From Cetorhinus maximus (Eukaryota): 64,000 nt of DNA. The stretch spans positions 8,432,001-8,496,000 of the forward strand of contig NC_135896.1 in assembly GCF_964194155.1 (NCBI RefSeq). The letters are read 5' to 3'. The stretch's first letter is position 1. Each line of letters begins with the position of its first letter. The notes under the pieces are model-generated. The model searched no databases. It saw only the letters and a list, made by a program, of their open reading frames with translations, and had not been told where the DNA came from. Positions 1 through 64,000 of the stretch are shown piece by piece. The translations under genes and the position numbers were made by a program.

Positions 1-1199
1 CCATCACTGCCAAATTTTTTGTATTGTACAACAAATGTTGGTATTTGAATTCATAACCATTTTTCGTTGTAGACACCTTGCTGTTTCTTATTTTTCAATA
101 CATTTGTCACAGGTAATGTGGTTGAGAAGACAAATGGAACTTTTCATGAATGTTGTCGGATTAAAATGCCTTAACTGTTTTGTTTTCTGAAAAGTAGCAC
201 TCAGTATTTACCTTCCAAGTCCTCTAGGAAGGCATTTATGGTAGTAAGCAAATGGGTTTTTTTCATTGTGTTTGGTCTTATTTTCTTTATTGCAGTGAAG
301 ATAGCATTTTGATGGTTTGCAGTAAAATGAATGATTTTGGGAGCAAAGTTATTAAGAACATGTAAAATTAATTGGTTATAGAATTCTTTTTCTCATTCCC
401 ATGCTAATTTAAAATTTAGCTGGCTATTTCACTATTCATTCTTATTGTCCCCTAAGCTTTGAGAGCAAATAATTGCTTTAAATGAAGCTGTTGCTTTCTG
501 GGCAATAGACACTAACCACCATACATCAGCTTAAAATAATTGGAATTTATTTGTGTTTTTTTTATATAGACGTGAACAGAAAAAAGATCCCACAACATTG
601 TTTAAAAATCTATTAAGAGGTTAAAATGATTTATAAAACATTTGTAGTTATCTGGGAATACTATGCCTTTATGATCCTCCTGGAGTTTTCAATGACTGGA
701 AAAATCGAGGTTACTATGGTGATAGCAGTAGTCTAATCACCCTTACAATGTGTGTTTGCAAAGTGCTGACACCATTCAATATATAGAAGGCTCCAGCAGC
801 TGAAGATTTATTTTTCCGAAGTTTCTCTGTTCATTTTAAGTGTTAGCAAGTTGTTTCCTGTGTTAAATAATTACTGCAATATCTTTTTTTATCCACCATT
901 CCAGTTCACCCCTAACCCCCCCCCCCCCACCCCCACGTCCAATCTGGGCTTTTCTTAGTCAGCTTTAGGATTTTCTTTTTTAGTGACCTCCTATTTTAAA
1001 AAAAAATGCCTCTCACTTTGAAATCCACCAAAGTTGCAAAATCATATGAAAAAAATTTTGTATTTATGTTGCGCCTTTTTGCATCTTTCAGAAGCACCTC
1101 AAAATGCAAAAAGCACTTTGAAATCTAATGGTTGTGTAGGCAAATGCAGAATCTATTTTCACACAGCAAGATGCAGTAAATGGCAATATGATGATGGCA

Positions 1200-2050
1200 A
1201 TTTTATTATGATGGAGGCCTTTTGTCCCACTTAGTTCATCCATGCAGAATGACCTTGAAGTCTCCTTATGTAGGTTCCATTTGGTTCTTAAATTGCTCCA
1301 AGGTTCTCACTTCCATCACTGTATTCCGGAGTTAATACCACGTGTTGGTCATTCCCTGAGTATAGAAGAACTTCCTGATATTAAGCTTAAATTTATCTTT
1401 TATTATCATGAACTTGTGACCCCATGTTCTACTCTCCCAATTTTATTTGGTTACCCTGATTTATCTTTTGGACACTGTTAACCATCTGATCTGATTTGCC
1501 GCAAAGATCAGCTCTCCGATGTCACTTTTCAAGGTTGAAAATTCTAGCTGTTAGGCAAAAGTCAGACCTCTATGTCAATAGGGATCAATATTACAGTGCT
1601 CCTTTGCAGAGCCAATTCTCACTGACATTACTGTGTTTTGATGATTGGAATTGGGCACAGAACTCAGGGCCTGTTCTGACCAAAACATTATTATAATACA
1701 TCATGCCTCCCTCGAACTTGTATCCCACTGTTTTGGTTATGTAGTTCAACATTCCATTGGTTTTATTGATTGATGTTATGCATCGGTTGGATGGGTTGAA
1801 AGTAGGGTCTGTTAACCTACACTAGGTCTCTTTCAACTACATCCTTAGCTATTTCAATAGCATTCATGGAATATATATGCTTTTGTTTCCGATATGCAGT
1901 ATTTATTTATGCTTGTCTTTTTCATCTGCTGCTGTTCTGCCACTTTTATATTTTGTCAAGCTCGTTAAGTAATATCTAAATTGATCTCTCTAATTCCAGT
2001 CGCCCTTTCTAATCTGAGTGTCAAATTTGACCAGATTGCTTTGTCTTTCT
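1200..2050 (-). mobile_element. Highly decayed CR1-like LINE 3' fragment
   Basis: Weak antisense resemblance to the RT C-terminal region of the other CR1 copies. No intact ORF. Confidence 0.4.
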
Positions 2051-2074
2051 GAGTGTAAATCATTGATTATTTTT

Positions 2075-3670
2075 AAATTCATTTATAGGATGTAGGCATG
2101 ATGACAACATCAGAATTTATAGCCTGTCCCCAATTGTCCTTGAGAAGATGGTGGTGTGCCACCATCTTGAACCGCTACAGAGCATTTTTAGGTGGAGAGG
2201 TTCAAGGTTTTGGCCCAGCGATTATGAAGGAACAGTGATATGTTTCCAAATCAGGATTTTGTGTAACTTGAAGGGGATCTTGGAGATGGTGGTTTTCCCA
2301 TGCATCTGCTGCCCTTGACCTCCTGGGTGGTAGAGATTGCGAGTCTGGGAATTGCTTTCAAAGAAGGCTTAGTGAGTTGTTGCATGGTATGTTCTTCGGA
2401 CAAGGTGCGCTGGTGGTGGAAGGACTGAATTAAGGTGGTGAATGATCAGCCAATCAAGTGGAATGTTTTGTTCTGGACGGTGTTAACCTTCTCGAGTGTT
2501 TTTGGAACTGTACTCATCAAGGCAAGTGGGGAGTACTCTGTCACACTTCTGAGTTGTACCTTGTAGGTGGTGGATCGTGTAGATGACTCTGGGAGTCAGT
2601 AATGATGTTCCGTCTAAGCTGTGTGGTTGTGTAGCAACCAGAAAGCCCCCACGCCGGCTGCGCACAAGTCAGCCCCTTTAAATGATTTTGCGTGGCCTGC
2701 CCATGCACAAAGCTTGAAAAGGCTCACTCATTTAAAGAAATTGTTTATGCACTTGAAAAATAATTAGAGTGAACATTGGTCAAGAGGTGAGTAACTCACC
2801 ACAGAATACCCAATCTTTGACCTGCTCTTATTGCCACAGTATTGAGTGACTGGTCCAGTCCAGTTTCTAGTCAGTGGTGACCCCCAGAATGATGGTGGAC
2901 AATTTAATAATGAACATCAGGGAGGTGGTTAGACTTTCTCTAGTTGGAGATAGTCATTACCCGCACTTACGTAGCGGGAATATTATTTGCCACTTATCAG
3001 GCTATGTCTGAATATTGTCCTGGTCTTGCTGCATGCAGACACTGTAACCTGTGAATGTTCGCACTTATGTTGGAGAGAAGGTCCTTGATAAAGCAGCTGA
3101 ATATGGTTGGGACTAGGCCACTATGCTGAGAAACTCCAGCAGCAAAGTGCTGGGGCTGAGATTATAGGCCTCCAACAACCACAACCTTGGTCCCTTGTAC
3201 TAGCTATTACTCAAACCAGCAGAGGGTATTCCCCCTGAGTCCCACTGACTTAAATTCTACTCTGGCTTCTTGATGCTGCTTTAACGTAAAGGGCAGTCAG
3301 TCTTGCCTCACATTTCTGCTCTTTTGTCCATGTTTGGACCAAGACTGTAATGAGATCTGGAGCTGAGTGATCCTGGCAGGAACCAAAAGTGAGCAAGTTA
3401 TTGGTGATTAAGTGTAGCTTAATAACACTGTCAACTGCACCTTCCATCACTTTGCTGATTATTGGGAGTAGACTGACAGACCGTTAATTGGCTGGTTTGG
3501 ATTTGCCCTGCTTTTTATAGACCGGGCATATCTGGGAAATTTCCACACTGTTGGGTAGATGCCAGTGTTGTAGTTGTACTGGAACAGTTCACTAGGGACG
3601 TGACTAGTTCTAGACCACATGTTTTGAACACTAAAACTGGGATATTGTTAGGACCAAAGCCTTTGCTGTG
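2075..3670 (-). mobile_element. Family B LINE, 3' part (RT + tail), decayed
   Basis: Antisense tail at ~2075 and ORF 3250..3450 (MMEGAVDSVIK...SAPDLITVLVQTW) match 52318-58130. Confidence 0.85.
2603..2778. mobile_element. hAT-like MITE inserted in family B
   Basis: Imperfect TIRs atgttccgtctaa / ttagagtgaacat. Degenerate 8-bp TSD gtcagtaa/gtcaagag at the host site gtcaggag. Confidence 0.65.
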
Positions 3671-5169
3671 AACTAGAGGCAGGCGCCAGCACTGATCACA
3701 GGGGCACCCCACTCGTACTTTGCATCCCTCACCCACTCTTAACAATGTCACAAAACCAGTGCTATTGTTTCTTATTCTTTAGCCATTATTTTATTCTTGC
3801 CTCAAGATATGCCCCGCTTCCTATATCTTTGAACTTAACTAAGTACCTGTCATGTGGAACTTGGCTAAAAACTTAAAAGTCTAGACATAACAAATCTTAG
3901 AGCTAGCTGTTATTCAAATTTGCTCAAAGGTGTGGGTCAGACAGAATCTTCCATTTCTGAATCCATGTTGAGTGCAATTTTCTAGTTGGTTACTTTATAG
4001 GTAATCTCCAAGTGTATCCCCGATAATAGATTTAACCATTTTACCCTTCTTCAGCAGAAAGCCTAACTCCATCTGCCTGTCACATTTGGCTATATGCCAT
4101 TCAAATAAGAGATGCCCTGGTTTTGTACAGCAGGTGTACACAATATATCTTTAAGGCGCTGGGTAAATCAATACACACTGTCCCAACATTGTTTTCTCTC
4201 CTAAATGGACTTGTGTACTATGGTAGGTTCTTGGCATAGCCAGTTTAGAGCTTACATAATCAGAGGTAGCAGCAGGCATGTGCCTCAGCTTCCATCCAGT
4301 GTGCATTATGTATGAAAGCAATTTTTCATTCTAAGGGAATAGATCATGTCCAGCGATAGTTTAAAGCAACTGAGTCCCAAGAATACAGGACCAGGTTGAA
4401 TGTAGAAAGATCAATAGAATTATCCAGTGACCCATTTTCTCAGTTTGTTTTGTTTTTTGTTTGAACAAGTCTGTTGGATGCAGATAAGTAATTGGCCACT
4501 AATCCTCCAACATGTTTCAGCAGGAGTCTGGAGTCTATTTCTTTACACTTCTTTGTCACCAAACTAATATTTCATAAGAGTGTGCATTATGTTGTTTAAA
4601 AACACATGTATATGCTCGTTCGTTTAATTTAATTCTATTATATGTTTCTATACTTAACGTTTATCCTCAGCATATTTTTTATCCACAAAATGAAGGTTTA
4701 AGAGGACTGTAATATTGTAGCCAACTCTCTTTTAATAGTATTGCTACCCAGAGTGCATTTTATTTGTTTTTCTCATTATGTTTTCTGTTAATAGCAAATC
4801 TGTACAATATATTTCAAAGTACAATTATGCTGCTGTATTCTGAGTGGGTGGGAGGTGGACCCAATTCTGTTTGGTCCTTGTTCATTTCACAGGCAGTGAC
4901 AAAGAAGAGGAAGTGTAAAAAAAGACTTTGCATTTTCCACCTGTGCTGGGCTCGGGGGACAACCATGCATTTCTGTTTCCATCATTGCTAAGGATACGCA
5001 GGCCATTCAAAAGTGAAATGACTGGGGTTTTTCTACTGCATTCAGTTGCAAGGCTTGCTAAAAACACAGATCATTTATTTTCTTAAATGGTGCATAGTCA
5101 ACCCACTTGTGCTATGGCTGATCTCCACTGTTAATTTCTTAAGGTGGGCGTCTCCTTTGCACCACGAAT

Positions 5170-5575
5170 GGTACGGGTGTCTACAAAGGGTATGCAAATT
5201 TGATAGAGATGTTCAAAATCATGAGGGGGTTGGACAAAGTAGATAGGGAGAAGCTGTTCCCATTTGTAAAAGGATCAAGAACGAGAGGGCACAGATTTAA
5301 AGTGATTTGAAAAAGAAGCAAATGAGATGTGAGAAAAAACGTCTTCACACAGTGAGTGGTTCGGGTCTGGAATGCACTGCCTGGAAGTGTGGTGGAGGCA
5401 GGTTCAGTTGAGGCACTCGAGGGCATTAGATGATTGATTCTATTCAAGTAATGTGTGCGGGTATAGAGAAAAGGCAGGGCAATGGCACTAGGTCATAATG
5501 CTCATTTTGAGAGCTGGTGCAGACTTGATGGGCCGAATGGCCTCCTTCTGAGCCGTTAAAATTTTGTGATTCTGT
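5170..5575 (+). mobile_element. CR1 (HER1-like) LINE 3' end
   Basis: RT C-terminal remnant (FTQ.VVRVWNALP) and tail gatgggccgaatggcctccttctg...tgtgattctgtg. Confidence 0.85.
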
Positions 5576-6849
5576 GAAATACTCTGACCTATAAAATTGG
5601 ATAGGATGAGAGGTACATCCTATGGGACAGACAAAGTTTCTGCTCTGCCCCAAATCTACATAACGGGCTCTGCTGGAAATTTTACCCCCTCAAAGAAGAC
5701 TATCATCATAGACAGATAATGTCTAATCACTAGTGAAATAACTGACTACTACTTCAGTAGGTCATCTACATAGGGCGCTATTAAATTTTCTATTAAAAAT
5801 GTCATTCTTGGCTATAGTAAAGAATGGAAAAATGGAAACCAAATTAGTTGGCACATTCTAGGATTTGATATTCTGCTGAGGGCCAAAGCAAATGTTAACA
5901 TAGGATGGAAAATGATATCTGGAATAGATCTGCTGGTCTATCCAGACTCCTTTTTTGAGTTGCTGCCTTGTAAATAACATGTGTCATGATACAGATGCTA
6001 AAGTATTTTTCAACAATTTGGGAAAAAGATTTCAAAGAAGTATTTAAGCTGGCATTGAGGGTGAAAAAGCATATTTTATTTCTGTACTTAAAGAATTTAT
6101 ATTCAATTCTTAATATGAACTTTAGTTTGTTCCATATTTGATTAGATATATATTTTCCCCTTAGGAATTCTAAAATTGAACTTGTTTTTTTTATTTCTCA
6201 ATCCTTCTATTTAATGTCCTTGTTTTAATACCACAATTGTTTGACTTAATGGCACAGATTTTGTAGTCAATGGCACACTGTACTGAGCTTGAATTAAACT
6301 GTCACAGTGATCTAGTGGTCTCTATGGCTTGGTCTTCTCCTTTCACGATGGTCGTTTAAATCTGATGCTGGGTAAAGGGAATTTCTTGGCTCTCTCAGCA
6401 GCAATGATGATAGCAAGCAGGGTAAGCAGCCAGTCACGTTGAAGTATTCTCACAAATGGCAAACCGGGAAGTTGAAAGCACTTAAAACCTTTCACTTTTA
6501 ATTTAAATTTTCAAATGGTGAAATAAATGGTTACGATTATGGATTAAGATAGTGTTACAACCGGAATGGGAGGAGAGCGCAGAGTCTCTGGCCCCACTAC
6601 TCCACAGGTTGCACCATAAGTGTAAATGCTTAATTTCATTCACCATAACTTTCACCATTGTTAGACCCAGAATAAAAGAGACTTTAACCAGGCTTCTTTC
6701 AATAAACTCAGAATGATTGATTTATTATGAAACAAAATTTATTTTTAAAAAGCAAGTTGCAAAACTGGTTAACATACAATCTGTAATTCGGAAGTATAAC
6801 TATATGCCCCTTTAAATCCCAATACATACACACAAAGGATGAAACACAT

Positions 6850-7541
6850 GGGAGAGAATTTTCCCCCCGTTGGGGGGGTTGTGTGGGGCCGGGCACGGAC
6901 CCGATCGGCACCCCCAATCAGGTCTGCACAGCCATTCTACATGGGTGGGCCAGTTAAGGCCCACCCGGTGTGACGCACGCCCAGAAGCGCTGTGCGCTCC
7001 CTGGGGGGCGGGGTGAGGGCTCCCTGAGTCGGGAGTGCGCTCTTTCGTGCATGTGCATGAAAGAACACAGAAATCTCCCTGAGGCACAGAGATGCCTCGG
7101 AGATAAGTTCTAAGGTTTAAAAATTTTAGTAAAGAAAAAAAATTTAAGACATCCCTTCATGTGACAGGGTCACATGAGTTGGGACATGTCAATGAATTTT
7201 AATGAAAAAATTTATTTAAATTTATAAACCTTTCATGAAACCTCATCCCGCCCGTGGATGAGGTTCCATGAAAATTGCGAAGGCTGTCTGGGCTCTTCGC
7301 CTGCCCGCCAACCTTAAGGTTGGACTGGCAGCTTTCTCAATAGCCTTAAATAGTTAATTAATGGCCTTAACAGGCCTTTGACAGTTCGGCGGGCACGCAG
7401 CTGACTCGGCTGCGCACTCACTGAACTGCAAATCTAAATGATGTGCGGTGACGTTGGGACGCACGCCCGATGTCACTCCGCGTTATTTTATGTCTCAGCG
7501 AGTGGGCCCCATCCCTGCTCGCCGAGCTGAAAATTCCCCCC
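6850..7541. mobile_element. GC-rich PIF/Harbinger-type MITE
   Basis: Imperfect TIRs gggagagaattttc / gaaaattcccccc. Non-coding and CpG-rich. Confidence 0.65.
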
Positions 7542-7633
7542 CTGGGGTCGCTGCAGAGGTCAGCTTTTAAAGGAAAAACACCTTTTGGCCAATGTGAAAA
7601 CTTTATGAAAAAGGATAAAGTTCAAAGAAGAAT

Positions 7634-8135
7634 GTGATTGCACTGGAGGGGGTGCAGAGGAGATTCACCAGGATGTTGCCTGAGATGAAACATTTAAGTT
7701 ATGAAGAGAGGTTGGATAGACTTGGGTTGTTTTCGTTGGAGCAGAGAAGACTGAGGGGCGACCTGATCGAGGTGTACAAGATTATGAGGGGCATGGACAG
7801 GGTGGATAGGGAGCAGCTGTTCCCCTTAGTTGAAGGGTCAGTCACAAGGAGGCATAAGTTCAAGGTGAGGGGCAGGAGGTTTAGGGGGGCTGTTTGGAAA
7901 AACTTTTTTACCCAGAGGGTGGTGACGGTCTGGAATGCACTGCCTGGGAGGGTGGTGGAGGTGGGTTGCCTCACATCCTTTAAAAAATACCTGGATGAGA
8001 ACTTGGCACGTCATAACATTCAAGGCTATGGGCCAAGTGCTGGTAAATGGGGTTAGGTAGATAGGTCAGGTGTTTCTCACGTGTCGGTGCAGACTTGATG
8101 GGCCGAAGGGCCTCTTCTGCACTGTGATTCTGTGA
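7634..8135 (+). mobile_element. CR1 LINE 3' fragment
   Basis: ORF ALEGVQRRFTRMLP...RRLRGDLIEVYKI...FTQRVVTVWNALP followed by the CR1 tail. Confidence 0.92.
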
Positions 8136-9629
8136 GTTTTTGACACTGTCGATCTGGTGTTCCTGCGTGCGAAGACGGATCGCTGGTCAATGTAGTTGTC
8201 TGGAAGTTCTTTCCAAAGGAAATTTGGTGTGGAGGAGAACCAAATGGACTCGATGTTCTTGGGATCTCTCTCTTATCTCAGTTTCTCAGTCTTCCAATTA
8301 CTAGCTGTATTATACTGATCTTAGACTGAGATGAGGTTCTCTAGCTGGATACCGATAACCACACTAAATTTAGATGAGGCAGGGAGAGTGTGAGTTGGGC
8401 AACCTTCACCTTTTTGGTTGAACCTCAAACTGAGTCCAAAACACATGTTCAAAAAGAAACTCCTCTTAGTCATATGGTTTCTAGTATATCAGCTGAGACT
8501 TTGCCTCTGAAAACTAGTTTTTTTTCCCAGCAATTAAAGCTCAAGTAAATAAAGAGTTCTTATCTCCTCAGGTGCTTTGCTAGTCATTTAGCTGGAGTGA
8601 TGTGACTTCTTGGAAAAGGTAGCTTGCTCACGGTCCAAAGTGAACTCATAACCTTTTTAAAACAAAAACAACCCAAGGCAGTTCCCAAGAAAGTGTCCAA
8701 ATCATTCAATGTCCTTCCAATTTTTTTTAAAAAGCACATAGCTCTTGGAGATATGGATTCCTGACAATAGAAGCTGAAATGAAGATAAAAGTTACATAAA
8801 ATATGTAGAAATTTTTATAATTTGGCATTTCTTAAATACAGAATTAGTTTTTCAGGACCATTTGACAGTGTTGAGCAGTAATTATGAAATTAGTACGCTG
8901 TTAAAAACCCAGTTGCACCTCCTTCAATAGGTTTATCTTTATCAAGGGTTTTACAGTGAGACAAACGGCATCAGAATGGAAGTTCTCGTCAATTCCTTTG
9001 ATTTCCCTTAAACCAGTCTGGAGATATGCCCCTACAGCACACCCTCTTGGGCAGAGTAGAATCACTGACTGTAACTTTTGGATTTCTGTGTTATTCTGCC
9101 CATGCACGGATTCCATAAGTTGCTGTCTGTTTCTGTGGCATAATGACGGAGAACTCTTGTCATTAGTTCTCCTTTGAAACAATTGCTAAAGAGTGCATAA
9201 GATTGGTGATTGACACTTGACATATGTTGTTTGCATCCTCCCTCACTCCTCCCTTCTTCTCCCTGAGGGGAATAGAGACCCTCGGGCCATATTGCATAAT
9301 GCCTGAATTGCTAACTCCAACTAGTGAGAGACGAGAGTTTGAACCCCCTTCTCTACTGGCAAACCCATTACTTTGCCCAAGGGTCCATTTTGGGTACCAA
9401 CAAACTATTCCAAATTGTAGGAAATCACAATGGTCTTAATCCTGCCCCTTCCCAATATTCACATGCAGATTAGAAGCAGAAGAACAGGCTGAATTTACCT
9501 TTTTAACTTGTTCTTTTACAAGAGTATTGAGATCAACTATAATGTACTCGCCACTGCCTTGGGTGGGATTGACTAACAAAGCACAACCCATGATAACAAT
9601 CTGAGGACTTTCCAAAGCTGCATGGTTTA

Positions 9630-9915
9630 GGACATAAGAACATAAGATGCAGGATGAGCCATTGATTCAATAAGATCTTAACTGAACTTCAACATGTATC
9701 CACTTTCCCATCCTATCCCCATTTGCCTTGATTCCAGTGCCCAAAAAATACTGATCCCAGTTTTGAATGTGCTCGCTAACTGAGTATAGCTCTGTGGTAG
9801 AGAATTCAAAAGATTCGAGTGAAGAAATTTCTCCTCGTCCTAATCCTAAATGGCCAAACTCTTATCCTGAAACTATACCCCTAGTTCTAGATTCTGCAGC
9901 CAGGAGGAAACATGG
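9630..9915 (-). mobile_element. CR1 3' tail fragment
   Basis: (acataaga)n terminal repeats and an antisense CR1 3' UTR. Confidence 0.7.
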
Positions 9916-10538
9916 GACACATTGCTATCTTGTTGGACCCTCCATGAATTTTTCATTAATTTAACTATAAACCCTAGCTTTATGAAAGTTAGGAATTAGA
10001 ATTGTTAAGCCTCTGGGATAGTTTATGGTGATTTAGTCAACTGAAATACTCACTTGGAAATATCTCTAAATGCTAGTCATAAATCCTCTACTCTTCTAAG
10101 ATTGAATGTGAACTTCACACTGTCAGACTTCAATAAGTACTGTAGCTGACCTTAGGTGCACTGTTGTATGATTTTTCTTTCTCTTCCTTCCATCAACTGT
10201 TTCTAAGTGCTTCTTCCAATGGCTCAATTGAGGACTGCCAATACCTGCTCAGTAATGGGTTTACCAGTTGAGAAAGAGTCTCAAACTCTTGCTTCTTACC
10301 AGTTGGAGTTAGCAAGTCAGGCATTATGCAATATGGCCAAAGTGAACAATCAGCATATCTGGAAAAGTACTAAGGCTTAAAGGAAAATATTTCTAGTTAA
10401 AGTAATGTCATTTTATCACTATTGTTATCTAGTAATTAATGTGTGCAGATACAAAACCTTCAGATAATGCATAACTAAAAAGCTGTATTGGTCAGTTTAT
10501 AGACTATAAATTGATGCCATTTTCTGTTGTTTTTAAAG

Positions 10539-11540
10539 GCTCTCAGTTCAGACCTAGAGAAAAGAGAGAAGCAGCAATTGAGGATGCTGAGCCAGCTTCA
10601 GGAAATACAGAACCGTTATGATGACTGCACGCAGGATCGTAAATCTGCAGGTTTGGAGATTGTAGATCTAGCCCGTCAGTTGAAAGAGTCTAGTGTGGAA
10701 ACTGACAGATGCAGGGCTCGGTTGAAAGAAGTAGAGCTCCTTCGATTAGAGAGTGAAAAGAAGAAAGATGAACTGAAAATAAAAGCTCAGGAGTCTATTA
10801 AACAGTGGAAAATCAAATGCAAAAAATTGGAGCGTGATATGGAAAAGCAGAAGGAGATCACCGATGAATGGACAGAGCAGTACAACCAAGCAAGTAAAGA
10901 GAAAGAAGCACTCCAGGGTCAACAAATGGTGGCCTTGCATCAGATAGAGAACCTCCGTAAGGAACTCAACGATGTCATACTCAAACGGGTGCAGCAGGAG
11001 GAGGATATGCGACGGAAAGATGTGGAGCTCAATGAGTTGAAGTCGAGGCTGCTGGACTTGGATGGAAAGCTGCATGATTCTAAGGAGTCTTTGAGCAAAC
11101 TGGAGGATGACTTGCGTAAGCAGTGCATGTTACACGCACAGACCAAAGAGGAGAAGCAGCACCTGGAGGATGAGTTGTTGACCTTGAGCAGGCAGAATGA
11201 AAAGGGTCAGGAGAAGCTCTTAGAAATGCAGCACGTGATTTCCGAGCTAAGTGCCATTCGTTCTGAGCTCATTACTAAACTAGCTCAGGAAGAGATATCC
11301 ACTAAGGAGATTAGAAAGAGCATCTTGGAAGCCCAGGCAAAGCAGGCCTTAGCCCAAGAGGAACTTACTTCCATCAGCAGCCAATTGAAGTTGGAGAGGG
11401 ATGCGCACCAACAAGAACTTGTGGGCATCAGAACAGAGATGCAAACCTTAAGAACTAAACATGAAAAGAATGTGCAGGAAGCACTTAAACAATTTCAACA
11501 AGAACGGGACAAACTAGAAAATAACATAAGTGAGCTAAAG
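10539..11540 (+). CDS. CEP128: CEP128 large coiled-coil exon (1002 bp, 334 aa, ALSSDLEKRE...NNISELK)
   Basis: Acceptor ttttaaag|GCT and donor AAG|gtaagg. The translation has motifs recalled from vertebrate CEP128 (KAQESIKQWK, QIENLRKELNDV, QLKLERDAHQ). Confidence 0.93.
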
Positions 11541-11659
11541 GTAAGGGTAGTTAATTGGCAACAGAAGAGATTTTCTTCTTTAAGGTACGGTTTCAAAAGC
11601 ATTAAATGTATTCCTCATTTAGTTTTGATGTTGAAAGAAAGAAACAAATCTCTCGTTTA

Positions 11660-12180
11660 TAGTATGTCCTCAGGGCATCTCAAAGCACTTCACAGCCTAT
11701 TAAACATTTTTGAACATAGGAACAGAGTAAGCCATTCAACACTTTGAGCCTGTTCTACCTAAGTGAAGGTTTTGTCCCTTGTTGAGCAGGAACTCACTAA
11801 TTTTTTGATTAACAACCAGTTACGCCACAGAGTTCAGAAATGTGGTCACTATTATAGACAAAACAAATGCCCATGTGTGCACATTAAGGTTGAGAACCAG
11901 TAATGAGATAAATGACCAGATAAACTGTGTTAGTGATGTCAGTTGAGGGTAATATGTTGGCTAGGACCCTGGAAGAACATCTATACTTGTCTTCAGATAA
12001 TGCCATGTGATCTTTTATTTTCACCCAAGGAGGAAGACTCAGTTTAACATTTCAATCAAAAAAAGGACACTTTCAACAGTGCAGCACTCTGCCTTTGTGT
12101 TGTGCTTGTCTCTTGAGTGAGATTTGAGCCCACGATCGTCTTACATGGAGGCAACAATTTTATCACTGAGTCAAAGCTGA
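11660..12180 (-). mobile_element. Deu-domain SINE (SacSINE1/AmnSINE-like), decayed
   Basis: Antisense match to the + copy at 61905-62340. Confidence 0.7.
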
Positions 12181-12570
12181 TTCTTAAAATTTTGATTTCT
12201 GGTTAATATCCAACCTCTGCTCGACAATTGAATTGGATAGTTAAAATTGCAATGAGTTGCTTCAATATAATTTTCCTAGCATGTAGTTGGATTGAAAGAA
12301 ACCCACTTGTAAACTGCTTCTATTTAGTTTTGCTTGGGAATGATCCCATTTCTACTGAAAAATATTTTTCCTCATATGTATCTTACCTGGCTGACAATAG
12401 GGAGGTGGTATACTTTGAGACCTTAGCCCATGCTACTCCGAAATCCTATGGAGGTGTGCACACTTAAGAGGTTGGCACCATGGTACTCAAATGTAATTGC
12501 GAAAGTGAAGTTATTGGGAAGTTCAGACCGGCATATGCAAAAGACTGTAGTCCTGCGAGTAATTTTAGAA

Positions 12571-13355
12571 GGGGAGGATGGTGAATTTGGACTGACCAGA
12601 GATATTTGATATAGACAGAACGTTCTCGTATGATGCATGTTATAAGTACAGGGAGCACTAAAGGTAGTTTCTTCTGAGCTCCAAAATGCCTTACTGTTTC
12701 CTTAGGGGGATTGGGAAAAATGGGAGGTGGGCAATAATTTTAACTGACAAACCTGGAAACAAATTGAAATAGTGGCACACTGTGGCTCAGACAATAGTAT
12801 CAAACTTTATCTGATTCAGAAAGTAACCTGTTTTCTATATTATATTAGAACTGCACTTGCTGCATTGTGAGATTTATTGGTTGGGGCCGTCTTTATTATT
12901 ACCAAAACAATGACTGAAAGAACCCATTTCTCCTTATTGGTGCATTATTCAGGCTCTTTACTTTGTAAATTACAAGTCGAATAATAATTCCTAGATTCTC
13001 ACTAATGTTAAATTGATGACTTGATAGCATTACTGCAGAGATACTCGGGAGTAAAGCGAGAAAGACTTGCATTTATGTAGTGCCTTTCACGACCTCAGTA
13101 CATCCCAAAGCTAAAGTTTGATATTATGGATTACGCCGCAGTGTGCCACCATTTCAGTTTGATTCCTGGTTTGTCAGTTAAAATTATTGCCCACCTCCAA
13201 TTTTTCCCAATCCCCATAAGGAAACAGTAAGGCCTTTTGGAACTCAGAAGAAACTGCCTTTATTATTTCCTGTACCTTTTAAACATGCATCATAAGAGAA
13301 AGTTTTGTCAACATCATAAATCTCTGGTCAATCCGAATTCACCTACCTCCTCTCC
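12571..13355. repeat. ~240-bp inverted repeat (arms 12571-12809 and 13112-13355)
   Basis: For example, ggaggtgggcaataattttaactgacaaacc pairs with ggtttgtcagttaaaattattgcccacctcc. Confidence 0.9.
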
Positions 13356-13425
13356 TTACAGCCATTGAATTACTTTTGATGTGTAGCCACTGTTGTAATG
13401 TAGGAAACACAGCTGCCAATTTGGA
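13058..13425 (-). mobile_element. Deu-domain SINE 3' part, interrupted at 13112-13355
   Basis: aaagacttgcatttatgtagtgcctttcacgacc...cccaaagc [insert] ttacagccattgaa. Confidence 0.8.
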
Positions 13426-13595
13426 CTTGACATGTACTGGACTATGTTCTTGACCCCTTAATTTTTTTTAAACTACCTTTTTGTAAAAAGTACAGTGTAG
13501 TATGCATGTGTTTAATGTCACTGCCATTCATAAATTTGAGTTGTAGTGAATGCCTTTGGAAATGTTGATCGCTGCTGCTTTGATGTGCTCCTTAG

Positions 13596-13760
13596 GCCGA
13601 GCTAACGGAGGACAAGAATTTGACTAAAACACAGCGACGCCAGATGGAAAAGGTCAAAACAGAATGCAACAAGCTGACAGAAGAGCTAATTCAGGGTGAG
13701 GTGGAAAACGCAAAGCTCAGGAGGAAGTACCATTTGCTGAAGCAAGAACTGGAAGAAAAG
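13596..13760 (+). CDS. CEP128: CEP128 exon (165 bp, AELTEDKNLTK...KQELEEK)
   Basis: Acceptor ctccttag|GCC and donor AAG|gtaaga. In frame with the previous exon and similar to human AESLEEKNMAK...CDRLTEEL. Confidence 0.92.
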
Positions 13761-13854
13761 GTAAGAGGTTCCCTGAGTGGGAAAACTGTAGCTGAAATGT
13801 CATCACAACTTGCTTCCATGTGAAACTGCCTTGGAATGTGGCAGTTCAAGAATG

Positions 13855-14165
13855 AATGACTTGCATTTGTATCGTGCTTTTCATGACCATCCGACTTCTC
13901 AACTAGTTTACAGCCAATGAAATGATTTTGAAGTGTTGTTGCATTTATTATGACCGTTCAAATCTGCACAACATCGCAAAGCACCATGCAGCTAATCAAT
14001 TATTTTGAAATTATTTTTATTACTGTTTAATAGTTGACAACAGCAGCCAATCTGTGCACTGCAATGTCCCTTAAATAGTAAGAAGATAAATGATCAGTTA
14101 ATCTGTTTTATGGTGATGATAGTTGAGGGATGACATTTGGCCAGTACACTGAGATAACTTCCCTT
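13855..14165 (-). mobile_element. Deu-domain SINE fragment
   Basis: gacttgcatttgtatcgtgcttttcatgacc...tacagccaatgaa. Confidence 0.75.
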
Positions 14166-14544
14166 CCCTTTGTATGGTGCTACTACTGTTATATGACAAG
14201 CAAAGCTCATAATACAATGTTTAGTTTGGCTATCCATGCAATGACCTCTTTAGATGCCTGATGGAGCCATGGGGCGCCTCCCGCAATAGGTTTTAGCAGG
14301 CAGGTTGATGTAATGTGTTCCAAGATCTGGGACTACGGCTGTAATCGCAGTCCAGGTCATCACTCACCTTTCCTTATAGAGCTCCTGGCCGCATTATCCA
14401 TTCCCTATGTGGATGTGGTTGACTGGGTTGAAGCCAGTGAACTCTGGGTCAGAGATGAGGTGTTAGTTTTTTTGTGCTGCATTTGTCCCACAATTCTATC
14501 CATCTGGATAATGGGTTGGTATCAGTGGGTTCAAAACTGAAGAA

Positions 14545-14700
14545 TATTAGCTGCTGTTTGTGGAAGCTTGCTGTGCACAAATTGGCTGCTGCCTTTACTA
14601 TTAAACAATGGTGACTATACTTCAAAAGCATTTCATTGCTGTAAAGCACTTGGAGAAGTCGATGGTCATGAAAAGTGCTAAATAAATGTAAGTCTTTCTT
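14545..14700 (+). mobile_element. Deu-domain SINE 3' part
   Basis: gctgtttgtggaagcttgctgtgcacaaattggctgc...taaatgtaagtctttc. Confidence 0.75.
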
Positions 14701-17154
14701 TCTTTACCTTGAAGGATCTAGATCTCTCTCTGCTTTCTGCTGTATTACAGAGCCACTCTGATTAGGGCACAACTCGTCTTACTGTTTTCCTTTGCCCCAG
14801 AATATGATGCTGCAAATGTAGCTAGTACTTCTTTTTGGTGGCTGTTGTATAACTCCAGTATCAGCACTTGCTGTTCAGTCTGAAATGAGCTGCAACAAAG
14901 ATCCCTATAAAAGTTACTGACTTGATTTCTGGTGATCGTACAAGCTTTGGAAAAACAATAACCATTCACTTATTGTCTTTCACATACCATTGGAAAGGTA
15001 AGTTTATTCAGCTGGAACACCTCACTTCAAACTTATCAAGAATATTTAACAATTTGAAATTATGCAGAGGTGCGAAGAAAAAAGTGAGATTGGATTATCT
15101 CTCTGATGCAAATTGCATCTGGAATTCTGCCTATTTTGCAGAAATATTTAGGTTGTGCTTGAACACTGCAATCAAACTGTCCTTTTTTTGTAAAAAAAAT
15201 TTGCAGTTCAGAACTGAATATTAAATATGACCAAATTGCCCTTCTTCAGTGGCTGAAAGACTACTTTTACAATGTGCAGCCTTCATTAAGTTTTGAGGAG
15301 TAGCACAAGGCACAATAGAATAAGTGATACATTTTCCCGGAACCTAGGAGACTTGTTTTATTAAAATTTACTGGATATCTGTGGCACTTGATGGAAAGTC
15401 TCTTGCTGCCTACCTCTAATAAAACCTCTGTAATGAGTTTCTGTGCAACTATACAGTGATCCCAGTGCCTACTTATATGTAAAGTAAAAATCATTTTTAA
15501 TTCTTTTATTTGCATTATCTTCAGATAGTGCAATGCTGAAAATAAATTTCCTGTTGCAGCTGTTTTCAAAAACTTGTGCAATCATTGTAATTGGGATAAG
15601 TGCCATTTCATAGCTTGTCTCTGTTGATTTACTGCTGGGGCCTGCAAAATGATCTTAATTTGGATGAAACATTTAAAGGTGATGGTAGGGCTTGAATCAC
15701 CCTTTTCCATGTTTTTAATTTACAAATTAACGATGTAAAGTTTGCACTTGATGGGGAAGACACTCCTTTCGATGTGATTAGCATTTATGATTTGTAGTAG
15801 CAGAATCATTGCAGGGATCAAGCTGCCACATTGCCTCTGGTCATTTATCACTTAATTAAGCCCCTTGGACTCTTTTGCACCACAAAATTAAATTAAGCCT
15901 ACGTGCTGAGCCCTCATACTTTCCATAATAAATGAACCCTGGACCAATTGTAATTTTGTTCAGCTCCATTGCAGAGATGCTGACATTTCAAGCCAGCAGC
16001 CAATATTCTCTTCAATTATTTTTTTAATGGCTCTTCATTATGGCTTTGTTGAATGTTGACAGTTTAGCAGTGTTCATGTTGTTCAACGTGTTTAAATTGT
16101 AGCGTTCATTGTTTTGCTATTGTTTCTATAAAATGCAGAATGATTCTTAATTGGCTGGTCATACCGTGGTTGTGTGTTGTTCACTTATACAGAGACTAAT
16201 GGGTATCTTATAGTGATTACAAGGCAGTGATTTCATTGGGTGGGATCAGATCTTATATACAGTGCCATCAAACAATTGTTTGACACACAAGATTAAATTG
16301 CAGACTCAAAATCATTGACGTGCTCATTATTTTTATCATGTATTTGCATTTGGCAGTGATGCTCTCATTTTGGTATATCTGTCTTTTTGTGTTGTGTCGA
16401 CAATGCTGCAAATGGGAGACACTGGCTCGAGTGTTTTGTGTATTTAATATGTGATAATGCACACACTGGAGAATTAATGACTGTGATATAATCATTGAAG
16501 CTTACCAAGTGTCTGAAAAATTGATTACTGAAAAATAACACAATGGATGTCCTACACTACCAGGTGCAATTTGTTATTTTTGCAATAAAATTGGGAAATG
16601 GTGAGAGATTGCCATACTGATAAATCATCCCTAAATGACACTTAATTTCATAAGTGGGAGGAGCTTGACAAAAAGTGACTAATTGTGCTATTTGAATAAT
16701 TCCAACTAATTTCTAATTGGGTGTCTTGACTTATTGACTGACTGTAAGCTGACTATTTTATCATATACTGCACCTTTCCAGTAAGTGGAGCACCATTATA
16801 TTCCATCACTAGCTTCAGGCGATTGGCATGATGACGAACTGCGTGTTGTCCTCCTTGTTTAGATTTGTATTGGATGCTGGACTTGAGCAGAGCTAGAGAA
16901 TTGTAATATTTAATCACAGACAATCACCTGCAATGGCTTCTCTTCCCACTCCCGCACTGTTAGATCTGGTTTGCCGCAAGGACCTATCCTAGACCTCCTC
17001 CTATTTCTCATCTACACGCTGTTGGTGATGTTATCCAAAAACACAGTGTGTACTTTCTACAGTGGTTCTTGAATAATGACCTCCTCAAGGACTATAGTTG
17101 ACCTTCTTCCTTCCTCCCCAGCCATAGAAATGCATTTCCTGATGAGAAAAGATC

Positions 17155-19345
17155 AACATAAGAACATATGAATTAGGAGCAGGAGTAGACCACTTCGTCC
17201 ATCGAGGCTGCTCTGCCATTCAATAAAATCATGGCTGTTCTGCTTTTAACCTCAACTCCATATTCCTGCCTACCCTGATAACCTTTTACCCCCTTGCTTA
17301 CCAAGAATCTATCCACCAATGCCTTAAAAATATTCAAAGATTCTGCCTCCACTGCCTTTTGGGGAAGAGAATTCCAAAGACTCATGACCCTCTGAGGGAA
17401 AAAATTGCCCCTCGTCTCCACCTTAAATGGGTGATCTCTTATTTTTAATCCGTGACCACTAGTTCTAGATTCTCCCACAAGAAGAAACATCCTTTCCACA
17501 TCTACCCTGTCAAATACCCTCAGGATCTTGTATGTTTCAGTCAAGTCGCCTCTTACTCTTCTAAACTCCAGCGGACACAAGTCTAGCCTTAGACAAACCT
17601 GCTCATTCCAGGCATTAGTCTGGTAAGCCTTCTCTGGACTGCTTCCAACACATTTACATCCTTCCTTAAATAAGCAGACCAATACTGTACACAGTACTCC
17701 AGATGTGGTCCCACCAATGCCCTGTATAACTGAAGCATAACCTCCCTACTTTTGCATTCAATTCCCCTTGCAATAAACGATAATATTCTATTTGCTTTCC
17801 TAATTACTTGCTGTAACCGCATACTAATCTTTTGCAATTCATGTACTAGGACATGCAGATCCCTCTGCACTTCAGAGCTCTGAAATCTCTCCCCATTTGG
17901 ATAATATGCTTTTTTATTCTTCCCGCCAAAATAGACAATCTCACATTTTCCCACATTATACTCCATTAGCCAGATCTTTGCCCACTCATCTAATCTACCA
18001 AAATCCCTTTGTAGCTTCCTTATGTCCTCTTCACAACCAACGTTCTTACATATCCTTGAATCATCAGCAAATTTAGCAACCATACCTTCGGTCCCTTCAT
18101 ACAAATCATTTATATAAATTGTAAAGAGTTAAGGCCCCAGCATTGATCCCTCAGGCACGCCACTCATTGTATCTTGCCAACCAGAAAATGACCTATTTAT
18201 GCCTGTGGTCTGTTTCCTGCTAGCCAGCCAATCTCCTATCCATGCCAATATGTTACCCCCTACACCATGAGCTTTTATTTTCTGCAATAACCTTTGATAT
18301 GGTACCTTATCAAATACTTTCTGAAAATCTAAGTACAGTACATCCACTGGTTTCCCTTTATCTACAGCATATGTTACTTCTTCAAAGATTGGTTAAGCAT
18401 GATTCCCCTTTTCACAAAACCATGTTGATTCTGCCCGATTACCTTGAATTTATCTAAGTGCCCTGTTATAATGTCTTTAATAAAAGCTTCTAAAATTTTC
18501 CCTGTGACAAATGTTAAGCTAACTGGCCTATAGTTTCCTGCTTTCTGTCTTCCCCTCTTGAATAAAGGAGTTACATTAGCTATTTTCTAATCTAATGGAA
18601 TCTTCCCTGAATCCAGTGAATTTTGGAAAATTAAAATCAATGCATCAACTATCTCACTAGCCACTTCTTTTAAGACCGTAGGATGAAGAGTCATATGAAC
18701 TTGAAACATTAACTCTATTTCTCTCTCCACAGATGCTGTCAGACCTGCTGAGTTTTTCCAGCATTTTTTATTTTTATTTCCCATTGTTCCTTCTTTGATA
18801 CCCCATCCTACCATGTGATTACTGATAGGTGGCCTGTACACCACTCCCACAAATGACTTCTTGCCTTTATCATTCCTTATTTCTACCCAAACTGCTTCTA
18901 TATCCTGCTTTCCTGAACTTAGATCATCCCTCTCTGTTGTGCTAATATTATCTTTAATTGACAGATCCACCCCTCCACCTCATCCTAGCTTCCTGTCCTT
19001 CCTAAATGTCTCTCACCCTTCAATATTCAGGTCTCAATCTGTCATCCTGCAGCCATGTGTCTGTAATGGCTATTAGATCGTACTTGTTTATCTCAATTTG
19101 CACTATCAGTTCATCTGTTTTGTTTAGAATAGTGCGTTCATTCAGATACAGAGCCTTGAGTTTTGTCCTTTTATATTTTTGTAACCTCTAGCCTTATCTG
19201 CTGATTTGTTCTTAGATTTGTACTCTTGTCCCTTCCTGTCGTGGTCTGTTTCTCATTTCCCACATTAATACCTTGCTCGCTTGCCTTGTCTCTACCCTTT
19301 GATTTAACACATCATCCCAAAGTTGACTCCTTGCCTCCACTGTTC
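17155..19345 (-). mobile_element. CR1 LINE ORF2 (APE + RT), frameshifted, with an internal deletion
   Basis: ORFs with YLDFQKVFDKVP, GVPEGSMLGP, KFADD, RPHLEYCVQ-like motif, and APE motif VGVVYRPP. Confidence 0.93.
18681..18780 (+). mobile_element. Penelope-type terminal-repeat fragment with a degenerate hammerhead core
   Basis: gatgaagagtcatatgaacttgaaacattaactc...gacctgctgagtttttccagca, homologous to the arms at 39649-39893. Confidence 0.75.
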
Positions 19346-19591
19346 AGTTTAAAGCCCTCTCTCCTTCCCAAGTCCAAGGTCCATCAAGTTGGCCTTTCAG
19401 CATCCTGATACAATGATGATGGAGTTGTTGACTAGAATCTATCCTTGGCCCCCTTCTGTTTCACATTTACGTGCTTCTGCTCGGCAGCATCATCCGAAAA
19501 CATGTCAATTTCCACATGTACACTGACAACACCCATCTTTACCTCACCACCATCTCTCATCCTTTCCACTCTCATTTAAATTTTCAGTCTT

Positions 19592-22553
19592 GTTTTTATT
19601 TATTCATTCATGGGATTCAGGCTTTGGGGAGTCAGGAGGTGAGTTACTTGCCGCAGAATTCCCAGCCTCTGATCCGCTCTTGTAACCACGGTATTTATAT
19701 GGCTAGTCCAGTTCAGTTTCTGATCGGTGGTAAACCCCCTGGATGTTGATAGTGGGGAATTCAGTGATGGTAATGTTGTTGAATGTCAAGGTGAGATTGT
19801 TAGATTCTCTCTTGTTGGAGATGGTCATTGCCTGGCACTTATGTGGCACAAAAGTTTCTTGTCATTTGTCATCCCAAGATTGAATATTGTTCAGGACTTG
19901 CAGCATATGGGCACTGACTGCTTCAGTATCTGAGGAGTGGCAAATGGTCTGGAACATTGTGCAGTTATCAGCGGACATTCCTACTTCTAACCTTATGATA
20001 GAAGGAAGGACATTGATGAAGCAGCCGAAGATGGTTGGGCCTGGGACACTACCCTGAGGAACTCTTGCAGTGATGTCCTGGAACTGAGATCAGACTCAGT
20101 TCCAGAGATCAGAAAAACTCAGATCTGCTGAGTTTGAACTTCAACAAGCACAACCATCTTGCTTTGTACTAGGTATGACTCCAACCAGTGAAGAGCTTTC
20201 CCCCGATTCCCATTGACTTCAGTTTTGCTAGGGCTCTTTGAAGCCACACTCGGTCAAATGCGGTCTTGATGTCAAGGGCAGTCACTCTCACCTCACCTCT
20301 GGAGTTAAGCTCTTTTTCCATGTCTGAACCAAGGCTTTAATGAGGGCAGGAGCTTGGGGCTCTGGTGGAACCCAAAGTGAGCATTAGTGTGAAGATCATT
20401 ACTGAGTAAGTGCCGCTTGATAGCATTGTTGACGACCCCTTCCAACACTACCGATGATCGTGAGTAGACTGATGGGGTGGTAATTGGCTGGGTTAGATTT
20501 GCCCTACTTTTTGTGTACTGGACATACCTGGACAATTTTCCACACTGCTGAATAGATGCCAGTGTTGTATTTGTACTGGAACAGCTTGGGTAGGGGTGGA
20601 GCTAGCTACGGAGCACAAGTACTATTGCCGGAAGGTTGTCAGGGCCCATAATCTTTGCAGTATTGAGTGCCTCCAGCTGTTTCTTGATATTACATGGAAT
20701 GAATTGAATTGGCTGAAGATTGGCATTTGTGATGCTGGGGACCTCAGGAGGAGACAGAGATGGATCATCGACTTGGCACTCCTGGCTGAAGAGAGTTGTA
20801 AATGCTTAACCTTGTCTTTTGCACTGATGCATTGGGCTCCCTCATCATTGTGGATGGGGATATTTGTGTAGCCTACTCCTCCTCCTCCAGTTAGTTGTTT
20901 AATTGGCCATTACCATTCATGACTGGCAGTGGCAGGACTTTCGAGTTTAGATCTGATCTGTTGTTTGTGGGATCGCTTAGACCTGTCTGTTGCATGCTGC
21001 TTTCATTGTTTGGCATGTAAGTAGTTCTGTGTTGTAGCTTCACCAGGTTGACACCTAATCTTTAGGTATGCCTGGTGTTGCTCCTGATATGTCCTCTTGC
21101 ACTCTTCATTGAACCAAAGTTGAACCCCTGGCTTGATTGTAATGGTAGCATAGGGAATATGCCATGCCATGAGTTTACAGATTGAGGTTGAGTACAATTC
21201 TGTTGCTGCTGATGGCCCACAGTGTCTCATGGATGCCCGTTTTGAGTTGCTAGATCTGTTCGAAATCTATCCCATCTAGCACAGTGGTAGTGCCACACAA
21301 CATGGTGGAGGGTATCCTCAATGTGAAGGCAAGATTTTGCCTCCACAAGGACTGTGCGGTGGTCATTCCTACCAATAATGTCATGGATAGATGCACCTGT
21401 GACAGGTAGATTTGTGAGGACGAGGTCATTAAGTTTTTCCCTCTCGTTGTTTCCCTCAGCACCTGCCACAGAGCCAGTTTAGCAGCTATGTCCTTTTGGA
21501 CTCGGCCAGTTCGGCCTGTAGTGGTGCTACCGCGCCACTCTTGGTGATGGACATTGAAGTCTCCCACTGAGTACATTCTGTGCCTTAGCCCCCCTCAGTG
21601 CTTCTTACAATTGGTGTTCAACATGGAGGAGTACTGATTCATCAGCTGAGGGGGAGTGGTAGGTGGTAATCAACAGGAAATTTCTTTGTCTGTATTTGAC
21701 CTGATTCCATGAGACTTCATGGGGTCCGGAGTCAAAGTTGAGGACTCTCAGGGCAACTTTCTCCCCACTGTATACCACGTTGCCACCACCTCTGATGGGG
21801 CTGTCCTGCCAGTTGAACAGGACGTAACCTAGATTGGTGATGGTGGTATCTGGAATATTGTCTGTAAGGTATGACTCGGTGAGTGTAACTATGTTAGGCT
21901 GTTACTTGACTAGTCTGTGAGACAGCTCTCCCAATTTTGGCACAAACCCCTAGATGTTCGTAAGGAAGACTTTGCAGCATTGACAGGGCTGTGCCTGTCG
22001 TCGTTTCTGGTGCCTAGATTGATGCAGGGTGGTCCATCCTGTTTCATTCCTTTTAGACTTCACAACGGTTTGATAGGACTGAATGGCTTGCTAAGCCATT
22101 TCACTGGGCTTTTAAGAATGAACCACATTGCTGTGGGTCTGGAGTCATACGTAGGCCAGACTAGGTAAGGATAGCAGATTTCCTTCCCTAAGGACATTAG
22201 TGAATCAGATGGGTTTTTATGACAATTGACAGTGGTTTCATGGCCACCATTATAGAGGCTTGCTTTTAATTCCAGATTTATTAATTGAATTTAAATTTCA
22301 CCAGCTTCCATGATGGGATTTGAACCCTTAGAACCATAGAACCATAGAACACTACAGCACAGAAAACAGGTCATTCGGCCCTTCTAGTCTGTGCCGAAAT
22401 ATTATTCCGCTAGTCCCATTGACCTGCACCTAGTCCATAACCCTCCAGACCTCTCCCATCCATGTATCTATCTAATTTATTCTTAAAACTTAACCCTTGT
22501 CCCCAGAGCATTAGCCTGAGCCTTTGCATATTACCACAACGTCACTGCCTTCC
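19592..22553 (-). mobile_element. Family B LINE, near full length with tRNA-like head
   Basis: APE motifs (GDFNVHHQEW, DLVLTN, DHRTVLV) and RT fragments. The head at 22100-22553 is homologous to 52318-52620, and the tail is at 19592. Confidence 0.88.
22330..22491 (-). mobile_element. CR1 3' tail inserted in the family B head
   Basis: (tagaacca)n tail and a 7-bp TSD aaccctt at 22323-22329 / 22492-22498. Confidence 0.8.
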
Positions 22554-22749
22554 ATAGTGACTGCTTGTCCAACACCTAGTATTGGATGAGCAGAAATCTC
22601 CTCCAATTAAATATTGGAAAAACGAAAGCCAGTATCTTGGTTCCCACTATGAACTCCGTTCCCCAGCCACTGATTCCATCCCTCTCCTTGGTAACTGTCT
22701 GAGCCTGAGCCAGACTGTTTCCAACTTTGCTGGCATTTGTGCTCCACAT

Positions 22750-23045
22750 ATATAAGAACTTAAGAAATAGGAGCAGGAGTAGGTCATTCAGGATCTCGAG
22801 CCTATTCCGCCATTCATTAAGTCATGGCTGATCTGATCATGGCGTCAACTCTACTTTCCTGTCTGCCTCCCCCCAATAAGCCTTGACTCTCTTGTAGATC
22901 AAAAATGTGTCCAACTCAGCCTTGAATACATTCAGTGGTCCACTGCTCTTGGAGACAGAGGAGTCCAAAGATTAATAACCCTCCAAGAGAAAAAATTTCT
23001 GCTCATTCTCATCTGAAATGGGAGACCTCTTAATGTGAAACTGCC
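22750..23045 (-). mobile_element. CR1 3' tail fragment
   Basis: taagaaataggagcaggagtagg tail. Confidence 0.75.
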
Positions 23046-23649
23046 CCAAGCTCCTTTCTCACATGCTTACCTAGCTGCCTCTCAAAGCAGAAAGGAGTAG
23101 AAAGTTATGCAGGCACAGTTAGAGAAAGTGGGTTGGCAAGAGCCAATATTGATGACTAGGACAGCAATGCAGTGCCCACAACTGAGGGCAGAGCCCCCTC
23201 CAGGTATGGATGCTAAAGCCTAAGGACTGTTGTTGAAAAGAATTATTGAGCAGTAGCAATATGCGAGGTACTTCCAAGCATACTGACCGCTATTGCGAAG
23301 AGAATGGAGGAGTTCAGCCAAGGTTGAATGCGATGATGTGGGCAACTCTGTGGCATATCAGATGTGACAATCAAACAAGACCCTTGACCACGATTGTGCT
23401 CATACTAGATGCTGCCTTAAATAGGATGACAGATTCCCTAGTTATGGCCTTGCAGAGTCATATTGATCTGCAGCAAGCTACTTTCCAGCACAGTAGTAGC
23501 AGTGAAGTGTGGCTGACCCATGGGAGGGATAATGATGAAAGATAACCCAGAAGTGGGAACTCCACTCAGTGGGTCCACTTTTCACCTGTTGCCCCACCGC
23601 CCAAAGTCAGTATCCGACATGCTGACGTATCCTGATGGCTGATTAGATG

Positions 23650-24520
23650 CAGATAGAGCAACAACAGCTTGTATTTGTGCATTTAACATAATAAAATGTC
23701 TCGAAGTGCTTCACAGGGACAGTAGAAAGTTTAAGGCACAGAAAGAGGCCACTTGGCCCATCGTGTCTGCACTGGCCAAAGATTGAACCGGCCAGCCTAA
23801 TCCCATTTTTCAGCATTTGGCCCAGAGCCCTGTAGGACAAAATTTGACACCGAGCCACATAAGGCGGTCTGAGCTTAGTCGGAGAGGCAAGTTTAAACAG
23901 TGTCTTAAAGGAGTGATGGTTTAGAGAGGGAATTCCAAAGCTTAGGGGCATGGCAGCTGAAGGCACAACTGCCAATGATGGACGGATTAAAATCAGGGAT
24001 GCTGAAGAGGCAAGAATTAGCAGAGCACAGATATCTTGGAGGGTTTTCTATTTATTATTTCAGATTTCCAGCATCTGCAGTATTTTGCTTTTATCTCAGA
24101 AGGTTTTAGGGCTGAGGTGGGATTTGGAAAGTAGGATGAAAATTGAAACCAACAGAGCTCAGTGAGCCCAGAGAAATGGGTGAACAGGACTTGGTGTGAT
24201 TTAGGGTATGGTTAGCAGAGTTTTGAACGATTTCAAGTTTACGAAGGGTAGAATATGGGAGGCCAGTCAAGAGTGCATTGGAATAGTCAAGTCCAAAGGT
24301 AACACGGCCATGGTTGAGGTTTTCAGCAGCAGATAAACTGAAGCGTGGATGGAGCTGGATGATGTTACAAAGGTCTTAGTGGTGGTACAGATTAGTGATT
24401 GACATATCATCTTGGGGCCAAACATAATACCAAACCTGTGAACATTCTAGAATTAGCCTCAGACAATTGCCAGGGAGAGGGATGGAATTGGTGGCAAGGA
24501 AACTGAGTTTGTGGCTGGGG
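23650..24520 (-). mobile_element. L2 LINE 3' region with small nested CR1-tail and Penelope-tail inserts
   Basis: Antisense to the L2 at 32960-33690 (agacttgactattccaatgcactc). Confidence 0.75.
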
Positions 24521-24849
24521 CTGAATATTTAGTTTCATTAGCAGTCCTTCGTGGGATCCTCACAAGCTCCAAAACCCTCAAGTCATTGACCAAGAGCATC
24601 TCAGTAGTCAGAACTGGGATCTGAGCTGCCTGCCGCTGCTTCTGCTAAAGCCATAAGCGTTGCACCACATAGGAGTAGTAAGAAAGGACTAAAGCTTTGT
24701 AATTGCCCAAGGGTGGTCACATGGGTGCATGAGAAAATGTTATGTTGTGAAGTTTTTGTTCCTTACTAGAATCACAAACTTGATTATTTTGGTACCACTT
24801 TCCTGTTTTACCCATCCTTGATTGGTCAGCGGCAAGATGCCTTCAAACT

Positions 24850-25370
24850 TGCTTGATGATGAATTGGGAGACATGAATTGATGTGGACCGATGGAGGGAT
24901 GTGCAAGAGGTGTTTGGTTGTTTGCAGGGTTTCTTTGCGTTAGTGGCATTGTTGAGGATGGGGAAACAGTGGGGAGAGTGTCTATTGCATGTGGTTCTGA
25001 CATGGGTCGACTGGTGCAGCCAAAGGGCAGCTCATGCTACATTGCCCTAAAAACCTTCCTCTTTATAATCTTCCTCCACCTTGGAATCATCTGCAGATGA
25101 TGTGTGCTCTGTCTCTTGGACCTCTGCAGCTCCAAACCTTGTTGCTGGATAATGTTGTGCAGAATGCAGCACCACACAATTATTCTGACTCCTTGGCTGC
25201 CACCTCCAGATTGGTCCAGGCACCTGAAGTGTATCTGCAGCTTTAAGTAGCAGGAAAATATGGAGCTAGAACTATATAACAGTGAATGTTGATTGGTCAC
25301 CCAGGTCTCTAAGTGAACTTCTTGTGTTTTGGATATGGTGGTATCCAGTTGCCAGAGGGAAATCATTAGC
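24850..25370 (-). pseudogene. Decayed Harbinger (HARBI1-like) transposase C-terminus
   Basis: ORF 25037..25366 contains HFRCLDQSGG...RIIVWCCILHN. Confidence 0.75.
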
Positions 25371-26395
25371 AGCAGAGGGAATTGAGCCTCGTTCTTTTAA
25401 TTCTGTCATAACTAAAGCAGAATTCCTGCACCGCACTGGATCGCCTATATTAAGTTGCCTGAAGTCGGGTCTAAGTTTAGTCTACTTTAAGTTTTAATTA
25501 CCTTTTAACATATGGCTGATGCACCCATGTGCAAACAGTGCCAGATTATTAGTATTTGGGGCAAATAGCTTAAAGCCTCCAAAAATGTTTGGCTCTTGGC
25601 ATTATTTTAATTTGAAAATATGCAGCCCTAATTAATTTACTTTGTTAGGAAATTAATGCCTTGGGTGAATCACTGTTGCAGTCATGTTTTGACCCTTTTT
25701 AATCAGATAAAATTTCTTTTACTCATATCAGGGGGAAAAAACCTAAAGCAGCATCAAAAAGAAGGAACTTTAAAGTCTATGGCTGCAATCATGCGTTTCA
25801 CTTGCTACTTATTCAATATGGTTAACAAACCTAATGCAAAAATATAGCCTACTAGGAGACTAATATTGATGGGGAATTGAAAGCAGACCTTTCATAATTC
25901 CAATTGAGTTTACTTCAGATGGTTGAGTTATGTGAGGAACAGTGCATCCCACTTGATTTCAGTCAGCACCAAAACATTAATGGGTGGAATATGGTGGAAG
26001 TGATGGGGGGGGGTCTCGGCTGGAGAGCTGGCAAGACCCTCCTGTCACCACTTTTTGGGAAGGCCCACTGCCTCTTGTTCCACTCAGGCACTTAACAGGT
26101 CAGCAGCGGACCCTTCCCCTGGAATCAAGAACCCCACTGAGAGCTGCTGGCCAATTGGAGCAGTGGCATTGGGGAGGCGTTGGCTACTGCCGGTACCTCA
26201 TCTACCCAAGGCCTCGGATTGAGGAGGGACCGAGGCACAGGTGAGTAGGGGGGTGTGCGGGGGGGTTGGCAGGGGGTAGTTTTCAGAGTGACTACTCCCC
26301 CTTCCTGATGCTGAGCCCCTCAAGCAGACACTTTGTTTTAAATGAGGGACCCATGAGCAAACATGCCAGGATTTGCTTGTCATGCTCTCCATGTG

Positions 26396-26640
26396 TTTTT
26401 TTTAATTCATTCATGGGATGTGGGCATCAGGGATGGGTCCCCTAAAGGACATTAGTGAACCAGATGGGTTTTTATGTCAATAGGCAATGGTTTTTGTGGT
26501 CATCAGCAGACTTTTAATTCCAGATTTTTATTGAGTTCAAATTTCACCATCTGCCATGGTGGGATTTGAACCCAGGACCCCAGAACAATACTATGGGTCT
26601 CTGAATACTAGTCCAGGGACAATACCTCCAACCACCACCG
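26396..26640 (-). mobile_element. Short SINE made of the family B tRNA-like head plus the family B 3' tail
   Basis: B box (minus strand GGGTTCAAATCCC) and head sequence, joined to the tail gatgcccacatcccatgaatgaattaaaaaa. Confidence 0.8.
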
Positions 26641-26912
26641 AGGCCTTGGGTAGATGAGGCACTGGCAGCAGCCAATGCCTCCCCAATGCCACCACCTCCA
26701 ACCCTTTGCCTGCCACTGGGTTAATACCAACAGTGGTGTGATGAGGCCTTTAAGTGGGCATTGGGAAGGCAGGAAGGTGGGTCACCCTCCTGCCCAGTTA
26801 AATGCCCTGGCCATCAAACCTGCCATGGGGAGGGCACAAGATTCTGCTCCATGTTCATGGCCGTTGATATTTCAAATTCATTCATGGGATGCGAGTGAAG
26901 CTGGCAAGGTCA

Positions 26913-28629
26913 TGTTATGTTTTAAATCGTCTCCTTTAATTCAAGGTAGAATGGAGTAGTTTCGAGAGGGGGATGTGACCTCCTATGAAACCTGCCTGGA
27001 AACAAGTCCATGTGACCTCATACTAAATCTGCCCAGAGATAAACCTATGTGACCTGCTTGTTATGGAGACAGAAACTTGAATTGAAACTTATTGAAAGTA
27101 AGATGCAACTTTTAACCTCTGGAAGGCATCTGGCCTTCCTCTCAGACTCAGTTTCGGAGTTGGTCAGGCAGAGAGAATTGGGGAAGAGTCACAACAGTTG
27201 CTCCTATGCCAAGCGGAAGAAGAGGACTGCTTTTGGGTTAATCACCAAGGAGAGTACTGGTTAGAATGGAACCCCTGTCTGACGAAATGAGGCTTGTGAA
27301 GAACTAAAGACTAAGGAATCACCAGAGGGTGCCTTGCTACTGGAAGCCCATTCGATTGTACTCAGAAGATTGAGTGGGGGAACTTTGTTTTAAAAGGACA
27401 CTGGAAGATTCACCTTGGTAGGGCAGGGAGAAGAGATGTTAAAGCTGGGTGGAGCTTTATACACAAGTCTACATTAAATCTGAGAGAGCATATATATAAA
27501 CATGGGGTTTTCAGTTATGTTAAGTATTTGAAGGGGAATGTCTTTTCTGTAGTTTAGCATACGTTATAGCACAGCGGATGGTAAATTTTGAGCTGCTCAA
27601 ATCCCAGAGGGAAACTTGAAACAGCTGCCACAACTGTTTGCAATTTGTACTTTTATTATGAGATGTGTGCCTTGAATTCAGTAGAATTGAGCTCACCAAG
27701 ACTCAGGTTTTTTATAAAACTAAATTAAACATTTATTAATAGAAGAAAAGATTTTAAGCCCATACATAGGTCTACAAATTACTACTATAATAACTCCTAA
27801 ATCTCCTAATTAATCTAGCTCCTAGTAATACCTCAGTTAAGGCAACAGTAAAACAACATAGATTTCAACAGACCCAGGCAAAGCACTCAATACCCTGGAC
27901 AGTGATATTCAAAGTGATTCCTCTTAGCTTCGGCTCCTGTAGACAGCAACTTGGTACATAGAGGCTGGAGGCTTTTCACACGTGTTAGATCTTAGAATTC
28001 TTTCTTTCCTTACACATAACTCATCTCCTTTATATATGTTTCTCCCTTTTTAATGTAAATCCCATTGTTCCAATGTGTCTTTGCAACTTTACTTTTTCCA
28101 TAATAAAAATCTTTCATAGTACTCATATTATCAGTAATCTTTGGGAAAACTAAATTCACTGTTTGGCTTAACTTCTTATGGCTAGGTGTAACATCCCATC
28201 ATCTCTTTGATATTCAAACCACTCTGGTTTATCTAAAAATGCAAATGTTCCTCACACCTCACACCCTAAAGCTTCAGCTATGTTTATGTATTTAGCATTT
28301 CAAACCTAGCTTCTCTTTTGATAGCTCAAAAGCTCCAGACTAGCTGTCTGCAATCCAATTAAAACCCACACATACGCACCTACACACAGAGAAACTAATC
28401 CAAACCCCACTATTAACCTACCTTTACAATAAATCACAACAATATTATAAAAATTATATTTTCATGACATATTAGTGGCCTACTAAGTAATATTTAGCCA
28501 ATGATTTTAGTTTGTCTGTTACAGCAGAAGCCTTAGAATGTGAAACCTTGTTGTGCAATTCTTTGCGTAGGTCACTGGGAAATTCATATCTCTTTTTAAA
28601 AGTTATCAAACTCTACGGGGATTGTAACA
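26913..28629. mobile_element. Solo LTR inserted in a family B tail
   Basis: TGTTATG...TGTAACA termini and TSD gtca/gcca. The host tail reads through on both sides (gctggcaag[gcca]gaatttactgccc). Confidence 0.7.
27654..28469. mobile_element. Probable second solo LTR nested in the first
   Basis: Degenerate inverted termini tattatga...tcatgaca and a compositional shift. TSD is ambiguous. Confidence 0.45.
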
Positions 28630-29394
28630 GCCAGAATTTACTGCCCATCTCTGATTGCCCTTAAGAAGGTGGTGGCTTGCATCTCTGCTGCCCTTGTACT
28701 AGTTACTGCCACAGTGCTGTTAGGAAGAGAGTTCCAGGATTTTGACCCAGCGACAGTGAAGGATAATAGTCCCAAGGCAAGATGGTGTACGACTTGGAGG
28801 AGATCTTGCAGGTAGTGATGTTCCCCTTGCGACCCCTAGCACCTGGAAGGACGTGTTTGGAGGGTGCTGTGCTTTTTGTCCTTATGTTTTGAGTTGCTGA
28901 CTTGAGTAGATAGAGAACCTTTTACCTCTGGTGAGGAAAATCCAAAACTAGAGGGCGCAATCTTACAATTATGAGGCCTTTTAGCATTTTCTCGTGCCAT
29001 TGCTAAGGAAAATCAGGAACTTTCATGCTTGAAAATTTGGATATTGGAGGTCAGTTGGAGCTTTCAAGACCGAGGTTTTTAGATCTTTTATTAGCTAGGG
29101 TATTGAGGGATGTGGAGCTAAGGCAAGTCGGTGAAGTTAATGTACGGATCAGCCATGATCTAATTGAATGGCGGAAGAGACTTGAGAGGTTGAAAGGCCT
29201 TCTCCTATTCCTGTGACATTCTGACGCAGACTGTGAGAAAGCTGAATTCTCACTAACAGAGATACCATAGATGATGGTATATAAGTCAGCCTTTGAAGCC
29301 TTAGAAAATCCCTCCAAAAATGGCGGTCGACATATGCTGAGTATAAAGGTGAACCGCCAGTGTGGGCGATTGCCATTGTGAAATGTCATCAGTC

Positions 29395-32300
29395 TGTTAT
29401 TGTTCGGTTTTCTTGGAAGATGTTGGATGTCTTGCTCTTAGCTAGAGAACTGGCTGGAGGCAAAGATCTTTTTTCAAAGTAACTTATTTACATGTTTAAC
29501 TATGTACAGGATTACAAAGCACTAATCCAGAGCTACTGCTCTTCTCTCAGATTCTCCTCATTCTCTTCTGAGTGACATCATTATTACATAGCTCCACATG
29601 CTCAGTAGCTATTGTTAGAATAGTGTTTGAGTTAACCCTTTACTCTACATCTCCCCCCATGTCTTTATCCCTATGTACTATGCACATGTCCTCCTACAAC
29701 CCCCCCCCCCACCCTGAAGTCTCAACTTTTACAGGGATAATCTTTGTGGTGGTTTTACCAATCTCTGAGCATGTATGGAGTTCTTTTAAGGTTGTTGAGG
29801 ATCTGTTTTTCTCCAAACTGATTCCCTGAGGGTCATCTCTTGTTTCCTCTTTATTGGTTCTGTAGTTGTAGTTTCCTCTTGAGGATGAAGGTATGCAGCC
29901 CATCTGGCTAATGGCTTCTTATTCATCAAAATCAAGGTGCTCCTGTTTCTTTGGATGATGCCGGTTTCTGCCTGGACAAGGTATGACCTGGCTTGTTGCA
30001 ACTTCTTCATTAGAATACATTCTCGCTGCTTTTGAGTATGGGAAGGTCGTGAACCCTGTGTTGTTGATTGAAAGTGTGAGCTTGGTCTGCTCTATAACCT
30101 TGTTCCTCCTGGTGGGCACAGTCATGATCCCTCTACTGTGAATCTTAGTGTTGATGTGTCAGGAAGGGAAGGGAGTTGGATTCTTAGCCTAAGGCCCATC
30201 AAAAGCTTGTATGGGGTGAAGCCATTCTGCAAATGTGTAGAACGGTAGCTGAGCAGGGCTAACTCAAAATCTTTGTTTTTTTCTGATATTGATTTATTGA
30301 TATGTACCCCTCCCTCAGCCTCTCCGTTGGCCTGAGGGTACCTTGGTGAACTTGTGACGTGGACAAATCCATGTGATGCTACAAAGGATTGGAAACAATA
30401 GTTGGCGAATTGTGGCTTATTGTCAGAAACAACAATGTCCAGCATACCGTGTGTGGAAAATATCCCCTTCTGGGGAAAATCCAGAACTTTTCACCTCAAT
30501 CCAGCAGGAATAATAACCCACAATAATGAGAGATACTTTCCCTTTGAATTCAAATAGCCAAGGCGTATCCATGGCCTGGATGGGAAAGAGGTGGCTCTTT
30601 TCGCCCCTGTCTGTGAATGGCGCAAGTGATGCAATTGGAGAGAGACCATGTCTTAGAGAGATCGAGAGATAGCTTACCACCATATGGATTGCTGTGCCTT
30701 GGCCCGACGTTTTGTAATACCAAGATGGCCCTCGTGAAACATCTTGGAGGATTTCCAGGTGGAGAGCTTGAGGGACCGCCAACTGCTCATCATTAACCAA
30801 GAGGTCACCAATGATGCTGATGTGGCAACGTTGTTCTCAGTACTGTGTCAGGATGGGGTCCCTGGAAACATACTGTAACCATCCATCAAGGCAGTCGGTG
30901 CAAATCTGCATACATTCCTCTTATTGCATTTGAGCCTTCTGAAATTCTTGGAACCTCCGCTCTGTTGCTGGCAGATATTGAGTGGTTAAGATCGTGAAGG
31001 CCTTGACGACTTTGGTGAAATTTTTACCATCTTGTTCTTGGTCGTTGACTTCTTCAACTTTAAGGATTAGGTTCAGACCTTTACAGCCTTTCCTGCTTAA
31101 CAAAGAGCATTCCTGGTTCTGAATGCTATATAGTGCCTCAGAGATTTCTTTGTCTTTGTGCCTGAATGTTGCATCAGGCTGACCGTTGACTTTTAACTTG
31201 AGTCCTCCAAGACCTTGGAGTTGGATTGATGAAAGTTGCAGCATAACTTTTTGCAGCCACTTAACTCTACCAGACAAATCTGAGCCTCCAACTCCTGTAT
31301 CCAATTTAAATCAGTATGCTGTCCATTGACTTCAATACAATAGTTACGGAAATTATTATATCTTCCTGACACACCCAATAAACTGAATAGCTTCAACTGG
31401 CTTTTCCCTGGGGATTTCTTGCTCACCCCTTACAAACACTCGGTTCTGCTTTTGCTCTTCGGCCTGTCTAGCCAGCTGTACTCTTTTGCTCAATGTCCAA
31501 TCTTTTTTCAGATTGTAGGAAGTTTGACAGAGTTTCTTCCAAAACACCGACAACTATTCTGTGTCTTATTAAGTCACCTTTTAATGTTCTATACACACAA
31601 TTGTCAGCCAAATGAAGAGACCATTTGTAAATGAATCGATTCCTTCACCTGGTCTTTGATTTTGATGGTTAAATTTTACTCTCCCTATGACGATGTTTGG
31701 ACAAAGGCTAAAATATGAGTTGAAGGCTAAAATATGAGCCAAAGGCTCTAATGACATCCTCATAGGAGGCTGTCTCCTCGTTCACCCCCTGCCTGGCCAG
31801 CACCTTGTCTGCGATGCTACCGACAGTATATAACAAAGTACTAAAGTTCTTGTTAATCTTATTCGCTAGACCGGAAGCATTGAGTTAATGCATGAAATGC
31901 ATTCTCCAGTTGTACCATTGCTCAGCCTGTCTGGGGCCTTCTATGTTCTAGAACGATTCTGGGAGAGGTAGGGTAGAAGTCATTGCTCACCTTGGGTCGA
32001 GGTTCCGTTTCCTGAGCTAATTTCCATGTTAGTCGCTGGGCTGTCCTTGTGGTGTCCCTCTCTGGTCCAATTACAGGGTAGGGCGCGAAGTCCTTCACCT
32101 GCTGCAGGGTTTCCCCTCTCTTTTTCCTGCCATTTATCATTGCTTTTCTGTGGGACTAGTCACTGCTGCCACCATCTGTTATTGTTGGGTTGTCTTGGAA
32201 GGTGTTGGGTGTCTTGCTGTTAGAAGAGATCTGGTTGGAGACAAGGATCCTTTTTCAAAATAACCTTTATTTACATGCTTAACTATCCACAAGATTTCAG

Positions 32301-32419
32301 AGAACTAGGACAGAACTGCTGCTCCTCTCAGATTCTCCTGTTCCAAGTGACATCAGTTTTACATTGCTCCTTACGCACATGCTTAGTAGATATCGTTAGA
32401 GTTAACCCTTTGGTCTACA
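29395..32419 (-). mobile_element. Gypsy (Mag-like) LTR retrotransposon with two LTRs, lacking RT/RNase H
   Basis: LTRs at 29395-29649 and 32177-32419. PPT ggggggaga at 29650-29658 and PBS TGGTGGCAGC (tRNA-Leu-like). Gag (KFNHQNQRPGE), protease (DTG) and integrase (VSDNKPQF...TSSPRYPQANGEAE) remnants. 5-bp atcag repeat on the flanks. Confidence 0.9.
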
Positions 32420-32959
32420 ATCAGCATCCAACAGTGTCTTAACCTCCTGCGCATCTTCACAACACAGCCGTATTGCCTGTTTGATCCCTTGTTCCCAGTT
32501 ATATAGTACCAATAAGTAAAACATGCATTTGTGGGATACAAAAACATGATCTTGGGGCAGAAAAAATAGGATCATCTTGTACGCTGGGTCGACTTATATG
32601 CCGTGATTATGGTAGTTATAAATGCAGGGATTGATTATCATTGATGAAAATAACAAAAATTGCTAAACATACTCAGCAGGCCAGGCAGCACCTGTGAAAC
32701 GGGAAACAGTTAATGGCCTATTATCAGAACTAGATTATCAATGACAGTGCCTTGCAGTCAGGCTCAGTTACTATTCCAAGCAGATATCCCCAGGGATTCT
32801 GAAATAAAAATCAAAGGTGTTGGAAATCCACAGCAGGTCAGTCAGAACCTGAATAAGGAATGATAGCTTAATATTTTGGATGAACTTAGTTTCAGAATGC
32901 ATTTATGTTAAAACATTAAACTGTTCCTCTATCTATCTCTCTCCCTGGTAACAGCCTGA

Positions 32960-33690
32960 AATTTAATCAGTCTCTTCGCTACCTTGATGTCATATTTGGT
33001 GCCTAGATGATCTTGCGCCCATATGTCTGTCTCTCACTAGGATTGCTTATTTCTGCCCCTGTAGCATTAACCACCTCCTTCCTTATCTGAGCTCATCTGC
33101 TGAAATCTTCATCTACGCCTTTATTACCTCTAGACTTGACTATTCCAATGCACTCTTGACCACCCTCCCACATTCTACCCTCCGTAAACTTGAAGTCATC
33201 TAAAACTCTACTGCCTGCCTCCTAACTCGCACCTGTTCACCCACCATCTCCTTGCTCGCAGGCCTACACTGGCTGTTGGTTAAGCAATAGCTCGATTTTA
33301 AAATTCTCATCATTGTTTTCAAATCCCTTTGTGGCCTAGCTCTGCTCTACCTCTATAATCTCTTCCAGCTGCAACCCTTTGAGATACCCGTGTTCATCTA
33401 ATATTGGCCTCTTGAGCATCCCTGATTTTAATTGCTGCAGCATTGGGGCTGTGCCTTCAGCTCTCCTGGTCCTCAGCTCTGGAATTCTCTGTATAAATCT
33501 CTGTGTTTCTACTTTGCTTTTCTTCTTTAAGGTGGTCCTACCCCTGACCAAGCTTTTGATCATCTACCCTAATATTTTCTTGTGACTTGGCGTCAGATTA
33601 AGTTTGATAATACTCCTGTGAAACATTATTTTATGAAGCTGTGAAATTTTGTTACAGTAAAAGATGTTATATAAATACAAATTGTTATCT
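32960..33690 (+). mobile_element. L2 LINE 3' end
   Basis: AF(I)TSRLDYSNALL motif (tttattacctctagacttgactattccaatgcactc) and an L2-type tail. Confidence 0.8.
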
Positions 33691-34789
33691 TTTTTCATTC
33701 AGTTGCTGACTGACTTGCTGCCCATTTCCAGCAATTTTTAAATAATTTTATATGTCCAGCATTTACTCTTTTTTTAGCCCAGGATCAAGGATCACTGACG
33801 ATGCTGGTTAGCAAGGTTATTGAGCCCAGCAGTGCCAAGGAAATGAATAAGCAGTCAAAACTTAATCATTCCTGTTTCTTTAAGTATATCACAGTTCAAT
33901 TACTGTTTTTATTCCACTGATACCAGTCCTAAATCTGTTTGTTTTTGTCTTTACAGCGTAATGCTCAGCATTGGAATCAGTGTCGCAGTTCCTGCGATCG
34001 ATTTCTATTTATTTTTTGTTCTTTGTATTCTTTTTCCAATTTTGCACCATATTGGCTTAAAGAGAACAATATCTTTTTCGTTCAAAACCTTTCCCAGCTC
34101 GTGGGCTGGCACAGTTTTTAATCACGCGGCTTGAGTTCTGCACAAATGTTTTAAGGTTTCAATTTCAGAGTTATGCAGGGTTGTACGTGCATCTGCTTGA
34201 AGCTGTTAATGGGCAATAATTAGCAAAGCTATCAAGAGGTCTGCTGTTTCAGTCTTTCAGTAATTTCCATAAGGGCTGAAATGACCATCTCTTGTTTTTC
34301 TTCAATTATCTGTTGAGTGTTTTGCTTATTGGAAAAATTTAAAACCAGAAATGTTAATGCATCACAGTCCTACAACGACAACTTGTTCCTGTTTAACGTA
34401 ATAAAATATCCCAAGACTCGTCACAGGAGCGCGAGCAAACAAAAATTTGACACCGAGACACATAAGATATTAGGGCAAGTGATCAAAACTTGGTCAAAGG
34501 GGTATGTGTTAAGAAGAGTCTTAAAGGGGAAAAGAGAGGTCAAGAGGCAGAGAGGTTTAGGACCTAGGCAGCTGAAGGCACGGCCACCAATTGTGGAGCA
34601 ATGAAAATTGGGGATGCTCAAGGAATCTGAATTGGAGGTTCCCAGTCCTGTAACAAGATATGTATTTCTTTCAAATCACTGACACTGAAAGCTGATGCAA
34701 TTTTTGGCTGTTTTATGAAGCCAAGACATCTAATCGGTAGGGTAGAAGTTGTAGCCCTGCAATTTATACCTCAGCAGAGATCACCTTGA

Positions 34790-36310
34790 AACCATCTTCA
34801 GCCAGAATTTCAGAGTGGATGATCCACCTTGACCTCTCCCTGAGGTCCCATAAACACATACCAGTCTTCAGCCAATTTAATTCATCACACGTGGTTTAAT
34901 GAAGTGGTTGAGTGCACTGATTACAGCAAATCTATGGACCTGACTACATGCCAGCTATAGAATTGAAAACATGTGCTCCAGAACTAGTTGCGCCCTAGCC
35001 AAACGGTTCCGACATAGCTGCAACGCTGGCATCTACCCGGCAATGTGGAAAATTGGCCAAGTATGTCCTGTACACAAAAAAAATGGACAAATTCAACCTG
35101 GCCAATTACCGCCACATCTGTCTACTCTCAATCATCAGCAGATTGATGGAAGGTGTCATCGACGGTGCTATAAAGCAGCATTTACTTACCAATAACCTGT
35201 TTACCGATTCTCAGTTTAGGTTCCTCCAGGACCACATAGTCCAGACCTCAGTACAGCTTGGTGCAAACATGGACAAAAGAGGTGAGGTGAGAGTGGCTGT
35301 CCTTGACATTAAGGCAGCATTTGATTGACTTTGGCATCAAGGAGCCCTATTAGAATCAGGGGAAAAACTGTCTTCATTGTTTGGAGTCATACCAAGCACG
35401 AAGGAAGATAGTTGTGGTTGTTGGATGCCAATCATCTCAGCTGCATGACATTGTTGTAGGAGGTCTTCAGCGTAGTGTCTTACGCCCAATCGCCATTCCT
35501 CCATCATAAGGTCGTAAGTGGGGATGAGCGCTGATGATTGCACAGTGTTCAGTACCATTTGCGACGACTCAGATACTGAAGCAGTCTATGCTGGTATTCA
35601 GCAAGACCTGGACAGCATTCGGTGGTGCAAAAGGCACTTGTCATTTAAATGTTAGGCAATGACTATCTACAAGAGAGAATCCAACCAACGCCCCATGACA
35701 TTCATTGGCATTACTATTGCTGTATCCCCCACTTATCAACATCCTGGGTGTTACCATTGACTAAAAAAATTAACTGGACCAACCATATAAATGCTATGGC
35801 TACAAGAGCAGGTCAGATGCTGGAAATTCTATGGCGAGTAACTCACCTTCTGACTCCCAAATCCTGAATGCCATCTACAAGGCACAGGTCAGGACTGTGA
35901 TGGTATACTGTCTACTTCCCTGGATAAATGCAGCTTCAACAACACTCAAGAAACTCATAGCTACCCAGGACAAATTAGCCTGCCAGATCGGCACCCCATC
36001 CATCACCTTAGACATTCAATCCCTTCACCAACAATGGCAACAGTGTCCCATCTGCAAGGTTCCTTTTAGAGTAACTTGCAAACCTGTGACTTTTACCACC
36101 TAGAAGAACAAGTGCAGCTGGCACCACTAGAAGACCACTGCCAACAAGTTTTCCTCCAAGCCACACAGCATCCTGACTTGGAAATATATCGCCGTTCCTT
36201 CACTGGGTCAAAATCCTTGAACTCCCTCCCTAACAGCACTGTGGATGTACCTACACCACACAGACTGCACACAAACAGCACAACTAAGATGAACGGACAG
36301 CAATAAATAT
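34790..36310 (+). mobile_element. Family B LINE, 5'-truncated and decayed
   Basis: ORFs containing ANYRHICLLSII, LDIKAAFD and IYKAQVRTVM. Confidence 0.88.
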
Positions 36311-38054
36311 CCTGATCTTTAAAACTAAATTACTCTTGGCAGATAGTGAAGTTGATTTTTCAATAGTTCATTGCACACCAAGTGCAGCTTATGGCACTAT
36401 TTCACTCAGGATCGCCATGGATCTGCATGAACCACAGGCTAAATATAATTTGTTTTGCCAAATCTCTTAGAATATATGCAGATTTTGATCCTCTGATAGT
36501 CCCATCTCCGGGTTACATGATCCACAGGAGGGTGTTGTCCACATGGCTTAATTAACTGGTTAACACTGAATGGAGGCAAAAGCCATCATCTAGCCTTAAT
36601 AAGTAAAAACATTAAAGTACTAGTTTGTGTCAATACATAAAGCTAGGTCTGTTTCAATCTATATTGACTATACCATGCAATTTGCCTGCTTTTTGTTTTT
36701 AGTTAGGGCATTGGATGAAGGATTAGTTAATTACAAATGATAGAAATTGCAGCATAAAGAGCAGTTGGTCACCCCATTGCTGCACTGGAACTATCTATTT
36801 ACCTCTTCCTTGTCTGTACCATCTCTGTTCTTTTCAAATACTCATCCAATCTCCTGTAGCTAATACTGCAAACATTTGTGATAGAGAACTCTTTTTTCTA
36901 ATAACTCTCATGTGGAATGAAAATCTCCTAACTGCCCTTTTCATTCTACTAGTGATATTCCCAAATGTATGTATTTTTGTTACTGATTTGTCAAGCAGCG
37001 GGAATTATCTTTCAATATTTAACCTCTCAAAAGCTTTTATAATTCTGAAAAACTTAAATTTCCTTGTAATCTCTGCTTTAGTGAAAAATGCTCATTTCTT
37101 CCTTTGTAACTATAATCGTTCATACCTGGCATGTTGTAGATAAATAGTAATCAAAAGACATCCCATCACAGAGCTCTGTGGTACATTGGCTAACAACTTT
37201 ATTTATTCCTACTCTAGGATCTGTCTCTTAGCTGTTTCTATAGCCATGCTTTTATATTCACTTTAACACCATGTACCTTAATTTTTGTAATGTCTCTCAT
37301 AATTTCAAACTTCTGCTGAAAATCAATTTACTCAACATTCAACTTTAATAAACTCTGTGATTTCCACAAAAAAATCAATTAAATCAAGCATGCGCTGCCT
37401 CTAACAAATCTGTGCTGACTATCTCGAAGTTAATCCACGATCAAGGTAAGATTGATTAGCCCTTAATTTCCTGCATTCTGCTTTAAAACTTTCTTAAACA
37501 GTAGTGTGATAGTTGAAACACTAATTCCACAAAGAATTATGGAAAATTCCGATTATGCCTTCCCCCTCAGTCCTTTGATACTTATGGACTTACACTATCT
37601 GGGTTTAGTGATTTTAATTCCACTCATTTTTATGAATATTTTCAGTAGTGTCTTTTCCACATCCTCTTCGTGTACTCCTATAGCCACACTTTCATGGTTC
37701 TCTGTGTAAAGAAATGTTGCAAGTTATTTATTAAACTTCTCTGCCATTCTTTAGTCTTGGGCACAAGATGGTCTCCTTTCTCTCTAAGTGGAATTGATGG
37801 TTTGATTTCCCAGAATTGTCAGACTATTTACTCAAAGCAACTAATTTAATTTTCCTAGTTAACATGTTAACACACAAGAGATAGTGTCTACTAGATAGCA
37901 ATATTGTAGTTTGACGCGATGAATATTAAAGATCCTGCAATGAGAGTTTAGTTGCTTGGGCTTAGACTAAAAATTTCATCTTTCCAATAAGTTTGAGGTG
38001 TTAGTCCACACTTAATACAAGTTTTTGCATCCGTCTTCCAATCGTTTATTTAGC

Positions 38055-38420
38055 GTCAGTTTGATTCAGTAGTGATGCTCTTACCTCTGAAGGAGAACCG
38101 AGGGAGTGTTGCATTGTTGCAAGTGTTATCTTTTGATGAGAAGTTAAATTGAGGCCCTATCTATCTGTTGAGGTGGATGCAAAGAACCCCATGGCACCAT
38201 TTGACGAAGAGCAGGGGAATTCTCCCAGTGTGCTGGCCAACACTTATCCTTCCACTCACACCTCTCAGAACAGATTAACTGCCCATTTATCTAATTTTTT
38301 TGTTGTGAACAGATTAGCTGCTTTGCTAGCCCAAATAACAATAGCGGGTGCATATCAAAAAACATGTAATTAGCTGTGAGGAGCATGGACATATCCTGAG
38401 GATGTTGAGGTGCAATTGAT
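38055..38420 (+). mobile_element. Deu-domain SINE
   Basis: cccatggcaccatttgacgaagagcaggggaattctcccagtgtgctggccaa. Confidence 0.75.
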
Positions 38421-39648
38421 TTCTTTGTATATCTCCATGTTCCTGATGCATTGATCCATTTTGGCATCTTTCTTGTTCTTAGCTCCTCATTTGTGCCATA
38501 TTGACAAACTTTTTTCCCATTGTGGAATTTCTTTCCCCTCCAGCTGAAGCTTAATTAGCAACTTTGAAAATTTAAAAACTCACTTTCAGCTGTATAAAGT
38601 TTAACCTTTTTTTTTGCAATTGTCTAAATACCAGAACTATCTTTTGTCACTTGCAACAGAAATGTGTCTTGTTCACAGTGGCAATCTACCCACTGTGAAA
38701 TGATTGTAGAGGAAGTCCTTTCCTCCCACCCACCATGCTCTTTCCCACCATCCCCACACACATTAACAACCATCAGACTAAAACTTCCATTTTTGCATAT
38801 ATTAAAATCCAAATTTTTGTTTGAATTCCCCTTTTTCTTTAAATGCACTGTTGTTTTCTTGGGCCATTGCAATCCTTAGCTGGAAACAGAAACATGTCTT
38901 CTGAAGTTTGCAAAGAAAATGACCTGGAAGATCATTGCAGCTTATTGCTGGCAAGAAAATAAAGTAATATGGTTCTCATTATGCATTCCTTCTATTTGCT
39001 GCTGTAATGCTTGGTCTGAGATCATATCATTTCTTGTGTGCTTGACATCCACATAACTTGTTGTAGATTTCCTTAATTCTTGTGAATTTATGCCCTTTGG
39101 GTGTCGATCTAGCGCTATAAACAAAGGCATAGAGTGCAAAGGCAAGGAAGTTATTCTAAATCTTTATAAATCACTTAGCTGGATTGTGTTGTCCAGAAGT
39201 GGACACATTACTTTAGGAAGTATGGCAAGGTTTTAGGGAGAGCCTGTGAGAAGATTTACTAGAATGATAGCAAGGATGAGGGACTTTAATTATGAGAAAA
39301 GACTGGAAAAAACTTGGATTGTTCAGCTTAGTATTGAGACTGTCAAATCTTAGATTTAATAGATATGTTCAAAATCATAAAGGGTTTTGATGGAGTAAAT
39401 ATGGAGAAACTGTTTCCACTGGCAGGAAGGGCTGGCAACCAGAGTACACAGGTTTTAAGGTAATTGGCAAAACAGCCGGGGGGAGATGACAAATTATTTT
39501 ACGCAGCAAGTTATGATCTGGAATGCACTGTCTGAAAGGATGATGGAAGCAGATTCAATAGTATCTTTCTCAAGGGAATGGATGAATGCTTGAAGAGGAA
39601 ACATTTACAGGGCTATGGCAATTGGGACTAAGAGCTGGCATAGGCATA

Positions 39649-39893
39649 AAAACAAAAAACTACTGCGGATGCTGGAAATCCAAAACAAAAACAGAATTAC
39701 CTGGAAAAACTCAGCAGGTCTGGCAGCATCGGTGGAGAAGAAAAGAGTCGACGTTTCGAGTCCACATGACCCTTCAACAGAACTGAGTATATATACTCTG
39801 TTGAAGGGTCATGTGGACTCGAAACGTCGACTCTTTTCTTCTCCACCGATGCTGCCAGACCTGCTGAGTTTTTTCAGGAATTTCTGTTTTTGT
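39649..39893. mobile_element. Young non-autonomous Penelope-type palindromic element
   Basis: Near-perfect ~96-bp inverted arms (39685-39780 / 39798-39893) and an exact 15-bp TSD GCTGGCATAGGCATA (39634-39648 / 39894-39908). Confidence 0.85.
39746..39784 (-). ncRNA. Putative minimal type I hammerhead ribozyme (A6U variant)
   Basis: AGUU-CUGUUGA-A-GGGUC(AUGUG)GACUC-GAAAC-GUC-GACU gives stem I, core, stem II, a palindromic ACGU stem III and a GUC cleavage triplet. Confidence 0.6.
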
Positions 39894-41584
39894 GCTGGCA
39901 TAGGCATAGGCATATTTGGGTTAATGGCCTCCTTCTGTGCTGTACGATTCTATGATTCTGCAATATGTCACACGACAGCTTTGTTGAAGAACAGCAAGGT
40001 GGGAGATCCTTGTAAATAGGTTAAACTTACTGTACTGATCGTATGAAAATGTTTAACACTCTGTTACTAATATGTTGTGAAATCATTACCTAAATTCTGT
40101 TTGAAAACTTTAAAAGTTGAGGTTGCTTGATCACAACAGAGTTAACCTTTTCGGATTTTCTCTGTTCATGACGAATAGTTAACATGGCACAGCTGCTTTA
40201 CTCAAAATGACGACTGGTCAATTTCCTGATGTAGGGCATTCTCTATGTTAAAACTAGGAAACACAAAGCAGTCTCTACCACATGAGCATACATGTGTGGT
40301 GAAAATATTTCAATTAAAAAGGCACAAGCCTTTCTTGTTTGAGAACATGGCTTTGATTGGTTTTATGTTAAAAAAATTGACGTGGCACAGAAGTAAAGGT
40401 TGCTTGTGTTTGGATTCCTGTTGTGCCTCTGTAAAAACAGTGGCTGATCTTTACAGGGGGAAGTGCTGAGGGTGAGGGATGTGAATTAACACACGCTAGT
40501 GGGGTGACATGATAGATAGAGTGCCCCAAGGTTAGCAACTAACGAATGGCATTGATTCAGTTCCCTCACTGTTGGGCTGCTTAACTCCTCTAAAGTCGAT
40601 TCCTTGATTATGTCATCACCATTCCCTGTTTCAACCAGGTGAACAGCAGCGGAATGAAAAAATTAATTGTGATTCTGTGCCAGGTCTTTTGCAAAGGTTT
40701 GGTTTGAAAAAAGGCATACTGATGAAGTGTCTTCTTGAAATAGGTTTCATCTGAGCTGATTTCCAAGGGGCCTTTTTATTAATAACTAAAGTGACTGTGA
40801 TACACTTAATGCAGAACTTGCTTTCTGTTTTTAGTATTCGCATTTATGTCCTGAGTTCTGTGGAAGTGTTCAAGTATTGGGAAATTAAGGGCACGGATTT
40901 TGTAAAGACAAAACATGTTTGAGTAACCTGATCGAATTCACTGATGAAGTAACAGAGAAGTAATTTACAAAGTAATGTGGAAAAAGCTGGGGTGAGGGAC
41001 TAAATTGAAAATTTTCTTCGCTGCCATCATCAACCCTTCTTCAAAGAGATCAATCAGGTTAGTCAGACATGATTTGCTTTTGTCAAATCCGTGCTGGTTT
41101 TCTCTTATTAACTCATGCATCCCCAAGTGAGAATTACTTTTGTCCTTGCTAGTGGTGTTTAATTGTTTCCCCATGACTGACTCTAGACTGATTGGCCTGT
41201 AGTTGCTAGGTTTTTCCCCCTCCACTTTTTTGAATAGCAGTGTACATTTACAATTCTGTAACTGCTCCAATATTGGGCTGATAAGTGGCAAGTAGCACTG
41301 GTGCCACACAAGCGCCAGGCATTGACCATCTCCAACAAGAGAGAAACCAACTGCCTCCCCTTCACACTCGTTTTTTTTATTTGTTCATGGGATGTGGGCA
41401 TCGCTGGCTAGGCCAGCATTTATTGCTGAGCTAGCGAAAGTCCAGATCCCCTGAATTAAAAATTTAAAAATGAAAGAATTAAAAATAAATTCAAGGAGGA
41501 TTGAATGATTGTGGTCAGATCTTCTGCTATCTCCACTCTAGCTTCCCTTAGCTTCTGTTCTGGATCGGTAGACTTGTTAAATTT

Positions 41585-43420
41585 TTATCCTTTCACAGGA
41601 TGTGGGCGTTGCTGGCTAGGCCAGCACTTTTATTGCCCATCCCTTAATTGCCCTTGAGAAGATGGTGGTGAGCTGCTGCCTTGAACTTCTGCAGTCCACG
41701 TGGTGTAGGTGCACCCACAGTGCTGTTAGGGAGGGAGTTCCAATATTTTCACCCAGCGACAGTGAAGGAACGGTGATTATAGTTCCAAGTCAGGATACCA
41801 ATGATGCTCACATCCCATGAACAAGTAAAGAAGAAAAAATGTCAGGATGATGTGTGACTTGGAGGGGAGCTTGCAGGTGGTGGTGTTCCCACACGTCTGC
41901 TGCTTGTCCTTATAGGTGGTAGAGGTCGTGGGTTTGTAAGGTACTGTCGAAGGAGTCTAGATGAGTTGCTGCATTGCATCTTGTAATGGTACACACTGTT
42001 GCCACTGTGCATCGGTGGTGGAAGGAGTGTATATTGAAGGTGGTGGATGAAGTACCAATCAAATGGACTGCTTTGTCCTGGGTGGTATTGAGCTTCTGGA
42101 GTGTTATTGGAGCTGCACTCATCCAGGCAAGTGGAGAGTATTCCATCACACCCCTGACTTGTGCCTTGTAGATAGTGGACAGGCTTTGGGGAGTCAGGAG
42201 GTGAGTTACTATCCACAGAATTCCCAGCTTCCGACCTGCTCTTGTAGTTGCAGTATTTATATATTTTTAAAATTCATTTACAGGATGTGGGCATCGCTGG
42301 CTAGGCCAGCATTTATTGCCCATCCATAATTGAGAAGGTGGTGCTGAGCTGCCTTCTTGAACTGCTGCAGTCCACGTGGTGAGAGTACAGTTCAGTTTCT
42401 TGTCAATAGTAACTCCCAGGACATTGATAGTGGGGGATTCAGCAATAGTAATGCCATTGAGTGTCAAGGGGGGGCTGGTTAGATTCTCTCTTGTTGGAGA
42501 TGGTCATTGCCTGGCACTTGTGTGGCGTGAATGTTACTTACCACTTGTTCGCCTAAGCCTGGATTTTGTCCAGGTCTTGCTGCATATGGGCACAGACTGT
42601 TTCACAGACTGAGTCACAAATGGTGCCGAATATTGTGCAATCATCAGCGAACATCCCCATTTTTGACCTTATGATGAAAGGAAAGTTATTGATGAAGAAG
42701 CTGTAGATGGTTGAGCCTAGGACACTACCTTGAGGAACTCCTGCAGTGATGTCCTGGAGTTGATGATTGACCTCCAACAACCACAACTATCTTCTTTTGT
42801 GCTGGGTGTGACTCCAGCCAGTGGAGAGCTTAACCCTGATTCCCATTGACTCCAGTTTTGTTAGAGCTCTTTGATCACACTCGGTTAAATGTTGCCTTGA
42901 TGTCAAGGGCATTCACTCACCTCACCTCTGGAGTTCAGCTGTTTTGCCCATGTTTGAACCAAGGCTGTAATGCGGTCAGGAGCTGAGTGGCCCTGGAGGA
43001 ACCCAAACTGAGCTTTAGTGCGGAGGTTATTGCTGAGTACAGGCTTGACAGCACTGTTAATGACCCTTCCATCATTTTGCTGATGATCAAGTGTGGACTG
43101 ATGGGGTGGTAATTAGATTGGATTTGTCCTACTTTTTGTGGACAGGACATTTTCCACGTTGCCAGGTAGATGCCAGTGTTGTAGATGTACTGGTACAGCT
43201 TGACTAGGGCTGCAGCTAGTTCTGGAGCATAAGATTTCAGCACTATTGCTAGAATGTTGTCAGGGCCCATAACCTTTGCATTGTCCAGTGGCTTCAGCCA
43301 TTTCTTGATATTACATGGAGTGAATTGAATTGGCAGAAGACTTGCATCTGTGATGCTGGGGACCTCAGGAGGAACCTGAGATGGATCATCCACCTAGCAC
43401 TTTTGGCTGAAGATTGTTGC
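41585..43420 (-). mobile_element. Family B LINE 3' half with two self-family tail insertions
   Basis: ORFs containing MEYSPLAWMSAAP, GVPQGSVLG..MFADDC and VMGPDNILAIVLK. Confidence 0.88.
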
Positions 43421-43809
43421 CTGGCAATCCCAATTTGGCGTTAAATTGCTCATGACGACGTCAGGAGGGGTTCCCACCGCATCGCGAGATTATGCTAGGT
43501 GGGCACGCCCACTGTCAATTAAAGGGCCAATCGACTATAATTTTGAACAGCCGGTTTATTATTACGCTTGGCGCATGGGCGAAACGGGCAGGCAGGAATC
43601 GTATATTTTCAACTTTCTGGATCCAGGGCGAGATATAAGGGCCAGAAGGAATAGAGAAGTGAGAAGGTAGGAGTTTAAAATTGAGTTGTGAATCTGTACA
43701 TTACTGATTTAGTGAAGCATCCTGTTTGTTGACATTAGTTTAGGAGGCTTAAATCGTTTCAGAGGCTTTTTGCAGACAGTCTTCATCATAAGTTAGGTGA
43801 AGCAGAAGG

Positions 43810-46185
43810 ATTGAGATAGGCATTGGTCAATCTGCTGGAGGGACTTCCTCAGATGAGGAAGAGAGGCTGCAGAAAGCATAGTAGAGTCTGCCCTCAAGAC
43901 TAAGAGGCACAGCCTGAAGGGATGGAAGGCCAGCAAGCATTGTGAGGGAGAAGGGCAGGAGGAGACGCCAATACCCTGTTACAAGAGAGTATACAGGCTG
44001 AGATCCAGCTACCTTGAGATGACCAAGGTCTGGTGCCGAAGAAGGCTACGCCTCTCAAGGGAGACAGTGACCTTTCAATACGTAACATGATAGGCCCTGA
44101 GGTCGCATCAAATTGTGCAGGTGGGCACCCAATGCCAGTGGGGCTAAAGGTTGCCCTTAATTTTTATGCCTTGGGTTCATTCCAGGAGTCTGCGGGAGAT
44201 CCTTGCGGAGTGTTACAATCTGCAGCTCACAGCTACATAAAGCTTGTGACGGATGCACTGTTCCCAGGGTCAACACCTTTATACATTACGAGACAGATGA
44301 GGACAGCCAGGCAGAGTGATCCAGAGGATTCGTAGCTATAGCAGGCGTTCCGATTCAAGGAGCCATTGATTGCATACGTGCCCATCAAGGCACCTGTGGG
44401 AGAGTCGGGGCCTTTGTAAATTGAAAGGGGTTCCATTCTCTGAACATCCAGCTAGTGTGCGATCACCAACATGAAACCCTGCAGGTTTGTGCCAGATATC
44501 CTGGGAGCTGCCATAATTCATATATTCTCCATCACTCCCAGGTGCCAAGACTGTTCATAGCTTGGATAGCTAGCTGCTGGGGATATCTGCATCAAAAGGT
44601 GGCTAATGACACCGATCAGACATCCAAGGATGCCCGCGGAGGAGAGGTACAACTGGGCTCATGCCTCCACTAGGGCCATCATTGAGAGGACAGTAGGCCT
44701 CCTCAAAATGAGGTTTCGCTGTCTGGACCAGTCCTCCAGAACACGTATAAGAACTAGGAGCAGGAGTAGGCAATTCAGCCCATCGAGCCTGACCCGCCAT
44801 TCATTATGATCCTGGCTGAACTCATTTCGGCTTCAACTCCAATTTCCCGTCCTCTCCCCATAACCTTTCAACCCATTATTAATTAAAAATCTGTCAATCT
44901 CCTCAAATTTATTCAGTGTCCCGGCATCCGCTGCACTCTAAGGTAGTGAATTCCACAGATTCACGACCCTTTGATAAAAGTAATTCCTCCTCGTCTGATT
45001 TAAATCTACCATCCCTTAGCCTCTCGTTCTAGCATGCCCCACAAGGGGAAACATCCGCTCCACGTCTACTTTGTCTATCTCCTTTAGCATCTTATATACC
45101 TCAATTAGATCTCCTCTCATCCTTCTAAGCTCTAGTGAGTGTAGGCCTAAACTGCTCAGTCTATCCTCATAAGACAAGCCCCGCATCTCTTGAATCAATC
45201 TAGTGAACTGCCTCTGAACCGCCTCCAGTGCAACTACATCCTTTCTTAAGTAAGGGGACCAAAACTGTGCACAGTACTCCAGGTGCGGTCTCACCAATGC
45301 CTTGTACAGTTGCAACAACACTTACCTATTTTTATACTCTATTCCTTTAGCAATAAATGCCAAAATTCCACTTGCCTTCCTTATTACCTGCTGTACCTGC
45401 ATACTAGCTTTCAGCGATTCATGCACGAGGACACCCAGATCCCTCTGCACTGAAGCATTCTGAAGTTTCTCTCCATTTAAATAATAAGTCGCCTTTTTAT
45501 TCTCCCGACCAAAATAGACAATCTCACACTTATCCATGTTAAACTCCATCTGCCAGATTTTGGCCCATTCACCTAACCTGTCCATATCCATTTGTAAAAT
45601 TCTTATTTCTTCATTGCAATTTACTTTCCCACCTATTTTGGTTTCATCTGCAAATTTAGCTATAGTACCTTCTATCCCTGAATCCAAGTCATTAATATAG
45701 ATTGTAAATAGTTGGGGCCCAAGGACCGAACCCTGTGCCACCCCACTAGTTACAGCTTGCCATCCAGAAAAAGACCCACTTATCCCGACTCTCTTGCTTT
45801 CTGTTGGTTAGCCAATCCTCTATCCAAGCTAATATATTACCCCCAGCTCCGTGTGATCTTACCTTGTGTATTAATCTTTTGTGCGACACCTTATCAAAGG
45901 CCTCCTGGAAGTCCAGATATACTACATCTACAGGATCCCCATTATCCACTTTGCTTGTCACATCTCCAAAGAACTCTAGCAAATTAGTCAAACACGATTT
46001 ACTCTTCATAAAACCATTATACCTTATAGTGGTTGTGTGCCTGTGCCCTTCACAGTCCGACTGTCTCAAGAGGAGAGCGGGTGAAGAAAGCGATGTGCTT
46101 CCAGAGCTGCTGAGGAAGAATCTTGCACTAACTCTGAGGAAGAACCTGATCAGCCACAGGGTCATGAAGATGATCCAGCAATGAG
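43810..46185 (+). pseudogene. Harbinger DDE transposase (HARBI1-like), frameshifted and split by CR1
   Basis: RRRLRLSRETV, ALNFYALGSFQ, GAID, CARYPGSCHNS and YNWAHASTRAIIERTVGLLKMRFRCLD. It resumes as IVVVC after the CR1. Confidence 0.88.
44746..46017 (-). mobile_element. 5'-truncated CR1 (RT) inserted in the Harbinger transposase
   Basis: KSCLTNLLEFF, YLDFQEAFDKV, QGSVLGPQLF and RPHLEYC motifs plus the CR1 tail. Confidence 0.93.
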
Positions 46186-46558
46186 GCAGCTTTTATGGGA
46201 TGGGGGGTGGGGGGTGGGAGGTGGTCCTTGATTCAAAGTAGTTTCCTGTAGGACTCCAAAGCTTTGCAAACGGACTGTCACTTTACTGCCTAGGGCTCAT
46301 GAAGCTCTCCTGGCACCATCCTCTCCTGTCCCTCCTCCTAAAATACACTATCCAGCCCAACTGATGCCGTACACAAAATTGCAGACCTCCTCCCTAACTA
46401 TCACAGAAAGCACAATAAGGCCATTTGACATGATGTCACGTTTTAATAGTGATGTGTGACAGCTATATACAACATTACGCAAGTGACAATAAGAAAGAAT
46501 TTGCCCATGAAAGCAATGTGATTATAGTGATTTAAATTTCCGTGTATGAGTGCTATGT

Positions 46559-48110
46559 CTAGGTGCTTCCCCATCGCTGGCAGCTGCAATGGAGGCAGGC
46601 TGCTGACTCTGATACCCTTTTGGCCTTGATGACTTTGGCGGCCATCCTCTGGTCACCAGGGCCTGTTTGGACTGGAGGGTCCAGCATTATGGCTGGGCAT
46701 TCCTCAGTCATCGCGGTCTCCTCAGATACAACAGTTACTGGCAGAAAGGTGGAGGAGCCGCTGCCATCATCAGGAGTGCCCTGAGAGGAGCCCCCAGACG
46801 CATGGAGCTGTAGGTCGTCCATCAACATGAGGTTTGCTTGAACCTCCCTGCTCACCATAAATGGATGAGCAGCTAGCAGCGTCACTAGGTGCCTCCTCCA
46901 TTTCTCACATTGGCAGTGAGCTGCAGAGGCCAATGCCAGTGTGTGGACTCGAAGGTCTGAATGCAATCCCAGAAACCCCTGATTGAGTCCCTGGAGCTTC
47001 CACTTCGAACTGCCACTCTCTCCACGGAGGATGCTGTGTGCCTGCATGGACTCCTCCATTACCGAGACCATGGCATGCAAACCCTCAAGAATTCCTGCCA
47101 GATCTTCACGTTCATCCCGCTGGACACCCAGCATTTGCAACCTAATAGATGTCTCTGGAGGCTCATCATCTGCCTGGGGCTCAGCATCATCCTGTCTGCA
47201 GGAAAGTTCTGACTATCGGAACCCGGTGGACTCTCTGCCTCCGCCATCTCCTCAAGTGAATATGGTGTGACTTCCCCAGTGTGTTCTACCATCTGTCCTG
47301 GAGCCCTCAAATCCACCGAAGTGCCTGTACCTGAGGTGGTGCAAGGTACAGAGAAAAGATGTGACACGGGTGCACCTGGCTGGACATCGTTTTCTGATGT
47401 CAATGGAGAGTCTTGTGGATCATTTAGTGGTCTGGAGGATGTTCCATCTGAGAGAGGTAAAACATTTTTGAGTATCCATCAGCACTTAGAATTCAGAGTC
47501 CATGCATTCTGTTAGATTCTGAATTGGAATTCTGGCTAAGATACGGCTTCTGAATGGACGAACATAAGGGATTAGTAGACTCCACCTGTCAGTCTTACAC
47601 CCGTGGCCTTACATTTTGTATATGTTCCCCCAATCTTGTTGATGTCCACTGGACTCTTGCCTTCCTCCGAAACCACTGCCTCTTCGCGACCAGTGGATCT
47701 TGCTCCACGCTCGCACGCCATTCCCAGAATCTGCTCCTCCACCAGAGTTAGCAACGCCAGATTCGGTACTCCATTACCAGTTCGTCTTTGCTCCTGGGCA
47801 TTGTGACTCCTCCTGTAAGGACAATAGTGCTTTCATGAGTTCCCCCTCTATATGCCCGAACATTGCATCCTCCTCCCCTAATATCGCTGGTTTAACTGCC
47901 CAGCACACTGCGGGACTTCGCCCTTCCATACATGCCTGCTATCCTGTCTAGTCCCATGCAGTCTACAGGGGCACAGGAACATGAACTTAAGCTCGTGGCT
48001 TTACAATGGAGAGCCCCAGCAAGAGCGAATCCACACACACGCATTAATTGAAGGTTACATGGGGCCTTAATACTCACCCTTGCAGAGCGGAGAAGATCAT
48101 TGACCCTCCC
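46559..48110 (-). pseudogene. Harbinger Myb/SANT-like partner gene with introns, convergent with the transposase
   Basis: Exon remnants RVNDLLRSAR|gtgagt (ends 48078), SHNAQEQRRTGNGVPNLALLTLVEEQILG (from 47812) and a long last exon (47448-46559). Confidence 0.7.
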
Positions 48111-49442
48111 CGGCTACTGACTAGAAATGCCACCTCTGACCAAGCCTCCTTTTTTAGATGTGGGCCGCCTGCCCCTAAAACTTTGCATCATGCCGACCTC
48201 CTTTTTTAAAATCTATTTTCATGCTATCCAATATTCCTACTCCCCTCTCCTCTACTCTGACATTAACTTCACCTTCTTGTGAAGACAGATGCAAAGTACC
48301 ATTTATGAAGAATACTCTTAGTAGGATGCAAAGTATCATTTCAAAATTAGTGTGAGCTACACATTTGTCACGCTGAATGTATTGCACAAATTGAGAAAGT
48401 CTGCTTCACCTTGGGCTCAGAGGTTGTGCAGAGAATTAATCGAGTGTGTGGAGTTTTGGTTTGGCACCATGAACTGGGATAAATCCTGCCCATAGAGATG
48501 TATGAAATACAAGTTGAGGGAAACCAACAGTGTTGCAAAAGATGAAATAAGGACAGGGTAATGCATTTATGATAGTGAATTTGAAGACTAGGAAAGGAGA
48601 GAGAAATCAATGTAGCGTCAGTCATCCCTATAACCCCTTTTTTCTCGTAACCCTGCAAATTAATCCTCTTTGGACTCGATAGCAACATATAAAAGAGAAT
48701 TGGAGAAATATGTGTTGGGAGAAAAGTTACAGAGCTGTGGGGAAATAGCCCTACTGAAGAGCCGGCACAGGCTTGATGGACCAAATGGCCTCTTTTGCTG
48801 CTGCACTGTTCTGTGATGCTATGATTCTTCAAGTACATGTCTAACTTCCTTTTGGAAGCTCCTATGGAATCTGATTCTACAGCCTTTCAGGTTGTGTGTG
48901 CCAGATCTTAACTATCTTTTATGTGAAGAAATTTCCCCTTGCTTCGCCTCCTGCTCTTTTAACAATTATTTTAAATCTATAGCCTCTGGTTGTTAATTGT
49001 ATCAACTGAAGTTAAGTACATGCCGGTGGAGGGCATTGATATCTAAATAGAAACAATGTGCAGGGTTATGGGAAAAGGCAAGAGATCGATACTAAGTTAA
49101 AATGCTCAGAGAGCCAGTGCAGATACGATGGGCCGAATGGCCTCCTTCTACACGGTCACAATTCTCTGATTCTGTGATTGAATGGTTACTTGAGCACATA
49201 TAAAGAGACACATACTGACACGCGAGTTGAGTGGAGTCAGGAGATACATGTCTGTAATGTACCACTCTGTGAATAAGCCTATTCCAAGTAAAGAGTGGCT
49301 TTGGATTCTTCCTTCAGCAGCTGGCTATCAGATGTACAACACTGGTTATCACCCACTTGTCAGCGGAAATAGTTTCTCACCGCTTTCTCTATCAAACCCA
49401 TCCATAATTTTAAATGCCTCTGTCAAACCTCCTCTTAACCTT

Positions 49443-49578
49443 AAAAGAAAAACAAAATACTGCAGATGTTGGAAATCTGAAATAAAAACAAAGTGCTGGA
49501 AAGTCTCAGCAGGTCTGGCAACATCTGCCGAGAGAAAAAGAGTTAATATTTCGGGCCTAATATGACTTCTTCGGAGCT
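49443..49578. mobile_element. Penelope-type terminal-repeat single arm
   Basis: tactgcagatgttggaaatctgaaataaaaac...cagcaggtctggca. Degenerate hammerhead core on the minus strand (CCGAAGA...GAAA). Confidence 0.75.
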
Positions 49579-50120
49579 GTTCAAAATCAGTACAGAACTT
49601 TCAAAGGAGAATTAAATAATTACTTGAAGGAGAAACATTTGCAGGGATATGGGGACAGAGTGGGGGAACGGGACTAACTGAATTGCTTTTCAAAAGAGCT
49701 GGCTCACACTCAGTAAACCAAATGGCCACCACCTATGCTGTACGATTCCCTCTTCTCTCTTTCCTCCTCCTGCTCCTTTCACCTTTCCCCTTTCTTCCCC
49801 CGCTCTTTCCTCCCCCCCTCTCTCTCTCTCTCTCCTTCCCTCTCCTCACTGTCGTGCTGTAATTCCACATGTATTTTCTCATCTGTCCTTACCCATCAGC
49901 AGCATTCTCAATAGGAACAGTTACTCTGAGCATTTTTTCACAATCAGCTGCTGGCGCTCCGACTATTTGAAGTAGGAAAGTGGGGCTATTGATTCCACTC
50001 CCCAGTGTACACTGAGCACTTGCACCATTGGTCTCCCCCTTTAGTCATACATCCCACAGCTAATTATTAAATGCTTTACCTGACAGAAATGTCCATTACT
50101 ACCCCATGTCTAGTGATCAT

Positions 50121-51262
50121 GACCGGGATCTTCTGTGCCCGCTGGTGTCGGGCGTGTTCAGTGGCGTGGGCGGACAATATGGCACAATAGGTTTCAGGAC
50201 AGCGTGAAACCAGTTTGCGAGCGTCCACTCAGCCTGCCAATGGTGGGCTGCATTTCCCGCCATCAGACCTCATTGTAATACATCAGCATATCATTATAAG
50301 GCCAGCCTGCTGGACTCACCACCCCCCCTGCCTACCTTGCTTCGATCAGCCTTCACAGACAGCACCACATCACTTTTAGGGGGGCTCATGGGTAGCTCTC
50401 TACTTACCAGATCAGGCATATGTGGGTGGCATTTCAATGGCTGCAGGGCAAGGTCTTGCTTGGGGAAGGGGGAGAAGTGGCCTCAGGCAAGGGAAGAGGC
50501 TGCAGGACAAGAGCTGTACAGGGGAAAGAGCGTACACCAGGGTGTGTGGGGCACATGTTGATCTGTGCAAGTGGCCTCAAGATGGTGAGGGCTGAGGAGG
50601 CAGTCTCCAGAGGAGATGAGATGAGATGGACATGTGAGGGTAAGTGTGTGAGAGTGTGAGTGGTGATGTCCCTTGAGCTGGCAGAGAGTGAGATGCTTGT
50701 GAATGTGTGATGGGCTTGAGTGTGAGAGTTTAGAGTGATGAGATGGTTGCCATACCCTGCATGAGGTACAAACACCGGATGAGATCATTCATCCTGTATC
50801 TGCATTGGATGGCCAACCTCTTCTGTGCAGCATTGGCCTGCCATGCTGGATTGGTAGTGCCGCTGCCTGACCTGCAGCCAGAGCCAGGATGGAGGACATC
50901 ATGGTGGGCCTCCACGGCATCCAAATGGCATTCCAGTGACACGTCATTAAACCTGGGGGCTGCAGTCTTTTTGCCTTTCATGGACATCTTCTCTGCAGTA
51001 GTCGTGGGCTGGTAGCATAGAGATGTGTGCGTGCGACTGGACTTTAATCGTGGCGCCAGGTGTGATGAAGCGGTGAGGTGATGGTGTGGCAGGTGAGTGA
51101 GAGCTCGCCCGCCATGGAAATGTTGTGTTTCTCAGGAATGCATAAGTAATGCGGCGGGTTTGGGATGATACAGCGTGAAAACCCGCCATGCAGCCGGCAG
51201 GTAACTTGTCATTTTACCTGCCCACTACTGCACTTAGTGCAAATCTGGGACGATTCTGCCCC
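50121..51262 (-). mobile_element. Non-autonomous Harbinger derivative retaining the Myb/SANT N-terminal exon
   Basis: ORF 50730..50987 reads APRFNDVSLECHLDAVEAHHDVL...AW...QCRYRMNDL. Terminus gggcagaat. Confidence 0.75.
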
Positions 51263-52064
51263 ATAATTGCATTGGATTGGGCCCGGTTAAGAGTAAGTGC
51301 TCTTGAGGCCACTGATGATAACATTTGTAAATGACGTTGGGGATGATATTGAAAGCAGAATGGAAGCCTAGGTTTGCAGAGGCTGCCAACTTATGTGGCA
51401 AATGCAGGGTGTTTGGCCAAGAGGATGATGAGAACTACAAAGACTTTATCAGGTGGCTTGCATATGGTGTTTAAGGCTTGTAAGGTAATGCATGTTGATG
51501 CTAAAAATAGTGAAATGTTGGCATATTGTTAAATAGAGCGGGTGTAATAGCTGGCTAAGTAGCTGGCCAAATGTAGTAAGTTTCACAGCATAGGCAGCGG
51601 TTACAGGGGTAAATAGAATATTGCACTAAGAAGGAATTAGTAATCCTGCAATTCTGGAAAGTGCTGGTGAAGGCAGCATGCCAAATATTGTACTGTGATC
51701 ATTAAAGGGAGAAACATGGCAATGAGTTCTCAGTTCAACATCAACATACCCTCTGAGGGTTCTTAATCTTTGGAATTCTCTTCTCCAGAGAGTAATGGAG
51801 GCCGGGTTATTGAATATATTCAAGGCTGAGTCAGGCAGATTTTTGATTGACAAGGGAATCAAGGGTTTTGGGGCACAGGCAGGGAAGTGAGGTTGAGACC
51901 ACAATCAGATCAGCCATGATCCTGTTGAATGCCAAAGCAGGCTTGATGGGCCAAATGGCCTAGTCCTGTTCCTAGCTCTTATGATCATGTGAATGTTTTG
52001 AAAATTTGCCGGAGGTTTCTGGGGCGAAGCAGCTTAATTGGCACAGCTGAATAATGCAACTGTA

Positions 52065-52317
52065 TTTTGTTTTTGTACATACTAAAGGTCTTAGCACTGT
52101 CACCTGAGTTAGAGGGTTCAAGTCCCACTTCACAGCCTTAGGCAGATAACCTAGAATGGCGTTACAGTGCAGTGCAGTTCAGTGAGATGTAGGCTAATGT
52201 TAAGTTGAGGCCCTTTCTGTTCTTCAGGTGGGTGTAAAAGATTCCATGACACTACTTGAAAAAGAGCAGGAGAATCCTGGTGTCCTGCCAACATTTATCC
52301 CTCAATTAACATAATTT
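52065..52317 (+). mobile_element. Deu-domain SINE 5' part (3' part resumes at 58139-58300)
   Basis: gggttcaagtcccact...aagagcagg...acatttatccctcaa, continuing after the family B insertion. Confidence 0.75.
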
Positions 52318-52327
52318 GGGGAGGTAA

Positions 52328-52402
52328 TGGCGTAGTGGTATTGTCGCAGGACTAGTAATCCGGAGACCCAGAGTAATACTCTGGGGACCCGGGTTCGAAT
52401 CC
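52328..52402 (+). promoter_or_regulatory. Pol III type-2 internal promoter (A and B boxes)
   Basis: A box TGGCGTAGTGG at 52328-52338 and B box GGTTCGAATCC at 52392-52402. Confidence 0.75.
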
Positions 52403-54764
52403 TGCCACGTCAGATGGTGGAATTTGAATTCAATAAAAATCTGGAATTAAAAGTCCAGTGATGACCATTGTCGATTGTTGTAAAAACCTATCTGGATCAC
52501 TAATGTCCTTTAGGGAAGGAAATCTGTCGTCCTTACCTGGCCTACATGTGACTCCAGACCCACAGCAATGTGATTGACTCTTAAATGCCCTCTGAAGGGG
52601 CCTAGCAAGCTACTCCGTTGTAACAAGCTGCTACAAAGACACAAAAAAGGAATGAAACTGGACGGACCACCCGGCATCGACCTAGGAAACGACAACGGCA
52701 ATCGCAGCCCTATTGACCCTGCAAAGTCCTCCTCACTAACATCTGGGGTGCCAAACTAGTCAAGCCTGACATAGTCATCCTCACGGAATCATACCTTACA
52801 GATAATGTCCCAGACTCCACCATCACCATCCCTGGGAATGTCCTGTCCCACCGACAGGACTGACCCAGCAGAGCAGGCAGCACATTGGTATACAGTCGGG
52901 AGGGAGTTGCCCTGGGAGTCCTCAACATCAACTCCGGACCCCCTGAAGTCTCGTGGCATCAGGTCAAATATGGGCAAGGAAACTTCCAGCTGATTACCAC
53001 GTACTGCCCTCCCTCAGCTGATGAATCAGTGCTCCTCCATGTTAAACATTGGAGGGTGGAAAGGGCACAGAATGTTCTCTGGGGAGGGGTACTTCAATGT
53101 CCAACACCAAGAGTGGCTCGGTAGAACCACTACTGACCGAGCTGGCCAAGTCCTAAATGACATAGCTGCTAGACTGGTTCTGTGGCAGGTGGTGAGGGAA
53201 CCAACAAGAGGGAAAAATATACTGGACAAACCTGCCTGCCGCCGTGCTAAATGGGATAAATTTCGAACAGATCTAGCAACTAAAGACTGGGCATCCATGA
53301 GGTGCTGTGGGCCATCAGCAGAACTGTACTCAAACGCAATCTGTAACCTCATGGCCTGGCATATCCCCCACTCTACCATTAACATCAAGCTAGGGGATCA
53401 ACCCTGGTTTAATGAAGAGTGCAGGAGGACATGCCAGGAGCAGCACCAGGCATGCCTAAAAATGAGGTATCAACCTGGTGAAGCTATAAAACAGGACTAC
53501 TTGCATGCCAAACAGCAAAAGCAGCAAGTGAAAGACAGAGCTAAGCAATCCCACAACCAACGGATCAGATCTAAGCTCTGCAGTCCTGCCACATCCAGTC
53601 GTGAATGGTGGTGGACAATTAAACAACTCACTGGAGGAGGTGGCTGCATAAATATCCCCATCCTCAATGATGAAGGAGCTCAGCGCAGCAGTGCAAAAGA
53701 TAAGGCTGAAGCATTTGCAACAATCTTCAGCCAGAAGTGCCGAGTGGATGATCCATCTCAGCCTCCTTCGGAGGTGCCCAGCATCACAGATGCCAGTCTT
53801 CAGCCAATTTGATTCACTCCACGTGATATCAAGAAATGGCTGAAGGAACTGGGTACTGCAAAGGCTATGGGCCCTGACAACATTCCGGCCATAGTACTGA
53901 AGACTTGTGTTCCAGAACTTGCCGTGCTCCAAGTCAAGCTGTTCCAGTACAGCCAAAACACTGGCATCTAACCAGCTATGTGGAAAATTGCTCAGGTATG
54001 CCCTGTACACAAAAAACAGGACAAAATCCAACCCAGCTAATTACCGCCCCATCAGTCTACTCTTGATCATCAGTAAAATAATGGAAGGGGTCATCAACAG
54101 TGCTATCAAGAGGCACTTGCTTAGCAATAACCTGCTCACTGATGCCCAGTTTGGGTTATGCCAGGGCCACTCTGCTCCTGACCTCGTTACAGCCTTGGTT
54201 CAAACACGGACAAAAAAGCTGAACTCCCGAGGTGAGGTAAGAGTGACTGCCCTTGACATCGAGGCAGCATTTGACTGAGAGTGGTATCATGGAGCCCCAT
54301 CAAAATTGGAGTCAATGGGAATCAGGGGGAAAACTCTTCCCTGATTGGAGTCATACCTAGCATAAAGGAAGATAGTTGTGATTGTTGGAGGTCAGTCATC
54401 TCAGCTCCAGGACATCACTGCAGGAGCTTCTCAGGGTAGTGTCCTCGGCCTAACCATCTTCAGCTGTTTCATCAGTGACCTTCCTTTCTTCATAAGGTCA
54501 GAAGTGGGGATGTTCATGGTTCACGACTCCTTAGATACTGAAGCAGTCCATGTCCAAATGCAGCAAGACCTGGACAATATCCAGGCTTGGGCTGACAAGT
54601 GGCAAATAACATTCACGCCACACAAGTGTCAGGCAATGACCACCTCCAACAAGACAGAATCCAACTATCGCCCCTTGATGTTCAATGGCATTACCATCAC
54701 TGAATCATCCACTATCAACATCCTGGGGGTTACCATTGACCAGAAACTGACCTGGACTAGCCAT

Positions 54765-57503
54765 ATGGCTGCAGGGTGACCAGGGATGGGAACTGAATAT
54801 ACTGAATATTCAGTATTTAGGAAGGACAGACAAAAAGGAAAAGGCGGTGGAGTTGCATTGCTGTTTAAAGAGGAAATTAACGCAACAGTGAGGAAAGATA
54901 TTAGCTCTGACGATGTGGAATCTGTATGGATAGAGCTGAGAAACAGTGGGGGTTGTATATAGACCCCCAAACTGTAGTGGTGATGTTGGGAATGGCATTA
55001 AACAGGAAATTAGAGATGCATGTAATAAAGGAACATCTGTAATTATGGGTGACTTTAATATGCATATAGATTGGGCAAATCAAATTAGTAACAATACTGT
55101 AGAGGAAGAATTCCTGGAGTGAATACGTGGTGTTTTTCTGGACCAATACGTTGAGGAACCAATGAGAGAACAGGCCATCCTTGACTGTTGTGTAATGGGA
55201 AAGGAATAATTGGCAATCTAGTTGTGCGAGGCCCTTTGGGGATGAGCGACCATAATATGATAGAATTCTTCATCAAGATGGAGAATGACGTAGTTGATTC
55301 TGACACTTGGGTCCTGAATCTTAATAAAGGAAACTATGATGGTATGAGGCGTGAGTTGGCTATGATGGATTGGGAAATGTTACTTAAAGGGATGACGGTG
55401 GACAGGCAATGGCAAACATTCAAAGAGCACATGGGGTGAACTGCAACAATTGTTTATTCCCGTCTGACGCAAAAGTAAAACAGGAAAGGTGGCCAAACCA
55501 TGGCTTGCAAGGGAAATTAGAGATAGTATTAGATGCAAGGAAGAGGCATACAAATTGGCCAGAACAAACAGGATTGGGAGCAGTTCAGAATTCAGCAAAG
55601 GAGGGCCAAGGGATTGATTAAGAAGGAGAAAATAGAGTATGAGAGTAAGCTTGCAGGGAACATAAAAATTGTCTGTAAAAGTTTCTATAGGTATGTGAAG
55701 AGTAAAAGGTTGGTGAAGACAAATGTAGGTCCCTTACAGTCAGAAACAGGGGAATTTGTAATGGGGAACAAAGAAATGGCTGACCAACTAAATACATACT
55801 TAGGTTCTGTCTTCACAAAGGAGGACACAAATAACATACCAGAAATGTTGGGGAACCACAGGGTTTAGTGAGAGGGAGGAACTGAAAGAAATCAGTATTA
55901 GTAGGGAAATGGTGTTGGGGAAATTGATGGGATTGAAGGCCGATAAATCCCCGGGGCCTGATAATCTACATCCCAGAGTTCTTAAGGAAGTGGCCCTAGA
56001 AATAGTGGATGCATTGGTGGTCATCTTCCGAGATTCTATAGACTCTGGAACAGTTCCTACAGATTGTAGGGTAGCTAATGTAACCCCACTATTTAAAAAA
56101 GGAGGCAGAGAGAAAACAGGGAATTATAGACCAGTCAGCCTGACATCAGTAGTGGGGAAAATTCTAGAGTCCATTATAAAAGATTTAATAGCTGAGCACG
56201 TGGAAAACAGTGGCAGAATCGGACAGAGTCAGCATGGATTTATGAAAGGGAAATCATGCTTGACAAATCTACTGGAATTTTTTGAGGAGGTAACTGGTAG
56301 AGTTGATGAGGGGGAGCCAGTGGATATGGTTTATTTGGACTTTCAGAAGGCTTTTGACAAAGTCCCACATAAGAGATTGGCATGTAAAATTAAAGCGCAT
56401 GGGATTGGGGGGTAGTGTATTGAGATGGATAGAAAACTGGTTGGCAGGCAGGAAACAATGAGTAGTAATAAATGGGTCTTTTTCTGAATGGCAGACAGTG
56501 ACTAGTGGGGTACCGCAGGGATTGGTGCTGGGGCCCCAGTTATTCACAATATATATTAATGATTTAGATGAGGGAATTAAATGCAATATCTCCAAATTTG
56601 CAGATGACACAAAGCTGGGTGGGAGGGTGAGCTGTGAGGAGGATGCAGAGATGCTTCAGTGTAATTTGGACAAGCTGAGTGAGTGGGCAAATGCATGGCA
56701 GATGCAGTATAATGTGGATAAATGTGTGGCAAAAACAGGAAGGTAGGTTATTATCTGAGTGGTTACAAATTGAGAGAGGGGAATGTGCAACGAGACCTGG
56801 GTGTCATTGTACACCAGTCGCTGAAGGTAAGCATGCAGGTGCAGCAGGCGGTAAAGAAGGCAAATGGTATGTTGGCCTTCATAGCCAGAGGATTTGAGTA
56901 CAGGAACAGGGATGTCTTGCTGCAATTGTACAGGGCCTTGGTGAGACCACACCTGGAATATTGTGTGCAGTTTTGGTCTCCTTATCTGAGGAAGGATGTA
57001 CTTGCTATAGAGGGGGTGTAGCGAAGGTTTACCCGACTGATTCCTGGGATGGTGGGACTGACATATGAGGAGAGATTGAGTCGATTAGGATTATATTCAC
57101 TGGAATTCAGAAGAATGAGGGAAGATCTCATAGAAGCCTATAAAATTCTGACAGGACTAGACAGGGTAGATGCAGGAAGGATGTTCCTGATGGTGGGGGA
57201 GTCCAGAACCAGGGGTCACAGTCTGAGGATATGGGGTAAACCATTTAGGACTGAGATGAGGAGAAATTTCTTCACCCAGAGAGTGGTGAGCCTGTGGAAT
57301 TCGTTACCACAGAAAGTAGTTGAGACCAAAACATTGTATGTTTTCAAGAAGGAGTTAGATATGGCTCTTGGGGCAAAAGGGATCAAAGGGTATGGGGAGA
57401 AAGCGGGAACAGGCTATTGAGTTGGATGATCAGCCATAATCATAACGAATGGTGGAGCAGGCTCAAAGGGCCGAATGGCCTACTCCTGCTCCTAGTTTCT
57501 ATA
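54765..57503 (+). mobile_element. CR1 LINE, nearly complete ORF2, inserted in family B
   Basis: APE (YRPP, MGDFN, SDHN) and RT (KSPGPD, NYRPVSLTS, YLDFQKAFDKVPH, KFADDT) motifs plus the tail. The host reads ...gccatat / atataaatactg. Confidence 0.95.
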
Positions 57504-58391
57504 TAAATACTGTGGCTACAAGAGCAGGTTAGAGGCTAGAAATTGTGCAATGAGTAACTCACCTCCTGATTCCCTAAAGCCTGTCCACGATCTACAAGGC
57601 ACAAGTCAGGAATGCGTTGGAATACTCCCCACTTGCCTGGATGAGTGCAGCTCCTACAACACTGAAGAAGCTAGACACCATCCAGGACAAAGCAGTCCAC
57701 TTGATTGGCACCACATCCACAAACATTCACTCCCCACCACCCCCACCACCGCCACCGACGCACGGTAGCAGCAGTGTGTACCATCTACAAGATGCATTGC
57801 AGGAATTCACCAAGGCTCCTTAGACAGCACCTTCCAAACCCACAACCGCTACCATCTAGAAGGACAAGGGCAGCTGATAGATGGGAACACCATCAGCTGG
57901 AAGTTCCCCTCCAAGTCACTCACCATCCTGACTTGGAAATATATCGCCGTTCCTTCGTTGGGTCAAAATCCTGGAACTCCCTTCGTAACAGCACTGTGGG
58001 TGTACCTACACCACATGGACTGCAGCGGTTCAAGAAGGCAGCTCACCATCACCTTCTCAAGGGCAACTAGGAATGGGCAATAAATGCTGACCCAGTCAGC
58101 GAAGCCCACATCCTGTGAACGAATAAAAAATTTTTTTTACAAAGAACAAATTATCTAATCCTTTGTCTACTACTATTTGTTGCATCTTGCTATGTACATA
58201 TTGGCTGCATTTCCCTACATTGCAAAACTGACTACACTTTAAAAGTACTTTACATATGAAGCATTTTGGGGATATCCTGGCACAATATAAATCCAAGTTG
58301 CTTTTTTCTCCCTTGTCTTTCTGCACTGAAGCATTGAATACAGTTATAGTTGAGAAACCTGTAACGATGATCATTTATGTCCCTTCTGCAG

Positions 58392-58568
58392 GGTAAGCTG
58401 GCAGTTAACGGTGAAGAATGTGCAAGGCAACTGGAGCAAATGACATTTCAGCTTAAAGATCAGATTAGAAGAGTCCAAACAGAGCAAGAGACGATCCTTT
58501 GTGCTGTAGGAAAAGAAATTGATGCTGCGTGTGATTTCCTCTCCAGGGATCCTGGTGACAAGTTCAAA
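58392..58568 (+). CDS. CEP128: CEP128 exon (177 bp, GKLAVNGEE...GKEIDAACDFLSRDPGDKFK)
   Basis: Acceptor ttctgcag|GGT and donor AAA|gtaatc. Conserved QLKDQ and GKEIDAAC motifs. Confidence 0.9.
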
Positions 58569-59702
58569 GTAATCAATGTAAACTCTTATTGACTTTACGC
58601 AACTAACTTCAGTTTGTTTTCCCCCTCCACCACCACCTGCTACGTTAATCTCTGTCGTCTGTATTTCATTTTTCAGCAAATACCACAAGCAGATAACCTG
58701 TATTTAAGCCTTTGTTGACGATGCGCTGTTGATGAGAATGAATGGAGATGTGTCTGAGCAGCTTGGCGTGACTTTGGCTTTGACATTTCTTCCAGTCCTC
58801 TTCTCACTTCTCATTTGGATTTGTGACTCCTAATCCATAATGAAACATTATAATACAGAGAATCTCTCTATGGGCTCACCCTTTTCCTATCTCTAACTTC
58901 CTCCAGCCCTACAACCCTCTGAGATCTCTGTGCTCTTCCAATTCTGGCCTCATGCACGTCTGATTTTCAGCACTCCACCATATTCCTTAATCTGTTTAGG
59001 CCTCAAGCTCTGGAATTCCCTTCGCAAACCCTTCCACCTCAGTCATTATGGCACAGAAGAAGGCCATTCGGTCTATCAAACCTATGCTGGCTCTCTAGAG
59101 CAATCCAATCCCTTGTCCCTGTCTCCTCCTCCAACCCTGCCACCTTTTAAGTTCATTTTCATTAAGTGTCTCTCCAATTTCCTTTATAAATTATCGATCG
59201 TTTCTGTTTCCTACCCGTAGGCAGTGAGCTTGAGGTCATTTTCAGTTGCTGAGTAAAAATGTTCTTCCTCGCATCCCCTGTGATATCTCTTGGCCAAAAT
59301 CTAAATTGTGTCCCCTAGACCTTGTACCATCAGCTAACGGGAATAGCTTTTATTTTGTCTACCTTACCTTTACCTATCATAATGTATACCTCTCTCAGTT
59401 CTCCCCTCAACCTCCATTTACTTTGAGGAGAACAACCTCAATTTCTCCAACCTAACTTTGTAGCTAAATTCCCTGGAATAATTCTGGTAAAGCCCCTCTG
59501 CACTCTCTCAAGGCCCTTCATTCACATCCTTCTGAAAGTACAGTGACCAGAACTGAACGTAATACTCTACCACTGAGTTTTGTATATTTGAGCATATCTT
59601 ATTTACATTGAAATTAGTTTCACATTTTTGTCCAATTTTGGATAATTTCTTCATGAAATTACAGATCTATAACTTCCAGTAAAAGTATATTCTTATCAGA
59701 TA

Positions 59703-60262
59703 CATCAACTACTTACCCACCCCTCTGCTAACCTTTCTGTGTCCTGTTGCAGTCAATTGGTATCATCCTTACTGTTTGCCACACCTGCAAGTTTTGTATC
59801 ATTGGTAAATTTTGAAATTTTACTCTATTCAAACATCCAAATCATTTATGTGTTGGCTAACTCCCAAGCCTGGATGTGAAGGAGCTCCATTTATGAAGCA
59901 CAAGATCACATAAGGTTTGCTCACTCTTCTCTCAATATGTCCACCTTCAAAGATCTGTGCACATGAGCCCCCAGATCTCTCTGTCTGTGCACTCTTTAAA
60001 ACTGTGCCATTAAGTGTATATTGCCTCTTGCTATCCCTTCTGCCAAACTGCATCACCTCACAGTTCTCTACTAAATTCCATCAACTACTTACCCACCCCT
60101 CTGCTAACCTTTCTGTGTCCTGTTGCAGTCAATTGGTATCATCCTTACTGTTTGCCACACCTGCAAGTTTTGTATCATTGGTAAATTTTGAAATTTTACT
60201 CTATTCCAGCATCCAAATCATTTATGTGTTGGCTAACTCCCAAGCCTGGATGTGAAGGAGCT
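59703..60262 (+). repeat. 184-bp near-identical direct repeat (59703-59886, 60079-60262)
   Basis: Only two mismatches seen (aaac vs cagc). Confidence 0.9.
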
Positions 60263-61010
60263 GACTTCTCCCCTCTAACATACCAGACAGCCTGGCTGAC
60301 TCTTCCTTATATACAATTGAGTATAATTAACAGGTCAACAACCAGCACCTGTTCACATTATTACCTTCAAGTACTGGGTATTAACATTCATTAAACAGAA
60401 CCTATTAGATGCCAACAATATATGTAATATATATATAAAAAAACAGTGGTTCTAGCCCTGACCCTTGGGGTACACCATTGTCTACCACTTTCCAGTCTGA
60501 AAAACAACCATTTACCACAACTCGCTGTTTTCTGTCCTTAAGCCAATTTTTTATCCGAGCTGACACTGACCCTCCTATTCCATGAACCTTGAATTTTGGT
60601 AACCAGCCTTTTAAGTTGTACATTGTCAAACATTTTCTAAAAATCCATAGAGACAGCATGCTGCATTCCCTTCATCAACCTTCTCTCACTCCACCTCAGA
60701 AGAGCAGGGAAGTTATCTTCGGTGCCCATATAGACAGCATCGCCGCATACCCTTCATCAATCTTCTCTGTTACTTCATCAAAAGTTTCATTTAGATTAAT
60801 CATGATCTACCATTTACAAAATCTGTGCTGGCTCTTCCTAATTAACTTGAACATCGCCAAGTATCCATTCTTTTTTTCCATGATTATAGTTTTAAAAACT
60901 TTACCCACCACTGATGATGGCCTGGAGTTACTAGGGATGCCCTTACACCCTATCTTGAATAAGGATCTCTTTTTTGCCACTATCCAATCTTCTGGCACCG
61001 CCTCTACCCT
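59890..61010 (-). mobile_element. Decayed CR1 RT fragments
   Basis: IKNWLKDRKQRVVVNGCFSDW...GVPQGS. Confidence 0.8.
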
Positions 61011-61109
61011 TTAAGACACTCCTTTAAAACCTTACCCCTGTGCCCAGCTCTCCCAATATCATCTATGTCAAGTTTTATTTGATAATGTCTTTCATGCCCT
61101 AACGATGCT

Positions 61110-61440
61110 GCAAATGAAATGCTTTTGAAGTGTAGGCACTATTATTTTATAAGCAAGCCAATTTGCACATAGCAAGGTGTCACAACCAGCAGTGAGATCC
61201 ATCAGTCTTTATTCGTGGTGTTGGCCAGGATACCAGGTGATGTACTCTTCCTGCTTTTCTTCTTGATTTCACCTACATGAAAGCAATTAAAGCCTTGGCA
61301 AAATATCTCAACCAAAAGGATACACTTCCTGAGCACTGCACTAAACTGCAGCCAAGGTGCCCAATTCGCTGGAGTGAGGCTTGAGCTCACAACCTCTGAC
61401 TTAAGAGGCAGGAGCTCTACTACGAGGCTCAGCTGACACG
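61110..61440 (-). mobile_element. Deu-domain SINE, decayed
   Basis: Antisense to 61905-62340. Confidence 0.65.
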
Positions 61441-61904
61441 AGCCTGCAGTATTGTATATGTCAGAATATCCTTTATAATATTTATAATAGAAAGTTTAAC
61501 TTCAGAGAACATGTACTTGAAGAATGAGGGAACAGATGACTATGTGAAAAAAACTCCTGTTTACCCTCCTCCTCATTTCTGTCTGTCTCACCAGTTTGGC
61601 CATTTATTTTAACTCAGTTTGACTTAAGTGCAGATGATAAAAACTCTTGCTGCTTTCATTCCTTTGACAATACATTGCCCTTATGCATGTATTTTTTATT
61701 TTGATGTTTTTCAATCCCAGCACTGCACCATAAATCAGTTAAGAAGCAGTGAAGTATTGTGAATGACAATTGAAATAATAGATTTTTATTTTGCTGCTTT
61801 TATTCAACGTGGTCACATTTTCGACTTCTTAAATTCTGTGAACCTGGATTCTATAGACAGTTAAATTGCATTCAGTTGATTCTTCTACTGCAGCCTTTCC
61901 TGTT

Positions 61905-62340
61905 GGTTGGCCATGGCTCAGTCGGTAGCTCCTTGTCTCTCTCTCACAAGGTTGTGGGTTCAGGTTCCACTCCAGGAATTAAACACAAAAACCAAGGCTG
62001 ACATTCCAATGCATAACTGGGAGAGTGCTGCACCATCGGAGATACTGTCTTTCGGATGAGACAGGTCTACCATCTCAAGTAGTTGTAAAAGATCCCATTG
62101 CACTCCGCCTCAGAAGAGCAGGGAAGTTATCTTTGGTGTCCTGGCCAATATTTATTTTCCAATCAGCATCTCAAAAACAGATTATCTGGTAATTATCGCA
62201 TTGCTGTTTATGGGAGCAATGTACAAACTGGCTGCCGTGTTTCCTATATTACAACAGTGACTATACTTTCAAAAGTACTTTGTTAGCTCTAAAGCACTTT
62301 GGGACAAGTGGTGGTTGTGAAAAGCACAATATAAATACAA
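61905..62340 (+). mobile_element. Deu-domain SINE, near full length
   Basis: tRNA-like head (tggctcagtcggtagc...gggttcagg), Deu core gtctttcggatgagac...aaagatccca and an L2-like tail. Confidence 0.8.
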
Positions 62341-62344
62341 GTAT

Positions 62345-62560
62345 AATAAAAACAAAACACTGCAGATCTGAAATAAAAGCAGGAAGTGCTGGAAAAACTC
62401 AGCAGGTCTGGCAGCATCTGTGGAGAGAGAAACAGTGTTAAAGTTTCGAACCCAATATGACTTCTTTAGAACCGGGAGTCATATTGAACTTGACGCTAAC
62501 TCTGTTTCTTTCTCCACCGATGCTGCCAGACCTGCTGAGTTTTTCCAGCACTTTCTGTGT
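62345..62560. mobile_element. Penelope-type palindromic element, older copy
   Basis: Inverted arms (gtgctggaaaaactcagcaggtctggcagcatc / gatgctgccagacctgctgagtttttccagcac). ataaatacaa is duplicated at 62331-62340 and 62568-62577. Confidence 0.8.
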
Positions 62561-63841
62561 ATATTACATAAATACAAATGTTCTTTTTTGATCTCCTGCA
62601 AAATTGCCTCGGCACTGATGCTCGATCAGTCTTTTCCAGAAGAGGGTGCTAAATTATTACAAGTCTCACCTTGCTTAAATACTGTAATTGTTAGCAATCT
62701 TAACTACAACTACAGGACTAATACGACAGAACAGTCTTAAATCGTACCTGAAAGTAATTTATTGCTTGAAGCACTGATACTGTCATTGTATAATTTTAAT
62801 GGCTGACACCTTGCTGCCATTATACTGGCACTGAGGAATGAATAATTTCAGGTAAGTAGTTATATTGGAAGGTTCCTTCACTATCTGCAATTTCACCAGT
62901 TTTCTAAATGGATTTCCCAATAATTTACTAATTTCAAATCCTGCTGCAGTGCCAGTTGCCTAAGGTAATGAACCTGTATCCAGCACCACTACATATCTCG
63001 GTCCTATCTAAGTGCATCCACCATGTGTTGGCAAAAAATGCTTCTGATGAACTCCCAATTTGTATTATTGGGGGTTTAACAATTGGTTAACTGAAATTAA
63101 GGCAATAATTCTATCTTGGGTTTCAGTTGCCATTCATGAACAGCCCCAACCAGCTGCTCTTGGCCTTCCTTCGGCTCCTTATTCATCTTGTTGCTGTTGT
63201 GAGATCTTGCTGCGTGTGAAATGCTGCTGCCTTTGTCCACCAAACAGTTGCATTTCAAAAGTTAATCACCGAATTTGCAGGTGTTTGAGAGATGTGGTAA
63301 TATGTGCGTTTAATGTTTTTCTGATTTTGTGATGCCATCAGAATCTCTGGACACAATCTCTCCCCTTGGAATTCCCTGCTAGGCACCTTTAGCCTGTGTG
63401 CAACGCCGTATGTTTTGTGGACAGGTACATAGCTGTTACGGTGCAAACAGAGCTACATGTTTTTTTATAAGATACAAATAATATCCTGCAGGGCAGGAAC
63501 AACTTGTGATGGGCTGACTTGCAAATCACATTTAGTTTTCTGCATTAAAAAAAATGCAAATGATGAAGGGTGACTTGTGACTAACTGGAGTTGGTAAGAG
63601 GCAGAGTACTGATGACTTCCCAACTGCTCTTCTGTGTACAAGCTTCCCAGAGATTGTGTTTCAGGGCTTCGGCAGGAAATCAATCAAGGTTCATGCTTTA
63701 GAATCGTGGGCCTAATTAATTTCCTTTATAAACTGTATGAAATTGCCACCTGGAAAGTAGTTTTTTTTTCTCGAGCAATCATTCTTTCCGTATGCAATCT
63801 CTTCTGTTAACAAACAAACCACAATCTAATTTTCTTTGCAG

Positions 63842-63901
63842 GCAATAACACTTACACCTGGATTAGAAAATGATCCCCATCGCTGGCTGGCCGAAATGAA
63901 A
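63842..63901 (+). CDS. CEP128: CEP128 exon (60 bp, AITLTPGLENDPHRWLAEMK)
   Basis: Acceptor tttctttgcag|GCA and donor AAA|gtatgt. Carries the DPHRWLAE motif of CEP128. Too short to appear in the ORF track. Confidence 0.9.
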
Positions 63902-64000
63902 GTATGTATTCAGGGCACCAGTCTGATTAACTACTTATGGCTCTGGAAAATTTACAAAAAAGGGCTTTGGCACACTGGCAGCAATGCTTTCAGGGTCACA

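What the first reader, a model, noticed from the sequence alone, without database searches (positions are those of the whole stretch)
39649..39893. Young palindromic Penelope-type element with two opposed hammerhead motifs and a 15-bp TSD
Seen: both arms share the same bases across the hammerhead region, they are separated by a 17-nt spacer overlapping a perfect 14-bp palindrome (gagtatatatactc), and the TSD is exact. The minus strand folds as a minimal type I hammerhead with a palindromic ACGU stem III, an extra A after A9, and CUGUUGA in place of CUGANGA. The + arm keeps the core but has lost stem I. Established: Penelope-like elements carry minimal hammerheads that act as dimers and often form inverted pseudo-LTRs. 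Inference: this is a mobile non-coding ribozyme unit made by fold-back priming. It would form a ~96-bp hairpin in CEP128 pre-mRNA.
Basis: partly seen in the sequence, partly recalled or inferred. Interest (0 to 1): 0.7.

Follow-up and report, generated by a model that had tools for sequence, protein, structure and literature searches.

The report
Head-to-head Penelope retrotransposon stub in shark
This palindrome in a shark gene's intron is the two short ends of a very common Penelope-type jumping gene joined head to head, likely made by copying the element's RNA once from each strand of the target DNA rather than by a self-spreading ribozyme unit, and its thousands of relatives hint at how these elements insert and that their altered hammerhead ribozyme may still cut.

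Summary
The sequence description is right: near-perfect inverted arms, exact 15-bp TSD, minimal hammerhead with U at position 6, inside a CEP128 intron. The site is empty in a related species.

It is not a stand-alone mobile ribozyme unit. It is the shortest class of insertion of an abundant Penelope-like family (RT, CX4CxxC linker, GIY-YIG; Neptune-type; 47,102 exact matches to a 23-mer). Inverted pairs run continuously from about 0.1 to 3.3 kb. In 181 of 191 pairs exactly one arm has the tail, and arm ends cluster at two sites.

The tailless arm often reaches further 5' than the tailed arm (33 vs 12 short pairs; 19 vs 15 long pairs). Simple fold-back cannot give this; two primings, one per target strand, can. 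An excess of symmetric pairs leaves fold-back possible for some copies, this one included.

Position 6 is U or C in 155 of 156 arms, and stem II covaries. Arm 5' ends peak at the predicted cleavage site (18 of 100 vs about 3 expected), a hint of cleavage in vivo. In this copy both hammerheads are predicted to be buried in the hairpin. The scan's index showed no related earlier finding.

The parts
39634..39648 (+). Left target-site duplication (15 bp; last 3 nt also match the parent element's continuation)
   Evidence: parent continuation
39649..39684 (-). 36-nt Penelope 'tail' (+96 to +131 from hammerhead C3), present on this arm only; its end is the distal family end site, inferred reverse-transcription start
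   Evidence: tail concept from PMC11167929, PMC3846280
39649..39791 (-). Tailed arm: 5'-truncated pLTR copy (-11 to +131); query positions 5-147 are 100% identical to the tailed arm of the longer ORF-bearing copy L064
39746..39784 (-). Minimal type I hammerhead: stem I 39784-39781/39749-39746, core CUGUUGA 39780-39774, extra A 39773, stem II 39772-39768/39762-39758, GAAAC-GUC; predicted cut between 39750 and 39749
39785..39798 (.). 14-bp junction palindrome; 39792-39798 (TATACTC) reads as a 7-nt snap-back or templated insert, followed by a 5-nt skip at a TC microhomology that removes the 5' strand of stem I from the + arm (inferred)
39798..39893 (+). Tailless arm (0 to +95): hammerhead core and stem II kept, stem I lost; ends at the proximal family end site (+91 to +104 in 164 of 181 tailless arms)
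39894..39908 (+). Right target-site duplication, followed by an extra GGCATA (39909-39914)
39340..39960 (+). Older high-copy repeat remnant into which the element inserted (CR1/L2-type LINE 3' end by recall, not tested)
   Evidence: high multi-copy depth on both flanks; family name recalled
13761..58388 (+). CEP128 intron (~44.6 kb; left boundary approximate) that contains the insertion

Best explanation
The palindrome is a doubly 5'-truncated, head-to-head insertion of an abundant Penelope-like retrotransposon family (Neptune-type by its linker motif), likely made when both strands of the target DNA were nicked about 14 bp apart and each nick primed its own short cDNA on the element's RNA, one from the distal (tail) site and one from the proximal site, the two cDNA ends then likely being joined by microhomology-type repair. 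Shown: parent element, two fixed 3' end sites, one tail per pair, TSD, same-subfamily arms, unequal arm lengths in both directions, empty site in a relative. Inferred: two priming events; templates from one source locus; run-off near an RNA 5' end at about -4 as the reason why very short arms are common; occasional run-off at the hammerhead cut. This copy is a dead-on-arrival product. In CEP128 pre-mRNA it is predicted to form a ~97-bp hairpin that buries the one sense hammerhead, which also lacks stem I, so it is unlikely to cleave.
For: Parent: L061 is pLTR-ORF-pLTR with a 3305-bp unit; L208 carries RT YxDD, CX2-5CxxC and Y.I.C..C...YIG motifs in one 774-aa frame; Pfam RVT_1 E 1.2e-6 (28.8 bits, just under the 29.6 cut-off) and GIY-YIG E 0.097; two more distant homologues pass the GIY-YIG cut-off. 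Abundance: 47,102 exact matches of a downstream 23-mer; 1,721 short palindromes of one subtype. 3' ends: 56 of 100 arms at +91..104 and 41 of 100 at +125..147. Exactly one tailed arm in 181 of 191 head-to-head pairs and 50 of 50 very short ones. Tailless arm reaches further 5' in 33, tailed in 12, tie in 5 of 50 short pairs; 19 vs 15 with 10 near-symmetric among 44 long pairs. TSD of 7 bp or more in 163 of 181 pairs, mode 14 bp (73). Arms agree at all 11 diagnostic sites in 71 of 89 pairs vs 17% between pairs, also at spacers over 500 bp (28 of 35). The Anolis Poseidon protein cleaves and extends both target strands and starts RT at two adjacent internal sites that delimit the tail (PMC11167929). 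Empty site in 4 of 4 runs of organism B.
Against: Near-symmetric pairs are in excess (10 of 44 vs 2.1 by shuffling, 0 of 10,000 shuffles), so some events are coupled: fold-back, or two cDNAs ending at one RNA break. This copy is near-symmetric and has a snap-back-like centre, which fits self-priming (proposed for Penelope palindromes in PMC3846280). Post-insertion deletion could shorten a tailed arm in some pairs. The pair set is pooled from several searches and is not a random sample. How two cDNAs copy the same stretch (two RNAs, two pLTRs of one RNA, or strand displacement) is not resolved. The own partner was the closest arm in only 33 of 89 pairs. A cap-derived G at -5 was not seen (8 G, 10 A, 82 T in 100 listed, counted by eye), so the transcription-start reading rests on the end peak and on recalled promoter motifs. 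No RNA evidence was obtained.
Confidence: 0.72

Rival explanations
1. Same parent element, but this copy's second arm was made by fold-back self-priming: the first cDNA stopped at TATA (-11), snapped back and copied itself to the top-strand nick.
For: Perfect 14-bp palindrome at the junction; tailed arm (-11) reaches at least as far as the other; a second, structurally different copy folds at the same TATA (L008/L088); excess of symmetric pairs; self-priming proposed in PMC3846280.
Against: The second arm ends at +95, the same proximal site as 164 of 181 tailless arms and as direct-repeat copies such as L061, whereas a copied-back strand has no reason to stop there. Fold-back cannot explain pairs whose tailless arm is the longer. 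Short templated inserts also occur at clearly asymmetric junctions.
Confidence: 0.2
2. The palindrome is a self-propagating non-autonomous unit (MITE- or retrozyme-like) whose two hammerheads work together.
For: At least 1,721 short palindromes; a constant tailed end in 30 of 30 best hits; five of 39 short pairs share one centre; non-autonomous PLE derivatives are described (bioRxiv 10.64898/2026.07.22.740005, PMC8557442).
Against: This copy's centre 24-mer has 2 matches in 3.99 Gb and the other copy differs in structure and subfamily letters. 34 distinct centres in 39 pairs; the five that share one have 4 arm haplotypes. Recurrent centres occur in different subfamilies and in both orientations to the tail. 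Opposed hammerheads cannot both be sense in one RNA, and the hairpin abolishes the predicted fold. No tandem array as in retrozymes.
Confidence: 0.05
3. The arms are alike because of later arm-to-arm conversion in a hairpin, and the palindrome arose by rearrangement of an older solo insertion.
For: Private variants are mirrored in both arms of several short copies (L010, L020, L023, L028, L030).
Against: Concordance is the same when arms are over 500 bp apart (28 of 35) as when they are close (39 of 49); TSDs flank the whole two-arm unit.
Confidence: 0.03

Closest known systems
EN+ Penelope-like elements with inverted 5'-truncated pLTR, tail and TSD (Adineta vaga Pen2a/Pen3a, PMC3846280; general scheme in PMC8557442 Fig. 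2 legend)
   Same: Head-to-head pLTRs, a 30-40-bp tail on one side only, TSD, palindromes at the inverted junction, 5' truncation.
   Different: Here both copies are cut down to the pLTR with no ORF body; TSD mode 14 bp against the 8-10 bp examples read there; the census favours two primings over the self-priming proposed there.
Poseidon element PAc of Anolis carolinensis (PMC11167929)
   Same: Two adjacent internal end sites about 35 nt apart delimiting the tail; a hammerhead upstream of them; uncut RNA as the main template.
   Different: The parent here has the CX2-5CxxC linker that Penelope/Poseidon lack; its first ORF ATG lies at +171, downstream of the tail, not inside the hammerhead; genomic 5' ends peak at the predicted cut, where that study found no RNA-seq read ends.
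Minimal hammerheads (min-HHR) of metazoan PLE pLTRs (PMC4209133)
   Same: Type I, 4-bp stem I, extra nucleotide between 9 and 10.1, G10.1-C11.1 pair, palindromic 15.2-16.2, covarying stem II; opposite-strand pairs 100-700 bp apart were noted in Schistosoma.
   Different: A6 is replaced by U or C across the family; stem II is 5 bp rather than 7-8 bp.
Natural A6C hammerhead of phage Bcep176 (PMC3088659, PMC7151607)
   Same: Pyrimidine at core position 6.
   Different: That is a single phage ribozyme, slow in Mg2+ and favouring Mn2+; here U6 and C6 variants spread to tens of thousands of copies. No A6U hammerhead data were found in the one search made.
Non-LTR retrozymes (bioRxiv 10.64898/2026.07.22.740005)
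   Same: Non-coding, hammerhead-bearing, PLE-derived sequences in vertebrate genomes.
   Different: Retrozymes are tandem direct repeats with a hammerhead in each unit; this is an inverted pair with no sign of propagating as a unit.

Membership tests
EN+ Penelope-like element (PLE) | Single ORF with RT and C-terminal GIY-YIG endonuclease in the parent | tested here: met
   L208 774-aa frame with YxDD and Y.I.C..C...YIG motifs; L061 has both with a frameshift; Pfam hits are weak, homologues P0140 and P0150 pass the GIY-YIG cut-off
EN+ Penelope-like element (PLE) | pLTRs in direct and/or inverted arrangement | tested here: met
   Direct 753-bp repeats 3.3 kb apart in L061; 191 head-to-head pairs
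EN+ Penelope-like element (PLE) | 30-40-bp tail at one end only | tested here: met
   36-nt tail on the left arm; one tail in 181 of 191 pairs
EN+ Penelope-like element (PLE) | Two cysteines between GIY and YIG (CCHH motif) | tested here: met
   LVYCIRCSQCGLLYIGE followed by EH and CH; definition from PMC8557442
Neptune clade | CX2-5CxxC linker upstream of the endonuclease (Neptune and Nematis; absent in Penelope/Poseidon) | tested here: met
   CPRRRCNTC in L061-L066; definition
Neptune clade | RT phylogeny grouping with named Neptune elements rather than Nematis | not tested
   No named reference elements were returned (one search hits are unnamed or 'uncharacterized'), so no tree was built
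Minimal type I hammerhead (PLE min-HHR) | Stems I and II with compensatory change | tested here: met
   Stem II 98% of cells paired, U-A to C-G in 9 of 80 distinct rows; four inner stem I pairs kept with G-U changes; covariation above 500 of 500 shuffles. The change probably arose once, in one subfamily, so it is one event
Minimal type I hammerhead (PLE min-HHR) | Core C3 U4 G5 A6 N7 G8 A9 / G12 A13 A14 / U16.1 H17 | tested here: not met
   All positions kept except A6: U 93, C 62, A 1 of 156 arms; 16,727 U6 vs 4,722 non-U matches, 98 of 100 listed being C. It is a core variant, not a canonical member
Minimal type I hammerhead (PLE min-HHR) | Extra nucleotide after A9, G10.1-C11.1 pair, palindromic 15.2-16.2 | tested here: met
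   A7 and G8 invariant in 156 of 156; ACGU kept apart from CpG decay
Minimal type I hammerhead (PLE min-HHR) | Self-cleavage (as a dimer or protein-assisted) | not testable with these tools
   Indirect only: 5' ends peak at the predicted cut, 18 of 100 vs 3.2%; about 2.5-fold over a site 3 nt upstream genome-wide
Non-LTR retrozyme or self-propagating palindromic unit | Tandem direct units with a hammerhead each, or dispersed copies descended from one unit | tested here: not met
   Inverted, not tandem; unique centre; 34 distinct centres in 39 pairs

The most novel reading that the evidence does not exclude
This shark family is a genomic record that Penelope inverted pLTRs arise by twin target-primed reverse transcription, one priming on each nicked strand at the two ends of the tail, and that a hammerhead whose 'invariant' A6 has become U or C still cleaves the element's RNA in the germ line, leaving cDNA ends at the cut site.
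Probability: 0.4. Interest if true: 0.62.

Novelty: new variant of a known kind. Interest (0 to 1): 0.38.

Why it matters
The locus itself is an ordinary dead copy among tens of thousands, with no sign of function. The family is more useful. How Penelope elements form inverted pLTRs and one-sided tails is described as unresolved (PMC8557442), and whether their minimal hammerheads cut in vivo is open (PMC4209133, PMC11167929). This genome holds thousands of precise junctions that discriminate between the models and point to direct tests: RT start sites at about +95 and +133, both-strand priming, and cleavage by U6 and C6 cores. Hammerhead searches that require CUGANGA would miss the whole family; Rfam did.

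Tried and rejected
Rfam scan: no hammerhead match; the miRNA hits reflect the hairpin only. A family search for PF26215 was not possible, the library lacks it. Cap-derived G at -5: no excess, the list is dominated by a subfamily with T at -5. The first upstream control for the cleavage-site count was mis-specified (it allowed the native A) and mostly counted CpG decay, 1,074 matches; discarded and replaced. In one search, 5' ends reported near -50 are alignment stops in a poly-C tract and were pooled as 'long'. Two of 57 long pairs with mis-chained coordinates (L217, L358) were dropped, and 11 more had no arm reaching -100, leaving 44. RNAcofold of two monomers did not give the canonical stem III dimer as its best structure; uninformative. 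Reads: no run of another individual of the same species covered the flanks, so polymorphism is untested; the one possible RNA run gave 19 short contigs, no editing or splicing information. Lunse et al. 2017 is not held, so whether it lists A6U/A6C PLE variants could not be checked. A recalled PMC id fetched an unrelated paper. The earlier-findings index returned one unrelated bacterial note. Considered and rejected: DNA-transposon MITE (asymmetric tail, RT parent, variable TSD); miRNA precursor (scores under gathering thresholds); L1-style twin priming (there the inverted piece is a different, non-overlapping part of the RNA, by recall; here both arms copy the same stretch).

Full report
Observation. 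The 245-bp element at 39649-39893 is as described: inverted arms differing at 3 of 97 positions, a 14-bp central palindrome and an exact 15-bp flanking repeat. It folds at -195.6 kcal/mol, z -23.5. The minus strand has a complete minimal hammerhead layout with CUGUUGA; the plus arm lacks the 5' strand of stem I. Rfam has no hammerhead match here. An exon at 10533-11549 is 99% identical to a CEP128 record named Cetorhinus maximus and 96% to one named Carcharodon carcharias, so the host is a lamniform shark. Further exons place the element in a plus-strand intron of about 44.6 kb. Contigs from 4 of 4 runs of a related species join 39647 to 39931 with 14 letters between and differ from the flanks at about 3.5% of positions (17 of 484 in one record). 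The insertion therefore post-dates that split. The 3 of 97 arm differences fit any time since then (inference).

Family and parent. A DNA search gave 1,327 candidates; the 40 scored were all near-full-length palindromes, 89-95% identical apart from the locus itself. Exact patterns gave 6,583 matches for the stem I and core region, 16,727 for the U6 core, 4,722 for non-U6 cores and 47,102 for a 23-mer downstream. Paired hits led to the parent. L061 is pLTR-ORF-pLTR with a 3,305-bp unit. L207 and L208 hold an inverted copy next to a pLTR-ORF-pLTR copy with RT, CX4CxxC linker and endonuclease motifs in one 774-aa frame. Pfam support is weak for the shark ORFs themselves and passes the GIY-YIG cut-off in two homologues. 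By the definitions in PMC8557442 the linker makes it Neptune- or Nematis-type; Neptune is the likelier in a vertebrate (bioRxiv 2026.07.22.740005), and no tree was built. Positions below count from hammerhead C3 = 0.

Anatomy of insertions. In the first 100 listed matches of the downstream 23-mer, 3' ends fall at +91..104 (56) and +125..147 (41), 3 elsewhere. Among 191 head-to-head pairs pooled from all loci held, 181 have exactly one tailed arm, 6 none and 4 both; spacers run continuously from 11 to 3,301 bp. TSDs of 7 bp or more were found in 163 of 181, mode 14. The two arms of a pair share subfamily letters (71 of 89 vs 17% between pairs), whatever the spacer. The window copy ends at +131 (to +134 with the ATA overlap) and at +95, the two family sites.

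Mechanism. Fold-back from the first cDNA requires the tailless arm to be nested within the tailed arm. In 50 very short palindromes the tailless arm reaches further 5' in 33, the tailed arm in 12, with 5 ties. In 44 long pairs (57 found; 2 mis-chained and 11 with no arm reaching -100 left out) the numbers are 19, 15 and 10 near-symmetric. Each arm then holds sequence that the other lacks, which calls for two reverse-transcription starts on RNA. This matches the in vitro behaviour of the Anolis Poseidon protein, which cleaves and extends both target strands and starts at two sites that bound the tail (PMC11167929). I therefore infer twin priming across a staggered cut, with the cDNA ends joined by microhomology or short templated inserts, as the junctions show. 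Against a single mechanism, symmetric pairs are five times more common than shuffling gives. The window copy is of that type and has a snap-back-like centre, so fold-back remains possible for it.

Why so short. 5' ends pile up at -5..+1 (14 of 100; 2.0 per nt vs 0.23 upstream and 0.41 downstream). The sequence there reads TCAGTT with a TATAT-like box about 30 nt upstream, which fits an initiator and TATA box by recalled consensus; similar motifs are described in Adineta pLTRs (PMC3846280). Priming on the pLTR copy at the 5' end of a transcript would run off here. A cap-derived G was not found, so this is inference. The window's tailed arm stops at -11, slightly beyond that peak.

Not a propagating unit. 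The centre 24-mer occurs twice in 3.99 Gb, and the second copy has a different overall junction and subfamily letters. Of 39 short pairs 34 have distinct centres; one simple centre is shared by five copies with four arm haplotypes. A small self-copying sub-lineage among those five is not excluded.

The ribozyme. In 156 arms the core is conserved except for A6, which is U (93), C (62) or A (1); N7 and H17 vary only between U and C, with one exception at N7. Stem II shows U-A to C-G and G-U to A-U or G-C changes, probably few independent events. A6C is known to slow hammerheads in Mg2+ (PMC3088659, PMC7151607). The isolated 39-mer is predicted to form stems I and II, but longer natural contexts compete (stem II probability 0.12-0.26 for U6 arms at 60-139 nt), and in the whole element both are 0.0 on either strand. 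This copy should not cleave.

A hint of cleavage in the family. Among 100 arm ends in 50 palindromes centred near the site, 18 start at +31, the base after H17, against 3.2% under a uniform null (p 3e-9; the null ignores microhomology). At the 16 junctions with inserted bases, where microhomology cannot fix the end, 9 of 32 ends are at +31 (counted by eye). Genome-wide in the window's subtype, two-mismatch patterns gave 74 matches at +31 and 44 at +28, or 197 vs 78 after correcting for flank letters. Of 30 inspected +31 loci, 20 are truncations, 6 are joints that use stem I complementarity and 4 are internal deletions; of 30 +28 loci the script called 26 truncations, and about 5 of these are internal deletions by eye. 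The excess stays near 2.4-fold. These ends are of the order of 1% of arms (rough estimate), in line with a slow ribozyme and uncut RNA as the main template. RT pausing at the stem III helix next to the site is an alternative that I could not exclude.

Literature seen. PMC4209133: parts 1-2 of 4 (results, discussion, part of methods). PMC11167929: parts 1-2 of 4 (main text, start of methods). PMC8557442, PMC3846280, PMC6155905, PMC6765202, PMC3088659, PMC7151607: passages found by term search. bioRxiv 2026.07.22.740005: part 1 of 5 and passages. Lunse et al. 2017 (PMC5785218): not held, title seen in a reference list only. No supplements were read; those of PMC4209133 and the Lunse alignments may already contain shark or A6-variant motifs. 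Searches that found no description of this shark family, of twin priming in Penelope elements or of an A6U hammerhead: (open-access library only; Repbase and Dfam were not available, and the repeat may be catalogued there).

Verdict. Real, well-formed, and of a known kind: a Penelope-like inverted-pLTR insertion reduced to its ends. The value lies in the family: a core-variant hammerhead in tens of thousands of copies, and junction statistics that favour two-strand priming and hint at cleavage in vivo. Interest 0.38.

Noticed in passing
L061 minus strand, +80 to +168 from the upstream hammerhead C3 (window equivalent of the donor near 39700, minus strand): A donor-like CAG|GTAATT at +80 and a branch/acceptor-like TTGAC...TTCAAG| at +168, just before the ORF's first ATG (+171), would make an 89-nt 5'-UTR intron that contains both RT end sites, so only unspliced RNA could be a template. 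An intron spanning the pLTR/body boundary is described for Chlamys-3 (PMC8557442). Untested.
   Followed up: partly
L034, L079, L084, L100, L211: Five of 89 pairs differ between arms at hammerhead position 6 (U vs C), more than at any other diagnostic site; in three simple pairs the tailed arm is U and the tailless arm C. Could mark two different templates per insertion.
   Followed up: partly
window 62360-62558: An older, diverged palindromic remnant of a related Penelope-like family (72% to the element), same one-tail layout.
   Followed up: partly
window 18684-18779, 49449-49543, 24046-24086, 32649-32696: Further single-arm fragments of related Penelope-like families (79-83% identity).
   Followed up: no
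L207 and L208 (G000:C1:5606600-5614000): A complex insertion of about 6.5 kb: inverted long copy plus pLTR-ORF-pLTR, with a TSD of about 14 bp and a 774-aa open frame; a different subfamily (C6 core, 6-bp stem I).
   Followed up: partly
L369, L374, L383, L385, L315, L321, L323, L327: Recurrent internal deletions that remove hammerhead stem II or the GAAAC-GUC segment between short direct repeats (GTCA; AA).
   Followed up: no
window 58389-58580: This CEP128 exon is present in two shark CEP128 records (P0002, P0003) but absent from the closest record (P0001), suggesting exon skipping or an annotation gap.
   Followed up: no
window 39909-39914: A third GGCATA follows the right TSD; the relative's empty site is 9 letters shorter than a clean excision would give, so extra bases may have been added at or after insertion.
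   Followed up: partly
family arms, +5 to +12 with +38 to +45: GAAGGG of the core and stem II can pair with the downstream CUUUUC/CUUC tract in predicted folds, competing with the hammerhead; the same complementarity marks several junctions (ends at +5 with +37 to +44).
   Followed up: partly
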